Below are positions 1 through 64,000 of a stretch of 64,000 nucleotides of DNA, one piece after another. Each line of letters starts with the position of its first letter. Position 1 is the first letter of the stretch. The stretch is from Nemertoderma westbladi (Eukaryota; Animalia; Xenacoelomorpha). The notes under the pieces were generated by a model. The model saw only the letters and a program-made list of their open reading frames with translations, made no database searches and had not been told where the DNA came from. The stretch is taken from NCBI GenBank assembly GCA_032718475.1, contig JAUCBJ010002273.1:1-64000 (forward strand). The letters are read 5' to 3'. Both the position numbers and the translations under genes were made by a program.

Positions 1-109
1 CGCGAACAAGATTCTTCTGAAGACGTTTGATTCGCTTTCAGTTTATTGTTGGCGTTTGTGTTTTGAAGTTGTATTCGAGTGGACAGTCGCGCCGGTTTCG
101 AGGTAACCA

Positions 110-3100
110 TAACCATAACCTTAAAAACAGTGAATCTACCACATCATGGTAACCACGCTGAGGTTTTGAAGAGTCCCATAGCACAGTAGTATTTTGACAG
201 GCTCAAGATACCGCGACACCAGGTAGGTTATAGAAATGTGTCTATATTGATTGCAGCGGAACAACTAATCGCGCACCAAATATGGGAAACAAGACCAGCT
301 GAGTCAAATGTGAATGGGCCACGCGCCCATAGGTCTATACTGGGTTGGTATACACACATACCTATCGCATATGAGTTTCCAAGTGGTGATAAGCCGAACG
401 ATGGATGTGATGATTCGCAAACTATACCACAGATATCACCTAATTCGTGCAATTCTGTAGAACAACCAGACATAGACGATTTCAGAAGAACCTTCATCGA
501 TCATTACAGTGACTTCAGTGAATCGGAGGAGGAGTTGTGTCCTGATAATGTTAGACTGTCAGAACTGCTCTATAACGATAGAACTGACAGTGAACCCGAG
601 GACTACTGTAATCAGACCCGTGGGTCTGGTTCAGTAGCTCACTCGACGTCTTTAAGTAAAGTCTTGAAATATACCAACATAGTGGAAGGTCAGGTAGCGA
701 AATATCGAGACCTCAATGTTTTTCAATTAAGCCAAGAAGAGTTGCAAAAGGAACTGATTCACCAAGAACTCGTGATGGGAGCTAAGACCATAGAATGGTT
801 AGACAAAGACGCAATGGAACCTGGAGGATATGACGTGACCATGTCTGCGGACGAGAAGAGATCAATAGAGATGATGGAGGACACTATACGCCTATTACCA
901 AGTGGACATTTTGAGGTCGGAATGTTGTGGCGTCAACAATAAATACAGCCTAGCTTTAAAACGATTGACTGGTGTACTGTAAGGGCGTGGCTGTTAATAA
1001 ATCAAGATATAAGGGAGAAATATTGCACTCAGATGAATAATTATCTGACCAAAGGATTCGCCGGAAGAGTATAGAACCCAGACATTGAGACCGACCAGAA
1101 TTATCATCTCCCACATCATTATGTAACCCACCCAGATAAACCTAATAAGGTTCACTTAGTCAATGATTGCGCTGCAGTCTATAAGGGCATGTCCCTAAAC
1201 TCCGAATTGATGGACGGTCCCAATCTCAATAACTATTTAATCGGGATCCTATTACGCTTCAGACAGTGCCGATTATGTTTCATCAAGTGAGAGCCTGCAA
1301 AGCAGATGAAGACAGCCTCAGGTTTCTCTGGTATGAGAACGAAGACTTATCAGGACCAGTGGTCACGTATCAGATGTACATTCGGATATTCGGTGCCCGC
1401 GACAGCCCGAACAGCATGTGTTTCATTCTAAAGAAAACCGCGATGGCCCAAATTGGGAACTATCCAGTGGACGTCATTGAGTCGATCCTCAAGAACTTTT
1501 ACATGGACGACAGATTGGTATCAAGGGACACAGTAGAAGAGGCGATACAAGTGGCCCACGATCTACAGAACTGTTTAGCAATGGGAGGGTTTCCTCTTAC
1601 GAAGTTTACTACCAATTCGGAGGCTTTACTAGAGTCCTTCCCGGTGAAAGATCGTGGGAGCGGAGATATCGAGCTAGGTGTGGAACCCATTCCCATAGCG
1701 CGAGTATTAGGACTTGGATGGAACCCAAATACTGATAAATTCCAGGTAAGGGTAAGATTTAAACCCAGACACAAGACATTGACTAAGAGAGTTTGCTTAT
1801 CGACCATGAGCAGGCACTTTGACCCAATGAACTTCATAAGTCCAGTGATATTGCAAGCAAGGATTTGCAAGAGGCAAATATGGTTATCGAAACTGGATTG
1901 GGACGAGCCAATATCCCCAATACATGTGAATCAGTGGAGAGAATGGGAGGCCGAATTGCATTTACTGAAGGACATAGATGTACCCGATCCTACTTTCCAA
2001 ACTAATTGGTATTTCCACCTGATTTGGAATTACACATTTTCAGTGACTCAAGCGACATGTAGACTGTTGAATCAATATAAATTCGAGATGGCTTTTGTTA
2101 CTTCTAGGTCGAAGACAATGCCACTCAAATATATGACCGTCCCTCGCGCAGAGTTACAGGCAACGGTAGTATCTGCAGAGGTAAGTAAACAGATCAAGGA
2201 GGAATTAGACACTACTTTGACATTATTTTATTGGATGGACGCATCTTTTGTGCTAGTTTCTATTGCAGCCGACAATATCGTGCTAAAGACGTTTGTGGCA
2301 AACAGGCGCGCTCAGATAGTCGATTTTTCGACGAAGGAGCAATGGAGACATTATCCAGTAGTATTAAAGTGGAATTAGTGGAAATAAAAGTTAACAAACT
2401 CTCCAAATCTAAATCGAAAGCCAGACAAGAGTCATTGGAGCGGCCTGAAGCGTCTTTGGAGCGGCCAGAAGCCAGAAGAGTCATTAGAAGGACCCATAGA
2501 CTTGTTGGACCAAGAGACAACAAGGTCTGGAAGCCACCCCTACGGATTGCGCACGGAACGCAAGGGTCAAAGTTGGTAAGTGACTGACAAGAAACGACCA
2601 TAACAGTGGAGCCTTCGGTTTACAACACTGCGGAGTTGGATTCGAAGATTCCATCACCATGGTCACAATTGTCACCATTACTAGAGTCATATAGTATTTA
2701 TGACAAATTGATAGAATCGTCAGCCTTTTTGCTGTCAATCTGTAAAAGAACCGCTTGGTTGAGCCGTTTTGTTTCATTCTGTTATTTGAAATTTACAAAA
2801 CAATTAGGGAAACAAACGAGTACTAATAATCATGTAATTCGGAAGTTAAAGCAACCTTTGACAGAAGGTGAGATCGATCAAGCTGAATTAAAACTTCTAA
2901 GACATTATCAAGTGTATGCCTTTCAAAAAGAATTTAGTCTATCAGTAAAGGCGTTCTTCTCCGATAAAGGTACTAACTTTGTCGAAGGAGATAATGAGCT
3001 TAATGCAGCTCACAGGATCGCACAAAATAAATAAATCTCTGCAGCACTTTTGCCCCACAGAGAATAGAGTGGAATTTCAACACTCCAGAGAGTCCTTGGA

Positions 3101-3646
3101 GAGGTGGAAGTTGGGAGCGCCTTGTTCGCTCCATAAAACAGGCTATAGCCAAGACAATATATAGCCATAGCTATGTTACCAGATGGTGTTACCAAGTCAT
3201 CTGCTTATGCAAAATCCAGCATTTCTTTTATTAGCTTCAGAGCCTGTCGATAGCGAGCTATATAGTCGAAAGAGTTGGAAGGTAACTCAACTATTAGGAT
3301 ATACCTTCTGTGAATATTGGTGGAACTATTATCTTCCCACAATATCCACCAGATCGAAGTGGTACAAAACTGTTCGTAGTCTCCAGAGGGGGGATTATGT
3401 ATTAATAACAGAACCGGTTACAAAGCAAAAATATTGGGAAACTGGTGTAATCCTACACGTACACCCGGACGTACAGGATGTAGTACCGTTACAGTGAAAG
3501 TTAAATGCAAGTGTCCAAACAAGGAAAAGTGTAAAACCAAGGGTTTACACACCTTGGACAGACCACTGCAAGATTACGTGTTATTAGAAGAAACACGCAT
3601 TGAGACAGGAGACTATAACTTGTCTTCTTCCTCAAAACAAAATTAG
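110..3646 (+). mobile_element. Degenerate BEL/Pao LTR retrotransposon pol (protease C-terminus, RT, RNase H, partial integrase) with stops, frameshifts and deletions
   Basis: BEL-typical motifs in successive broken ORFs: VSILIAAE..AHRSILGW, GHFEVGMLW, MFHQV..LRFLW, FGARDSP, FYMDD, RVLGLGW, FDPMNFISP, TVPRAELQA, FVANRR, SDKGTNF, YLPTISTRSKW, LDRPL..LLEE. No LTR found at either end. Confidence 0.9.
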
Positions 3647-3749
3647 TATCAGAAACGCAAATTCACTTCGAATGCATTCCTCATATGCAAATACTCGGAA
3701 ATGCATAGGAGCGGGTTTGTGGTGAATTCCTTTTGAAAATTTGTCTGGT

Positions 3750-4166
3750 GGGTATCAAATAAATTTTTTTGCATTTGAAATTTTTAAAAGTTAAAAATTA
3801 TACTTACTGTGAACCCAAGACAAATTTAAATGTTAAAATAGATGTGTCTAAAAACCTGTCTATAAAAGTACAGTAATTTTGAAAGTTGTGAAAAGTTTGG
3901 AATACATCGTATCTGAACACCATGGTCATTGCTATTATTAATTGCCGAAAATTGTGCACTACTTGTAATTGTGGTGCTGCAATATTACCACCCCAGTACA
4001 TTTTTTCGAAAATTTTAGGTCGGATCCAGACTAGTGATACCTACGTACAAACAAAAAATCAGACGTTTTCGTTAATATTTGTAGATTTTAGAGGGATGGG
4101 TCAATATGACCCCCCCCCCCCCCGGTATTTGTACAGCATTTTATAGCCCGGTACTAATAGGGTTAA
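3750..4166. mobile_element. One end of a TTAA-targeting (piggyBac-type) non-autonomous DNA transposon
   Basis: Ends in CCCGGTACTAATAGGG-TTAA (4147-4166), with a poly-C subterminal tract at ~4110. The partner end was not found and the left boundary is approximate. Confidence 0.4.
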
Positions 4167-5597
4167 AAGGGGAAAAGCCACCACCAATTTGGACAAAAGG
4201 TCAACTAAAGCCTCTCCCCAAGAAAGGAGACCTCGGTATACCAACAAACTATCGTGGGATCTGTCTGCTTGTGGTAGCTGCTAAAATATACAATAAAATG
4301 ATTCTATATAGGATTAGGCCTCACATAGAGAAACTACTGCGTAAGAGCCAAAACGGATTTCGACCAAGTAGATCAACAATAGCTCAGATACTTGCACTAC
4401 GGAGACTGATTGAATGAATTAAGTCAAAGAATCTCCCCGCTGTCATGACTTTTGTGGACTTCAAGAAGGCATTCGACTCCATCCATAGAGGCAAAATGCT
4501 TGAAATCCTAAGAGCTTATGGAATACCAGAAGTTATCGTTGCTGGCATTGGATTGTTATATTGTGACACAGAAGCACAGGTACTCTCACCAGATAGTGAA
4601 ACTGAGTTTTTCTCAATCCTGGCTGGCGTACTGCAAGGTGACACATTAGCACCATTACTATTTGTAATTGTACTGGATTACACAATGATGATGGCCACAA
4701 AGGGTGAAGATCTGGGATTCACACTTCAAGAACGCAGAAGTAGTAGATATTAAATTAAATTAAAGGAAGGATAGGAAGTAGATATATAAGGATATTAAAG
4801 GAAGTAGATATCCGGCAACTACAGTCACAGACACCGACTTTGCGGATAACATCGCCCTGCTCTCTAATACGCTAGCAGATGCACAGCTTCTACTAAATGA
4901 AGTGGAGAGGGCTGCTAAGGAGGTTGAATTGCATATAAATGCTACAAAGACCGAATTCATGACTTTTAATGTTGACGGAAACTTGACAACCATTGATAAT
5001 AATCAACTAAGGAAGGTTGACGACTTCCAGTACCTAGGATCATGGATAGAGAGTAGCAAAAAGGACATAGAAGTTAGGAAAGCAAAGGCTTGGGTAGCTC
5101 TATCAAAAAATGGATACCATCTGGAAATCATATCTCCCCAGGCACTTGAAGACTAAGTTCTTTCGAGCCACAGTGGAAAGTGTATTTTTATACGGGGGTG
5201 AGACCTGGACACTGACTAAATCACTTGGACAACGAATTGATGGTTGCTACACAAGACTACTAAGGGCAGCCCTAAACATCAGCTGGAGACAACACATGAC
5301 AAATGCCGAGCTTTATGGTACAACACCACCTGTATCAACCACCCTCCGTGAACGCAGATTAAGATTCAGTGGGCACTGCTGTCGAAGTAAAGACGTGGTC
5401 ATGCCAGATCTACTTTTCTGGCAACCAACTCATGGAAAGCGTAGTCGTGGACGACCGGCCATAACATATATAGATCAACTTGAAAGGGATACTGAACTTG
5501 GAAGAAACGAAATTGCGACAACTATGGAGAATCGGGAAACCTGGAAGGATCTCATTTCCACTGTCCGAGTTCGCTCAACTTAGTAGTAGTAGTAGTA
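4167..5597 (+). mobile_element. 5'-truncated RTE-clade LINE (reverse transcriptase, pseudogenised)
   Basis: PKKGDL..NYRGI, QNGFR, FVDFKKAFDSI, GVLQGDTLAP, DFADN (YADD equivalent), FQYLGS, RRLRFSGHC, GRP. Stop at 5583 lies within a (TAG)5 3' tail typical of RTE. Confidence 0.92.
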
Positions 5598-6020
5598 TAC
5601 ATGTATAAGACCGTGGGATCCCAACAGGAGTATGGAGAGTGAGAGCAAAAGGTGTTGAGTATTAGAGGAGCATGGGAGGGGAGGTATGAGAGTTTGGTGG
5701 AAAGTGAAGAGTGCGAGATCCATGTGTGGGGGGGGGAGCAGTGTGGAGGATGAGTCCTATGGGACTAGTGAGAGAGGAGAAAATTGTGTGAGGAGAAAGA
5801 GCGATCGTCTAAATAGAGACCCCAGATGCCTTGGTACAGCTTAGCTCGCAGAATGGACCAAGGATGGGTAGTGAAAATAGACCCAGAGGGGCCAGTCTGG
5901 AAAGCTGGCCACAAGAAAAAAATTCCACCCCACATCCAATGCTAGATTGGATTCCAGCGGAATTGGGGCGCACTAAAGGTTGATGCTATCTTCTCACCGG
6001 GAAGATAGCATGGGGGGGAG

Positions 6021-6606
6021 TGTTAGCGGATCCAATTTGTTGTACCACCCAGCGGAAAAAGGGCGAAGTGGCGATTTACCTATTATGTTCGGCTATGTGA
6101 TATTAGCAATATATTATCACATGCGGACACACCTGGCAATACACATTGCCAGCCTGAGGGAGAGATGCCAGCTCATCTCAGGGCAGAAGCTAGCATATTG
6201 GCCCAGGAAAGATAGTTCAGCCAATGGTGGGGCGAATTACCATCACTTAAGCGCGCATTCATTGGCTAGGCCAAACTAGCTAGGAGTTTACTGTGTGTAA
6301 TTATAATATAACCGTTAGTAACCGTTAACCTTTAGTTGGCTATGTAGATGTAGAAGTGTGTAAGTCACACGGTTTTTAACCGTCGTCGAATGACCGTGCT
6401 ATTATTGTAATCTGATTGTGCTATATTAATAATCTGATATTACGAACAACTGCGACTTTAAAACTCAGTTATTCAATCGGCCTCCGGCTTTATCAGAACT
6501 GAAACAGCCTTTCAGTAGCAAAGCGGACGCGACTTCGGCGACGCTATTTCCCAAGACTTAAACACACACACTGGTCGGGATCTTCACCAACTCAGATCCC
6601 GTCACA
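6021..6606 (+). mobile_element. 3' LTR of a separate LTR retrotransposon, preceded by its polypurine tract
   Basis: PPT GGGGGGGAG at 6012-6020, followed directly by TGTTAGCGGATC...GATCCCGTCACA (TG...CA with imperfect terminal inverted repeat). 5597-6011 is probably internal 3' sequence. Confidence 0.6.
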
Positions 6607-7581
6607 AAATTATTTCGTATTTTTATATTCGATTCGATAAGCAGCCTTAAAACGCAATAATATTTAGTTAAATAATTAGCCTCAAAATACGTTTTATATG
6701 TAGTTCTTTTGTTATTATTTGTTCCTGTGATTTGAGATGGGAAATGGGCGACCTAGCCATATTCCATTTCAACAAGTGAACTGCAGGTTCGTCTTATATT
6801 CATTTAATTTTATACAGTGAGTAGCTTTAATTACGTATATTTTATAATAAAACCATAGTGAATTAATTTACGGTGGCAATAATCTATAAATCAAATATAT
6901 GAATTTGCCTTTATATAATATCCATTAAATCTACTAAACAACTGTGCTAATTTCGTCTATGTTTCTATATTAATAAATATTTTTGTGCTAAATTTACCTT
7001 TAAATTGCGGCTTTTAATAATTGCCAAATTAATTTAGGGCGATTATGCGTTTCTGCTCGCTGGTTGGCCGAGAGCCCAGCTGGGAGAACCCTGGATCTGG
7101 CCGATCATGTGAGAAGAATAGATATTGCGTCATTCTTGTTAGTTTTGTGTTAGCCATCTTGAATTTGTATAATTTGCACTTCCGTTTTGAATGTAAATCT
7201 GGCCTTTCTGCTAAAAATGTGACTTTGAAATGATTACTGTGTGGTCTGATACTTGATTTTAATTTTCTGATTGTTAATTATAATCACTGATGTAATGAAT
7301 CTCGACTAATTCTTTGTTTCTTCGAGACTGTCAGACTGTTTGATGTTTTGTTACGCCGTTGCGGTAACAGCCCGCTTTAGCATGCAGGGCTAAAGGTAGG
7401 CGTAGTGGGCGCACTGTTCAGCGGCGACGGAGAGAGTTGGAGGATCCAATTTACGGCAGTACCGGCAGGGCAGGTGACTGCGGGTCGGGCTGAATGAAGT
7501 CTAGGACCGGGGACCGGTCATCATTAAGGCTATGAGGGCAAAGCGACCCATTTTTTGTCTCTCAATTTTTTAACTAGTTAC

Positions 7582-8152
7582 TGTACGCGCTTTTATAGAC
7601 CTTCAGCAGTTTAACCTGCCGAAATTTATATGTCTTTATTGATAATCTGCCTTTTTTAAGATAATAAGATTTAATACAAAACAAACCAAAAACATTAGCC
7701 GAAGCCAGTCCATGCGCGTCCAAATGACCCGTTTATAACACCGGGAGACTGGATTCGTGGGCTTAAATTTATTTGCGGTCAAGCCTACTGTATTATTCGA
7801 TTGATTACTAATATATAATCTCTGACAAATATTATTCACTTTCGGGAAATATTAGCAGTTCCTTTTAGGACGCGGCGCTCTACCTATGTAAACAGAGTTA
7901 TGACTGATACTACACACAACGATATGGCTTAAATTTCAAGCATAGGGCGCATTCTTTAGGAATGCTTTATTATCAGATCCAATCACTTTACAATCACGCA
8001 CGCTACCGGTAACGCACAACACTGCTCACTGATATGCCGACAGTTACTGACTTTGATCAGGTATAAAGAGATATGCACTGGACTCAGGTAGTGTCTGTCA
8101 AACAACATTAGATTCACTACAAACACAATAATAAAGTCGCAATTGTTGTACA
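7582..8152 (-). mobile_element. 3' LTR of exonuclease-carrying BEL/Pao element, copy A
   Basis: TGT...ACA termini. Purine tract AGAGAGAAGGGTTA (minus strand, 8153-8166) abuts the LTR start. Homology to 57201-57754 begins exactly at the TGT. Confidence 0.8.
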
Positions 8153-8898
8153 TAACCCTTCTCTCTAACCTGTAGTGTATCAAGGATATTGGGAAAATGC
8201 GGGTTGATTATTGATATTCTTCAACTAATAACATCCAATTATACTGATACAAAATTACAAACAGTAAAAGCAGTATGACGGTAGGTTAAGATATAATTAG
8301 ATTGCATTGAATCATAAGTTATAAATTGGATAGCTTTGATAATAGCTATGCTTTCTATAATTTAGCCTACTAATGTTCTTATAAAAAGGCAGAAAACATT
8401 TCGCTATATCAAAACGGTCTTAAAACACTGATAATAAAGTCTAAAAATCCTAACAAAATCATAACCAAAGTCCCGTGACTTTAGCTCTCTTATTTTCCAA
8501 GAATCCCGTTCAACACATGTAATCAGCAGTGAGACAGGATAATTTCAGTTCAGTAGCTCGGGATTGGTCGAAATCAGAACTAACTCAACGCAGGGCTATG
8601 GGTAACTGGGGCAACCTTCCCAAGCCGGCTGGCCAATCGAACAGCTCAGATCCCTCCTAAAGGATTCCAACGCCTTGGAGGGGGGAACTGGTTAGCAAAG
8701 AAAACAAATCAGTCATATCCCAGAAAAACCTTTACAGTAGGTTTCAGAGTATTTTAGCGTATGGGGGAAAAACTGGGTTGCGGGGCGAAGGGCCAGTTAC
8801 ATCCCACAGAAGCTTTTACACCGCTCCCAGAAAATGAGATTGAAGTCTATAAAATATACAAAATCGCAGTTTCTAATATACATAAATACTCTAAACAG

Positions 8899-11800
8899 TT
8901 AGTCTTTCTTGCGCGGACGGCGTTTACGCAGTTTTTTAAAGCTAGCCAGAGTCCTTTTCTCTTTGGGGCGAGCCACTTTACAAGGAGGGCTATAACTCCT
9001 GGGTGAAGGGTGCAATATAATTGCATCAGAGGGTGCAGGATTGTTGTCGGTATATCCGCCAGTTGAGGTTCCGGGTAGGTTGTCATCAACATCGGGGGAC
9101 TGAGGTCTAACGGCCTTTAGGGCTCGTTTTAGGACGGCTGCTCTCACAGGTCCTCTGCGAGTGGTCTGAACAGAAGCCGTGGGTGGACCGTAGGCTGTCA
9201 GAAACTGTCTTGGTTTAACAGTTCTCTCCAACTCGCGTTCGCGGGCTCGATATTCGTAAGGCCTTCGATATACTTCTTGTAACTCAGGATGCGAGTTAAC
9301 GAATAATTCTCCATAGTCCGGATCGCGTCGGATAAAGTTGATTAAATAATAGGAATGAATATCATTGGGGTTAACTCTCCTAAGGAATTTGCGCACAAAC
9401 TTAGTCGAAATACATTCTCCGACGCGCTTTAATAGCTCGTAACTCGGGATGCACGCTTTCTGTTCGACAGAAGCGAATAAATACGGATGGAACGCATAGA
9501 CTCCTTCGTAAGCGCGTCCAGGGTAGTAGCGATGACGTGAGTTACAATGTAAATCAGCGTTCGCTTCCCAAGCTCGAATGTAACGGAGTACAATCATTTC
9601 GTCTACACTCTCCAAATCTTTATTGAAGGGACAATCAAAGCTGGCGTGTCCTTTCAGCTGACAATGGTGGCATTGCATCATGAACTGGGGGCAGACAGCA
9701 AAAATGTGCGAATCATTGAGTCGACAATAAGCGCAGTAAATTTCCATCGAAGGCTGTTCGTGGAAATAGGAACATAGGATATTCGTATCCATAGGCGTAA
9801 TATGGTCTCTAGATGCGCATAACCGACAACGCTGACGATCAACATAGTTGGCATGGCGATAATCGTACGCAGTGAGACACTGTGGACCTTGATACCATTC
9901 GATAATATAATCGTTGTCGCTGTTCCGGGGCGTAGTAGGTTGAATCTCCTCAGATTCCATACACATAGGCTCGTCTTCCCAGTGTGTAGCTGCGGCGAGC
10001 GTAGTTGACTCTTCCGGTGGACCTACTGTTTGAATCTCAACGACAGAATAACCTGTGGTGAGTCGAGGTCTTTGTATAACAGAAGAATGTAAATTCTCGA
10101 TGCAAATATCCTTAAATAGGGCAAATCCGGCACTATCCAACTTCTCAGCAGCTGAGCTTCTCAGGCTGAGCTTGGTCAACGCGCGATCTTTAAATTGGCT
10201 ATCCACGTTGTGGAACGGGGTTAGAAATCGCCGGAAACATTCAAAGCGTATGAATTTGTTATGTTCATCTAGCTTAGCGAGTTTGGTTCCAAGTATTAAC
10301 GGATGGGCGCGTATAGTACGACTGCACACGTCGGCTAGCCAACCGGAAAGTGCGGTATTTTCCAAGATCGTGTAGATAGCTAAAGAGGGACGGAGTGGAA
10401 CACTCATGAAGCTATACACGGCGCCAGGTGCGGTCAACGGTCCGTCAAAATATAATCGGGAATAATGGTCTCCATATACTTGTTGATAATTAAGGGAATT
10501 TCCAACCTTGAAATTCCATCCGTATTCCTGAAAGGCAATATGTCCGATGGAAGTTCGTTGAACTTTAGTAATGTCGTTAGACGTATTAGCGTACATGGTA
10601 CGGAAGAAACCTCGGCCTTCTGCCCAAGGTGCAATTAACTGCGTGTCTACAAATGGATATGGTGTATCCTCCATATTTCGAAAATCATTTTGTAGATCTC
10701 CATAAACGGCGGAACCGATTTTAAGGATCTTTTCATTGAACAACATCTCGAGCACGGGTTGGGGTAGCATCGATCCATCGATACCCATGGCCGGTTTACG
10801 TTCGGTATCAATGACGTAACGCTGCGCGAGTACGAATTGACCATGCCGAAGATTCTTTTGTGTTTCCGTGAGAGTTTCAAAAGAATAATCAACCACGTCG
10901 GAACACGCTCGAGTAAACACGTGGGTAGAACCGGCTAATCCGCGTATATGGATCATGCGCGTGGTTCCTAATTCTCCGACTGGAACGCTGCCTTCATTAT
11001 CGTAGGTAACTACTCCATACATCTCGATGATATTAAGGGTCTCATTCCACTCTTTTGTAGCGTTCTCGAGGGTCATCCCTACCGGGTGCCATAAGGTAGC
11101 ACATTGGTTAGCGTCAGGGAGATCACTATACTTCAAGGATTGAGTGTTACACGTCTCCATATTTCCGTGTCTTTTTATTCTCTCCTCCTCGAATAATACG
11201 TCGAGATTCCAATGGACTAATCGAGTTTTAATGAATCCATCGAGGTTATAAGGAGGTATCGTATCATTCTCAATTCTAGAAATGTTATATGGTTTTCTAA
11301 AAGAGTTTACCTTTACTAACTGATCCAAATGTTTCTGTAATTGTTCGAGTTCGACAATGTCCAGAGGATTTATTAACGGTAGAAACTTCAAGCTATGCAT
11401 AGGATCTTCTGGTTTTATCATATAATATTGAGTCAGATTAACGTAATAAGGGTGATCTTTAATCCCATAAAACGAGTTCGTTAAAGGGCGAGCGCGTATG
11501 TTGACATCGTGTACCATACGACGGACAAGATCCGCTCGATTGTCCGGAGGTTCTACGAGTATACCGTCAACGCGAGCAGCTTCGATCGGCGGGCGCTGTA
11601 ACATGGGGGCGTCGGCGATAAGCTGGTGTGATCCTGTACTAATATCGACCGGTTGGGGTTGTACTTTCGCGAAGAGTTTATCTCCGAAGTTGGGAATCAT
11701 AGAGGGATGACGGATAGTTTTAGAGTATAAGTCCGTCATAAGGATTTGGGTTTCGGGTTGAGCTAAAGCGGCTTCTTCCCTCTCGTCCATTTCCGTATGT

Positions 11801-13152
11801 TTCTTTTCGAGTTGGTTCTCTTCCGCTCGTTGTCTCATACGCTCGTCTAGAAACTCCTGGAGAGAGTACGTGCGTCCCAGCTCTATGTCGTCCTCGAGGT
11901 TTTGTATCTCTCGATCGAACTGTGGTAAGGCTAAATCCTTCACCGCTTGAACTTGTTGCTGTAATCTACGTTTTTCGAGGTAATCCTGTGTTCCCTTCCC
12001 GATTTTCTGTCGAATAGCGTCTAAAGCATTTCTAATAACGCTCTCTTCGACTTCCGTGGCAGGTTGAATCGGGGTTAATCCGGGGCGGTTGTAGGGATTA
12101 AATGGCGATATAAGATGCCCGCGTCCTAATCCGGCTAGGTAGGATGGTCTAATGTCTAAAGAGCCCACTACCGGAGTACCACCTATTAACTGTTCAGGTA
12201 ACACCAAGTCTTTGAACAGAGAATATAGTTCGGGAGGATCGGTGATACTATTAGGATCAAGAGTTTGAGGTCTAACGGGGGAATGAGGAGGCCTAACCGA
12301 GTATTCCGGAACTCTGATCAGGGGTTTATTGAGTGATCGTTTGAGGCGGGCGACCGTGGGCGACACATCGAATAGGTTTCGCTCGAAACTCCCGTACGTA
12401 CAACGCGTAAAACTATGTTTAGCGCAACGTCTCCGCGGATGTTTATGTCTTTCCGTTTGTTGGTTGGGTCTAGGGCATTCGTCACAATAATACCATAGAC
12501 GTAAGTCCTGTAGAGGGAATGCGGGTGATCGTTCTCCCGTTTTGCAATACTCCTCCATTTGTGCAAAGCTATCGGGAACCACGGGTAGCGGACGATCGGC
12601 CGTGAGATACATCATGGTGAAGTATAGTCGTTGGAGTTCTATCATGGGATCATGATGTATACCTTGAGGATATCGAGTCTCTAGGTTTTGTTGACTGGCA
12701 ATATTGAGATAAGTTTCTCTCAAAAATTCCAGGTAGTCGTTGAAGTTGATACGCTTATCAGGTTCCTCAACGTTTTCTCGGTCGAGCCGGTTACGAATAG
12801 AGTTCTCGTGGTCTATTCTTGGTTTATCGTTACGACTCCGCTGAGCGTGGTATTTAAACAAAACCATTTCTCTTTCGGTGTCTACATCGTCCGTATCATG
12901 TAGGTCGATCGGATGGCCGGTGGTTAGAAAGTCCATATACGTACCATTACGGTGCGTGTAGCGAGCGGTGAATTTTCTATAGTCCAATTCACGCGTGAGT
13001 TGTTCTTGGGACATCGGCGGTTCGATGTAACGACCATCTTCCTCGGCAGCAGTGGGACCGGGTTCACCACTCACCAAGCTATCCACAAACGCCTGCAAAG
13101 GTACATTATATCGCTCCCTGACACCAAGATCATCTTCTATCAATTCCGTCAT
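8899..13152 (-). CDS. Retrotransposon accessory protein (~1417 aa): N-terminal Cys/His cluster, coiled coil, DEDDy/DnaQ-like 3'-5' exonuclease domain, CCHC zinc knuckles, basic C-terminus
   Basis: Uninterrupted ORF. The ATG at 13152 (MTELIEDDLG) is conserved in copy B, whereas the track's TTG start is not. ExoI VVTYDNEG, LPQPVLEMLFNEKILKIGSAVYGD (ExoII), FVDTQLIA, SIGHIAFQEYG, PLRPSLAIYTILE (ExoIII). Knuckles CRLCASRDH, CAYC..H..C and CHHCQLKGHASFDC. Tail KKLRKRRPRKKD. Confidence 0.8.
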   Translation of the reverse strand: MTELIEDDLGVRERYNVPLQAFVDSLVSGEPGPTAAEEDGRYIEPPMSQEQLTRELDYRKFTARYTHRNGTYMDFLTTGHPIDLHDTDDVDTEREMVLFKYHAQRSRNDKPRIDHENSIRNRLDRENVEEPDKRINFNDYLEFLRETYLNIASQQNLETRYPQGIHHDPMIELQRLYFTMMYLTADRPLPVVPDSFAQMEEYCKTGERSPAFPLQDLRLWYYCDECPRPNQQTERHKHPRRRCAKHSFTRCTYGSFERNLFDVSPTVARLKRSLNKPLIRVPEYSVRPPHSPVRPQTLDPNSITDPPELYSLFKDLVLPEQLIGGTPVVGSLDIRPSYLAGLGRGHLISPFNPYNRPGLTPIQPATEVEESVIRNALDAIRQKIGKGTQDYLEKRRLQQQVQAVKDLALPQFDREIQNLEDDIELGRTYSLQEFLDERMRQRAEENQLEKKHTEMDEREEAALAQPETQILMTDLYSKTIRHPSMIPNFGDKLFAKVQPQPVDISTGSHQLIADAPMLQRPPIEAARVDGILVEPPDNRADLVRRMVHDVNIRARPLTNSFYGIKDHPYYVNLTQYYMIKPEDPMHSLKFLPLINPLDIVELEQLQKHLDQLVKVNSFRKPYNISRIENDTIPPYNLDGFIKTRLVHWNLDVLFEEERIKRHGNMETCNTQSLKYSDLPDANQCATLWHPVGMTLENATKEWNETLNIIEMYGVVTYDNEGSVPVGELGTTRMIHIRGLAGSTHVFTRACSDVVDYSFETLTETQKNLRHGQFVLAQRYVIDTERKPAMGIDGSMLPQPVLEMLFNEKILKIGSAVYGDLQNDFRNMEDTPYPFVDTQLIAPWAEGRGFFRTMYANTSNDITKVQRTSIGHIAFQEYGWNFKVGNSLNYQQVYGDHYSRLYFDGPLTAPGAVYSFMSVPLRPSLAIYTILENTALSGWLADVCSRTIRAHPLILGTKLAKLDEHNKFIRFECFRRFLTPFHNVDSQFKDRALTKLSLRSSAAEKLDSAGFALFKDICIENLHSSVIQRPRLTTGYSVVEIQTVGPPEESTTLAAATHWEDEPMCMESEEIQPTTPRNSDNDYIIEWYQGPQCLTAYDYRHANYVDRQRCRLCASRDHITPMDTNILCSYFHEQPSMEIYCAYCRLNDSHIFAVCPQFMMQCHHCQLKGHASFDCPFNKDLESVDEMIVLRYIRAWEANADLHCNSRHRYYPGRAYEGVYAFHPYLFASVEQKACIPSYELLKRVGECISTKFVRKFLRRVNPNDIHSYYLINFIRRDPDYGELFVNSHPELQEVYRRPYEYRARERELERTVKPRQFLTAYGPPTASVQTTRRGPVRAAVLKRALKAVRPQSPDVDDNLPGTSTGGYTDNNPAPSDAIILHPSPRSYSPPCKVARPKEKRTLASFKKLRKRRPRKKD

Positions 13153-13195
13153 ATTTGCTATCGAATCCACCAATATTATAACAAGTTATATGTTT

Positions 13196-13370
13196 TAGGT
13201 CAGCGGGCGTCGCTGCCTACTAATCGCGGCCCCCCGGACAGTGGGATTCTCAGCGCCGATGTACCGCTGTCGCGGTGTTTACGCCAACGTTGTGGCAACA
13301 GCACGACAACGATAACCGACACAAGTCCCTCCACTGTCCGTCCCAAAGGCTTGTTATCACTTGAGGTTCT
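13196..13370 (-). promoter_or_regulatory. Conserved structured RNA element upstream of the accessory ORF (IRES candidate), copy A
   Basis: 10-bp helix 13235-13244/13331-13340 encloses nested helices. 3' hairpin UAGGCAGCG-ACGCC-CGCUGACCUA. Near-identical to 59881-60052 with pairing-preserving changes. Confidence 0.55.
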
Positions 13371-13879
13371 TGCTATGGGAGAGTTGGGTTATCTTACAAT
13401 TGCGACTAGCTACTGTAAACACACCTTAGCAGCAACATTCACCTACAAACGCATAAATTCCACACAACAGCTACCAACTACCATCCTACAGGCCATTTGT
13501 CCGTTAGTCAATGCCTTCCAGAATGTCACGTTGTTGTTATTGTGTATCCTTGGATACCAACCGTGTGCTATACAATCACTATGCTGAGTAACGGTACAAG
13601 TTTTCTATTGTTCTTTTAACTCGTTTTTTAATTCTAGCGTGGGTGTTGCTATGGTGACATTATGTAAAGCTAGCGGTAGAATTAGGGTAGTTCTCATGCA
13701 TACAGATCTGGGATGTTGTTTGATAGTAAGTCTTTAGTTTGTCCATATCCTCTTTACACATGATTTTAGAAATTTTATCGGCTATTGACTATATGTTGGA
13801 GATTCTCGCACTCTAGCGACTGGGGGGGGGAACTGGCCAACAAGGCAAACGAATCAGTTATCCCACAAAAGCTTTTACA

Positions 13880-15500
13880 GTAGCGCCCACCCCTACCCTT
13901 GGGCAGCAGATAGGAGTAGCGCCCACCCCTACCCTTGGGCAGCAGATAGGAGTAGCGCCCACCCCCACCTTCGGGTAGCAGATAGGAGTAGCGCCCACCC
14001 CTACCTTCGGGTAGCAGATAGGAGTAGCGCCCACCCCTACCTTCGGGTAGCAGATAGGAGTATCGCCCACCCCTACCCTTGGGCAGCAGATAGGAGTAGC
14101 GCCCACCCCTACCTTCGGGCAGCAGATAGTAGTAGCGCCCACCCCTACCTTCGGGTAGCAGATAGGAGTAACGCCCACCCCTACCCTTGGGCAGCAGATA
14201 GGAGTAGCGCCCACCCCTACCCTTGGGTAGCAGATAGGAGTAGCTCCCACCCCTACCCTTGGGTAGCAGATAGGAGTAGCGCCCACCCCTACCCTTGGGC
14301 AGCAGATAGGAGTAGCGCCCACCCCTATCCTTGGGCAGCAGATAGGAGTAGCGCCCACCCCTACCCAGCTACCCTTGGGCAGCAGATAGGAGTAGCGCCC
14401 ACCCCTACCTTCGGGTAGCAGATAGGAGTAGCGCCCACCCCTACCTTCGGGTAGCAGATAGGAGTAGCGCCCACCCCTACCTTCGGGTAGCAGATAGGAG
14501 TATCGCCCACTCCTACCCTTGGGCAGCAGATAGGAGTAGCGCCCACCCCTACCTTCGGGCAGCAGATAGGAGTAGCGCCCACCCCTACCTTCGGGTAGCA
14601 GATAGGAGTAGCGCCCACCCCTACCTTCGGGTAGCAGATAGGAGTAGCGCCCACCCCTACCCTTGGGCAGCAGATAGGAGTAGCGCCCACCCCTACCCTT
14701 GGGCAGCAGATAGGAGTAGCGCCCACCCCTACCCTTGGGCAGCAGATAGGAGTAGCGTCCACCCCTACCCTTGGGCAGCAGATAGGAGTAGCGCCCACCC
14801 CTACCTTCGGGCAGCAGATAGGAGTAGCGCCCACCCCTACCTTCGGGTAGCAGATAGGAGTATCGCCACCCCTACCTTCGGGTAGCAGATAGGAGTAGCG
14901 CCCACCCCTACCTTCGGGTAGCAGATAGGAGTAGCGCCCACCCCTACCTTCGGGTAGCAGATAGGAGTATCGCCCACCCCTACCCTTGGGCAGCAGATAG
15001 GAGTAGCGCCCACCCCTACCTTCGGGTAGCAGATAGGAATATCGCCCACCCCTACATTCGGGTAGCAGATAGGAGTAGCGCCCACCCCTACCTTCGGGTA
15101 ACAGATAGGAGTATCACCCACCCCTACCTTCGGGTAGCAGATAGGAGTAGCTCCCACCCCTATCTTCGGGTAGCAGATAGGAGTAGCGCCCACCCCTACC
15201 TTCGGGTAGCAGATAGGAGTAGCGCCCACCCCTACCTTCGGGTAGCATATAGGAATATCGCCCACCCCTACATTCGGGTAGCAGATAGGAGTAGCGCCCA
15301 CCCCTACCCTTGGGTAGCAGATAGGAGTAGCGCCCACCCCTACCCTTGGGTAGCAGATAGGAGTAGCGCCCACCCCTACCTTCGGGTAGCAGATAGGAGT
15401 AGCGCCCACCCCTACCCTTGGGCAGCAGATAGGAGTAGCTCCCACCCCTACCCTTGGGTAGCAGATAGGAGTAGCGCCCACCCCTACCTTAGGGTAGCAG
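13880..15500. repeat. 36-bp GC-rich tandem array (~45 units)
   Basis: Unit GTAGCGCCCACCCCTACC(TTCG/CTTG)GG(T/C)AGCAGATAGGA. The 12-aa periodic ORFs are a by-product of the repeat. Confidence 0.97.
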
Positions 15501-17131
15501 CTATCGAAAGAATAGCCTTCGGGTCGCCTCCGGCTTCGTTCGACTGTTTCCTTTTTTATTGCTTTTCTACCAAAAACACTCCTGATCATTTTTAGCGAAA
15601 TTTATTCGTAAACGTTTTATTGGCAATGGTATTTTATTTCATGCGGGGAAATTCTGTAATTTAATTTAAATTGAAATGTATGAAGAAATGGTCACGCATA
15701 TTAACATACAATAATACATAAAGGTAAAGGTATTAAAAATAGCCTTTATTCGTGAAATTCGTCATTCTGAAATAAATAATATGTTTAATTGAAAAATTGT
15801 AAATATCCCGCGATTTTAGATAACAAAATTTTTCTTTGTTCGACCATGACCTACTATAAATACTGTAAGACCATGAAAGCTGCAATCTGCCTACTAAATT
15901 TAGTAGGCACACGTTTTTAAAATCATTTATTTTATTTTTGAAGGATTTTATAATAAAAGTCTTCTAGAACATTTTTTTATGATTCTTTTCAATAGTAAGT
16001 ATTATAATTTTGAAACAACTTATTTTAATAGCTATTTTTATGTATTATTGGTAAATGCCAGTTCCACTTCGTTGGTGCGTACCTACGCCATCTCCTGGAA
16101 TATTGTGTCTTAAATTCAGCGCCTTGGCCACCAATTATTCTACAAATCTTAATGCGTCAGAATATTTATTTTCGCTTTCAATCCTTAACTACAAGCGTTT
16201 GAAAGGTGTTTTATTGAGTCTATTTAATTACTATCTATCCTGGAGACAGGGGGGAAAACTGGACGCAAAACCCGCCTTGGCGAATTAATATCCCGTCTCA
16301 ATGTTAAATTCTCGATTTAGGAAAAGGAACAGGTTACAGTGGCACGTTATTTTAACCAAAACAATAAACTAAACACAATAGAACAGGTTACAGTTTTATT
16401 TTTGAGAGTAATCAGCTGTTATTTGCGTCCAATTTCCCCTGGAGAGGGATGAATTTTTTATTGCGTCCAGTTTCCCCTCCTATCTGCTATTAGGACACAG
16501 TTTTTATTACATTATCGTGTTCTACACTGTGTTCTATACGTGTTCTACAGTAGATTGTTTAGCATTTAAATAGCCTCGAGACGATGCTAAAACTTGCCAC
16601 TTCCGATTGCTAATATTCCACTCAATTTCATTAACATTCAGAGGGGGGTGGGTTGCACTGAATTAAGACAAAAAAATGTCTTGTATTTTTTATATAATTT
16701 TTTGTTATTTATGCTACTGTAGCAACCATAGCTAGTGTTTTTTTTGGGAGCTAGTGTTTTTTTAAACATTGTGTTTTTACTAGCAAATAGTGAAGAAAGA
16801 CAAAAGCAAATAAATAGTTGATATTGTTCAATCTTGTGGAATGTTTATTGTTTATAATGTTTTCAATAATGATGATGAGTACCGGTAAACTACAGTTCTA
16901 TAATTTAGCTATTATTTACATGACGCGACTCAGTTTGAATTCTTTTACTGAAGATTCTCTCACTGCCTGTGAGGCTTTGCATCGATTATTTACAAATATG
17001 TTTACGAGAGGGTGAAAAAGTAATTCTTGTAATTAGTTCGGTATGGGAAGGACAACCTTAGCCCCCCCCCCCAAGGCGACCTTTACGGTCGCCTTGGTCT
17101 TACGGTGGTTACGGTCTTAAAGGTCGCCTTG

Positions 17132-18623
17132 GGCCCCCATCACACGGAGCAACTTGTTTCTGCAACTTGTTTTTGAAACTAGTTGCTGGACCCCCTCACA
17201 CACAGAAACAAGTTGCTGCAACTTGTTTCTGCAACTTGTTTCAGCGGCACTAGTGTGTTATAGGTACACCACCCCTCATTTTTTTCTAGCTTGTTTTTTG
17301 CTATTTATTTTTATGAACATGTTCTAGAACATGTTAGCTATTAAAAAAAAATATATATATGTTCTAGAAAAAATAGTTTTTGTTCTAGAACAATTTAAAA
17401 AAAAATTAAAAAAATTAATGTACTATTTTTATTTTTTAATAATGTTCTAGAACATGTTAGCTATTCAGAACTAGAAAAAAAAAGTTCTAGAACAAATAGT
17501 TTTTGTTCTAGAACAGTTCAAAAAATATAAAATTGTTTTTTAATTTTATTTAGAATTTGTTTCATATAATTTTTAATCGTTGCTGGCAAGATGGGTTTGG
17601 GGGGGGGGGGGGGGGGGGGTTAGCTAGTATTTTTTTAATAGCTAATTAAAATTAACAAAAGTCACTGTATTGAAGGTCATTACTGTATATACTGAAATTA
17701 ATGATATGCTTAGGATACGTAGGCCTATACTGTATAATATTTATTATTTAGCAGACAGCGGGTAATATTTTCTGATCAAATCCAACAGATCAGAAAATGG
17801 GTTTTCTTTGTGTAAAAGCTTTCTCCAACGAAATTCAGCTAGTTGTTGGGCGAAAGTCAAATCTTAGCTATAGAAATTCGAATATTATAGAAAATTCACT
17901 TTCCCTGACATCAAATAAAACATAACTAACAAAAAATAAAATTAGTAAGCTTTTTTTAAAATTTGTTCTAGAACAACAAATATTTGTTCTAGAACATTTT
18001 ATTATTTTTTTTCAAATGTATCTCATGTTCTAGAACATTTCATAAAAATAAATAGCAAAAACTAGCTAGTAAAAAAAATTTAAGGGGGGGGGGGTGTACC
18101 TATAACACACTACCGTTTCAGCAACTAGTTGCTGGACCCCCTCACACACAGAAACTTGTTGCTCAAGAAAATAACAATTATTTCAAAACAAATAGCTAAC
18201 ATGTCCAGTGATTTATATATAATATCAAATCACTCAATTTATCGAATATTAGCTCTAATCTAAAAATTGGATGTAAAAAAGATTTTAAAAAAAGTTGCTG
18301 GGTATATAACTTCCAGCAACTTGTTGCTGGACCCCCTCACACACAGCAATAAGTTTCGGAAACAAGTTGCAGCAACTTGTTGCTGGACTCCTCACACACA
18401 GAAACAAGTTGCTGAAACAAGTTCCAGCAACAAGTTTCTGTGTGTGAGGGGGTCCATCAACAAGTTGCTGAAACAAGTTTCGGAAACAAGTTGCAGCAAC
18501 TTGTTGCTGGACTCCTCACACACAGAAACAAGTTGCTGAAACAAGTTGCAGCAACAAGTTTCTGTGTGTGAGGGGGTCCAGCAACAAGTTTCAGAAACAA
18601 GTTGCTCCGTGTGAGCGGGGTCT
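17132..18623. mobile_element. PIF/Harbinger-like MITE with internal GCAACTTGTT / CCCCTCACACACAG repeats
   Basis: TIRs GGCCCCCATCACACGGAGCAACTTGTTTC ... GAAACAAGTTGCTCCGTGTGAGCGGGGTCT. Confidence 0.65.
17246..18114. mobile_element. Merlin-like MITE nested in the Harbinger-like MITE
   Basis: GG...CC termini with TIR core TAGTGTGTTATAGGTACACC. Perfect 8-bp TSD GTTTCAGC at 17238-17245 and 18115-18122. Confidence 0.75.
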
Positions 18624-20344
18624 TAGGGATAATTATCACATAGTTTGGTTAGAGTCGAAATTGCTGCTTTGCGCAACTGAAAAGTTTTTTCAAGCAAATC
18701 TTCAACGGTTATTACAATTTTAAACGTTTCTTTAACAAATGCGCACAACTGTCTTGTGAGTCTTCCCATGTCAAGGAAACTGTGGTAAAATTAGTTGGTA
18801 ACAGTTTCATTTTGTAAAACGGCCGCATAGTTTTGGAACCCTTTCCTACCATTTCTGTTGATAATTTTATGGTAAAGAAAACCCAAAACAATTTAATTTC
18901 GACTTTCAGCAGCAATGCAAATTGATTCGTAGTCATTTTCTGATTCACCACTTGATTCAACTTCATCAACGTCGATATTTTCTTTAATCAGGGATCGGAG
19001 CTGCGAGATGTTTATTTGATTGTGAGGTTTCTTTTAGACTGACAAGAAATCGACCTCAGCACATTTGTCGGTAACACGAGAATCGCCGCTCTAATGGATC
19101 TGTTTGTAATCTGCCGGTCATCAATCTTCTGCAAGATCAGCAACTGCTCGATTTGTTGACTAAAAATCTCAGTTTAGCTAATTTCATTTACAATAGATAC
19201 CTGGAAAAAACACTAGCTAGCATAGATAACAAAAAATATATCAAAAATACAGGATATTTTTTTGCCTTAATTCAGTGCAACCCCACCCCCCTCTGAATCT
19301 TAATGAAATTGAGTGGAATATTAGCATTCGGAAGTGGCATGTTTTATCATTATTGTCTCGAGGCTTTTAATTACTTTTCAAACGCTTGTAGTTAAGGATT
19401 GAAAGCGAAAATAAATATTCTGACGCACCCAGTATGGATAAGGGAGGTAAAACAATATATATTTCAAATTTCATTAAGATTTGTAGAGTAATAATTGGTG
19501 GCCAAGTCACTGAATTAAGACACAATATTCCAGGAGATGGCGTAGGTACGCACCAACGAAGTGGAACTGGCATTTACCAATAATATATAAAAATAGCTAT
19601 TAAAATAAGTTGTTTCTAAATTATAATACTTACGATTGAAATGAATCATAAAAAATGTTCTAGAAGACTTTTATTATAAAAACCTTCAAAAATAAAATAA
19701 ATGATTTTAAAAACGTGTGCCTACTAAATTTAGTAGGTAGAATGCAGCATTCATGGTCGTATATATACAGTAGTAGGTCATGGTTCGACCATAACTTTAC
19801 CGTGGGAGACTTTCTGATGAAATTGGCCTTATTCAATTGTATGTGGCGAATCTGGGCTAGAGAGCTAGCGATAGAGAGATAGAGAGATAGAGTCCTTCGA
19901 TGTGATTCCGTAGAGCACCAGTCGCCGTTTTTGGCTGTCGCATCGCAACAGTGTCAGCACCCGGTTAGAGTAGTTGAGGATCGAAGTGTGGCGAAGCAAA
20001 CATTAGGGGAATTTCGGGAGAAGTGTAGAAAAACCTGAGGAGCAACGTACTATATAATTAATGTAATTGGATAAAACACCAAAATAAAGAACAATTAAAG
20101 AAACTTTTCCTAAACTTTTATGGAGGGGTTTGCACAAGAAGCTGAGATTTTGACTGAGAAGTGAAATTTTTGCCGCGTGCAGGGGCTTTAAATACCCCCT
20201 GAAGCTGAGCCGTGATTGGTGGAACGTTTCGATCCGCCTTTTAGGTAATGAATCGACTTGCTCTAGGACACGGTCATAGGGAACACTTGAGGGTTTACGT
20301 TTCGATCCGCTTTATGAAAGGGAGATCCAAATGTGGAGAAATAA

Positions 20345-20915
20345 CTACTACTACGATCGGCATGCTGCATTGCAGCTGCATTATATATATATATTACATA
20401 TATATTAGGAATGCTGTGCCGGCTTGTCGACAAAATTGCGCCGCCGCCGCCACAACACCGTATCACCCATGACATTTGCTAGATCATCCACATCTTCAAG
20501 GCCAGTGTCCTTTAAGATGCTTCTCAAGAAAGTCATGGGCCATCCACCATGCTTATTCACTCCATGAGATGAGGGCGCCAAAGCACAAACGGCTAAAGCA
20601 ATGTCCTGCAAGGCGGAGGCGGTTCTGTTCAAGTGTCAAGCTAAGAGAGACTAATGATAAACCTCCAATGTTATATAGTGTCTGGTTGGAGATGTGTGCA
20701 TTGTACTTGACACAGTGACCCCGGCGCAGCATTCTTGTGAAAGTGCCATCCAAATATTTGAATGTACCGACATACTGACTAACAGGTTCTATATTTTTTT
20801 GTAGTTAAAGGGTGTAAGACTCTAGTGTTTACCTTAAAGTTAATATCCAAATATTTGGTATCCCCCTGCTGTTAGAGCCAGCATGGACTCCCATATAAGA
20901 GCACTGGTACTACTA
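20345..20915 (-). mobile_element. RTE LINE 3' fragment
   Basis: MDGTFTRMLRR..RLRLAGHC, KDTGLEDVDDLANVMGD..WRR. (CTA)n at 20345 is the (TAG)n tail on the minus strand. Confidence 0.75.
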
Positions 20916-21930
20916 TTTCGTTTCGATCCGCTTTATGAAAGGGGGATCCAAATGTGCAGAAATAAGCTAAAGGGCACGGCCATATGGCACTAAGGAAGAC
21001 GTGAAAGTTTACGTTTCGAGCCGGTTTATGAAAGGGGGATTCAAACGTGGAGAAATAATTGCGGTTTAGAATTTAGATTTGTTGCCGTCAAAAATACTGA
21101 AACAAGCACCCAGTTAGGGCTTTTAAACATGTAAAACATGTATATCACATGTAAAACATCATGCTGCTCGGAGGCAGGTCAAAATAACAGACAAGCGCAA
21201 TAACTCGAGTTTGAGAAAATATATGAGCAAAACTGCTAGCTGATTTGAAATCTAAATTAAATTCTTTCGCACATGATAGGGTCACAAAAATTTTGACAAT
21301 TTCCATAATGGGAGGGTTTGTAAATTTATACTTAAGTGCTTCTTTCCGAGACTTTTTTCTAAATGAAGAACATTACTTTTTTGGGTGCTAAATTTCTCAG
21401 CAAGTCCTGTAAAGATCCCAGGTAGCACAAATACGTAAATTTACGGTAAATTTACGTTCAGTATTGTCCTACCTCATACAATCCCTACACCCTATCCTAC
21501 GGCCCTACACCTACAATACTCTATACATTTACAGAAGGAAGCATCAGAGTATATATAGAAATATTTAATTGATAGTAATATGATAGATTATTCATATTGA
21601 TGAATCTATAAAAATTAATTAATTTTAAGACCTTATAATTGGTATTTGAAATTCTATATCTATTCGAAAAGGCAATAATACACACAAAAAGCAATTGAAG
21701 CGTAAGAAAGGTTTAATTAATATGATAAATCTGTAAATTCAAAAATTATGTTTTGCTGTACAAATTATATACTATTACGTACAAGTACATATACTAATTC
21801 GTTTATTGTTTTGGTTAGATTCAGCCCTTCTGTAACCTGTGTTTTTTGTGAAAACCTGGTATTCTTCACATGGGGGTAACTGCAAAGTGAAATATAACGG
21901 CAGAAACTCTGGTATTTTTCACATGGGGCC

Positions 21931-23585
21931 GGTTATAAGACAGAAATAAGCGCTATAAAACACTTAATAAAGATAAATTTAAAAAAATAAAAAATCTTCA
22001 TATATAAAATTCCAATAAAAAGTCGACCGAAAAGTCACCACATGGGCGATAATTAGGGTAAAGAGGTAATGGTGACAAATATCGAGACTTGAAAAATATC
22101 GAGAGTAAAAATAACGCGAGATGAAAAATATCGAAAACAACGAGTGTTGAAAAATATCGAGTGTTGAAAAATATCGAGAGTAAAAATATCGAGAGTAAAA
22201 ATATCGAGTGTTGAAAAATATCGAGAGTAAAAATATCGAGTGTTGAAAAATATCGAGAGTCAAAATATTGAGTGTTGAAAAATATCGAGTGTTGAAAAAT
22301 ATCGAGAATGAAAATATCGAGAGTAAAAATATCGAGTGTTGAAAAATATCGAGAGTCAAAATAACGAGAGTAAAAATATCGAGAGTAAAAATAACGAGTG
22401 TTGAAAATTAACGTGATTAAAAAATATCGAGAGTAAAAATAACGCGAGATGAAAAATATCGAAAACAACGAGTGTTGAAAAATATCGAGAGTAAAAATAT
22501 CGAGAGTAAAAATATCGAGTGTTGAAAAATATCGAGAGTAAAAATATCGAGTGTTGAAAAATATCGAGAGTCAAAATATTGAGTGTTGAAAAATATCGAG
22601 TGTTGAAAAATATCGAGAGTAAAAATATCGAGAGTAAAAATATCGAGTGTTGAAAAATATCGAGAGTCAAAATAACGAGAGTAAAAATATCGAGAGTAAA
22701 AATAACGAGTGTTGAAAATTAACGTGATTAAAAAATATCGAGAGTAAAAATAACGCGAGATGAAAATATCGAAAACAACGAGTGTTGAAAAATATCGAGT
22801 GTTGAAAAATATCGAGAGTAAAAATATCGAGAGTTGAAAAATATCGAGAGTAAAAATATCGAGTGTTGAAAAATATCGAGAGTCAAAATATTGAGTGTTG
22901 AAAAATATCGAGTGTTTAAAAATATCGAGAGTAAAAATATCGAGTGTTGAAAAATATCGAGAGTAAAAATATTGCATTTTGTTTGAGCATTTTATTTAGA
23001 ATTATGGAACAATATTACAGTACATGGGTTACAACAGTGCAAGTGCAAGTGAATGGCATTATGTAATACACCTTGGGTACCCATTTACCAGATTTATTAT
23101 ACTAGCTAGTTTTTGCTATTTATTTAATAAATATTATAAAAGAAGTGCTAGCTATAAATTTTGATAAATATTATAAATATTGTTAAATATTATATAGGAA
23201 CACGTATAAGTTACCAAATGTTGATAAATATTTTTGTTCTAGAACATTTTTAGTAAAAAAAATTATCATACAACCTTTATTTAAAAAAATTGTTTCTATC
23301 GATATTTTTACTCTCGATATTTTTCAACAATCGATATTTTTCAACACTCGATATTTTTCAACACTCGATATTTTTACTCTCGATATTTTTCAACAATCGA
23401 TATTTTTACTCTCGATATTTTTCAACACTCGATATTTTTACTCTCGATATTTTTACCCTCGATATTTTTACTCTCGATATTTTTTGAACTCTCGATATTA
23501 TCGTTATTTTTCAACACTCGATGTTTTTACTCGCGTTATTTTTACTCTCGATATTTTTCATGTCTCGATATTTTTCAATATAACC
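21931..23585. repeat. Foldback element with inverted 15/17-bp tandem arrays
   Basis: (AAAAATATCGAGAGT / AAAAATATCGAGTGTTG)n at ~22075-22975 and its reverse complement at ~23296-23580. Possible GGTTATA...TATAACC termini; no TSD seen. Confidence 0.8.
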
Positions 23586-23724
23586 AGTAAAGAACGTTTA
23601 GCCATTATCAACCATCCCCCTTAAAAATTTATAAAACGGAAGTTATAATCTGTATATGCCCTCCCATGCCATGTACCGTATTGGTACCGTATCATTATGC
23701 ACATTGCACATCGATGTTTTATCA

Positions 23725-25012
23725 GGTACAGTCCAGGGGAGTGTTTTAGGTCCTGTTCTTTTTTTACTATTTATAAACGACTTACCTGAATTGCTTTCAC
23801 CTATTGATGTTAAACTTTTTGCTGATGATGTTAAACTCTACGCACCCACCACCGAATGTGACTCTTTAGCCAACGCCCTCAAATTGTTAGAGACATGGGC
23901 AAATGAGTGGCAGCTAGACGTTGCAGCTCATAAATGCACTGTTATACATGTTGGCGCATCGAACAGTAATTTTAATTATATTTTAAACGGTAATGTAATT
24001 AAGTGCGAAGATTTCTGCAAAGACCTTGGTATTATTGTTAGTGCTGATTTGAAGTTTAATAATTATTGTAAGCAGCAAGTTGCTAAAGCTTATAGGATAA
24101 TAAATATGATATTTCGTAACATTAAATCGTGTAATAAATCGGCACTTTTAACGGCCTACAAGTCTATTGTTAGACCGGTTTTAGAGTACTGTACCCCTGT
24201 TTGGTCGCCCTTCACTAAGTATGGTATAAATTTAGTCGAACGAGTTCAACACTATTTTACACGCAGATTGTATCGTCGGTGCAAATTAACTTATGTTTCA
24301 TATTGTGACCGTCTAACCTGCCTGTCTCTACAACCCTTGGAGGTTAGGAGAATTATTTTCGACTTGAAAATGGTGTACCGTATTTTTCACGGCCTTGTTG
24401 ACCTTACGTTTAGTAACTACTTTTCACGTGCGCCAGTAAGAGGGCTACGTGGACACAGCTATAAACTTCATATTCCGTATTGCAGACTACAACTTTGTAA
24501 GAACTCTTTTAACTACCGCACTGTTCCATTCTGGAATTCTTTATCGCAAGATATTGTTGATGCTAAAAACCTACGAATTTTTTCTCGTAAATTATTAACG
24601 TTCGATTTCAAGTCACACTGTTCGGTCGACCATTGGTGCAAATAGCCGTTTAACTTTTTACTTATTTATATTATTTTTTAAACTATTTTTTTTTAAGGTT
24701 TTGTATCCGTTGTGTGATTGTGTTTGTTATTTTTATTTCACTCCTACCTATTTTATTAAGTAATAACCAATGAAATTATTTTTATCACAATATTTATCAC
24801 TATACTATACTGTATGTACACATATATTTACACTTAATTTCTCTTCTTTTAAATCATTTAAATCGCCCCTTTAAGTGCCTCGAGCCTGGGCGGCGATCTC
24901 CCTCGAAAAATTGTCGATTACCTATATTTAGTATTTCTTAATTCTACTGTATTGGTTATACTATATTTTAATGTATGTTATCGTGTATTAAATAAATAAA
25001 TAAATAAATAAA
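23725..25012 (+). mobile_element. 5'-truncated CR1-group LINE (RT C-terminal half, 3' UTR, (AAAT)n tail)
   Basis: GTVQGSVLGPVLFLLFINDL, KLFADD, KDLGI, VRPVLEY..VWSP, LRGHSYKL. Open frame to 24645. (AAAT)n at ~24988-25012. Confidence 0.92.
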
Positions 25013-25372
25013 CATTTTATGCACTAACACTAACAGTATGTAAGCTACTTACCAGTAATTATCCTTACCGCAATTAATTAGTACCCCTTCTCCTGTTACC
25101 GGCAGTTGCAGTTCACAGTCAGACAGTCTGTTACCGGTACCGGGATGTTTCTTTACACAAGATCACAGATTACCCCGATCAATGCCGGTATTCAGGTATT
25201 AGCCTACCGGTATATTAAATTAGGATAATCACGAATAACTTAGTCGTGGAAAGTGACTGAGTGATAGATAGATTGATGGATGGATGAACTGCCGGAAGTT
25301 GAAAATCTGTGAATTATTTCTATATTTTAGTTTTATGTAATAAATATAGTTGAAATTTAAACTGTTAAAACG

Positions 25373-25996
25373 ATGGGCTCGAAAGCCCCGAAGAAGAAAG
25401 TAAAAGGTGCCTACGCAGCCCCAGTTCACCTCCCTTCTGGTGAAACTCTATCGGATAACACCCAGAAACGAAGTTGGACGTTGGGCTCTCCGCTTGGTCA
25501 AGGCGGCTTCGGAGCGATACACCTGGCTACCGAGAAACTCGGCGCCAATAAACAGTCGACGACGGAGTACGTAGTCAAGGTGGAACCTTCGGGAAACGGG
25601 CCTTTATTCGTAGAGCTCCATTTCTACATCGGGGTTGCCAAACCCGATATGATAAATTCCTATAAGAAAGAACACCGACTCGCGTTCCTAGGGGTTCCTC
25701 GTTTCATCAGTACTGGACATCACGAGTTCAGAGATATCAAGTACCGCTTCCTGGTAATGGATCGAATGGGGAGCGATTTACAGAAAGTCTTCGAGGCACA
25801 CGGGAAGGTGTTCCCCACCGCGACCGTTTGTAGACTCGGTCTGCGAATTATCGACGCGTTTCAGTACATACACGAACGGAACTACGTCCACGCAGACGTC
25901 AAGGGGGCCAATCTGTTGCTAGGAGACCGGCCCGGGGAGGTCTACCTTGTGGACTTCGGTTTGGCGTATAAGTTCGCCCCGGGTGGCGTTCACAAG
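25373..25996 (+). CDS. VRK1: Vaccinia-related kinase (VRK1/ballchen-like), exon 1
   Basis: LGQGGFGAIH, VVKVEP..NGPLFVELHFY, YVHADVKGANLL, VYLVDFGLA. GT donor at 25997 (AAG|GTATTT), phase 0. Confidence 0.93.
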
Positions 25997-26103
25997 GTAT
26001 TTTATTTGTTTATATCTCCAATGTGGTTTAAAAAATGCGCTGAAAACTATATACCATCGAAAAGAGAACGAACTTAAGTAAATAAAAATCTGAATAAAAA
26101 TAT

Positions 26104-26120
26104 TAGCGCCCCCTAGCGGC
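26104..26120 (-). promoter_or_regulatory. CTCF-like binding motif in the VRK intron
   Basis: Minus strand GCCGCTAGGGGGCGCTA matches the CTCF core consensus and stands out in AT-rich DNA. Confidence 0.5.
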
Positions 26121-26673
26121 TGGCGTTCCCATTTTCATTCTTCGGCCACTTTTTTTGTTTTCATTTTCAATCTCTGATAATTGGCAAATTTGTAAAAAAT
26201 ATTCAAAATTTTTTTAAAATTGAAAAAATCCACGTTTTTTAATTTTGTTTCTTAAAATAAATGCGGAAATATTCTGAAATAAAAAAAAGTAGAGTTAAGA
26301 AGAATATTAAATCTTATTAAATTTCCTTTCATAAAAATCACAAATCAAAAATTACAAAAAAAAGGTTAAGAAATGGCGGTGGAGTGTTTTTTGGGTGAAA
26401 AATGTAATACCGAGATAACGTATGTACTCGAATAAGAGCCTGGGCGTTTAAGTTGTTTAAGTTAAAGTTGATAAAAGAAAACAAATAAAATAATTCAAAT
26501 AAAACCAGGATTATCTTTATTACAACCAAGGCGTACTATATACAAGGCCATGCCATCGAGTTAACTGGGGGCGGTGACTGGGGGCAAGATTTTTTTTACA
26601 ACAATTTGATATTTTGATATGGGGAGAGTTCTATAAATTGTCATTTGCTGCAATTTGGTCAATGGACGTAATT

Positions 26674-27327
26674 GAAGCATCCTCGTTAAGTAAGATACAA
26701 AATTTTATGGTAGCTAGTGTTTTAGGTAGGTTTAGCTAGTAATTTCGACACTGGTTCCGACATCCTACTTCCCTTCTATAAATATTTTGTAGTAGCTAGT
26801 TCTTTTTACTATTTGTATAGAAAATGTTCCAGAACATGTTAGCTATTAATTTTTTTAAAAATTATGTTCTAGAACAAATATTTTTTGTTCTAGAACATTT
26901 TTTAGAAAAAAATCTGGATTCTATTTAAAACGCATGGAATCGTTCTAAAACGTGTTTAAAATCAATAAAAAAAATTTCACAATTTACTTTTTTTTTAATT
27001 TTTTTTTCACAATATTTTTTTTCACAATTTTTTTTATTGATTTTAAACACGTTTATAACGATTCCATGCGTTTTAAATAGAATCAGAGATTTTTTTCTAA
27101 AAAATGTTCTAGAACAAAAAATATTTGTTCTAGAACATAATTTTTTTTAAAAATGAATAGCTAACATGTTCTGGAACATTTTCTATACAAATAGTAAAAA
27201 GAACTAGCTACTACAAAATATTTATAGAGGGAAGTAGGATGTCGGAACCAGTGTCGAAATTACTAGCTAAACCTATCTAAAACACTAGCTACCATAAAAT
27301 TTTTATCTTACTTAACGAGGATGCCTC
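26674..27327. mobile_element. Near-perfect ~650-bp palindromic MITE/foldback in the VRK intron
   Basis: GAAGCATCCTCGTTAAGTAAG... is mirrored by ...CTTACTTAACGAGGATGCCTC. Arms pair almost to the centre (~27000). Confidence 0.85.
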
Positions 27328-27692
27328 TTGACTCTTTCTTAACAACAATCAGTTAACGCTCCACATTGTAATATTATTAAACGCCGGGGCATTTATTCGG
27401 GGAAGGCGTTTAAGTTGCTAATTTGATGGTAAGTGGGGCGTTTATTCGATGGGGGGGGGGGGGGGGGGGGGGGGGGGTTATTCGATGGGGGGGGGGGGGG
27501 CTTAAGGGGGGTCCCCCTTAAATATAAATTTAAGAGTTTGTACAGTTTAAATTTATACAGGCTATGATGGTTAGTGTATTAGGGGTATACTTTATTATTT
27601 TAGTTAGTTTGTCAGTAAAACTGTCATGTAACCCACTAACCCTAAGTCGTAATCTTCGAAATTTAGCGGTATTTTGGATATCATTGCCTTAA

Positions 27693-27853
27693 AGGCCGGT
27701 TTACACGTGGCAATTTTTTGATCAACTTTTGCGAGCAACTCAGGTTGCCGATCGAGTTACTCCGTGTATCACGAAGTTGCTGTAAAACGTTACCACTTTT
27801 ACACTGCGGTGCTGAACAAGTGGCCCAAAATGTTGCCACGTGTAAACCGGCCT
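27693..27853. mobile_element. Short Harbinger-like MITE
   Basis: TIR AGGCCGGTTTACACGTGGCAA / TTGCCACGTGTAAACCGGCCT, flanked by TAA and TTA. Confidence 0.75.
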
Positions 27854-28196
27854 TTAGGCCCGTTAATGATAATTTTGTTGTTTAGAATTTATTCTTATAG
27901 TTTGTAACTATTTTTAAAAGCTCTAAACTACAGTAAGACTACCAAATTGTTTTAAAAGATTTAATTGCCAAAATTATATATTTATAAACAAAAGGTGTGA
28001 TAATTTTATAAGCCATAAACTTGAACTGTTATCGAACCCAAGACCTCCAGAGAGATGTACAAATTCAATGCATTTATAATTAATTGGTAATAATAATAAT
28101 AATTAATTAATTATTGCTGCAATTAATAATCATTCATTCATATTTATTGTTCATAACTATTTAATTCATTAATATTTATTATATATTAATTGAAAG

Positions 28197-29258
28197 GATT
28201 ACAAGGAGGACCCAAAGAGACGCCACGATGGTACCATCGAGTTCACCAGTCGGGACGCCCACAAAGGGGCGGCTCCCTCGCGTCGCGGGGATATCGAAGT
28301 GTTGGGCTACGTGCTGCTGCAGTGGATGACGTCACGGTTACCCTGGGAGACGCGACTCGACGACAAGCCGGAAGTGCAGCGCCTCAAGGAGGCGTTCATG
28401 ACGGGGCTGGCCTCGGGGTTGGGGGCTTGTTTCAACGGGCGGGCCGAGCCGGAGTTCCTACGACCCTACTTCCGGCACGCCGCCGACCTCGGTTACCAAC
28501 AGCAACCGGACTACGACCACCTCCGGGGTCTGCTGCGGCGACAACTCGACGTTCTGGGGGCGAAGGATTCCGGGGACTTCCGATGGGAAGCCGACGACGG
28601 GAAGGGCGGAAGGAAGCGGAAGTCGAACGACGTCACCAAGAGGAGGTCCACCTCCCGGGGCAGTGACGTCATCAGGAAACAACCGCGTAAGAGAGAACGT
28701 AGAGAAATTAGCGATACCGAACCGGAAGTCGGTCGTTCGCAACCCTTAGTAGACGAATCCCCGGTGGATGATGATGACGTAGTTGTGTGTGACGACGTCA
28801 CTTCCGGTAGTGCGGTACGTGACGTCACTACAGACGCCGGTAACATTCTCAGGAAGCATATCGCCTCGAAGAAAGCCGCGACCAAAAAGTCTCCAGGCAG
28901 GAGAAGGAAAACCTCGTCTGGTGCCGGGAAATCTCCGGTGGAAATCAAACCGAAAACCTCGTCTGGTGTCGGGAAATCTCCGGTGGAAATCAAACCGAAA
29001 ACCTCCCCAGTGTCAACAACAACATCCTCAGCAACATCCAAAACGAGTCCCAAGCCCAAAGCGTCGCCGAGATCCCTTGCTGCATCGCAGACGCCGCCAA
29101 CCGCCGGATCCAAATCTACCAATCGCGCCTCAAAACGGAGGAATTTACTGCCCAGAGATGCTGCGTCACAGACGTCGCCGTGGTTACAAGCTGTGAGTCG
29201 ACGACTCAGACGGGAGAAAATGTTACAACGCCGCCAAGCGGCGGAGCAACATAATTGA
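28197..29258 (+). CDS. VRK1: VRK kinase exon 2 (kinase C-lobe plus basic S/T/P-rich tail); joined protein ~561 aa
   Basis: After AAG| at 28196 the frame reads DYKEDPKRRHDGTIEFTSRDAHKG..SRRGDIEVLGY..LPW, continuing exon 1 in frame. Confidence 0.92.
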   Translation, partial: DYKEDPKRRHDGTIEFTSRDAHKGAAPSRRGDIEVLGYVLLQWMTSRLPWETRLDDKPEVQRLKEAFMTGLASGLGACFNGRAEPEFLRPYFRHAADLGYQQQPDYDHLRGLLRRQLDVLGAKDSGDFRWEADDGKGGRKRKSNDVTKRRSTSRGSDVIRKQPRKRERREISDTEPEVGRSQPLVDESPVDDDDVVVCDDVTSGSAVRDVTTDAGNILRKHIASKKAATKKSPGRRRKTSSGAGKSPVEIKPKTSSGVGKSPVEIKPKTSPVSTTTSSATSKTSPKPKASPRSLAASQTPPTAGSKSTNRASKRRNLLPRDAASQTSPWLQAVSRRLRREKMLQRRQAAEQHN

Positions 29259-29504
29259 TTATAACTGCCTTGGATTCTGACCAATAGGAAGTTGATTCTT
29301 TATTTAGTTTATTATTGTGCTCCAGAAAGGTGTAATTCAGTGCAATATTATTTTATTACAACAAAATATATTCATTTTTCAGAGTATTTGTAAATAAACA
29401 TGCAAACCTTTTTGGATTTGGGGTTTATGAGACGCCGTTCAGAACTTTCGGTCCACGACTTTTCAATCTGAGATTTTTTATTTATTTTATTTCATACTGC
29501 TATT

Positions 29505-29870
29505 ACTACTATATTCGGCCTGCTGCATGTCGGCTTACCAACAAAATTTCGCCGCCACAACTCCCTATCGCCCATGACATTTGCTAGATCATCCGCATCT
29601 TCAATGTCAGTGTCCTTTAAGATGCGTTTCATGAAAGTCATAGGCTGTCCAGTCCACCATGCTTATTCACCCCATGTTTGCGCCAAAGCACAAGATTATG
29701 CACTGGCTGGTCCTCACGGCAAAAGCAATGTCCTGCAAAGCGGAGGCGATTTTGTTCTAGTGTCAAGCTTGGGGGAACCAATGAGACACCTCCAATGTTA
29801 TATAGTGTCTGGTTGGAGATGTGTGCATTGTACTTGACACAATGAACCCGGCGTAGCATTCTTGTGTGAT
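29505..29870 (-). mobile_element. RTE LINE 3' fragment (same family as 20345-20915)
   Basis: TRMLRR..NRLRFAGHC..VHNLVLW. Shares nucleotide sequence with the 20.5 kb copy. Confidence 0.75.
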
Positions 29871-30939
29871 TTCCTGTCTTTCTGTACCATTTCATTCCCA
29901 GTGGCAGTTTTCACATTTGCGGGCTTGTTTGATTGAGTTCCTGTCTGTATATTTGTATACGTCCATATCCTGTCCTTTTGTCACGGGAATGGGAAATTTG
30001 TTGGGGTGTAAGTGTAAGACTCGGTATTAATACAAAATGAACAATTCCAAATTTTAATATCATCAGAATTGTTTTGGATCGTAGGTTGATTTTTATGCAG
30101 TATGATTACTATGACAGGCTCTTACTTTGTATTCTTGTACTGTAAATAATATGTACCTACTGACAGACTGGTGCGATAAAAGATTTAATAAATAAATAAG
30201 TATGCCTAATAGGCTACTCGCATACATTTCCAACGCATTTTTTCAACGCTATTTCCTTTTTCGAGTTTTCCACGATACTAATTAAAACGACGATGTGGGT
30301 ATACAGTAGTTTCCGTAAGCTACACATTGCAAAGTAGGCACTACGCTTCACCAATTTACTGTGCTTCAAAAGGATTTATAGTGCATGCAGCAGGTATTAC
30401 TATTATAAACATTATGAATAATGTAGGCCGACTGGTTTTGTATAATACATACATGGACCTACATATTTATGAGTACATTACGTGCATGCATGCCATGCTT
30501 ATAACTACTTACATCAGCTCCAAAATCATTCATTTCATTCTGTACTTAGTATTATTACAATACATTGTGCAGATGACAAATAGTTATGAAAATATTTGAG
30601 TTGATTCCAAAAGCTAAAATTGTTGTTTTATTTCTCAATAAAATTACGTGACCCATTTATGTAGTAGTGTACTGTCCTTTTAATCGCGTTTAATAACAGT
30701 GAAGTTTGTAAAATGGATAGACCATTAGTACTGTAACTATAGATTATGAAAAATTATATATAGAAAATTGAATCATCTTTTATTTTAGGAATCATTTGTC
30801 GTTGAAATGTATGTTTAATATAGTTGTACAGTACGACGTAGAACCGGCTTCTACCGTATCGTCTACAAGAAAAGTCTATAGGGAACAGCGGCCGGGCAGT
30901 GAGATCACAGCCCATATCTGTCCATCTATATATCTATCT

Positions 30940-31320
30940 ATAAGCAGCCTACTGCATTGCAGCTGCACATTGAGAGGCTATGATGGCATAAACAAAAATA
31001 TGTGTGTCGCCACAATGCAATCCACAATTGGCTTGCTGTGTGATGCAGCAAGCATTAAGATTGCAAAGCCGGCTTATATTGTCGACAAAATTGCGCCGCC
31101 ACATCTCCCATGAGTTTCGCGAGATTATCCGCACCTTCAAGGCCAGTGAGTGTCCTTTAGGATGCGTCTCAAGAAAGTCATGGCCTGTCCACCATGCTTA
31201 ATTTCTCCAGGGGACTGCCAAAGCACAAGATTGTGCACAGGCTGATCTTCACGGAGAAAGCAATGTCCTGCGAATCGGAGGCGGCTTTGTTCAAGTCTCA
31301 AGATACCAGGTAGCATTTTC
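30940..31320 (-). mobile_element. RTE LINE 3' fragment (third copy)
   Basis: RLRFAGHCFLREDQPVHNLVLW..ILKDT. Shared CTGCATTGCAGCTGCA 3' motif. Confidence 0.7.
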
Positions 31321-31350
31321 AGGTTTACCTTTTTTTCTGAGTAGCACAAG

Positions 31351-31414
31351 GGTGATGGTTAGCGTGCCAGACCTCCAACATGGAGGACACCAGTTCGATC
31401 CCGCCTGGACGTCA
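31351..31414 (+). mobile_element. tRNA-derived sequence (SINE head or tRNA pseudogene, loosely Trp-like)
   Basis: A-box-like TGGTTAGCGTG, CTCCAA anticodon-like loop, B-box GTTCGATCC at 31393-31401. No intact acceptor stem. Confidence 0.4.
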
Positions 31415-31551
31415 ATACCGAAAATTGTAAGTCTAACCATGTCACCAGTCCGTGTAAAGTTGTACATTGTCATCGTAAAAATATTCCGAGTGAGGTAATG
31501 TTTCTTATTTAGGTAGAGTAAAATAGAATAGGTTGCTAGAAGAAACAAATC

Positions 31552-33075
31552 ATGGCATGTTTAGGAATACAACTCGTAATACTAATTGTAACTATTGTGA
31601 ACCTCAAAGGCGGAGAACCGTATATCATGAGGGATATGTTGAACTTGAAGAATAATCTTCTTACAGACTACTTTACAGAGATTAGACCGGTTAACAACCA
31701 ACACGACATTGTTTATGTTGATATGCAATTCCATATTGGAACAATTGTTGAGATCGATATTGTTGATTCTAGCATCTCTTTGACAACTTGGGTTAAATTC
31801 TCCTGGTTCGATGAAAATCTTTTTTGGGATCCGGCTGATTATGGTGGCATTTATGAACTCTCATTAAAACCACACGAGGTTTGGTCCCCTCATATAACCT
31901 TCTTGGGCGTAGTCCGACATTACCACGGAGACATTGTTGATTACATCACAGTTGATCACAGTGGACGGGTGGAATCCCATCATAGGTGGTCGCTCAAGGT
32001 TTCTCAAAACTTCACTGCAAAATATTTTCCATACGACATTCAAATGGTGAAGTTTATAATAGAATCGTGGACGTACAATGAGACGAAAGTCAAACTAAAT
32101 TGGGCCCAAAACATGATAGGTGCCGGAAATAACATAAAGTTTACCTCCAATGAGTGGCAATGGAAACAGGCGGTTGTAACTTCGACAAAATCTGCATATG
32201 TTTCAATTAACGGAGATGAGAATCCCACATTCTCTCAACTAGTATATGTTATGACGTTACATCGCAATCCTGATTTCTATTTTAAGACTATTATCTTTCC
32301 TTCTGTTGTTATCAGTACTATAATCCCTCTGCTGTTTGTTATACCAATTGAGAGCGGTAACAGAATCGGGCTCGCTAGTGGTCTATTTTTTTCGCAGATG
32401 GTCAACCTGGTGTTGGTGCAGGAATTTCTGCCACCGGCCTCCAAAGAAGAACCATTGCTATCTCAACTTTATTTCTTAAATGTAATAATCACCTTGATTT
32501 GCGTGACAGCGAGCATCGTCATAGAGCATATCCAAACCACAGTTGCAAAACATGTCGAGAAACAGGAAGAATATGCGAAAACAATAGACAATGGTTCACC
32601 CGAACCATCAGACGAAGAAAAGGCCAGTCAGAAAAATAACGAGAATAAAGGAAAAGACGCCATTAGAAACCGAAAAAAGTCGCAATTAAAAAGCCAAAAT
32701 AAAAAGGGAGGGAAATATAGAAAAAGGATAAATATAATTCGATACGCTGATCTGATAATGTTTATTATCTCAGCGATGTTTGTAATAGTTTCAAATAGTT
32801 GGACTTTGTATGTTTTGGAACCTCCAACTTCGGAAGCGTTGATCTCTGATCTTGCTGAAGAGATAGAGTCAAATGAAGCTGATCTGGGTAAATATGATGA
32901 CACTACGTCCTCCTATTATTATGATAACGGTGTGGGAGAAGGGTTGGTTACTACCCCAGGCGGATTCATTGTTTTCGACAACGGAGTTGAGGTTGGAAGA
33001 GACAACACCTTGCCTCTCTCATCTTACTCTATTGGGCTAATGGCGGCCGCGGTATATATTCGCGTAATTATATAA
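31552..33075 (+). CDS. Pentameric ligand-gated ion channel subunit, nicotinic receptor-like, Cys-less, intronless
   Basis: Signal peptide, RPV, W.DENL.WDPADYGGI, VWSPHI, YFPYDIQ, ESWTY, M1-M3, basic M3-M4 loop, M4. Confidence 0.93.
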   Translation: MACLGIQLVILIVTIVNLKGGEPYIMRDMLNLKNNLLTDYFTEIRPVNNQHDIVYVDMQFHIGTIVEIDIVDSSISLTTWVKFSWFDENLFWDPADYGGIYELSLKPHEVWSPHITFLGVVRHYHGDIVDYITVDHSGRVESHHRWSLKVSQNFTAKYFPYDIQMVKFIIESWTYNETKVKLNWAQNMIGAGNNIKFTSNEWQWKQAVVTSTKSAYVSINGDENPTFSQLVYVMTLHRNPDFYFKTIIFPSVVISTIIPLLFVIPIESGNRIGLASGLFFSQMVNLVLVQEFLPPASKEEPLLSQLYFLNVIITLICVTASIVIEHIQTTVAKHVEKQEEYAKTIDNGSPEPSDEEKASQKNNENKGKDAIRNRKKSQLKSQNKKGGKYRKRINIIRYADLIMFIISAMFVIVSNSWTLYVLEPPTSEALISDLAEEIESNEADLGKYDDTTSSYYYDNGVGEGLVTTPGGFIVFDNGVEVGRDNTLPLSSYSIGLMAAAVYIRVII

Positions 33076-33140
33076 TGAGGACATTCAGCTAAACAATACA
33101 AAGTAGCCGAACTATTAATATATGTTCCGGTATATAAACT

Positions 33141-35255
33141 AGGGCAGTTGCCCCACGAAGTAAATTGCCCCATGAGCTCAATTGCTCCACCAGGTCAAAT
33201 TGCCCCACGAAGTAAATTGCCCCATGAGCTCAATTGCCCCACGAGGTCAAATTGCCCCACGAGGACAATTATCCTACGATGACCATTGTCACACGAGGTC
33301 AATTGCCCCGTGAATTCTACTGCCCCACGAGGTCAAATTGCCCCACGAGGACAATTGCCCCACGAGGACAATTGCCCCAAGAAGTCAATTGCCCCACGAT
33401 GAGAATTGCTCCACGAGATCAATTGCCCTACGAGGTCAAAATGCCCCACGAGGACAATTGCCCCACGAGGACAATTTCCCCACGAGGACAATTATCCCAC
33501 GAGGACAATTCTCCAACAAGGTCAATTGCCCCATGAATTCAACTGGCCCACGAGGTTAAATTGCCCCACGAGGACAATTGCCCCACGAGGTCAATTGCCC
33601 CACGAGGACAATTGCTCCACGAGATCAATTGCCCCACGAGGTCAAATTGCCCCACGAGGACAATTATCCCACGAGGACCATTGTCCCACGAGGTCAATTG
33701 CCCCATGAATTTAACTGCCCCACGAGGTCAAATTGCCCCACGAGGACAATTACCCCACGAGGACAATTGCCCCACGAGGACAATTGCCCCACGAGCTCAA
33801 TTGCCCTTCGAGGTCAAGTGCACCCTGAGTTCCATTGCCCCACGAGGTCAAATTGCCCCACGCGGACAATTATCACACGAGGACAATTGTCCTACGAGGT
33901 CAATTGCCCCATGAGTCCAAATTGCCCAACGAGGACAATTATCCTACGCGGACAATTGCCCTAAGAGGTCAATTGCTCCATGAGTTCAACAGCCTCACGG
34001 GGTCAAACTGCCCCACGAGGACAATTGCCCCACGAGGACAATTGTCCCACGAGGTCAATTGCCCCATGAATTCAACTGCCCCACGAGGTCAAATTGCCCC
34101 ACAAGGACAATTGCCCCATGAGGTCATTTGTCTCACGAGGACAATTGCTCCACGAGATCAATTGCCTCACGAGGTCAAATTGTCCCACGAGGACAATTGC
34201 CCCACGAGGTCAATAGCACCATGCGTTCAATTGCCCCGCGAAGTCAAATTGTCCCACGAGGATAATTATCCCACGCGGACAATTGCACCACGAGGTCAAT
34301 TGCCCCATGAGTTAAATTGCCCCACGAGGTCAATTGCCCCATGAGTTAAATTGCCCCACGAGGTCAAATTGCCCCACGTGGACAATTATCCCACGCGGAC
34401 AATTGCCCAACGAGGTCAATTGCCCCATGAGTTCAACTTCCCCACGGGGTCAAATTGCCCCACGAAGACAATTGCTCCACGAGATCAATTGGCCCATGTG
34501 TTCAATTGCCCCATGAGGTCAAATTGCCCCACGAGGACAATTATCCCACGAGGTCAATTGCCCCATGAATTCAACTGCCCCACGAGGTCACATTGCCCCA
34601 CGAGGACAATAGCCCCACGAGGTCAATTGTCCTACGAGGACAATCGCTCCACGAGATCAATTGCCCCACGAGATCAATTGCCCCACGAGGTCAAATTGCC
34701 CCACGAGGACAATTGCCCCACGAGCACAATTGCCCCACGAGATCAATTGCCCCCCCCCCCCCCCCCCCCGAGGACAATTGCGCCCACGAGGACAATTATC
34801 CCACGCACTCCAATGCCCCACGAGGTCAAATTGCCCCACGAGGACAATTATCCCACGCGGACAATTGTCCCACGAGGTCAATTACCCCATGAGTTCAATT
34901 GCCCGTCGAGGTCAATTGACACCATGACTTCAATTGCCCCACGAGGTCAAATTGCCCCACGAGGACAATTACCCACGCGGATAATTGCCCCACGAGGTAA
35001 TTTTCCCCATGAGTTCAACTGCCCCACGGGGTCAAATTGCCCCACGAGGACAATTGCTCCACGAGATCAATTGGCCCATAAGTTCAATTGCCCCCTGAGG
35101 TCAAATTTCCCCACGAGGACAATGGTCCCACGGGGACAATTTCCCCGGGAGATCAATTGCACCACGAGGACAATTTCCCCACGAGATCAATTGCCCCATG
35201 AGGACAATTTCCCCACGAGATCAATTACCCCCAAGGAAAACTGAACTGCCCCCAA
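33141..35255. repeat. 17/18-bp tandem array (TTGCCCCACGAGGACAA / TTGCCCCACGAGGTCAAA), probably MITE-derived
   Basis: Over 100 degenerate units starting ~65 bp after the channel stop codon. Confidence 0.95.
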
Positions 35256-36303
35256 ACAATTGCTACCCAGTTAGCTACCCTTGGACCAAAATTTAATTTA
35301 GAGAAGCACATTAGAACCAATATTTCCGCAAAGATTTTCTATAGTGCATGATTTATTATTTTTAGTCGCCAACCACCTCTGAATCTGTGTAATTAATACT
35401 TTCCTATTGTTATAGCATCTACGCGCAGTTTCTATAGTAACGTAACCAACAATTATCGTTAAATAAGTTAAGTTATCGTAATTAATATTACTTCAATTCG
35501 ATAGATTTATTTGTTCTGCACTAATAAAATAGAATAACATGTCCAAAAAATATAGTAAGGATTTTATTTGTGAATAAACCCAATGAAATGTGAACGAAAT
35601 TTACAACTTTAACGCCGTTTTTCCCCAAATAGTGTTTCTAATAGGTTATACTTGGAGGACTTGACAGCAGATTATGTATAGGTCTTGGCCTATAGAGATT
35701 TAAGATGCTATTTATTTCAGTTGTGTTGCTACTATTATTGTAGTACTTGTTTATCACGGTATTATAATTGAAAATATTAATATACGGCATTTTTATATTA
35801 ATATTAATAATATTTTATATATAATATTATGTCAATTTTTGGGGTCTATAAATTTGAAAGGCGAGCTTATATTCCCCCGTTTATTAGATAAGCTGCGTTA
35901 ATAAGCTTCCTATATTAATATTGTACCAGAAAAAATGACAAATATCCGTTACTCAGGAAGCTAAATTGGTAACTAAATAGTGCGGCTCGATTCAGTCAAT
36001 CGACTCGACAGTCATTGGGCTAAAGTCTGTCTGCACCAACCCCCAAACTCAACAAATAGACCTTGTTGCTATGTAGAATCAATGTTGCTGCTGAGAAAAC
36101 TTGAAAGTGAATGTGATCGGCATTATTCATTTTGATACAGACGTTTTGGGGTAATAGCAAGCAAGATATTGCAGATATAATCAAAACAATTTAGTTCGGA
36201 TGAATTGCGCTAAGAGAGTTAGAGGCCCTGCGCCTAAATTAAAAAAAAATAGATTTAATAAAATTAATATTAATTTCTAGTTAGAATAAAGTAAACCACT
36301 AAC

Positions 36304-36610
36304 CGGTATAGTACCGGTACTGTATACAGTACCGGTACTATATACAGTACCGGTACTGTATACAGTACCGGTACTATATACAGTACCGGTACTATATACA
36401 GTACCGGTACTGTATATAGTACCGGTACTGTATATAGTACCGGTACTGTATATAGTACCGGTACTGTATATAGTACCGGTACTGTATATAGTACCGGTAC
36501 TGTATATAGTACCGGTACTGTATACAGTACCGGTACTGTATACAGTACCGGTACTGTATATAGTACCGGTACTGTATATAGTACCGGTACTGTATATAGT
36601 ACCGGTACCG
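36304..36610. repeat. 18-bp palindromic minisatellite (~17 units)
   Basis: (YAGTACCGGTACTRTATA)n, containing the palindromes GTACCGGTAC and TRTATAYA. Confidence 0.95.
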
Positions 36611-37180
36611 GCCTAGTGGTGAACGTAGTAATTTCTTATTTAAACTGACGATATACTACCTTTTTGTTTTTTCTCTATATATTTTAATAGTTTCCGTAAA
36701 AAATAAATTATAGGAAAATCAGACGAAAATAACTGTAGCTTAGAAGGATAGATGGAAGAGCCGAACAAATATAGTTGTTATTTTGTAAATCTCCGATACA
36801 AAAACGGTTCCACCCAATACAGTAATAAAGCGATAGGAATGAACACCGTTGTGTTTCCCTTAAGAGACATCTACAACGCAATTGTTTGTGAGGAAGATAA
36901 TTATATAACACGAGGATTTAAAAACTTGGTGGTAACTGATTTAATTGTTAGGCTAATCAATCCGGTGTTACTGGCGGCGTAGCACCAACAACTTCGATGT
37001 ATAATATAGAAATAAATCTTCTTTACTCAACTACTGAACTAACAGCAACAAACATAATAAATAAAATATCTTTCTGTCAACGTCTCTATCTAACCCGCAA
37101 CCACGCGTTACCTTAACTACAAACTGCCTTACACCCGGACCGTCTGACCCATCAACTTCTAGCGGTTGGCGATACGGGAA

Positions 37181-37750
37181 CTAACGGGAACCGGTAGATA
37201 ACAACGCAAGTAAACCCGAAGAGGAAGCCACAGACAAGATGTAGTTAAAGTTGGGGTTGAACGATCGGAGAAGATAGAAGCTAAAGAGTATGATGAGGAA
37301 GATGTACAAGGTGTTGTTGTAGAAGATGGCGAAAGAAGTGGATTCGAACTCGGCAACTTCGTTCTTCTTCCAGAGGATTCGCTCGTCTTTCTCTTTCTTC
37401 GGCATCTTCTTGTCATCCGGAATCGATTTGAGCACCTCGCGAGCCACTGCATCCTCGCGTTTCTGCGCGAATTTGTGCTTGAGCACAAACTTGCTGTTCC
37501 TGTAGGCGAAACTCACCAGCCAGGTCGAGACTAAGGTCATGATGACCCATAGGATTCCGAATTCTAGCGGTTCCATTTGGTGGATTTTCCAGAACAGCCA
37601 CAACGGGATCGTGGAGACGATCAACGCGTTCACATAGAAGAATATCGACGATTTAAACGTCACATTGCGGGAGAAATCCTGCAATAATAGCTCCTCTTCT
37701 TTTGTAATTTTTTGTTGTTTGGTGGTTTTTGAAGCAGCCGTAACAGTCAT
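37181..37750 (-). CDS. SSR3: Translocon-associated protein subunit gamma (TRAP-gamma), intronless
   Basis: [70 protein letters not shown]. Confidence 0.97.
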
Positions 37751-38004
37751 TTTAACAGCAACAGTCTGACAGTAGGCCTACCAGTTCCGTAAATTTCGAA
37801 ATTCGCTTCAACAGTCGAAAAAGTGCCAATAGAACAGTACAGAAGTACAGTAGAAGTTCTTAGTACAGTAGCCTAGTATCGTACAATGCCAGGAGTCAGT
37901 AGAGCAGTACCGGTACCAATCAGCCAAATACAGCAGTCAGGCAGTTCTACCGACAGACCGATTACAGATTAGGCCTACTGGATTATATTATTTATTTATA
38001 CCGG

Positions 38005-38914
38005 TGTAACAGGAAAATATGCCCCCCCGGGAAATGTGCCCGGGGGGGCATATTTTCCTAGGAAAAAATGCCCCCCCGGGCAAATTTCCCTAGGAAAAAA
38101 TGCCCCCCCTTAGGAAATTATGCCCCCTCTGAATTATACAATAAACAAAACTTATTACTACTAAAACTTACAAAAATTATACAAAACAATAAACAGTCAC
38201 TTTACCAAATGAAGGAAAGGAGCAGGTTACAGAGGCATGCCTTTCTAACCAAAACAATAAACGATCATTTAACTAATTGATGGAAAGGAGCAGGTTACAG
38301 AGGCGGGATTTTCTATCCAAAACAATAAACAGTCACTTTAGCAAATCAGGGAAAGGAGCAGGTTACAGAGACGGGATTTTCTAACCAAAACAATAAACGA
38401 TAACATTACCAATTGAGAGAAAGGAGCAGGTTACAGAGGCGGGATTTTCTAACCAAAACAATAAACAATCACTTTACCAAATCAGGGAAAGGAGCAGGTT
38501 ACAGACTTAAAAAAGCTTGGAGCTGCTCGGCGCCCACACAACACCACACACTCGCACTGCTGTTATACCAGTACTTTACTACAGTAGCCTACTGACTTAG
38601 ATACTTCAGTATGCTGTTCTACATCCCTTACTGCCTTACCTGCTTACCTACCGGCAGACCGGTACCGTACTATTCTTCCAACTATTACAAGTTCTGCAGT
38701 TGGTAGATTAAAAGTGGCTACCAGCAGACCGGTATCGTACCAGTTTTCAGACTTTTGAGGGGGGCAAATTTTCCTGAGGGGAGGCATTATTTCCTAAGGA
38801 GAAAATGCCCCCCCGGGCTAAATTTCCTAGGAAAAATTGCCCGGGGGGACATAATATCCTAGGAAATAATGCCCCGGGGGGCATATTCTAGGGGGGGCTG
38901 ATTTCCTTGTGACA
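38005..38914. mobile_element. Ginger-like (or TA-targeting) MITE with five internal ~69-bp repeats
   Basis: TGTAACAGGAAA...TTTCCTTGTGACA flanked by CCGG on both sides (38001-38004, 38915-38918). Alternative reading: CCGG termini with a TA TSD. Subterminal TTTCCTAGGAAA / G-C tract repeats. Confidence 0.75.
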
Positions 38915-39510
38915 CCGGTACGTCACTTGGGCATACAGGAACAGGACAGATCAGCACATCGCTTGTTGCACGTTCTGACTTTTTTCTCTATTTTACCGTG
39001 AGTAAAAATGAAGCAATGAAAGGCGTTGTGTAAAGTAGTTTTGTGTAAAGCGCTTGTCGCACTTTAAAACATAATTGTACAAAAAATGGCACCCCCCAAC
39101 GCCAACCACAACCAATTAACGAGATATCAGTAATACCAGGTTTCAGTTTTGATTTAGTCAATAACTGTCCTTATTCGAATACAAAGACTGCCATGAGAAC
39201 TGGACTTCAAGCATAATGCAGTAACTGAATAAGTAGACCTTATAACCAGAAAATTATCGCAACTACGGCCCGCGTACTTCGACCCTACAGACAGAACATA
39301 TTCACTGCTATAGGAACAGGATACTATCTCAGCGAATTACTTTGATACATTTTTTTTATCATTTATCAAGTTGCCTTTCTAATCACAATAACACAGTACC
39401 GTATCTTTTGTGCGCATTAATCATGGAATCACAAAATGTAGGTATCGGAAATATAAATTTTTGTCACTAAAAATTAATTATTGACCTTATATTAACTATT
39501 CTGACCGAAT

Positions 39511-39545
39511 GCAGACGCGAAGCACGAGCGAAGCGAGTGACTAGT
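39511..39545 (+). mobile_element. Possible Helitron 3' terminus
   Basis: Two GCGAAGC mini-hairpins immediately followed by CTAG-T. 5' end not located. Confidence 0.35.
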
Positions 39546-41763
39546 GTTAAGGAGTTATTTCAGCACAACAGCATGTAACGAAAGAAATTATGCCACAAAA
39601 TAACACGAATATTATCCTCTCTCGAAACGTCGCAATATACTCGGAGGCTCTCCCTATCCCATGTTTAATTAAATATAGTAAGATTTAGGATTAAAAATAG
39701 TGAGTGATAGAAAGACTTTCTATCACAAGAACTTTCCATCTCTAAAATTCGGTTTAGGAATCTTAGGAATCGAAAGTCTTTCAAAACTCATTCTTGCATT
39801 CCAGTGTTTTTGTACAAATGTAAGAGAGACAAAGTGGATCTCTTCGGCATATTCGGGCCGCATATTACCAATTTGGGTGTCGTTTCAGCCTATTTTAACA
39901 AATAAACTAAATTAAGTAACACAGTTTAAAGTAAAATGTTTACTTCTAGGCACTAATTTTTCAATATTAATTTAACATTAACCCTATGAGAAGGCTGAAA
40001 CGAAATTGGCTTTTTGCATTCGGGCCATGTTATTGTTATTTGTTTTGCTTGTAATATAGCTGATTACGGAGGGGGGGGGGGGGGGGGGGGGGTGGTGGTT
40101 GATATGAGTATTAAATTATAAACATGCTGCATTATTAAAATGTAATGTTCTAGAATTAATATCTAGTAAGCAGGTAAACACTGTAAAATCAATGCAGATA
40201 TGAATAACTACAACTATAATAATACTAATCAACTCTCACTACTTAACGCTAAAAATATGCTATAAAAATACTTCAAATTGCATTTCGTGTTAAAGAAGAA
40301 AAATAATTAAATGTAATTGTAAAATTAAGTTGAAATTTCCTTGAAAAACATTTAAAAATCGATGTATTTGTTTGGAAGACACATTTTCGTAACGTTCTTA
40401 CAAACGGAAGAATTGTTTATCGTTATTAAGATATTTGAATTATTAGTAAATTACAGGAAAAACTTAAAAAAGTGCAAATATAACCCCAGCCACAGAACAC
40501 AATGAATTCTAAAGATTATCAAATACTTATTGTACTAAAAATATATAGTGAAATAATATGTAAGTAAATAATATTGCTAATTACAAATAAAACCAGTTCA
40601 TTATGAAACATTAATAATTCATTTTGGAAAAAAAAACTAATTTAAATAAAAATAAAATTACAGAGTTGTGAGGCATTAAACATATCGAAACCATAAGGAG
40701 AGTTAATCATTACTAATTAAAATTGATTTATCCACTGTATTTGTTGGTCAGCCATATCCATATCTCTTTATAATTTTAAATATATTTCTAGAATGACTTT
40801 ATACATTGATTAAAAATATAAACGTCAAATTTAATTAACTTAAATTACAATATGAAAATGAAACTAACAATATATAACTATCAATCATCAAACTTAGTGT
40901 ATCACTGTGAAACAACTAAACTAAAGGAAGTTATCATTCTTTACGGCTTAAAAGTTATTGACCGAACCAATTAAATCGTCATAATTAAAAAACAAATTAT
41001 TATAAAATAACCAATAATATTTTAATAAGTAAATATGTCGTATCCAAACATACAAGTTATAGAAATTAGATTTTATGATCACGTTATTGGGGACTAGGAA
41101 GCACTGAGATTGTTGTAACAATAATCATTAATTTTGGGTTTTAGATTTAAAAAAAATATCGCAGATATACAAAATAAAGGGACATGCTTAACCTAGAAAC
41201 ATGCTGTAATTATGTATGTACAATTAATACTACTAATAATACAGATTGTAAAAACAATAAAAATGACAAGATTATATAAAATAAAACTAAATTTAATTTA
41301 GCAATATTTAAAAAACGAAAACAGGAAGATATTTTAAATGCATTGATAAATCGCACTCATCCCCAAACCGCAATAAACAATCATATTAAAGTGTTGCATA
41401 GGTTATAATAATTGATGAAAGACTTGGCACTTATGGCCTAATAAATGTGGCAATAATTATTTTTGTGTTGTTGGTCAACAACAGCAAAATACTTTAATAA
41501 CATGAAGCGCACAACATTTACATCACAGTACATCCAAATTTGTGAACAACTTAAATAAATAAATCTCACTTTTAGTGTTTAGTTGACGAATTTTTAGGTA
41601 AAAACAAGTTATGATAACTTTCGATTCAATGCAAAGTTTCAAAAATGCAAAATGCCACATATCAATAAAGTGCTGAATAACTGAGGCAGTGAGTGTTCGA
41701 AAATTATAAAACTAAATAAAATTATAAATCATTAACTTCGGGATACAAAAAATGTTTACTGTA

Positions 41764-43944
41764 TCAAAAGTTTAAAATTTCATCGAGGAAATCTGATGTT
41801 GTCTGATTAAATAAAACCCCGGAGACGTTGTTGCTAGTCGCTTCTGATTGGTTGTTACTATATTGTGCTAGGGCGGCGTTATTGCTGAGCCCTTCGGATT
41901 GGTTATACGGTGCCAGAGCACCGTTATTGCTGGGCATTCGTGGTGGGTTATACGACGGTGCTGCCAGTGACCTGTTACTATTTGAGACCCCAGACTGATG
42001 AAACAACCTAGTACTGGTCGCACCATTAACCATTTGGTTATAAACTCCGCCATTAACTTGGCGGTTTTTAGATTCATACGACGTATCATTGCTAGCCATT
42101 CGGGCTCCTTGCTGGTTGTACAGAGTCCCTTCGTGGTAAATCTGCCCCGCCGCCGAGTGGATTTGTTCCATCGGAAGGCGGTACGACTCGAAGTTATTGT
42201 GCGAGTTTGGCATATGCTGGGCGCCGTGGGGGTTTACCATTGGGTAGGCTGTGGGGGCGTTTGTCATGGGATGATGGGCGTTTGACATTCGATGACCGTG
42301 TGTCATTGGATTGGCATTAACCATTGGTTGGGCGTTATGGGCGTTTATAATTTGCTGGGCGTTTACCAATGGCTGGCCGTTATGGGCGTTTACCAATGGC
42401 TGGGCGTTATGGGCGTTTACCATTGGATAGGGATTGTTTACCATCTGATGTTGACTCCCCGGAACCATCTGATGGGGATTTCCGTTACTCCCCATCTGCT
42501 GGATCTGCGAATGGCTCTGTGTTTGCGAAAGCTGACGCATTTGGGTGGAACTCTCCACCTGTAGATACTGGCCGGCGGTGAGGCGGGGGTTCTGGAATCC
42601 AGTTAGGTTGTGGTTCGTTTTCCGGTACGGGGGCGGGGGGTCCCGCATCCCTATTGGCTGTTGATGACGCGGTTGCAACCTACAACCGTTGTTGTACTGG
42701 GGCTGCTGTTGAACGCGATACATTGAATATCCGGCTTGCTGGGCAGATGAACTGTTAAACTGCTTTTCGCTAATACTCCCATTACCAAAGACATTACGAT
42801 GCGTTTCGCTATCGTTACTTCGCGTTTGGTACTGGACTTGCATCGGCCCGCTACTATTATTACACTGTAAGCCCGACTGGTTGTTATGAAAACGCTCCGA
42901 AGACACATTTTGACGAAATAGTTTCTGATCCATAGAAATCTGAGTGGTTTCCTGACGAGAGTGAATGTAATACTCTTGCATAGATTCATCCGTTACACGG
43001 ACCGGGCCATTGCCGACGTCGCACGACGCTAGTTTAGCTTGCTGGTTAGACGACTCAACTACAAAACAATTGCCGTCATTATAATAAGGAATTCCACCGG
43101 TTTCACCGCTACAAATCTTCGCCTGACTATTCTGAGGAATTGAAACTTCAAATTGCCGATTTTTAGTATTTATTTCGGATAGAAAGTTGGAGAAAGGAAG
43201 ATTATCCGAGGCCCTACGAGAGATGTTGTGTGCGGGATCTTCTGCGTTAGTCCAAGGATTCTTTGCAACTCGGGAGGTTTGATATTCGCATGAGTTACCG
43301 CCCTGAAGAGCTTTGTAAAGTTCGCTTTCGTTTGCGAGACTTTCCGCATTCGGTTTAACATCGTCGTATTTACCCCCGCGGTCGGAAAACTCGCAACTAG
43401 AACCGCTAAAATTAGGAAAATTCTGCTTATTAAAATGATGTTTATCGTATTCTTGATATTCGGCGGTTTTACAGGGGGGTTGAGGCGTCGCCTCGGGTTG
43501 CATCTCGGATTCCTCCTCCCCGAACGTCGAGCTGACCGTCACGTTGGTGTGGATCGTCCGGGAGTTACGTGGGATCCCGGAACCGTCGCCGATCTCTTGC
43601 ACGATCTGTACGGATACCTTGGGGACGGCGTACGGATGGTAACCCTTCCGGGAATCGCGACCCTCCTCCGCCCAATCCGTCGAGGATTTACGCCGTTTAC
43701 TCGACGGTACGCTGTTGTTGTCCTCTTTATTTACAAATTTCTCGAGTTTAATCTTCGAGTGGCATTTCGCTCCGTTCCGCGCGTTGGAATGAATTCGTTG
43801 TCGTAATGTCTCGGCTTCCTCTCGTTCCCTGCGGTACATCGACTTGTAGTAGGATGAGTAGCGATCAATACACTGCGAATGACGGCGTTTATACGCGTCC
43901 AGTTTTAGTTGGTGAGCGGTGAATTGTTCAGAGTTCGCATCCAT
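41764..43944 (-). CDS. MAML: Mastermind-like Notch transcriptional co-activator, intronless
   Basis: N-terminal KLDAYKRRHSQCIDRY..RREREEAETLRQR resembles the Mastermind basic helix (RIELxRRHxxxCExRY..E.E..T..L.QR). NLS-like KRRK, Q/N-rich body, C-terminal acidic SDFLDEIL. Confidence 0.75.
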   Translation of the reverse strand: MDANSEQFTAHQLKLDAYKRRHSQCIDRYSSYYKSMYRREREEAETLRQRIHSNARNGAKCHSKIKLEKFVNKEDNNSVPSSKRRKSSTDWAEEGRDSRKGYHPYAVPKVSVQIVQEIGDGSGIPRNSRTIHTNVTVSSTFGEEESEMQPEATPQPPCKTAEYQEYDKHHFNKQNFPNFSGSSCEFSDRGGKYDDVKPNAESLANESELYKALQGGNSCEYQTSRVAKNPWTNAEDPAHNISRRASDNLPFSNFLSEINTKNRQFEVSIPQNSQAKICSGETGGIPYYNDGNCFVVESSNQQAKLASCDVGNGPVRVTDESMQEYYIHSRQETTQISMDQKLFRQNVSSERFHNNQSGLQCNNSSGPMQVQYQTRSNDSETHRNVFGNGSISEKQFNSSSAQQAGYSMYRVQQQPQYNNGCRLQPRHQQPIGMRDPPPPYRKTNHNLTGFQNPRLTAGQYLQVESSTQMRQLSQTQSHSQIQQMGSNGNPHQMVPGSQHQMVNNPYPMVNAHNAQPLVNAHNGQPLVNAQQIINAHNAQPMVNANPMTHGHRMSNAHHPMTNAPTAYPMVNPHGAQHMPNSHNNFESYRLPMEQIHSAAGQIYHEGTLYNQQGARMASNDTSYESKNRQVNGGVYNQMVNGATSTRLFHQSGVSNSNRSLAAPSYNPPRMPSNNGALAPYNQSEGLSNNAALAQYSNNQSEATSNNVSGVLFNQTTSDFLDEILNF

Positions 43945-44710
43945 TACCTACCGCATTACAGCATTACCCAGGTCAGCAGGTAGGCCTATAGCAGGGTATA
44001 GGTTTCGGCAAACCGCAAACGGACCGGGACCATAACGAACTGACGAACTGACAGACTGACGGAGTATGGAGTAGTCTAACGACAGAACGAACCTATTGCA
44101 ATTGTGCTAAATACAGAAATACTGATATAATCAACTCGCCTGTCGGCCTGTCGCCGCTGCACGCGCCGCAGTCCATGAGTCTGTGAGTCGTACTCGTAAC
44201 GTCACTCTCCTATCACTGCAGCACTGTATCAATACTTAGATACTGGAATAGGGCCTATATGCTATATCAGTCAGTCAGTATATCACATCACCACCCCTTC
44301 CAGCGCCCAGCCCAGCCCACCAACATCTGAACACCACATAATTACCGCTCTCAGACTCTAGCAGTCTTGCCAATCCAGCAATCTCTATCAATCTAACTAT
44401 ATCTTCTCAACGTTTCCTACAATGCAATCCTGCAATCAGGCAATCGCAAAAAGAGTGAGACGATCAGACAGTAACCAAATACAATACGCATAATACTGTA
44501 ATACAGTAATATACAGATACCGGTATCTGGATATATTACAGCTATAATTCAGTAATTATTATGTAAGGCTGTAAGGTACTATTTATTGCAGAACTAAATC
44601 CATAAACAGTTATTTATTACAAAAGGCAGTGTCCGGGAAGTGTCCGGGGGGCAAGTGTCCGGGGGGGGGGGGGGGAATATGACGTCACAGAACGTAAGGA
44701 TTTAAAATTA

Positions 44711-46655
44711 TTGGGTATAGAAAATTCATGGATAGAATTAAAACGCCCCCAGAATAAAGTTCTAATTATTGGAACTATCTATCGCCCCGAACCTGTACAC
44801 ATTGATACATTTCTCACAAAGCTGGATTCTATACTGCTATCTTTAACTAATAATAATTATGACGTCATCCTTACAGGTGACATGAACATTGACCTCCTGA
44901 AACCATCCACCCGCTCTCTGCAATATACAGACCTCCTAAATTGATACGGATTTCCACCGCTAATATCTACTCCTACTCGTGTAACACCATATTCTAAAAC
45001 TACTATCGACCATATTATAACTAACATTGCGTCATCATTCTCTACATCCGGTGTCTTCCAAAATTTAATTGGGACTTCTGACCACTACCCTTGCTTCACG
45101 GTCTTCCAACAGTACTCTTGCTATTTCAATAAGCCCAAAAAAAGTACAGTTTTTGACTTCTCTAATTTCAGAGTAAATGACTTTTTACATGATGTTAAGG
45201 ATCCAAATACATGGTCTTACACTTGGTCATCAATACCGAATTATAATAAATTCGATACTTTTTATGATGACTTCACGAGCCTCTGTTTAAAGCATGTTCC
45301 AAAAAAATATATATCTTCCAATAAAATACCATTGAAACCATGGATGACCCCCAACCTAATCAAATGCACATAAAAAAAAATCCCACTGATTCTAACCACA
45401 CTAAATACACGCAATATAGGAACAGCTTAACTTCAACTACACGTGCTGCACAATCACGCTACTATTCTACTCAGTTTACAAAAAACTCTAACAACATACG
45501 TAAAACATGGGTGATAATAAATACTGCTCTAAACAAATCGCGTAAACTAAACTCACCTAAGAAACTTACTATTTCCAGTGCATATAAAATTGAAACTATA
45601 ACCGATCCAACACATATTGCTAATACACTGAACAATCACTTTGATTCTATTGGCCCCTAAACTAGCTCGGGATATACCACATTCGCATATTTCCCCTCTT
45701 CGCTACATCAACCACATTCGGCCAAACTCCTTCTCCCTCTCTGAGACATCTCCAGTTGAAATACACTATAACTTTCTCCATCTAAACCCTAACACATCTA
45801 CTGTACAAATGACGACTTTTCTATAAAACTCATAATGCTCGCTGCACAACATATATCTATTCACATAAGCTATTTAATTAATTTATCCATTTCGCAGGGT
45901 TTCTTTCCCAAATCATTAAAAATAGCCAAAGTCCTACCATCATTTAAAGGGGGAGTCCCGACGGACTCTAACAACTATCGCCCAATCTCCCTTCTTCCCT
46001 TGCTAAGTAAACTTCTGGAACAAATAATAAACACCCAGCTCCAATCTTACGTCTTAAAATTCCTAATAATAACAAAATCGCAATATGGCTTTGGTCCGAA
46101 AACATCCACAACTCACGCCCTTCTCCTTGTCCTTGACATCCACCAGGGACCAGGCCCTAGACGATTCGCTATCTACTTGTGATATCTTCATTGACCTAAA
46201 GAAAGCTTCGATACTCTAGACCATGAAATACTACTATCTAAACTAACATAATATGGAATACCTCTATGGTCTACCTCATCAACTAATATCTAGCTTTCTT
46301 TCATCTCGATCTCAATTTGTATCTATCGATGGCTTTCAATCCTCAATTTTACCTCTAACCTGTGGCGTCCCTCAGGGTTCTACTCTTCCCCCCATCCTAT
46401 TCATTTTATATATTAACGACCTGCCTAATGCTTCAAACCTACTCTCAATGTTATTTGCTGATGATACATAATACGCTTTTCCAATCCTCATCGAATGCAT
46501 TTTCCCTTCTAACGACTACCAACCAGGAACTTGACAAGATCGCTGATTGGCTTATTGCTAACCGCCTCTCCTTAAACTTAACAAAGACGGAATACGCTAT
46601 ATTTTCTAATTTTCTAACTGACCCGACTAATCTCAACATCATCAAACTTGTCTAA
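44711..46655 (+). mobile_element. Degenerate L2/CR1-group LINE ORF2 (AP endonuclease plus RT)
   Basis: IIGTIYRP, ILTGDMNIDLL, KIAKVLP, NYRPISLLP, QYGF, GVPQGS, YINDL, FADDT. Many frameshifts. Confidence 0.9.
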
Positions 46656-49108
46656 ATTTGTAATATTTACGAACATGTAATGAAACGCCAATTTTGTTAT
46701 AAAATGTTCGGCATGCGCCAGATGCTAAATATGTAAACAATTTGCCAATGTGGTTATTAAAAGTCTACATATCGCCAGGTTACTGTATATGTAAAATGGT
46801 TTCAGTACGTCCAGAATAATGGTATGGTTAAATTTGCGTTTTATGGTGTTTTGGTTTCATGTTATGGTTCTGTTTCAAGATATGGTTCTGATTCGGGTAA
46901 GTCTTTAGATCTCTTAAGGTCACAGCGCAGGTGATATCGGTATGGTTTTGCCTATGATTTTGTTAAGGTCCATGTATGTTATGGTTCAGTTTATGTAAAT
47001 AATGTGGCCTTCGAAACAAATTACAGTACACTGGACTGGACATTCCTAAATATTACCCGCAGAATTATTCTGCTCATTGAATATTTTGGTATCTGAATAT
47101 TTTGGTATCTATCTATCTGACTTATTAATTTGTTTTATATGGGAATTTGAATTGAAGCGCCACTTTAGTTGTAAAATGTTTACAGTGTGCCAACAATAAA
47201 TAGGTCAACAATTTGCCAAATTCGTGAATAAACTCGTCTCCATCACTAGACTGGTTGCGCTCGTGTCCTGTTTCGCATCACAAATTAAGGCATTCTCAAG
47301 AGGCAGCCCAAGAGATGACAGTAAGAGTGAAGCCTCAAAGGGGGAAGGAACGGCCCACGAAACGAATAGAGTTATGGACAGTGACTATCCACTGGGAAGC
47401 AGCACCACAAACTTGCGCCAATCACGCTTCTGTATTGAATTTTTGTATATGGCTGTTTGGTATAACTGGTACATGCGATGCAGCCTGCACTATAAAAAGA
47501 CTAAATTAGATCCTAAAAAACCTGGTGAACCTAGCAAACTTCTTAGGCTTCTTATGCGAACATAAATCGTAAATTGTTGATAATTTACTGTAGGTTCCGT
47601 ATTTTTACTTAGGCCTATATACCACAATAAATTCCATTAATAGTCACCCCATGAGTTTATAGCTTTAATTAATATTATGTTCATTTTAATTGTTTATATT
47701 AAAAATGGTTTATTGCTAGCCAGGGTGCCAAATAGAATTATAAATCGTTCACCCAGGAACATATGATTTTTTCGTTACATGAAATACAAGAGATGATAGG
47801 ATGATTAATAATATGTTAATAATTGGTGCTAGGAACGCTTGAATATAAACTGATAAACAAACGCCATTTATGATGATTTTTTTGGCCTTAAGTAGCATTA
47901 ACGCCGTCCTGGCGTTAAGATGACATGCCTACCAAACGCCATGATATCCCGCAGAACGCCCTCATCTTATATAAACAAGTCGCAAAAGCGCAAAAATACA
48001 TATTTCGGCATGGCGTATTTGTTAACCGCAACATCTATATATAGATATGGATAACTTGTCCATGACGAGCCTTCGCTTTTGCGTCTGTTCGAAATTGCTA
48101 TAACACTAAATTACGCAACATTTCAACTACAATGGAATTCCAATAGTAACTATATTATCTACCCACTTGTTTTTGTTCTATCGAATTTCGCCCAATAGGA
48201 AAAAGATATATTTTACATGTTATATTTTCATAATTATTTATAACATAATATAAACAAAGGAGAGCAGTGGCTTTTCTGGACCACAAAAGATGTATATCCA
48301 ATGTCCCTATAGAGCCAAAAATATATATAATTTTTTCAAAGACGAATCATGAAATTTCAGATATTGGAATCAAATATTAATAGAGAGATCTAAAATATGC
48401 GATAAATTCTGTTTCTGGAACGTAAAATATTTTTCTAATATATCTTTCATTATCATGACAAACATAGCAGTACAGTACACTACATAGTTCGTAGCATTTG
48501 TGGAACTTTCTAGGATTATCAAGAATAATGGATTTTCACGATACATAATTTTATTTTTTGTGCTTGAAACTACTTCAATGTTTCTCATTTTTGCCATACA
48601 GTACCTACTATATTCGACATTTTAAAGTTGTTATTTTGATTTCAGCCTTTCAAAAAATATAAATTTACTAAAATATGTATTTTCGATTTTTCGAACAAAA
48701 TAGTGGCTTTTTATAGGGACACGATTATATATATGATTTTTGAGTAGACAAAGACAGTGTTTATTAATATTTAAGTTTGAAATGTTCGAATATCACGAAT
48801 TATAAACCTGTATAGTGTATGGCTGCGCATTGGACACATCACCATTGTATTGAATAGTGCAGCAAAAATGGGGTATTTGGGGTTTCACTAAATTTGAAAC
48901 TTTGAAGCTTTGGAGTATTGAAACTTCAATGCTTCTCTTTTTTCCCATAATTTTTCCGAATTATCAGTTTCCAAAAAAACCCATAATATTACACCTTTAA
49001 TTACAGTTGCAACAGCTCATTTCCAATTTATTTTAATTAATAGCTATACCCCGCCTACCGGTAGATAATGCAGTAGGCCTATCTGACAGTCAGGTAAATT
49101 TCCACCTA

Positions 49109-49193
49109 TTGTTTACGTGGTAACCATGACGGCGTTAAGTAATGTCCACTAGGGGGACATTACTTAACGCAGTCATGGTTACCACGTAAACAA
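49109..49193. repeat. 85-bp near-perfect hairpin
   Basis: TTGTTTACGTGGTAACCATGACGGCGTTAAGTAATGTCC / GGACATTACTTAACGCAGTCATGGTTACCACGTAAACAA, one mismatch, short loop. Confidence 0.85.
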
Positions 49194-50045
49194 CAACACC
49201 AAATACAATACTAAATATACAGGCCAATACAATGCTGTAATGTCTTCTAAAGTTGTGAAGTGCTAAATAACAACTCGCTGCTACAGTAATACTAACGGCG
49301 TTGAGTAATGTTACAATTTTGGAATAAAATACATTTACTTCTACAATTATGGTAACAGCGCAACAGCCCCTGCTATAGTAATTAACTGCTCTACTGCTCA
49401 GAGTTTAAAAAACAATAACTGAAGTTCAATGTCAGTGAATTTAGTAACAATGATGATGATCCCTCTGTGTAATTACATGTAAACCGGTAAAATTCATGGT
49501 TTTCAAGTCAAAGAATGGTTTCCATAGTTTAAATATTACATTATTTATTGATTTCAAATTTTTAATTTGCACCTCCTTTACAAGTTATTGGAATTGGGGG
49601 CCCCAAAAAGTCGGGGGGGGGGGGGGGGGCTAGGCTATAGCCTAGCTAGCCTAGGCCTTAATCCAGCCCTGTCTACATCGATCAAAAAACAGAACATCTC
49701 CAAATAAATTAACATTAAATGATAATAATAAAATCGAACCCGAGATTACTGATACCAAAGAGATTTGCTGATTTAGTATTTTATTTTTTATTACTGTAGT
49801 ATGAGAAATAAGAATTTGTTATTACAGTACTATAATAATTATTTTGGTAGTGCCTGAAATTGGAATATATGTAGATCACACGTCCATTGTCTTTATGAGG
49901 ATGGTGACCGGTCTCATGTTCTGCAGTCTGCAGATAGAGGGCGAAATGTCTGAAATTCCAAATTGACAATAAAATGTAAGTTTATATATATATGAGTACT
50001 GTAGTAGGCCTAGCTGGTAATTAACACCACACAATTTACTGGAAA

Positions 50046-50723
50046 TCAGTAGAAGTTCAGGTTAATTGTTACTGCCACCAAAACAGAAGCCACAGCTCCA
50101 TTGAGTTTATTTCCCCAGCTTGATATCGTTGTGTATGTTTCAGCTGTTGATGGAGGTTCTGTTGTAACCGGTTGTGTAACACTGGTACTTGTAGCAACAG
50201 GATCAAACCCACGATGGTTCCAATTCACTGACCCGTTGGTGAACAGGTAGTCCTGTTCCCACTCTCGTTCCCCAACTCTGTTGCAGGCATCTGACCCGTT
50301 GCAGCAAACTGCTTGGCAACTTGGATGTGTGAGCTGGGCGTTGTAGTCTTCATCAACACGAGGTCCTCTCGGATGCAAATCTTCCCATTTCATCGTGCAT
50401 TCGTCTTCATTGATGAAATCCTCACATACCTCTTCCATGATGCAGGATTGTATTTTGGTGTACAACAAACCTTTGATCACTTCGCCGTTTAAAAAGTACA
50501 ATCCTGGCAATTGAGTGAAGAACACTCGACAGGAAGTACACCCTGTTTCAGTGACACCTGGGCGTTCCTCGAACCAGGGGATGCCAGGCATGATATCTGG
50601 GCGAGCTGACTTATAAGTAACCATTGTTTGTTCGTCCAAACAATCCAAAGAAGAAACCACTACAACTTTCTCTGTAACTATATAAACAGCTACCAATAGA
50701 ATTTGAAGATATTTAATATCCAT
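50046..50723 (-). CDS. GPI-anchored Ly6/uPAR (three-finger, quiver-like) protein
   Basis: Signal peptide from the ATG at 50723 (MDIKYLQILLVAVYIV). Ten Cys from LDC to CCNGSDACN, S/T-rich stalk, hydrophobic C-terminal GPI-type signal. Confidence 0.75.
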   Translation of the reverse strand: MDIKYLQILLVAVYIVTEKVVVVSSLDCLDEQTMVTYKSARPDIMPGIPWFEERPGVTETGCTSCRVFFTQLPGLYFLNGEVIKGLLYTKIQSCIMEEVCEDFINEDECTMKWEDLHPRGPRVDEDYNAQLTHPSCQAVCCNGSDACNRVGEREWEQDYLFTNGSVNWNHRGFDPVATSTSVTQPVTTEPPSTAETYTTISSWGNKLNGAVASVLVAVTINLNFY

Positions 50724-51179
50724 GATGACATTTATGTCTTCCCAATTATTGATGATCGACAACCTTAAATAATCATGTGCCCTAAATCTTACACCCACTA
50801 ATTAATTAATGTAATAACTCAATAACTTGCAACCACAACATGTATTGGGCGAATGTCTCTTTTTTCCAGGCAGGTTATCGCAACTTCTACTAAAAGTGAG
50901 TTCTTACAGCATCAAAGGTAAATAAACGTGATATGAAATTAAAGTACTGTACATATGCTCCACCTCCAGCAAATACTAAAAAATAATATTTAAATAATTT
51001 ATTTATTTGGTACTCACCAAAGAAAAATATGACAAATATTATTTAATATATATATATTATTATATTTATTATTATATTATATTATTTTATTTTATTATAT
51101 ATTATTATATATAATATATTATTTAATTTTTGCGCAGCCACTAATGGGACATCTTTCCAATTTTTTTCCGACATAATTA

Positions 51180-54100
51180 GTGGGGATCCCGAGATAGTAT
51201 CTCGGGGCCCAGACTTATTATCTCGGGATCCCGAGATACAATCTCGGGATCCCGAGATAATAAGTCGGGATCCTGAGATAATAAGTCGGGATCCCGAGAT
51301 AATAAGTCGGGATCCTGAGATAGTAAATCGGGATCCCGAGATAGTAATTCGGGATCCCTAGATAGTAATTCGGGATCCCGAGATAATAAGTCGGGATCCT
51401 GAGATAATAAATGGGGATCCCGCGATAGTAACTCGGGATCCCGAGATAGTAACTCGGGATCCCGAGATAATATGTCGGGGCCCCGAGATAATAATTCGGG
51501 ATCCCGAGATAGTAATTCGGGATCCCTAGATAGTAATTCGGGATCCCGAGATAATAAGTCGGGATCCCGAGATAGTAATTCGGGATCCCGAGATAGTAAC
51601 TCGGGATCCCGAGATAGTAATTCGGGATCCCGAGATAGTAACTCGGGGTACCGAGATTGTAACTCGGGATCCCGAGATAATATGTCGGGGCCCCGAGATA
51701 TTAAGTCGGGATACTGAGATAATAAGTGGGGTTCCCGAGATAGTAACTCGGGATCCCGAGATAGTAATTCGGGATCCCGAGATAGTAATTCGGGATCCCG
51801 AGATAATAAGTCGGGATCCTGAGATAATAAATGGGGATCCCGAGATAGTAACTCGGGATCCCGAGACAGTAACTCGGGATCCCGAAATAATATGTCAGGG
51901 CCCCGAGATAATAAGTCGGGATCCTGAGATAATAAGTCGGGCTCCTGAGATAATAAGTGGAGATCCCGAGATAGCAACTTTGGATCCCGAGATAGTAATT
52001 CGGGATCCCGAGATAGTAACTCGGGATCCCGAGATAGTAATTCGGGATCCCGAGATAGTAACTCGGGATCCCGAGATAGTAACTCGGGATCCCGAGATAG
52101 TAAGTCGGGATCCCGAGATAGTAACTCGGGATCCCGAGATAATAAGTCGGGATCCCGAGATAATAAGTCGGGATCCTGAGATAGTAACTCGGGATCCCGA
52201 GATAGTAATTCGGGATCCCGAGATAGTAACTCGGGATCCCGAGATAGTAACTCGGGATCCCGAGATAATAAGTCGTGATCCCGAGATAATAAGTCGTGAT
52301 CCCGAGATAATAAGTCGGGATCCCGATATAGTAACTCGGGATCCCGAGATAATAAGTCGTGATCCCGAGATAATAAGTCGGGATCCCGAGATAGTAACTC
52401 GGGATCCCGAGATAATAAGTCGTGATCCCGAGATAATAAGTCGGGATCCCGAGAAAATAATTTGGGATCCCGAGATAGTAACTCGGGATCCCGAGATAGT
52501 AATTCGGGATCCCAAGATAGTAACTCGGGATCCCGAGATAGTAACTCGGGATCCCGAGATAATAAGTCGTGATCCCGAGATAATGAGTCGGGATCCTGAG
52601 ATAATAAGTGGGGATACCGAGATAGTAACTCGGGATCCCGAGATAGTAATTCGGGATGCCGAGATAGTAATTCGGAATCCCGAGATAATAAGTCGGGATC
52701 CTGAGATAATAAGTGGGGATCCCGAGATAGTAACTCGGGATCCCGAGATAGTAATTCGGGATGCCGAGATAGTAATTCGGGATCCCGAGATAATAAGTCG
52801 GGATCCTGAGATAATAAGTGGGGATCCCGATATAGTAACTCGGGATCCCGAGATAATAAATCGGGATCCTGAGATAATAAGTGGGGATCCCGATATAATA
52901 AGTCGGGGCCCCGAGATAATAAGTCGGAATCCCGAGATAGTAACTCGGGATCCCGAGATAATAAGTCGGGATCCCGATATAATAAGTGGGGATCCCGAGA
53001 TAATAAGTCGAGGCCCCGAGATAATAAGTCGGGATCCCGAGATAATAGGTCGGGATCCCGAGATAATAAGTAGGGATCCCGAGATAATAAGTCGAGGCCC
53101 CGAGATAATAAGTGGGGATCCCGAGGTAATAAGTCGGGATCCCGAGATAATAAGTGGGGATCCCGAGATAATAAGTCGAGGCCCCGAGATAATAAGTCGG
53201 GATCCCGAGATAATAAGTCGGGATCCCGAGATAATAAGTGGGGATCCCGAGATAATAAATCGGGATCCCGAGATAATAAGTCGAGGCCCCGAGATAATAA
53301 GTCGGGATCCCGAGATAATAAGTGAGGATCCTGAGATAATAAATGGGGATCCCGAGATAGTAAGTCGGGATCCCGAAATAATAAGTGGGGATCCTGAGAT
53401 AATAAGTCGAGGCCCCGAGATAATAAGTCGGGATCCCGAGATAATAAGTCGGGATCCTGAGATAATAAGTGGGGATCCTGAGATAATAAGTCGGGGCCCC
53501 GAGATAATGAATCGGGATCCCGAGATAATAAGTCGGGATCCCGAGATAATAAGTCGGGATCCCGAGATAGTAAGTCGGGATCGCGAGATAATAAGTCGAG
53601 GCCCCGAGATAATAAGTCGGGATCCCGAGATAATAAGTGAGAATCCTGAGATAATAAATGGGGATCCCGAGATAGTAAGTCGGGATCCCGAGATAATAAG
53701 TCGAGGCCCCGAGATAATAAGTCGGGATCCCGAGATAATAAGTGAGGATCCTGAGATAATAAATCGGGATCCCGAGATAGTAACTCGGGATCCCGAGATA
53801 ATAAGTCGGGATCCCGAGATAATAAGTCGAGGCCCCGAGATAATAAGTCGGGATCCCGAGATAATAAGTCGGGATCCCGAGATAATAAGTCGGGATCCCG
53901 AGATAATAAGTGAGGATCCTGAGATAATAAATGGGGATCCCGACATAGTAAGTCAGGATCCAGAGATAATAAGTCGGGGCCCCGAGATAATAAGTCGGGA
54001 TCCCGAGATAATAAGTCGGGATCCCGAGATAATAAGTCGGGATCCCGAGATAATAAGTCGGGATCCCGAGATAATAAGTCGGGATCCCGAGATAATAAGT

Positions 54101-57100
54101 GGGGATCCCGAGATAATAAGTCGAGGCCCCGAGATAATAAGTCGGGATCCCGAGATAATAAGTCGGGATCCCGAGATAATAAGTCGGGGCCCCGAGATAA
54201 TGAATCGGGATCCCGAGATAATAAGTCGGGATCCCGAGATAATAAGTCGGGATCCCGAGATAGTAAGTCGGGATCGCGAGATAATAAGTCGAGGCCCCGA
54301 GATAATAAGTCGGGATCCCGAGATAATAAGTGAGAATCCTGAGATAATAAATGGGGATCCCGAGATAGTAAGTCGGGATCCCGAGATAATAAGTCGAGGC
54401 CCCGAGATAATAAGTCGGGATCCCGAGATAATAAGTGAGGATCCTGAGATAATAAATCGGGATCCCGAGATAGTAACTCGGGATCCCGAGATAATAAGTC
54501 GGGATCCCGAGATAATAAGTCGAGGCCCCGAGATAATAAGTCGGGATCCCGAGATAATAAGTCGGGATCCCGAGATAATAAGTCGGGATCCCGAGATAAT
54601 AAGTGAGGATCCTGAGATAATAAATGGGGATCCCGACATAGTAAGTCAGGATCCAGAGATAATAAGTCGGGGCCCCGAGATAATAAGTCGGGATCCCGAG
54701 ATAATAAGTCGGGATCCCGAGATAATAAGTCGGGATCCCGAGATAATAAGTCGGGATCCCGAGATAATAAGTCGGGATCCCGAGATAATAAGTGGGGATC
54801 CCGAGATAATAAGTCGAGGCCCCGAGATAATAAGTCGGGATCCCGAGATAATAAGTCGGGATCCCGAGATAATAAGTCGGGATCCCGAGATAATAAGTCG
54901 GGATCCCGAGATAATAAGTCGGGATCCCGAGATAGTAACTCGGGATCCCGAGAAAATAAGTCGGGATCCCGAGATAATAAGTCGGGATCCCGAGATAATA
55001 AGTCGGGATCCCGAGATAGTAACTCGGGATCCCGAGATAATAAGTCGGGATCCCGAGATAATAAGTCGGGATCCCGAGATAATAAGTCGGGATCCCGAGA
55101 TAATAAATCGGGATCCCGAGATAATAAGTCGAGGCCCCGAGATAATAAGTCGGGATCCCGAGATAATAAGTCGGGATCCCGAGATAATAAGTGGGGATCC
55201 CGAGATAATAAGTCGAGGCCCCGAGATAATAAGTCGGGATCCCGAGATAATAAGTGAGGATCCTGAGATAATAAATGGGGATCCCGAGATAGTAAGTCGG
55301 GATCCCGAGATAATAAGTGGGGATCCTGAGATAGTAAGTAAGGATCCAGAGATAATAAGTCGGGATCCCGAGATAATAAGTCGGGATCCCGAGATAGTAA
55401 CTCGGGATCCCGAGATAATAAGTCGGGATCCCGAGATAATAAGTCGGGATCCCGAGATAGTAACTCGGGATCCCGAGATAATAAGTCGGGATCCCGAGAT
55501 AATAAGTCGGGATCCCGAGATAATAAGTCGGGATCCCGAGATAATAGGTCGGGATCCCGAGATAATAAGTGGGGATCCCGAGATAATAAGTCGAGGCCCC
55601 GAGATAATAAGTCGGGATCCCGAGATAATAAGTGGGGATCCCGAGATAATAAGTCGAGGCCCCGAGATAATAAGTCGGGATCCCGAGATAATAAGTGAGG
55701 ATCCTGAGATAATAAATGGGGATCCCGAGATAGTAAGTCGGGATCCCGAGATAATACGTCGGGATCCTGAGATAATAAGTGGGGATCCCGAGATAACAAG
55801 TCGAGGCCCCGAGATAATAAGTCGGGATCCCGAGATAATAAGTGAGGATCCTGAGATAATAAATGGGGATCCCGAGATAGTAACTCGGGATCCCGAGATA
55901 ATAAGTCGGGATCCCGAGATAATAAGTCGGGATCCCGAGATAATAAGTCGGGATCCCGAGATAATAAGTCGGGATCCCGAGATAATAAGTGGGGATCCTG
56001 AGATAATAAGTGGGGATCCCGAGATAATAAGTCGGGATCCCGAGATAATAGGTCGGGATCCCGAGATAATAAGTGGGGATCCCGAGATAATAAGTCGAGG
56101 CCCCGAGATAATAAGTCGGGATCCCGAGATAATAAGTCGGGATCCCGAGATAATAAGTGGGGATCCTGAGATAATAATTGGGGATCCCGAGATAGTAAGT
56201 CGGGATCCCGAGATAATAAGTGGGGATCCCGAGATAGTAACTCGGGATCCCGAAATAATAAGTCTGGATCCCGAGATAATAAGTGGGGATCCCGAGATAA
56301 TAAGTGGGGATCCCGAGGTAATAAGTCGGGATCCCGAGATAATAAGTGGGGATCCCGAGATAATAAGTCGGGATCCCGAGATAATAAGTCGGTATCCCGA
56401 GATAATAAGTCGGGATCCTGAGATAATAAGTCGGGATCCCGAGATAATAAGTCGGGGCCACCGAAATAATAAGTCGGGATCCCGAGATAATACGTCGGGA
56501 TCCTGAGATAATAAGTGGGGATCCCGAGATAGTAACTCGGGATCCCGAGATAATAAGTCGGGATCCCGAGATAATAAGTCGGGATCCCGAGATAATAAGT
56601 CGGGGCCCCGAGATAATAAATCGGGATCCCGAGATAATAAGTCGGGATCCCGAGATAATAAGTCGGGATCCCGAGATAATAAGTCGGTATCCCGAGATAA
56701 TAAATCGGGATCCCGAGATAATAAGTCGGGATCCCGAGATAGTAAGTCGGGATCCCGAGATAATAAGTGGGGATCCCGAGATAATAAGTGGGGATCCTGA
56801 GATAATAAGTGGGGATCCCGAGATAATAAGTGGGGATCCTGAGATAATAAGTGGGGATCCCGAGATAATAAGTGGGGATCCCGAGATAGTAACTCGGGAT
56901 CCCGAAATAATAAGTCTGGATCCCGAGATAATAAGTGGGGATCCCGAGATAATAAGTGGGGATCCCGAGGTAATAAGTCGGGATCCCGAGATAATAAGTG
57001 GGGATCCCGAGATAATAAGTCGGGATCCCGAGATAATAAGTCGGTATCCCGAGATAATAAGTCGGGATCCTGAGATAATAAGTCGGGATCCCGAGATAAT

Positions 57101-57200
57101 AAGTCGGGGCCCCGAAATAATAAGTCGGGATCCCGAGATAATACGTCGGGATCCTGAGATAATAAGTGGGGATCCCGAGATAGTAACTCGGGATCCCGAG
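51180..57200. repeat. 21-bp tandem satellite (~285 units) with a palindromic BamHI core
   Basis: Unit GGGATCCCGAGATAATAAGTC and variants, core TCGGGATCCCGA. The first units are partly inverted. Confidence 0.98.
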
Positions 57201-57754
57201 TGTTCGCGCTTTTGAAGACCTTTAGCAGTTTAACCTGCCAAATTTTATATGTCTTTTAGTTAATTAAAACACCTTTAGCATACGACAATATTTTATGCTA
57301 ATACACAAAACATTAGCCGAAGTCAGCCCATGCGCGATCATTCACCCGATGGATCTACACCCGGGAGGCTGAATTCGGATGCTTAAATTTTATTATTGCA
57401 GTGTAAGGTTGCCGTGTAAACTTACTGTATTATTCGATAGATCGTTAATAATTAATTTCTGACAGATATTATTGGCTTTCGGGAAATATTAACAGTTCCT
57501 TTAGGACGTGGCGCTCTATCTATTTAAACAGAACTAGGACTTATACTAAACGCAACGATACTGCTTATGATTAAAGTATAAAGCGCATTCTTTAGGAAAT
57601 GCTTTGTTACCAATCACAATCATGCACACTATTCTGCCGACCGTCAGTAAATTTGATCACACATAAAGAGAGCAGCAATTGACTCATGTAGGGTCTGCTA
57701 AATAACATTAGATTCAATACACACCACATTAATATAAATCGCAATTGTTATATA
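57201..57754 (-). mobile_element. 3' LTR of copy B
   Basis: Starts TGTTCGCGCTTTT (copy A has TGTACGCGCTTTT). PPT-like AGAGAGACGGGCTA (minus) at 57755-57768. The inner terminal CA has mutated to TA. Confidence 0.75.
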
Positions 57755-58487
57755 TAGCCCGTCTCTCTAACCTGTAGTGTATCAAGAAAATTGGGAATTT
57801 TGGGTGATTTATCCGTATTCTCCAAAGAGCAATATTTCCATCAACAAATAGATACAATTAATAACTGACGGTAAATGACAGTACAAACAATATGATTAAT
57901 AGTGAGTTAATTAGATCAGACAAGTCGATTGAGTTAGATTAGTGAGTTAAGGTAACAGTTTATACTTTCGATAATTTAAGCAGTTTTACTAGAGTTCTTC
58001 CCAAAAAGCCGGTGTTATGGCGAAAAAATGGGAACACAACAACAGAATCATATAAAATCATGTGACTAGAATAACTATACGAGGATACCAACTACCCTTA
58101 TTCCACGAAGCCCCGTTCAACACAGAGGATGAGCATAGAGATAGGAAATTCAGTTCAGTAGCGCTGGGATAGGTCGAAATCAACGCCCACTCAAATTCTA
58201 TTGGCCGACACGGACAGCAGTGCAGAGGCAACCTCCCTAAGCTGGCTGGCCGATTAAACTGAGCCCAGATATCTCCATACAGCACATCAGCCAATAAGCT
58301 GGTAGCTTGCACTATTTTAGTTATAAATCCCTTTGAGAGTATTCTAGCGACTGGGGGGGAACTGGCCAGCAAAGGCAAACGTATCAGTTATCCCACAAAA
58401 GCTTTTACACCGCTCCCAGAAAATGGGATTTAAGTCTATAAAATATACAAAATCACAGTTTCTAAAATATAAAAATACTCTAAACAG

Positions 58488-59837
58488 TTAGTCTTTCTTG
58501 CGCGGACGGCGTTTACGCAGTTTTTTAAAGCTAGCAAGAGTCCTTTTCTCTTTGGGGCGAGCCACTTTACGAGGAGGGCTATAACTCCTGGGTGAAGGGT
58601 GCAATATGATTGCATCAGAAGGTATGGGATTGCGATCGGTATATCCGCCGGTCGAAGTACCGGGTTGATTGACATCAACGTCCGGGGAGAGGGGTCTAAC
58701 GGCTTTGAGAGCTCGTTTCAAGACAGCCGCTCTTACGGGTCCTTTACGAGTGGTCTGAACGAGGGCCGTGGGTGGACCATAGGCAGTTAGAAACTTCCTT
58801 GGTTTAATGGTTCTTTCCAACTCGCGTTCGCGGGCTCTGTACTCGTAAGGCCGTCGATATACCTCTTGTAACTCGGGGTGTGAGTTAACAAATAAGTCTC
58901 CATAGGCCGGATCTTGACGGATAAAGTTTATTAAGTTATACGAATTGATGTCACTCGGATTAATGCTCCTGAGAAATTTGCGTACATATTTGGTTGAAAT
59001 GCATTCTCCAGGATAATAGCGATGGCGTGAATCACAATGTAAATCAGCGTTCGCTTCCCAAGCTCTGATATAACGTAGTACAATCATTTCATCTACGCTC
59101 TCTAAATCATGGTTAAAGGGACAATCAAAGCTGGCGTGTCCTTTTAATTGACAATGATGGCATCGAGTCACAAACTGGGGGCAGACAGCAAAAATGTGCA
59201 AATTATTAAGCTGACAATATGCACAATAGATTTCCATCGACGGTTGCTCGTGGAAACAGGAACAGAGATCGTTAGTGTCCATAGACGTAATATGGTCTCT
59301 CGATGCGCACAGCCGACAACGCTGTCCAGAAACACAATCGGCATGGCGACAATCGCACGCAGTGAGACACTGTGGGCCTTGATACCATTCTAGGAGGTAA
59401 TCGTTGTCGCCGTTCCGGGCGCGATAGGCTGAATCTCCTCAGATTCTAGGCATATTGGTTCGTCTTCCCAGTCTGTTACGAATATAATTTTCGTGATCTA
59501 TTCTCGGTTTATCGTTACGACTCCGCTGGGTATGATATTTAAATAGAACCATTTGCCTTTCGGTGTATACATCGTCCGTATCATGTAAATCGATAGGATG
59601 GCCGGTAGTTAGGAAGTCCATATACGTACCATTACGATGCGTATAGCGAGCGGTTAATTTTCGATAGTCCAATTCACGCGTAAGTTATTCCTGGGACATC
59701 GGCGGTTCGATATAACGACCATCGTCCTCCGTAATAGTCGGATCGGCTTCACCGCGTATCAAGCTATCCACAAACGCTTGTAAAGGTAGAGTATATCGCT
59801 CTCTAATACCAAGGTCATCTTCTATCAATTCTGTCAT
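58488..59837 (-). pseudogene. Internally deleted copy of the exonuclease/zinc-knuckle accessory gene
   Basis: N-terminus MTELIEDDLG with an in-frame TAA. ~2.8-kb deletion at ~59472 removes the exonuclease domain. 99-bp in-frame deletion at ~59008. C-terminus nearly identical to copy A. Confidence 0.9.
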
Positions 59838-59880
59838 ATCTGTTATCTGAGTTTATTAATATCAATATGAGTTAATATTT

Positions 59881-60052
59881 TAGGCAAGCGGGCGTCGCTG
59901 CCTACTAGGCTTTGCCCCCGGACAGTGGGTTTCTCAGCGCCGATGTACCGTTGTCGCAGTGTTTACGCCAACATGTAGCAACAGCACGACAACGATAACC
60001 GGCACAAGTCCCACCACTGTCCGTCCCAAAGGCTTGAATCCACTTGAGGTTA
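59881..60052 (-). promoter_or_regulatory. Conserved structured RNA element (IRES candidate), copy B
   Basis: Helix 59919-59928/60014-60023, with the same nested helices and 3' hairpin as copy A. Confidence 0.55.
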
Positions 60053-61457
60053 TCTCGGTAGAGTTAGGGCTACTTTACAATTGCGATTAGCTACTGTAAA
60101 CACACTTTAGTAGTAACATTCACCTATAAACACACAAATTCCATACAATCATTACTTACTGCACACATGCATGCCATTTGTCCATTAGTCAGTGTCTTCC
60201 AGAATGTCACGTTATTACTATGTATCCTTGGATACTAATAGTGCGCTATGTATACTCTTATGTTACGCAATGGGGCAAGCCTTTTATTGTTCCTTTAACT
60301 TGCTTCTAATTCTAGCGTGGGTGTTGCCATGGTGACATTATGGAAAACTAGCGGTAGAATTAGGGCAATTCTCATGCATACAGATCTGGGATGTTATTTA
60401 ATAGTAATTCTTTAATTGTCAATATCCTCTTTATGCATGATTTTATAAATTTTTATCGGCTATTGACTATATATTGGAGATTCTCGCACTCTAGTACACT
60501 CAATATGAATCTCCGCTCCCATGATCTATTAATTACTGGAATTTGGGGAATGTTATAAATTGCACAAAATGACAATTTATGAAATTCATTTGAATATGAA
60601 TTTAAATTTATTCCCGTGAATTTTATTATTTGATGTTAAATTGACACAAATTTTATTCCAGAGCATATCTGGGACTTAGGATCCTTAATTTTATAAAATA
60701 GTCCTTCTAAGAATATCGGTAAATACTGCGATATCTTAATTGACTAGAAATTTCAAAGGATCGGGATTTTACAGATTTTAATAAATATTAAATTAATTTT
60801 TAGGATGGGCACCGATTTATTCCAGAACTTGTCTGGGGACGTTAACCACTGATTCTAGAATTTGTCTTTCAAGTATATCGGTGGGTGCCACGATATCTTA
60901 ATCGACTAGAATTACAGATGGTCAAAAAGTTTAACAGATTTATTTGCGATTTACGCTACTGTTAGAGGGACATCACGCTACTATATGTATTATTTGTTAT
61001 AAGGTAGAAGAGCAATATCGCACGAAGCAATGTCAGTGTGAAGAGGCAAGTCGTTTCCAAGGTCTACCCAGAGCTTGGTTTAGCCGAGACACGAGGATCT
61101 GAACTTTGCATTCCTAATACTCTGCCTACCAATAATACTTAAATATAGTAGTGGCTTTATTGTACTTTAAGAAGTACTGACATGTCATCTTACTATAGTC
61201 TCGCATTTATAATATAATACGGACAGTAAGGAAAGAGAAAAATAATTATTTCTTGCCGTCGCACTAAATATATTATAAGTAATTAAATACGTAATAAACA
61301 CTAATATATTGCACTAATCTACTAAATAATCCCTAAAATAACATTCTACTAAATAAAAATTGAATAAAAACGATTATAATAACGTACATAATAACATTTA
61401 CATATAAAATGTAATAAAATAGATAAATAACATAGTCATACACCCACTCCAGACGTA

Positions 61458-64000
61458 TCACGTTTGGGAGTCCCTAGATGTTTGAGGAATTAGGGAGGTG
61501 GTCGTGGGAAGAGTGTCTTGTCTTCCATAGTTTCCGGAGAGTTCCCTGTCTCTTTCCAGCAAACATAAACGACCAACTGGGCGATTGAGTTGTTGCGTCT
61601 CAAAGATTATCCCGGGTTTCTTGAAGTTACGCCGCATTACGATGAGTTCTACTGAGCGCACTAGACCATCCTCCGAGATGTGCGTCTCGATGATACGACC
61701 GATCTGCCACCGTCTACGTGGAAGGTCCGGATCTACAATAAGGACCATGTCTCCGGTGCTGACATTTTCCTGCTGCGCAAACCACTTAGTTCGAAGTTGT
61801 AGCGTGGGCAGATAATGTTTCTCAAAATGGTCAGCGAAACGACGGGATAGCAACTGCATAAGCTGCCAAGTTCGACGACAGTATTCATCTCCATCGGCAA
61901 TCTCGGATTGTGGGAGCATAGCTACAGGTTTCTTAAGTAGGAAGTGCGCGGGTGTTAGCGCTTCCAGGGAGTCGATACTCGATGAGACTGGCATAAGCGG
62001 TCTCTCGTTAAGATAGGCAGCGATTTCTTCCATTAACGTCCGTAGAAGTTCGTCGGTGAGATATGCGCGGCACGGCACTATAAAGTGAAATGCGGTCTTG
62101 ACACTTCGAATTAATCTCTCCCAACTTCCTCCCCACCAAGGGGCGTCGGCGGCGTTAAAGGTCCAGCTAGACGCCGTTATCCGTAGCTGGTCGTCCACCT
62201 GTCTTTGATTCCAGTCCTTTACGTAAGCCTGAATTTCGTTGTTGGCACCAATGAAGTTTGTTCCCTTATCGGATCTCATCGTATTGCTAGTGCCGAAACG
62301 AGCGATCTGTCGTCGTAAACATAAGACGAAGCTGTTAGTAGATAGATCGTTCACCATATCGAGATGGATAGCTCTACAAGACATGCAGACAAAGATTACA
62401 CACCATCTCTTGATTATAGTTCTAGCACGATACACTTCAATAGGGCCAAATAAATCCACACCAGTATTAGTAAAGGGTGGTTCATAAAAGCTTACTCGTT
62501 CCCTAGGTAATTCTGCCTCTCGCTGTGTTAAAGGCCTACTGAATACTTTCCTACAAGGTATGCAGTTCCTAAGAACTTGATTCAGAGCTCTACGGGGTTT
62601 ATCAAAATAATAGCGAGTTCGAATTTCGCTAAGAACTCGTTCTCTTCCAGCATGATAAAGCTTACTGTGAACATCTACAATCATCTTGATTTGTACTTCA
62701 AGATTTCTAATGAGTATGGGGAATTTAGTGTCAAAGGATAAGGGTGCATTGGTTAACCTTCCTCCAACACGTATTAATCCATCTATCATTGTGCTAGAGA
62801 ATCGATCCCTTAAGCGCATCTGCGGATTTCTCAACAACAGGAAATACCTTTCGGAATCCTCATAGCATTGCAGGAGTCTCAGTATCTGTTTATTAGTCTC
62901 TTCATGCTCCTGGTGACTAATTTTCTCCTTTAGAAAACTGTCAGATATCTTATATTTAGGTAAGTTTTTAATAACATGAACTTGTGCAGATGTCAATGGA
63001 GCGTTATCACTGGTGGTCTGCTTCCTGGAGTAATGATGGTGAAAACATCTCTTTAAGTATGTGATGGCTTTACAGAGACGATTCCAGGAACTGTAATGAT
63101 GCAGTGCTCTCTGCAGCAGGGGTGAGATTCCTTGCGAGACATCTGGTATCTCAGATTTCCAATCTCTGTCTCTAATTTCCACGACAGACTTGTTTGTGGC
63201 GAGGGATTGTGGATCCGAAGTATCGTTTTCGGCAGTATGTAATACAGATAGATCGATTGTCGGTTTAAATAACTTCGATTTACTTGTTCGAATTTTGGGT
63301 TTGACTTTCTCCGCTCCCTTGGCTTGTCTAATCTCAGCCGTAGTAAGGTGAGGAGGCCATTCATCCTCTTCCTTGCTCAGGAAGTCGGGTCCACCCAACC
63401 AGTCAGGGGTATCTATCAGTTCCTGTGGAGTTGCTCCTCTGGAGGCGATGTCAGCTGGGTTAATCGTACCAGGGCAATGTCTCCATTGATCTATCGTTGT
63501 GCGACTAAGAATAATGGCCACTCTGTTAGTAACAAAGACGCTGAACTGACAGACTTCATTCGTTATATATTCCAACACAAGTAAAGCGTCGGTCCAATAA
63601 ACAATTTTCTCCAGCGGATAATCGATCTGCTCTGTTACATTCCGGCCGATAGCTGTAGCGTATAAGGCTGCTTTTAACTCCGCCCGAGGAACCTTAAGCT
63701 TGTTGTTAATCAATGCCTTAGAGGTAACCAAGGCAACTTTGATTCCATCCGGAGTTTCGACTCGCAGGTATGCTACTATACCGATTCCCATATCGCTGGC
63801 ATCTCCAAAGACATGGAGTTGATAGGAATACGTAGGGAGAACATGACCAAAATATGAACGAGAAATTATAAAGTTCTCGATGGCGGGTAGCGAGTCCTCC
63901 CATTTCATCCATTTCTTTAATAGTTCTCCCTTGAGTGGATCGTCCCACGAGTGGTTTTCCAGCCACATTTGTTGTACTAAACTCCGAGCAATCAATATAA
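61458..64000 (-). CDS. BEL/Pao pol polyprotein C-terminal part (RNase H, HHCC, DDE integrase, C-terminal domain); open past the window edge
   Basis: LHVFGDAS, VPRAELKAA, YWTD, NPADIASRG, IRVGGRL, H..LYHAG..CIPC, TGVDLFGP, RSDKGTNF, WWGGSWERL, LNERPL, LTPAHFL, YLPTLQLRTKW. No stops in 845 codons. Confidence 0.96.
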   Translation of the reverse strand, partial: ILIARSLVQQMWLENHSWDDPLKGELLKKWMKWEDSLPAIENFIISRSYFGHVLPTYSYQLHVFGDASDMGIGIVAYLRVETPDGIKVALVTSKALINNKLKVPRAELKAALYATAIGRNVTEQIDYPLEKIVYWTDALLVLEYITNEVCQFSVFVTNRVAIILSRTTIDQWRHCPGTINPADIASRGATPQELIDTPDWLGGPDFLSKEEDEWPPHLTTAEIRQAKGAEKVKPKIRTSKSKLFKPTIDLSVLHTAENDTSDPQSLATNKSVVEIRDRDWKSEIPDVSQGISPLLQRALHHYSSWNRLCKAITYLKRCFHHHYSRKQTTSDNAPLTSAQVHVIKNLPKYKISDSFLKEKISHQEHEETNKQILRLLQCYEDSERYFLLLRNPQMRLRDRFSSTMIDGLIRVGGRLTNAPLSFDTKFPILIRNLEVQIKMIVDVHSKLYHAGRERVLSEIRTRYYFDKPRRALNQVLRNCIPCRKVFSRPLTQREAELPRERVSFYEPPFTNTGVDLFGPIEVYRARTIIKRWCVIFVCMSCRAIHLDMVNDLSTNSFVLCLRRQIARFGTSNTMRSDKGTNFIGANNEIQAYVKDWNQRQVDDQLRITASSWTFNAADAPWWGGSWERLIRSVKTAFHFIVPCRAYLTDELLRTLMEEIAAYLNERPLMPVSSSIDSLEALTPAHFLLKKPVAMLPQSEIADGDEYCRRTWQLMQLLSRRFADHFEKHYLPTLQLRTKWFAQQENVSTGDMVLIVDPDLPRRRWQIGRIIETHISEDGLVRSVELIVMRRNFKKPGIIFETQQLNRPVGRLCLLERDRELSGNYGRQDTLPTTTSLIPQTSRDSQT

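Follow-up and report, generated by a model that had tools for sequence, protein, structure and literature searches.

A predicted third gene with DEDDy-like exonuclease and zinc-knuckle motifs in a BEL/Pao retrotransposon family of Nemertoderma westbladi

Does an exonuclease-like protein of 1417 residues, encoded at the place of env in an LTR retrotransposon, belong to the element, and what might it do there? The question is raised by a locus of Nemertoderma westbladi in the window analyzed here, a 64,000-nucleotide stretch of DNA (assembly GCA_032718475.1, contig JAUCBJ010002273.1, positions 1 to 64,000 of the forward strand). The list of open reading frames bears out a 1417-residue frame at 8899–13152 on the minus strand (chance occurrence ~1e-33), and the following features were assigned to it and to the sequence behind it.

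8899..13152, minus strand: ORF3 (third ORF), 1417 aa, env position, without a transmembrane segment
11086..13152, minus strand: N-terminal ~690 aa of ORF3, with an acidic start, a Cys/His cluster (aa 223–251), a Pro-rich part and a charged helical part
10273..11085, minus strand: DEDDy-like 3'-5' exonuclease domain (aa ~690–960), with D718 and E720 (ExoI), D819 (ExoII) and Y927/E931 or Y913/S917 (ExoIII)
9631..9828, minus strand: three Cys/His zinc knuckles (aa 1109–1174), ligands retained in copy 2
9484..9591, minus strand: conserved block 3' of the knuckles (aa ~1188–1223), common to both distant relatives
8902..8937, minus strand: basic Lys/Arg tail, by its motif possibly NLS-like or RNA-binding
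8821..8831, minus strand: polypurine tract of copy 1, directly before the LTR, with the same sequence in both copies
7582..8820, minus strand: 3' LTR of copy 1, 1239 nt, TG..CA ends

The frame is single, intronless and uninterrupted over 1417 codons, which argues against the nuclease region being a passenger, that is, a gene fragment of host or foreign origin picked up by a single sublineage, or the product of an assembly join. We consider this alternative, in which the region does not belong to the working set of the element, very improbable. The polypurine tract and LTR that the preliminary description had placed behind the frame were confirmed at 8831–8821 and 8820–7582, and its three knuckles and NLS-like tail were found at 9828–9631 and 8937–8902. 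An env role was ruled out because ORF3 has no transmembrane segment: hydropathy over 19-residue windows reaches a maximum of 1.15, the N-terminus is acidic, and neither a transmembrane anchor nor a signal peptide was indicated by hydropathy and N-terminal charge. The N-terminal ~690 residues match no Pfam family and no PDB entry below E 0.9, and they are missing from both distant relatives of ORF3, P0001 and P0003. Exact database look-ups of six proteins from the window returned no match (0/6).

Membership in an element is indicated by a second, broken copy in the same window.

57201..58409, minus strand: 3' LTR of copy 2, 1209 nt, with a polypurine tract at 58420–58410; ends against a 21-nt satellite
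58488..59837, minus strand: ORF3 copy 2, broken, aa 121–1055 missing, with frameshifts and one stop
59838..61457, minus strand: pol-ORF3 spacer of copy 2, 1.62 kb, non-coding, with a hairpin at 60023–59919 and a second polypurine-tract word at 60520
61458..64000, minus strand: 3' part of a BEL/Pao pol that stays open up to the end of the window; RNase H region, integrase D(61)D(49)E

The Pfam matches of this pol are of the Pao type and all lie above the cut-offs (Peptidase_A17 region, E 1.4e-26; DUF5641, E 2.9e-20; integrase zinc domain, E 2.2e-7). It contains an RNase H DAS motif and an integrase D(61)D(49)E, the latter with the extended DD(45–53)E spacing by which BEL/Pao integrases are recognized. 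Both resemble the Sinbad/Saci-1 group of BEL/Pao elements, where Sinbad has the DAS motif and an integrase D(62)D(49)E, but the available text of that report describes no third ORF for Sinbad, unlike the element found here (PMC554778). Gag, protease and reverse transcriptase lie outside the view because pol runs off the window end. The preliminary description had set copy 2 between an intact BEL/Pao pol and the same LTR; strand and placement stood, whereas the two LTRs are identical at 793 of 1021 aligned columns (78%) and are thus related rather than the same, and pol is open for 846 codons up to the window end. Both copies have a matching leader, a polypurine tract and, behind it, an LTR with TG..CA ends. 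Because the second copy is flanked by a BEL/Pao pol on one side and a related LTR on the other, ORF3 is best regarded as element cargo in the env position, as had been proposed. The evidence supports ORF3, which lies downstream of pol and ahead of the 3' LTR, as the probable third gene in a family of BEL/Pao LTR retrotransposons.

The upstream end of copy 1 shows this copy to be a rearranged remnant.

13153..13811, minus strand: leader upstream of ORF3 in copy 1; the copies are 84% identical here versus ~57% at synonymous sites
13812..13879, minus strand: LTR stub of copy 1, 68 nt, 97% like the copy-2 LTR and 77% like the copy-1 LTR

It contains neither gag nor pol; instead, the stub is fused straight onto the leader at a short microhomology and adjoins a 36-nt satellite, and the flanks of the copy are 3/5 alike, with no target-site duplication apparent. 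The far end of copy 2 lies beyond the window. Copy 2 retains only ORF3 residues 1–120 and 1056–1417: an out-of-frame deletion of 2804 nt took the whole nuclease region, and one stop, a 1-nt deletion and a 99-nt deletion are further lesions. Nuclease and pol are thus linked indirectly, because the pol-linked copy has no nuclease and copy 1 has no pol, and neither the window nor any sequencing-run contig bridges the two. This missing bridge, together with the rearranged state of copy 1 and its mismatched stub, is what favors a passenger. Against it, the deletion junction in copy 2 breaks the reading frame, from which the long form of ORF3 is taken to be the older one, and the nuclease region is carried by several diverged subfamilies: sequencing-run contigs that differ from copy 1 by 12–17%, as copy 2 does, also have the region missing from copy 2, ExoI included (by eye). 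Moreover, the relatives combine the same nuclease with the same knuckles that copy 2 retains. Loose contig ends at 13815–13817 continue like the spacer of copy 2 towards pol (by eye), and one contig from a single sequencing run shows, at high depth, a deletion similar to that of copy 2. At the sequence level, one host has both nuclease-bearing and nuclease-deleted subfamilies. Contig depth in run X2 is in the thousands over the element versus tens over the flank, a hint of high copy number rather than a count. Run X5, which may be RNA, was left out as evidence of expression.

The shared part of ORF3 shows a pattern that supports strong purifying selection. Between the copies, dN/dS is 0.11 (bootstrap 0.078–0.156) over 448 shared codons, none of them within the nuclease domain, and 133 of the 203 differences fall at third codon positions. 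The earlier reading of mostly third-position changes as purifying selection was therefore upheld for these codons, with a ratio that is not near 1. For the nuclease domain the test is indirect because the pol-linked copy lacks it; in the region missing from copy 2, 10 of the 13 listed differences are synonymous, and just two of the 13 fall in the domain.

The order ExoI–ExoII–ExoIII in this domain is that of the PF01612 enzymes EXD1, EXD2, Mut-7/Nibbler and the WRN exonuclease. Of the motif order previously placed at ~10340–11040, ExoI (11004–10990) and the ExoII region (10767–10639) held their places, whereas the proposed ExoIII, YTILE (candidate region 10398–10360), is one of two possible registers 14 residues apart, Y-x3-E (927/931) and Y-x3-S (913/917). 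The canonical Y-x3-D is absent from ORF3 in either register, and the protein was therefore filed as DEDDy-like and not as a canonical member. D718, E720 and D819 are invariant across ORF3, both relatives and RNase D, sequences that are just 22–30% alike, and D819 aligns with the Asp retained in 80/80 RNase D sequences. Against a profile of these 80 sequences ORF3 scored 89.6% (E 1.9e-6; 32 controls at ≤0.7%; none of 1000 shuffles equaled it) over 47 columns spanning ExoII, a match that is not independent because the seed was found with a pattern from the same ORF3 segment. In the ESM Atlas, the nuclease matches PF01612 clusters at 0.93, and the ten named top matches all come from one family or clan. 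Unlike the PF01612 enzymes, ORF3 stays below every Pfam cut-off, that of PF01612 included, and matches no exonuclease family there; in addition to its non-canonical ExoIII, it has ExoI and ExoII set apart by ~45 more residues and is element-borne. Its best exonuclease match in the PDB is EXD2, over ExoII (E 0.74). Fold predictions reached a pLDDT of 29.9 from the single sequence and 31.0 from a three-row alignment, and a Foldseek search with the latter model, which is too poor for an absence to carry meaning, gave no match at E 0.001. Together, the feature and profile matches support a DEDDy-like (PF01612-type) domain and point to a DnaQ/RNase H-like fold.

P0001 (648 aa) and P0003 (575 aa), unnamed proteins from ENA assemblies, are distant relatives that are 22–30% identical to ORF3 and share with it the order of nuclease, acidic linker, three knuckles and conserved block. 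P0001 itself gives E 0.2 against PF01612 in Pfam (11.9 bits versus 23.6 needed), and its first ESM Atlas match, a euglenozoan PF01612 plus zf-CCHC cluster (0.86), serves as a lead only. The longest contigs of the six members concerned measure 3.4–11.5 kb, four of the six being 9.4–11.5 kb. Three of the five phmmer matches (P0002, P0004 and P0005) are repeat-rich sequences that resemble acidic stretches by chance, and they were discarded. Word-index protein searches found no relative among 3497 and 4901 candidates and just the query itself among 7995. No relative of ORF3 was found in the viral contigs scanned or in phage records, a search of prokaryote genomes with the family alignment gave none, and the single match retained from 597 in a metagenome pattern scan is a bacterial RNase D.

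On the Ser register of ExoIII, the predicted domain would be catalytically dead. Global alignments to RNase D and to P0003 prefer that register (Y913/S917). It would fit an account that we consider unlikely, in which a dead nuclease, in the manner of EXD1/Maelstrom, acts as an RNA-binding regulator, either as a decoy for host small-RNA factors or by binding a hairpin in the leader, as Rev/CERV would, with consequences for export, splicing or translation of the element RNA.

13235..13340, minus strand: RNA hairpin rich in G-U, with 43 pairs predicted, 82 nt upstream of the ORF3 start codon

The predicted hairpin is strand-biased and conserved in both copies (z -4.6 and -6.5), with 43/43 pairs retained; the basic tail and the knuckles would suit an RNA-binding role, and inactive DEDD derivatives are described as still binding RNA in the available text of PMC5408684. 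On the other hand, the ExoI and ExoII acids are invariant despite the divergence noted above, and ExoIII is acidic in P0001 and P0003 alike: one has a Glu as in the Glu register of ORF3, which closely matches P0001, and the other the canonical Asp. The hairpin, moreover, is known from two sequences, with four pairs retained through one-sided change and none through two-sided change, and any tie to the protein is hypothetical. Rfam returned no family at the gathering score around it in either copy.

Knuckles 2 and 3 resemble retroviral nucleocapsid knuckles (PDB search, E 0.002–0.003), and BEL gag as their source is unsupported, with no gag family match in Pfam. A layout like that of ORF3, a 3'-5' Exo domain with an array of CCHC fingers behind it, is found in Trypanosoma brucei RND, whose fingers, according to the available text, bind RNA and are required for full cleavage (PMC7797062). 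As described there, TbRND, a host enzyme of the mitochondrion, has four fingers and its linker is short, whereas ORF3 has three knuckles and a ~150-aa acidic linker and is borne by a mobile element. The layout is thus present in ORF3, but TbRND is absent from its PDB matches (17 and 23 matches, E up to 10).

The bdelloid elements Juno and Vesta are Gypsy-like. An exonuclease domain may also be present in nematode Cer elements, in which case ORF3 would be less novel. The precedent in rotifers named in the preliminary description is confirmed in print for bdelloids, where, in the text available, Juno, Vesta and Athena/Terminon elements carry a DEDDy ORF3 (PMC5408684; PMC6431247). The hosts described there are LTR lineages outside BEL/Pao and Penelope-like elements. 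Like the frame analyzed here, the Juno and Vesta ORF3 is described as occupying the place of env, resembling an RNase D exonuclease and having no transmembrane part, with a putative role. The bdelloid motif is given as DEED (PMC5408684), whereas ORF3 has D-E-D-E or D-E-D-S, and by that description the three CCHC-type knuckles, the 690-aa N-terminal part and the basic tail also set it apart. The same source, in its accessible part, reports no clear link of the DEDDy ORF to copy number. BEL/Pao elements with a third ORF (Atlas, Cer13 and Tas) are described in the available text of PMC9094657 as having a fusion-protein env there, and our literature search found no DEDDy third ORF reported for BEL/Pao.

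The reading we favor, tentatively and at somewhat less than an even chance, is that ORF3 encodes a trans-acting RNA 3'-end trimmer that blunts host small-RNA silencing of the element. ORF3 would be made from its own transcript, as we infer because pol stops 1.62 kb upstream and the copy-1 leader contains nine ATGs. By analogy to TbRND, the knuckles would hold single-stranded RNA and pass its 3' end to the DEDDy-like site, where Glu931 may be the fourth catalytic acid; the targets may be small-RNA precursors or cut transcript ends, and nuclease-less copies would ride on intact ones. The 2'-O-methyl end of mature piRNAs and siRNAs resists such trimmers, which counts against small-RNA trimming.

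The same active enzyme could instead help replication by trimming the end of the primer or of the genomic RNA, or by polishing cDNA ends during reverse transcription, an account that we regard as rather doubtful. Most BEL/Pao elements replicate without such a nuclease, and packaging would not be automatic for an ORF3 that is separate from gag-pol. Furthermore, the nuclease seems dispensable in cis, since the nuclease-less copy keeps an open pol and a similar deletion is found at high depth. All the evidence on cargo and selection, however, fits a replication helper equally well, as do the nucleocapsid-like knuckles. In the available text of PMC5408684, single-stranded DNA is also a substrate of DEDDy enzymes, and the role suggested first for the bdelloid ORFs is to process the 3' ends of element RNA.

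A broader form of the trimmer reading, which we hold to be comparatively improbable, would make ORF3, P0001 and P0003 an undescribed family of retroelement exonucleases with triple knuckles that act in trans against piRNA or siRNA precursors, with Glu in place of the last Asp and the leader hairpin as control site. In the literature as available, DEDDy third ORFs have been described once, in bdelloid rotifers, with no assay. ORF3 extends such cargo to BEL/Pao and adds a TbRND-like knuckle array that hints at a mode of action. The coexistence of nuclease-bearing and nuclease-deleted subfamilies, the selection on ORF3 and the knuckles make it a testable question whether the product is an anti-silencing nuclease or a helper of reverse transcription. 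If the broader reading is true, ORF3 would be an enzyme by which a retrotransposon itself suppresses small-RNA silencing.

The third open reading frame, ORF3, occupies the env position of a BEL/Pao-type element and is followed, as the preliminary description stated, by a polypurine tract (PPT) and a long terminal repeat (LTR).

Features of copy 1, the element remnant with the whole ORF3
13340-13235, minus strand: predicted G-U-rich RNA hairpin, 82 nt before the ORF3 start codon
8899-13152, minus strand: ORF3, a single open frame of 1417 codons
8831-8821, minus strand: PPT, 67 nt after the ORF3 end
8820-7582, minus strand: LTR after the PPT, 1239 nt, TG..CA ends

ORF3 is real and element-borne; a frame this long would be open by chance with a probability of about 1e-33. 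It is not an env gene, because a transmembrane segment is absent (top 19-residue hydropathy, 1.15). A Cys/His cluster (12486-12400, minus strand; aa 223-251) matches no family and is a candidate further metal site. Upstream of its 659-nt leader, copy 1 carries a 68-nt LTR stub, joined via short microhomology, which resembles the LTR of copy 2, the pol-linked element, at 97% and its own 3' LTR at 77%. Gag, pol and a target-site duplication are all absent from copy 1, a remnant that looks like the product of either an assembly join or a deletion spanning two elements. Its LTR opens with two related units of ~80 nt (8820-8670, minus strand), perhaps a duplicated enhancer, of which the copy-2 LTR has one.

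Copy 2 was located at 60494-57201 by BLAST of positions 6000-16000 against the window. It comprises, in this order, pol, a non-coding spacer of 1.62 kb, a broken ORF3 (58488-59837, minus strand), a PPT as in copy 1 and a 1209-nt LTR. The homologue thus lies between pol and LTR as proposed, without the nuclease region: a 2804-nt deletion leaves only residues 1-120 and 1056-1417, and one stop, a 1-nt deletion and a 99-nt deletion damage the remnant further. The 2804-nt deletion breaks the frame, which marks the undeleted form as the older. The copy-2 pol is of BEL/Pao type (Pfam Peptidase_A17, E 1.4e-26; DUF5641, E 2.9e-20), with a DAS motif and an integrase spacing of D(61)D(49)E; the Sinbad integrase (PMC554778) has D(62)D(49)E. 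Described earlier as intact, it is open for 846 codons up to the window edge, with gag and RT beyond the visible part. The LTRs, taken to be the same, match in 793 of 1021 aligned columns, and the copies are, judged by sequence, two subfamilies rather than one. The spacer contains two 98-nt direct repeats, 74% alike (60911-60652), and a second PPT word (60520-60513, minus strand), retained in loose ends of other copies and possibly a central polypurine tract; the copy-1 junction corresponds to a point some 20 nt downstream of this word.

The window is animal DNA, with TRAP-gamma (37181-37750, minus strand) and a ligand-gated ion channel (31552-33075, plus strand), each a single intronless frame, a protein kinase, LINE fragments and satellites. 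A 726-aa ORF (41764-43944, minus strand) has a weak Mastermind MamL-1 match near its start (E 0.0015, below cut-off). A LINE-type ORF2 end fragment at 23656-24645 (plus strand) matches RVT_1, and 5110-5583 (plus strand) is presumably another such fragment. A decayed BEL/Pao pol of a separate family (1275-3464, plus strand) shares 28-34% identity with the window-end pol over longer matches. Satellite arrays adjoin both copies (13879-15500, 36-nt units; 51168-57200, 21-nt units), the latter yielding long spurious ORFs on both strands.

Of nine listed runs, six, drawn from four studies, contain the stretch; contig comparison covered four of the nine. The region missing from copy 2 is covered by contigs near-identical to copy 1 and by others 12-17% diverged, one spanning ExoI with 54 differences in 443 nt, gap-free. 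In two runs, the sequence beyond loose ends at 13815-13817 resembles, by eye, the copy-2 spacer running towards pol; a direct pol-nuclease link is absent from every sequence examined, in window and public contigs. One contig of sequencing run X1 skips 9927-12790, near the copy-2 deletion, at a depth of 2918, where the longest nuclease-region pieces near-identical to copy 1 reach 300-780. As depth does not equal copy number, a spread of deleted forms is no more than hinted at.

Differences between the copies do fall mostly at third positions (133 of 203 over 448 aligned codons). With dS 0.63 and dN 0.07, the ratio is 0.11 (0.078-0.156), similar in N- and C-terminal parts; the proposed purifying selection therefore holds for the shared codons, which exclude the nuclease. 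Among 40 examined of 1317 difference rows (contigs against copy 1), 27 lie inside ORF3 and 13 in the part absent from copy 2, of which 10 are synonymous and only 2 within the nuclease domain. That the nuclease region is a mere passenger is very improbable. A trans-acting product is consistent with purifying selection on a gene that copies with an open pol can nonetheless lose.

Pfam returned only a weak knuckle match on ORF3. In the ESM Atlas, residues 660-1000 group at 0.93 (160 of 256 features common) with large-DNA-virus clusters labelled PF01612, a domain carried by 28-51% of their members. Searching residues 601-1300 against 1.84 billion representatives, phmmer gave five matches, three of them repeat-rich and discarded as chance. 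The true relatives, P0001 (648 aa; E 1.5e-7) and P0003 (575 aa; E 2.1e-5) from ENA assemblies, each match the nuclease region (aa ~690-960) and then the three Cys/His knuckles (aa 1109-1174), order kept, with a post-knuckle block common to all. Of the six members of their clusters, four sit on 9.4-11.5 kb contigs, a length that would suit an element but is no more than suggestive. When the family alignment served as a pattern for scanning, a single match out of 597 survived, and it was a bacterial RNase D. Against an 80-sequence RNase D profile, residues 798-843 of ORF3 score above 1000 of 1000 shuffles, and the hhalign match reaches 89.6% (E 1.9e-6, 47 columns; 32 controls, at most 0.7%). This evidence is not fully independent, as the seed was fished using the same segment. 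The family profile matches EXD2 weakly (E 0.74) and retroviral nucleocapsid knuckles at E 0.002-0.003. A helper for reverse transcription is an unlikely role.

Of the exonuclease motifs noted previously, D718, E720 and D819 are invariant among ORF3, P0001, P0003 and RNase D. ExoIII is present twice, 14 residues apart, so that the reported Glu form (Y927, E931), a close match to P0001, is one of two registers; the first (Y913, S917) is favoured by P0003 and the global RNase D alignment. Both lack the canonical Asp, and the domain is best termed DEDDy-like, or a dead DEDDy derivative, with canonical membership not assigned. A dead nuclease serving as RNA-binding regulator, for which CERV offers a comparison (PMC10309623, in excerpt), would accord with a Ser at ExoIII and less well with the three invariant residues; we consider it improbable. 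That ORF3 is cargo of the element and combines a DEDDy-derived domain with knuckles is very probable.

DEDDy third ORFs are described, in the available portions of PMC5408684 and PMC6431247, for bdelloid Juno and Vesta LTR elements and Athena elements; these have a DEED motif and, in the portion of PMC5408684 available, no tested function, whereas ORF3 has Glu or Ser at ExoIII. Third-gene BEL/Pao elements carry fusion proteins (PMC9094657, in part). No title or opening in the open-access literature searched points to a BEL/Pao exonuclease gene.

The leader (13153-13811, minus strand) is 84% identical between copies versus about 57% at synonymous sites. One 120-nt segment of the ten compared has, in both copies, a predicted fold much stronger than that of shuffled sequence. 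This hairpin, absent from the preliminary description, has z-scores of -4.6 and -6.5 for the sense strand and of -1.5 and -4.0 for the opposite strand. All 43 pairs are kept, four via one-sided and none via two-sided changes, two sequences giving little power; an Rfam search found no family for it. A gap of 1.62 kb separates the end of pol from ORF3, and nine ATGs precede ORF3 in the leader of copy 1. Expression of ORF3 therefore likely relies on a transcript of its own or on internal initiation, possibly with the help of the hairpin. The nuclease and knuckle layout recalls trypanosome RND, whose CCHC fingers, according to the accessible text of PMC7797062, bind RNA behind the 3' end and support cleavage. 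Of the roles weighed, the favoured one, held tentatively, is that ORF3 trims small-RNA precursors or cut ends, countering silencing.

Follow-up and report, generated by a model that had tools for sequence, protein, structure and literature searches.

A predicted leader-LTR duplex and a conserved rod hairpin ahead of a likely exonuclease gene in a Bel/Pao retrotransposon of Nemertoderma westbladi

The means by which genes captured behind pol are expressed are known for few LTR retrotransposons. Among the elements bearing such a gene are Juno, Vesta and the Terminons of bdelloid rotifers, whose lineages are Ty3/gypsy-like and Penelope-like. Their extra ORF is of the exonuclease type, and a DEDDy exonuclease ORF3 is known from rotifer LTR elements in the sections of PMC5408684 that deal with them; according to the same sections, the ORF3s of LTR retrotransposons are typically expressed from spliced messages, as is gypsy env. 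IRES activity has been reported for gypsy, LINE-1, VL30 and the Mytilus Steamer-like element MchSLE-1 in portions of PMC4276936 and PMC10974842, and retroelement IRES activity also appears in a portion of PMC3383448. The shunt of pararetroviruses and foamy virus (CaMV, RTBV, PFV) comprises a short ORF, a stem, and a UA-rich landing site, as outlined in part of PMC5902531. Finally, the MusD MTE, MPMV CTE, MLV PTE and HIV RRE are irregular 3' stem-loops that make long-range contacts (PMC4588558, in its relevant part), and the CYC5/CYC3 pairing of Ty1 is a long-range pairing inside an LTR-retrotransposon RNA (PMC7969010, likewise). Our literature search found nothing on the expression of genes behind pol in Bel/Pao elements.

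Here, we describe a computational analysis of a 64,000-nucleotide window of Nemertoderma westbladi DNA (assembly GCA_032718475.1, contig JAUCBJ010002273.1, positions 1 to 64,000), in which a conserved non-coding block precedes an accessory gene, ORF3. A preliminary description of the window had proposed that this block is an IRES. We tentatively propose that it is the 3' end of a leader of about 650 nt in a Bel/Pao element, and that it may act as a translation start device, IRES-like or shunt, within a loop closed by the LTR. The window is repeat-rich animal DNA and contains the block twice, as copy A (13196-13346) and copy B (59881-60029). The order in copy B, on the minus strand, is a Bel/Pao pol, a 1.6-kb stretch in which no long ORF occurs, the block, a disrupted ORF3, and an LTR; in copy A, ORF3 is open and gag-pol is missing. 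The main parts of the element are the following.

61458-63998, minus strand: 3' part of the Bel/Pao pol of copy B, 1.6 kb upstream of ORF3
8899-13152, minus strand: ORF3 of copy A, open, 1417 aa, with a likely DEDDy 3'-5' exonuclease at about residues 715-945 and CCHC knuckles at about 1105-1175
58488-59837, minus strand: ORF3 remnant of copy B, with a premature stop and large internal deletions
7583-8821, minus strand: 3' LTR of copy A, about 1.24 kb, TGT...ACA, AATAAA at 7773, boundaries inferred
57201-58409, minus strand: 3' LTR of copy B, AATAAA at 57394, boundaries inferred
13812-13879, minus strand: first 65-68 nt of a 5' LTR, fused straight to the leader of copy A and matching 58343-58409 at 93%

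The pol of copy B contains Peptidase_A17 (E 1e-26), integrase zinc finger (E 2e-7) and DUF5641 (E 3e-20) domains, and its closest proteins have an identical domain set at 33-34% identity; on these matches we class the element as a Bel/Pao LTR retrotransposon. The linkage of pol to ORF3 is read from copy B, because no single contig spans both, and in read contigs the loose ends at the copy A break continue as copy B sequence. The element belongs to a highly repeated family, with 31,864 contigs from one run mapping to 57230-64000 and all 30 bins of this interval covered in each of four runs. A pol deletion of about 1.7 kb (61593-63306) recurs as a joint in all four runs and likely marks a non-autonomous subfamily. 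The LTR, of about 1.2 kb, starts with TGT behind a short purine-rich stretch and ends with ACA; no whole 5' LTR lies in the window. Its boundaries were placed from the join at 13812 and the alignment of the two copies; the 5' LTR piece of copy A terminates at the LTR's first base, giving a second LTR start at 13879. An LTR start at 8152 was dropped in favour of 8821, as its first bases are not conserved. Only two full copies, related to each other, entered the comparisons below. Pattern searches with the block DNA found no further copies in metagenomes, prokaryote genomes or viral contigs; a helix-only pattern returned six viral loci, none of them rod-like (local scores 22-40 versus 243 for copy B), and protein-led searches returned nothing, or three weak exonuclease loci that are apparently unrelated.

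The identity of ORF3 between the two copies at first, second and third codon positions is 100, 111 and 86 of 114, and 152, 154 and 113 of 164; the third positions vary most, which argues that ORF3 has been selected as a protein. A Pfam profile search gave no match in ORF3, and its sole relative among 1.84 billion representatives is P0001 (E 1e-6, 28% identity), which shares the acidic-motif domain and the cysteine knuckles and itself matches PF01612 only at E 0.2. Other homologue searches of ORF3, and PDB sequence searches, found none. The Atlas places residues 640-1000 among 3'-5' exonuclease clusters (0.92), with PF01612 in 25 of 30 matches and 155-160 shared features, and places residues 1080-1330 near zinc knuckles (0.85), the latter serving as a lead only. 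Both ORF3 and P0001 contain D-x-E, G..DL and Y-x-x-x-E, with the final D replaced by E; we take these acidic motifs to be Exo I, II and III of DEDDy exonucleases. A single-sequence fold prediction of ORF3 reached a pLDDT of 29.7. From these comparisons ORF3 is likely a DEDDy 3'-5' exonuclease with zinc knuckles. Juno, Vesta and the Terminons are not Bel/Pao elements; here the protein is encoded by a Bel/Pao element, is 1417 aa long and contains knuckles. The word 'exonuclease' is absent from the main text of PMC3118150, a BEL/Pao survey, and of PMC13524379, and no report of a DEDDy ORF3 in Bel/Pao was found in literature listings and abstract openings covering few subscription journals. An exonuclease-type ORF3, met so far in rotifer elements, would thus be extended to Bel/Pao.

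The block upstream of ORF3 in each copy contains a rod and a small hairpin, followed by a spacer.

13235-13340, minus strand: unbranched rod hairpin of copy A, 44 bp, from folding and the two-copy consensus
13196-13219, minus strand: small 3' hairpin of copy A with an ACGCC loop, from folding
59881-60023, minus strand: rod and 3' hairpin of copy B, from folding
13153-13195, minus strand: AU-rich spacer of copy A, 43 nt, without AUG, longest pyrimidine run 3

The block folds at -78.5 (A) and -76.0 (B) kcal/mol on the minus strand versus -55.2 and -60.3 kcal/mol on the plus strand, a gap of 16-23 kcal/mol, and none of 200 shuffles was as good as the minus-strand fold (z -3.68 for A, -4.71 for B). 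The preliminary description had placed the structure on the coding strand, and these energies and z scores bear this out. The perfect 10-bp helix that it described (13340-13331:13244-13235) is present, and the A/B indel falls in the tip, as had been stated. The further helices said to lie within the basal helix exist as well, but they are nested in one unbranched rod and form no branched fold: the basal 10-bp helix is followed by an internal loop, helices of 3, 8, 13, 4 and 4 bp, and a variable tip. The two copies differ at 7 of 118 paired positions versus 13 of 49 unpaired ones (Fisher p 5e-4). The rod has eight differences in 120 nt, and none of its 56 consensus pairs has changed on both sides; it is thus conserved in sequence and not in pairing alone. 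The four substitutions cited earlier as G-U swaps (13267, 13274, 13294, 13319) are indeed all Watson-Crick/G-U exchanges on the minus strand, but amount to weak evidence (p about 0.12). Positions 13246 and 13330, advanced as a covarying pair, do change together, but would pair only with C13245 bulged, an arrangement chosen by neither predicted fold. The block was also said to be far better conserved than its flanks, and 135 of its 151 columns are identical, while the spacer has 29 of 44 and the stretch 13441-13600 has 118 of 161; it is not uniquely conserved, however, being equalled by 13640-13720 (75 of 81), 13740-13816 (72 of 78) and about 8800-9040.

A pseudoknot between the GGGGGC run and the ACGCC loop had been suggested. 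In the consensus fold the G-run pairs with an upstream GCCUUU, and the pseudoknot, as read from the sequence, would need a loop of 0-1 nt across a 3-4 bp helix; we have therefore discarded it. A switch in which pairing with the LTR frees the G-run was likewise rejected, the modelled pairing having left the G-run bound. A comparison with Rfam, advised in the preliminary description, matched no known family to the block: covariance models gave no match at gathering score and none up to E 10 across 13100-13900, and the only match elsewhere was a weak mir-23. We regard the structured RNA at the block as real, and larger than first described, on the strength of its fold and conservation, with any function assigned to it a prediction.

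Conservation at the level of sequence, few paired changes, and an upper stem of 33 bp that by eye approximates the length of a microRNA stem would suit a ribozyme, or a small-RNA precursor, that frees an ORF3 RNA or a 22-nt product. Cutting would, however, destroy the genomic RNA, and no Rfam match or catalytic core motif was found; this reading is very improbable. A motif scan of the block found neither a hammerhead core nor a Pol III B box or a T4 terminator, and an HDV-like topology was absent by eye. Kink-turn, hammerhead, HDV-like and Pol III RNA readings of the block were ruled out by the scan and by inspection.

Upstream of the rod, the leader is predicted to pair with the LTR over about 115 bp in two blocks, a complementarity that the preliminary description had missed.

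13341-13407, minus strand: leader arm II of copy A, complementary to LTR 8135-8194
13694-13800, minus strand: leader arm I of copy A, with five double changes relative to its complement in the LTR (about 7980-8128)
13408-13693, minus strand: looped-out part of the copy A leader, with local helices and acceptor-like sites at 13442 and 13412
7978-8194, minus strand: LTR arm of copy A, partner of leader arms I and II
60024-60088 and about 60372-60478 (within 60024-60478), minus strand: leader arms II and I of copy B
57635-57796, minus strand: LTR arm of copy B

The LTR contributes a near-continuous strand to this duplex, whereas on the leader side 287 nt, in part folded themselves, are looped out. 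In both copies the rod begins directly beside the predicted duplex, its first pair (13340:13235) adjoining the final long-range pair (13341:8194). The complementarity of arm II was matched by 0 of 300 shuffles in copy A and 3 of 300 in copy B. The two-copy consensus contains 70 pairs in block I, with five double and three one-sided changes, and 44 pairs in block II. For block I, 44 of the 50 LTR windows away from the partner had no more than 29 pairs and two double changes; block II is less distinct, one of 53 windows reaching 35 pairs and one reaching three double changes. In an unbiased helix scan over all shared sequence, three helices of the duplex ranked top, and two passed a strict helix filter, versus 0-1 in 12 column shuffles. 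Furthermore, each copy pairs best with itself: the own-copy energies of block I are -54.4 and -51.6 kcal/mol versus -37.6 and -37.9 across copies, an advantage of about 15 kcal/mol, and those of block II are -52.8 and -51.4 versus -45.8 and -49.8. The pairing gain was -33.1 and -30.6 kcal/mol versus -3.9 to -21.6 in 26 control windows. Folds of 5.4 and 6.2 kb of copy A formed the duplex unaided, abutting the rod; a whole-region fold of copy B did not form it.

When the fold of each single copy was mapped on the other, six double changes were kept each way, seven of them distinct and including two transversion pairs, while 17 of 127 and 11 of 128 pairs were broken. All seven double changes favour own-copy pairing, the core contains no alleles fitting the other copy better, and those one-sided changes that were retained give G-U on the coding strand; by our own reckoning, 7 of 7 own-copy fits would have a chance of about 0.008 if double changes hit the two lineages at random. 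A register slide of one base gives seven and four coincidences (seven versus six true ones in copy A) because the changes cluster, and the coincidence p values of 1e-4 to 2.5e-3 are not clean, owing to the broken pairs and to this slide control. Taken together, we consider that the RNA clamp between leader and LTR is probably real, and pairing with the LTR appears to carry most of the covariation. This pairing is also the apparent reason why further blocks of the leader match the rod in conservation. Two joints in the data (60036-57772 and 60055-57780) were tried as deletions; they lie on two similar arms and are best read as mis-mapping of arm on arm.

A duplex of this kind might instead reflect events in DNA, the leader arms being an inverted duplicate of an LTR promoter segment that conversion or template switching keeps alike, and the rod a separate feature, perhaps within the 5' UTR of a transcript started at an internal promoter. 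Copying too makes both arms change together, the copy A duplex is equally stable on either strand, some loop helices also fit the plus strand, and the AT-rich repeats at 60652-60749/60816-60911 could be a promoter. However, the match is split into short helices with conserved bulges, is interrupted by the 287-nt gap on one side only, and ends exactly at the rod in both copies, and its kept one-sided changes fit G-U on the coding strand; we consider an origin by DNA copying distinctly improbable. An accidental fold in a G+C-rich stretch, together with accidental complementarity, could draw on the small number of full copies, the p value of the wobble swaps and the slide control. Set against the z scores, the conservation of paired sites, the seven double changes and the own-copy advantage, chance is extremely unlikely to account for the structure.

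The spacer between block and ORF3 had been described as exactly 43 nt in both copies. It is 43 nt, AUG-free and AU-rich in A and B, but its length is not invariant in the family: one insertion and one deletion cancel between A and B, an extra base behind 13163 is common in three of four runs, and two contigs have three extra letters, so that the spacer measures about 43-46 nt across the family. In both copies it is 74-81% A+U and, as modelled, about 55-60% unpaired. In copy B, 27 AUGs lie in the 1.6-kb gap between the pol stop and ORF3, so that scanning from a cap would be unable to reach ORF3. The last 260 nt before the ORF3 AUG contain 0 AUGs versus 4.5 expected (p 0.001) and 1 versus 4.6 (p 0.02), p values that are optimistic because the 260-nt boundary was picked after inspection and the copies are related. 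This depletion is limited to the last 260 nt, AUGs being normally frequent further upstream; the rod tip of copy B contains one AUG. It suggests that arm II, rod and spacer are in the leader of a translated RNA. In copy A the last AUG upstream of ORF3, at 13438, opens a 10-codon ORF, and the leader 10-codon ORF stops 56-66 nt ahead of the rod. This ORF was considered as a conserved peptide and set aside, as pairing or splice signals also explain its changes.

Both copies also contain an AG 2-9 nt ahead of the ORF3 AUG (TAG at 5 in A, CAG at 2 and 9 in B), and a conserved TAAC lies about 30 nt upstream. The CAG 2 nt before the AUG accounts for 91-100% of depth at 13155 in four runs. The end of one host intron (25997-28196) is AU-rich, without a pyrimidine tract, and resembles the spacer. 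Within the LTR arm of copy A there is a donor-like site, CAG|GTTAGA, whose first intron base is 8169, and donor-like sites are kept in the LTRs of both copies. If the AG before the AUG is used as an acceptor, the rod would be intronic. Leader and rod would then form a signal on unspliced genomic RNA, with a role in export, packaging or stability, and ORF3 would come from ordinary splicing, the usual route for an ORF3, from the LTR donor at 8169, or from one at 7615 that a U5 hairpin presents in its loop, to the AG by the AUG. Together with the LTR clamp, the intronic structure could act in export or packaging in the manner of a CTE, RRE or MusD MTE. Elements of this class adjoin the 3' LTR and use long-range contacts (PMC4588558, in its relevant part). 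As another possibility, the clamp would shorten a 7-kb 3' UTR, bringing the poly(A) to within about 1.2 kb of the pol stop and so sparing the RNA from nonsense-mediated decay; the poly(A) would exit the duplex on the pol-stop side (980 + 205 nt). Folding poly(A) back rescues RNA from nonsense-mediated decay. Retroviral RNAs require protection from this decay, according to the portion of PMC6680220 that deals with it and with the RSE. On the other hand, AUGs are free to occur in an intron, whereas the last 260 nt are depleted of them, and a purine at -3 equally suits the context of a start codon. Among the joints listed for one run no spliced one occurs, which has little weight as the run is guessed to be RNA and may be DNA. 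We regard an intronic signal as the strongest rival to a translation start device, possible though somewhat doubtful.

Splicing might also run backwards, the LTR donor at 8169 being joined to 13442, 13412 or the site before the AUG to give a circle of about 5 kb with ORF3; with either upstream acceptor the circle would include the rod as an IRES, and the gene would be expressed from the circle by design. Flanking complementary introns are the layout for back-splicing, arm I lies upstream of all acceptors with its partner 40 nt downstream of the donor, and the loop contains the entire ORF3 with its stop. But the donor lies within the pairing of arm II, which would mask it, no such junction was seen, and linear splicing from the 5' LTR could give the same junction; back-splicing is very unlikely.

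Our preferred reading, though somewhat less likely than not, remains a device for starting translation of ORF3. The strand, stability and conservation of the fold can be read from the sequence, as can the leader's complementarity to the LTR and the changes made in pairs. In this model, the LTR segment would pair with both leader arms and close ORF3 in a loop; provided that 7773 is the poly(A) signal, the segment would certainly lie near the 3' end of the RNA. The rod, stacked on the inner end of the duplex, may bind a protein or the small ribosomal subunit, as is proposed because it is conserved in sequence and not only in pairing. The ribosome would be placed on the unstructured AU-rich spacer and start at the AUG, about 43-46 nt further on. 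The template may be genomic RNA, or RNA spliced to the acceptor-like sites at 13412 or 13442. A 45-bp duplex and a 44-bp rod would halt scanning and so must be entered past or shunted. With a long R region the LTR segment would also be present at the 5' end, where the duplex would let capped ribosomes shunt past gag-pol, jumping after a short LTR ORF whose stop precedes the stem by 12-13 nt. Of the two forms that such a device could take, we hold internal entry to be rather unlikely overall and a shunt improbable. Against either stand the absence of a multiway junction in the rod, of a supported pseudoknot, and of a pyrimidine tract in the spacer; additionally, the poly(A) end would exit the duplex on the side far from the rod.

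For the IRES originally claimed, the setting before an accessory ORF, the coding strand, the block to scanning, and the AUG depletion hold, whereas the pseudoknot and the fixed distance fail, no known IRES family matches, and acceptor-like sites are present; an IRES in the strict sense is doubtful. IRESs of types I and II have a pyrimidine tract before the AUG, those of type IV a branched domain and a pseudoknot near the start, and IGR IRESs multiple pseudoknots and a non-AUG start. None of these hallmarks was found here, as the longest pyrimidine run in the spacer is 3, the rod is unbranched and the G-run pairs upstream, and there was no Rfam IRES match, the HCV-like, picornavirus and dicistrovirus IGR families included. 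The locus resembles the retroelement IRESs described in the cited portions in that a structured RNA precedes a retroelement ORF that scanning reaches poorly; it differs in having no sequence or Rfam match, and most of those IRESs lie in 5' UTRs and have had their activity tested. The literature search found no report of a retroelement IRES joined to the LTR through a long duplex with covariation. Much as in the shunts described in the relevant part of PMC5902531, a short ORF precedes a predicted stem whose arms are free in sequence, and a UA-rich stretch follows; here, however, the stem would enclose all of gag-pol and need a long R region, hypothetical in this element, and rod and hairpin separate the base of the stem from the AU-rich stretch. 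The locus shares irregular 3' stem-loops and long-range contacts with the MTE, CTE, PTE and RRE but no homology, and these elements, mammalian as described in the part of PMC4588558 that covers them, are not there said to loop round an extra gene. It shares with Ty1 a long-range pairing; in CYC, a 5'-end sequence near the primer site pairs with the 3' end, whereas here the partner follows pol and two blocks together give a pairing of about 115 bp. Literature listings and abstract openings covering few subscription journals contained no mention of an accessory gene enclosed by a leader-LTR duplex. By these comparisons the structure appears to be a variant among known retroelement cis-elements and belongs to no Rfam IRES, ribozyme or export family. 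The co-evolving duplex and the conserved rod supply exact pairs to break and restore, and would reveal a new internal start device, a programmed circle, or a means by which a passenger gene of 5 kb escapes RNA surveillance.

Several further features of the element were observed. Two extra hairpins lie in the LTRs on the minus strand, one directly past AATAAA (7690-7775 in A, 57300-57395 in B) and one at the LTR end (7590-7625 and 57205-57245), the loop of the latter containing a donor-like GT (7615/57234). Five of their 37 pairs have changed on both sides, and they may possibly serve poly(A) control and a splice donor. Short LTR ORFs of 8 codons (8208-8234) and 10 codons (57809-57841) on the minus strand, whose stops align in a diverged stretch, end shortly before the LTR arm, at a distance of 13 nt in copy A and 12 nt in copy B. 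A diverged second copy of the LTR's first 60 nt lies at 8676-8740, inside the 3' LTR of copy A. The ORF3 end and purine tract (8800-9040/58390-58630) are 90-98% identical between the copies, silent sites included, with 22 of 25 fourfold sites identical versus 26 of 49 just upstream; the region folds well on the plus strand (z -2.8 and -4.1) and perhaps represents an antisense or DNA element. The remaining intergenic gap (60500-61458) is AT-rich with a direct repeat (60652-60749/60816-60911), and its windows 60820-60979 and 61140-61259 fold well (z -2.7 to -3.9).

Elsewhere in the window, 190-3497 and 4085-5583 on the plus strand contain a broken second Bel/Pao pol of another family and, by eye, apparent fragments of a non-LTR reverse transcriptase. 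Tandem arrays at 13879-15503, 22065-23585, 33138-35243 and 51166-57200 yield long false ORFs, and one array adjoins each copy of the element. A host kinase gene at 25361-29258 (plus strand; Pkinase), presumably VRK-like, has an intron of about 2.2 kb (25997-28196) with a 650-bp inverted repeat at 26674-27327. Genes for a ligand-gated ion channel (31540-33075, plus strand) and TRAP-gamma (37181-37777, minus strand) are apparently intron-free, as seems to be a host gene with a weak Mastermind-like match at 41764-43947 (minus strand).
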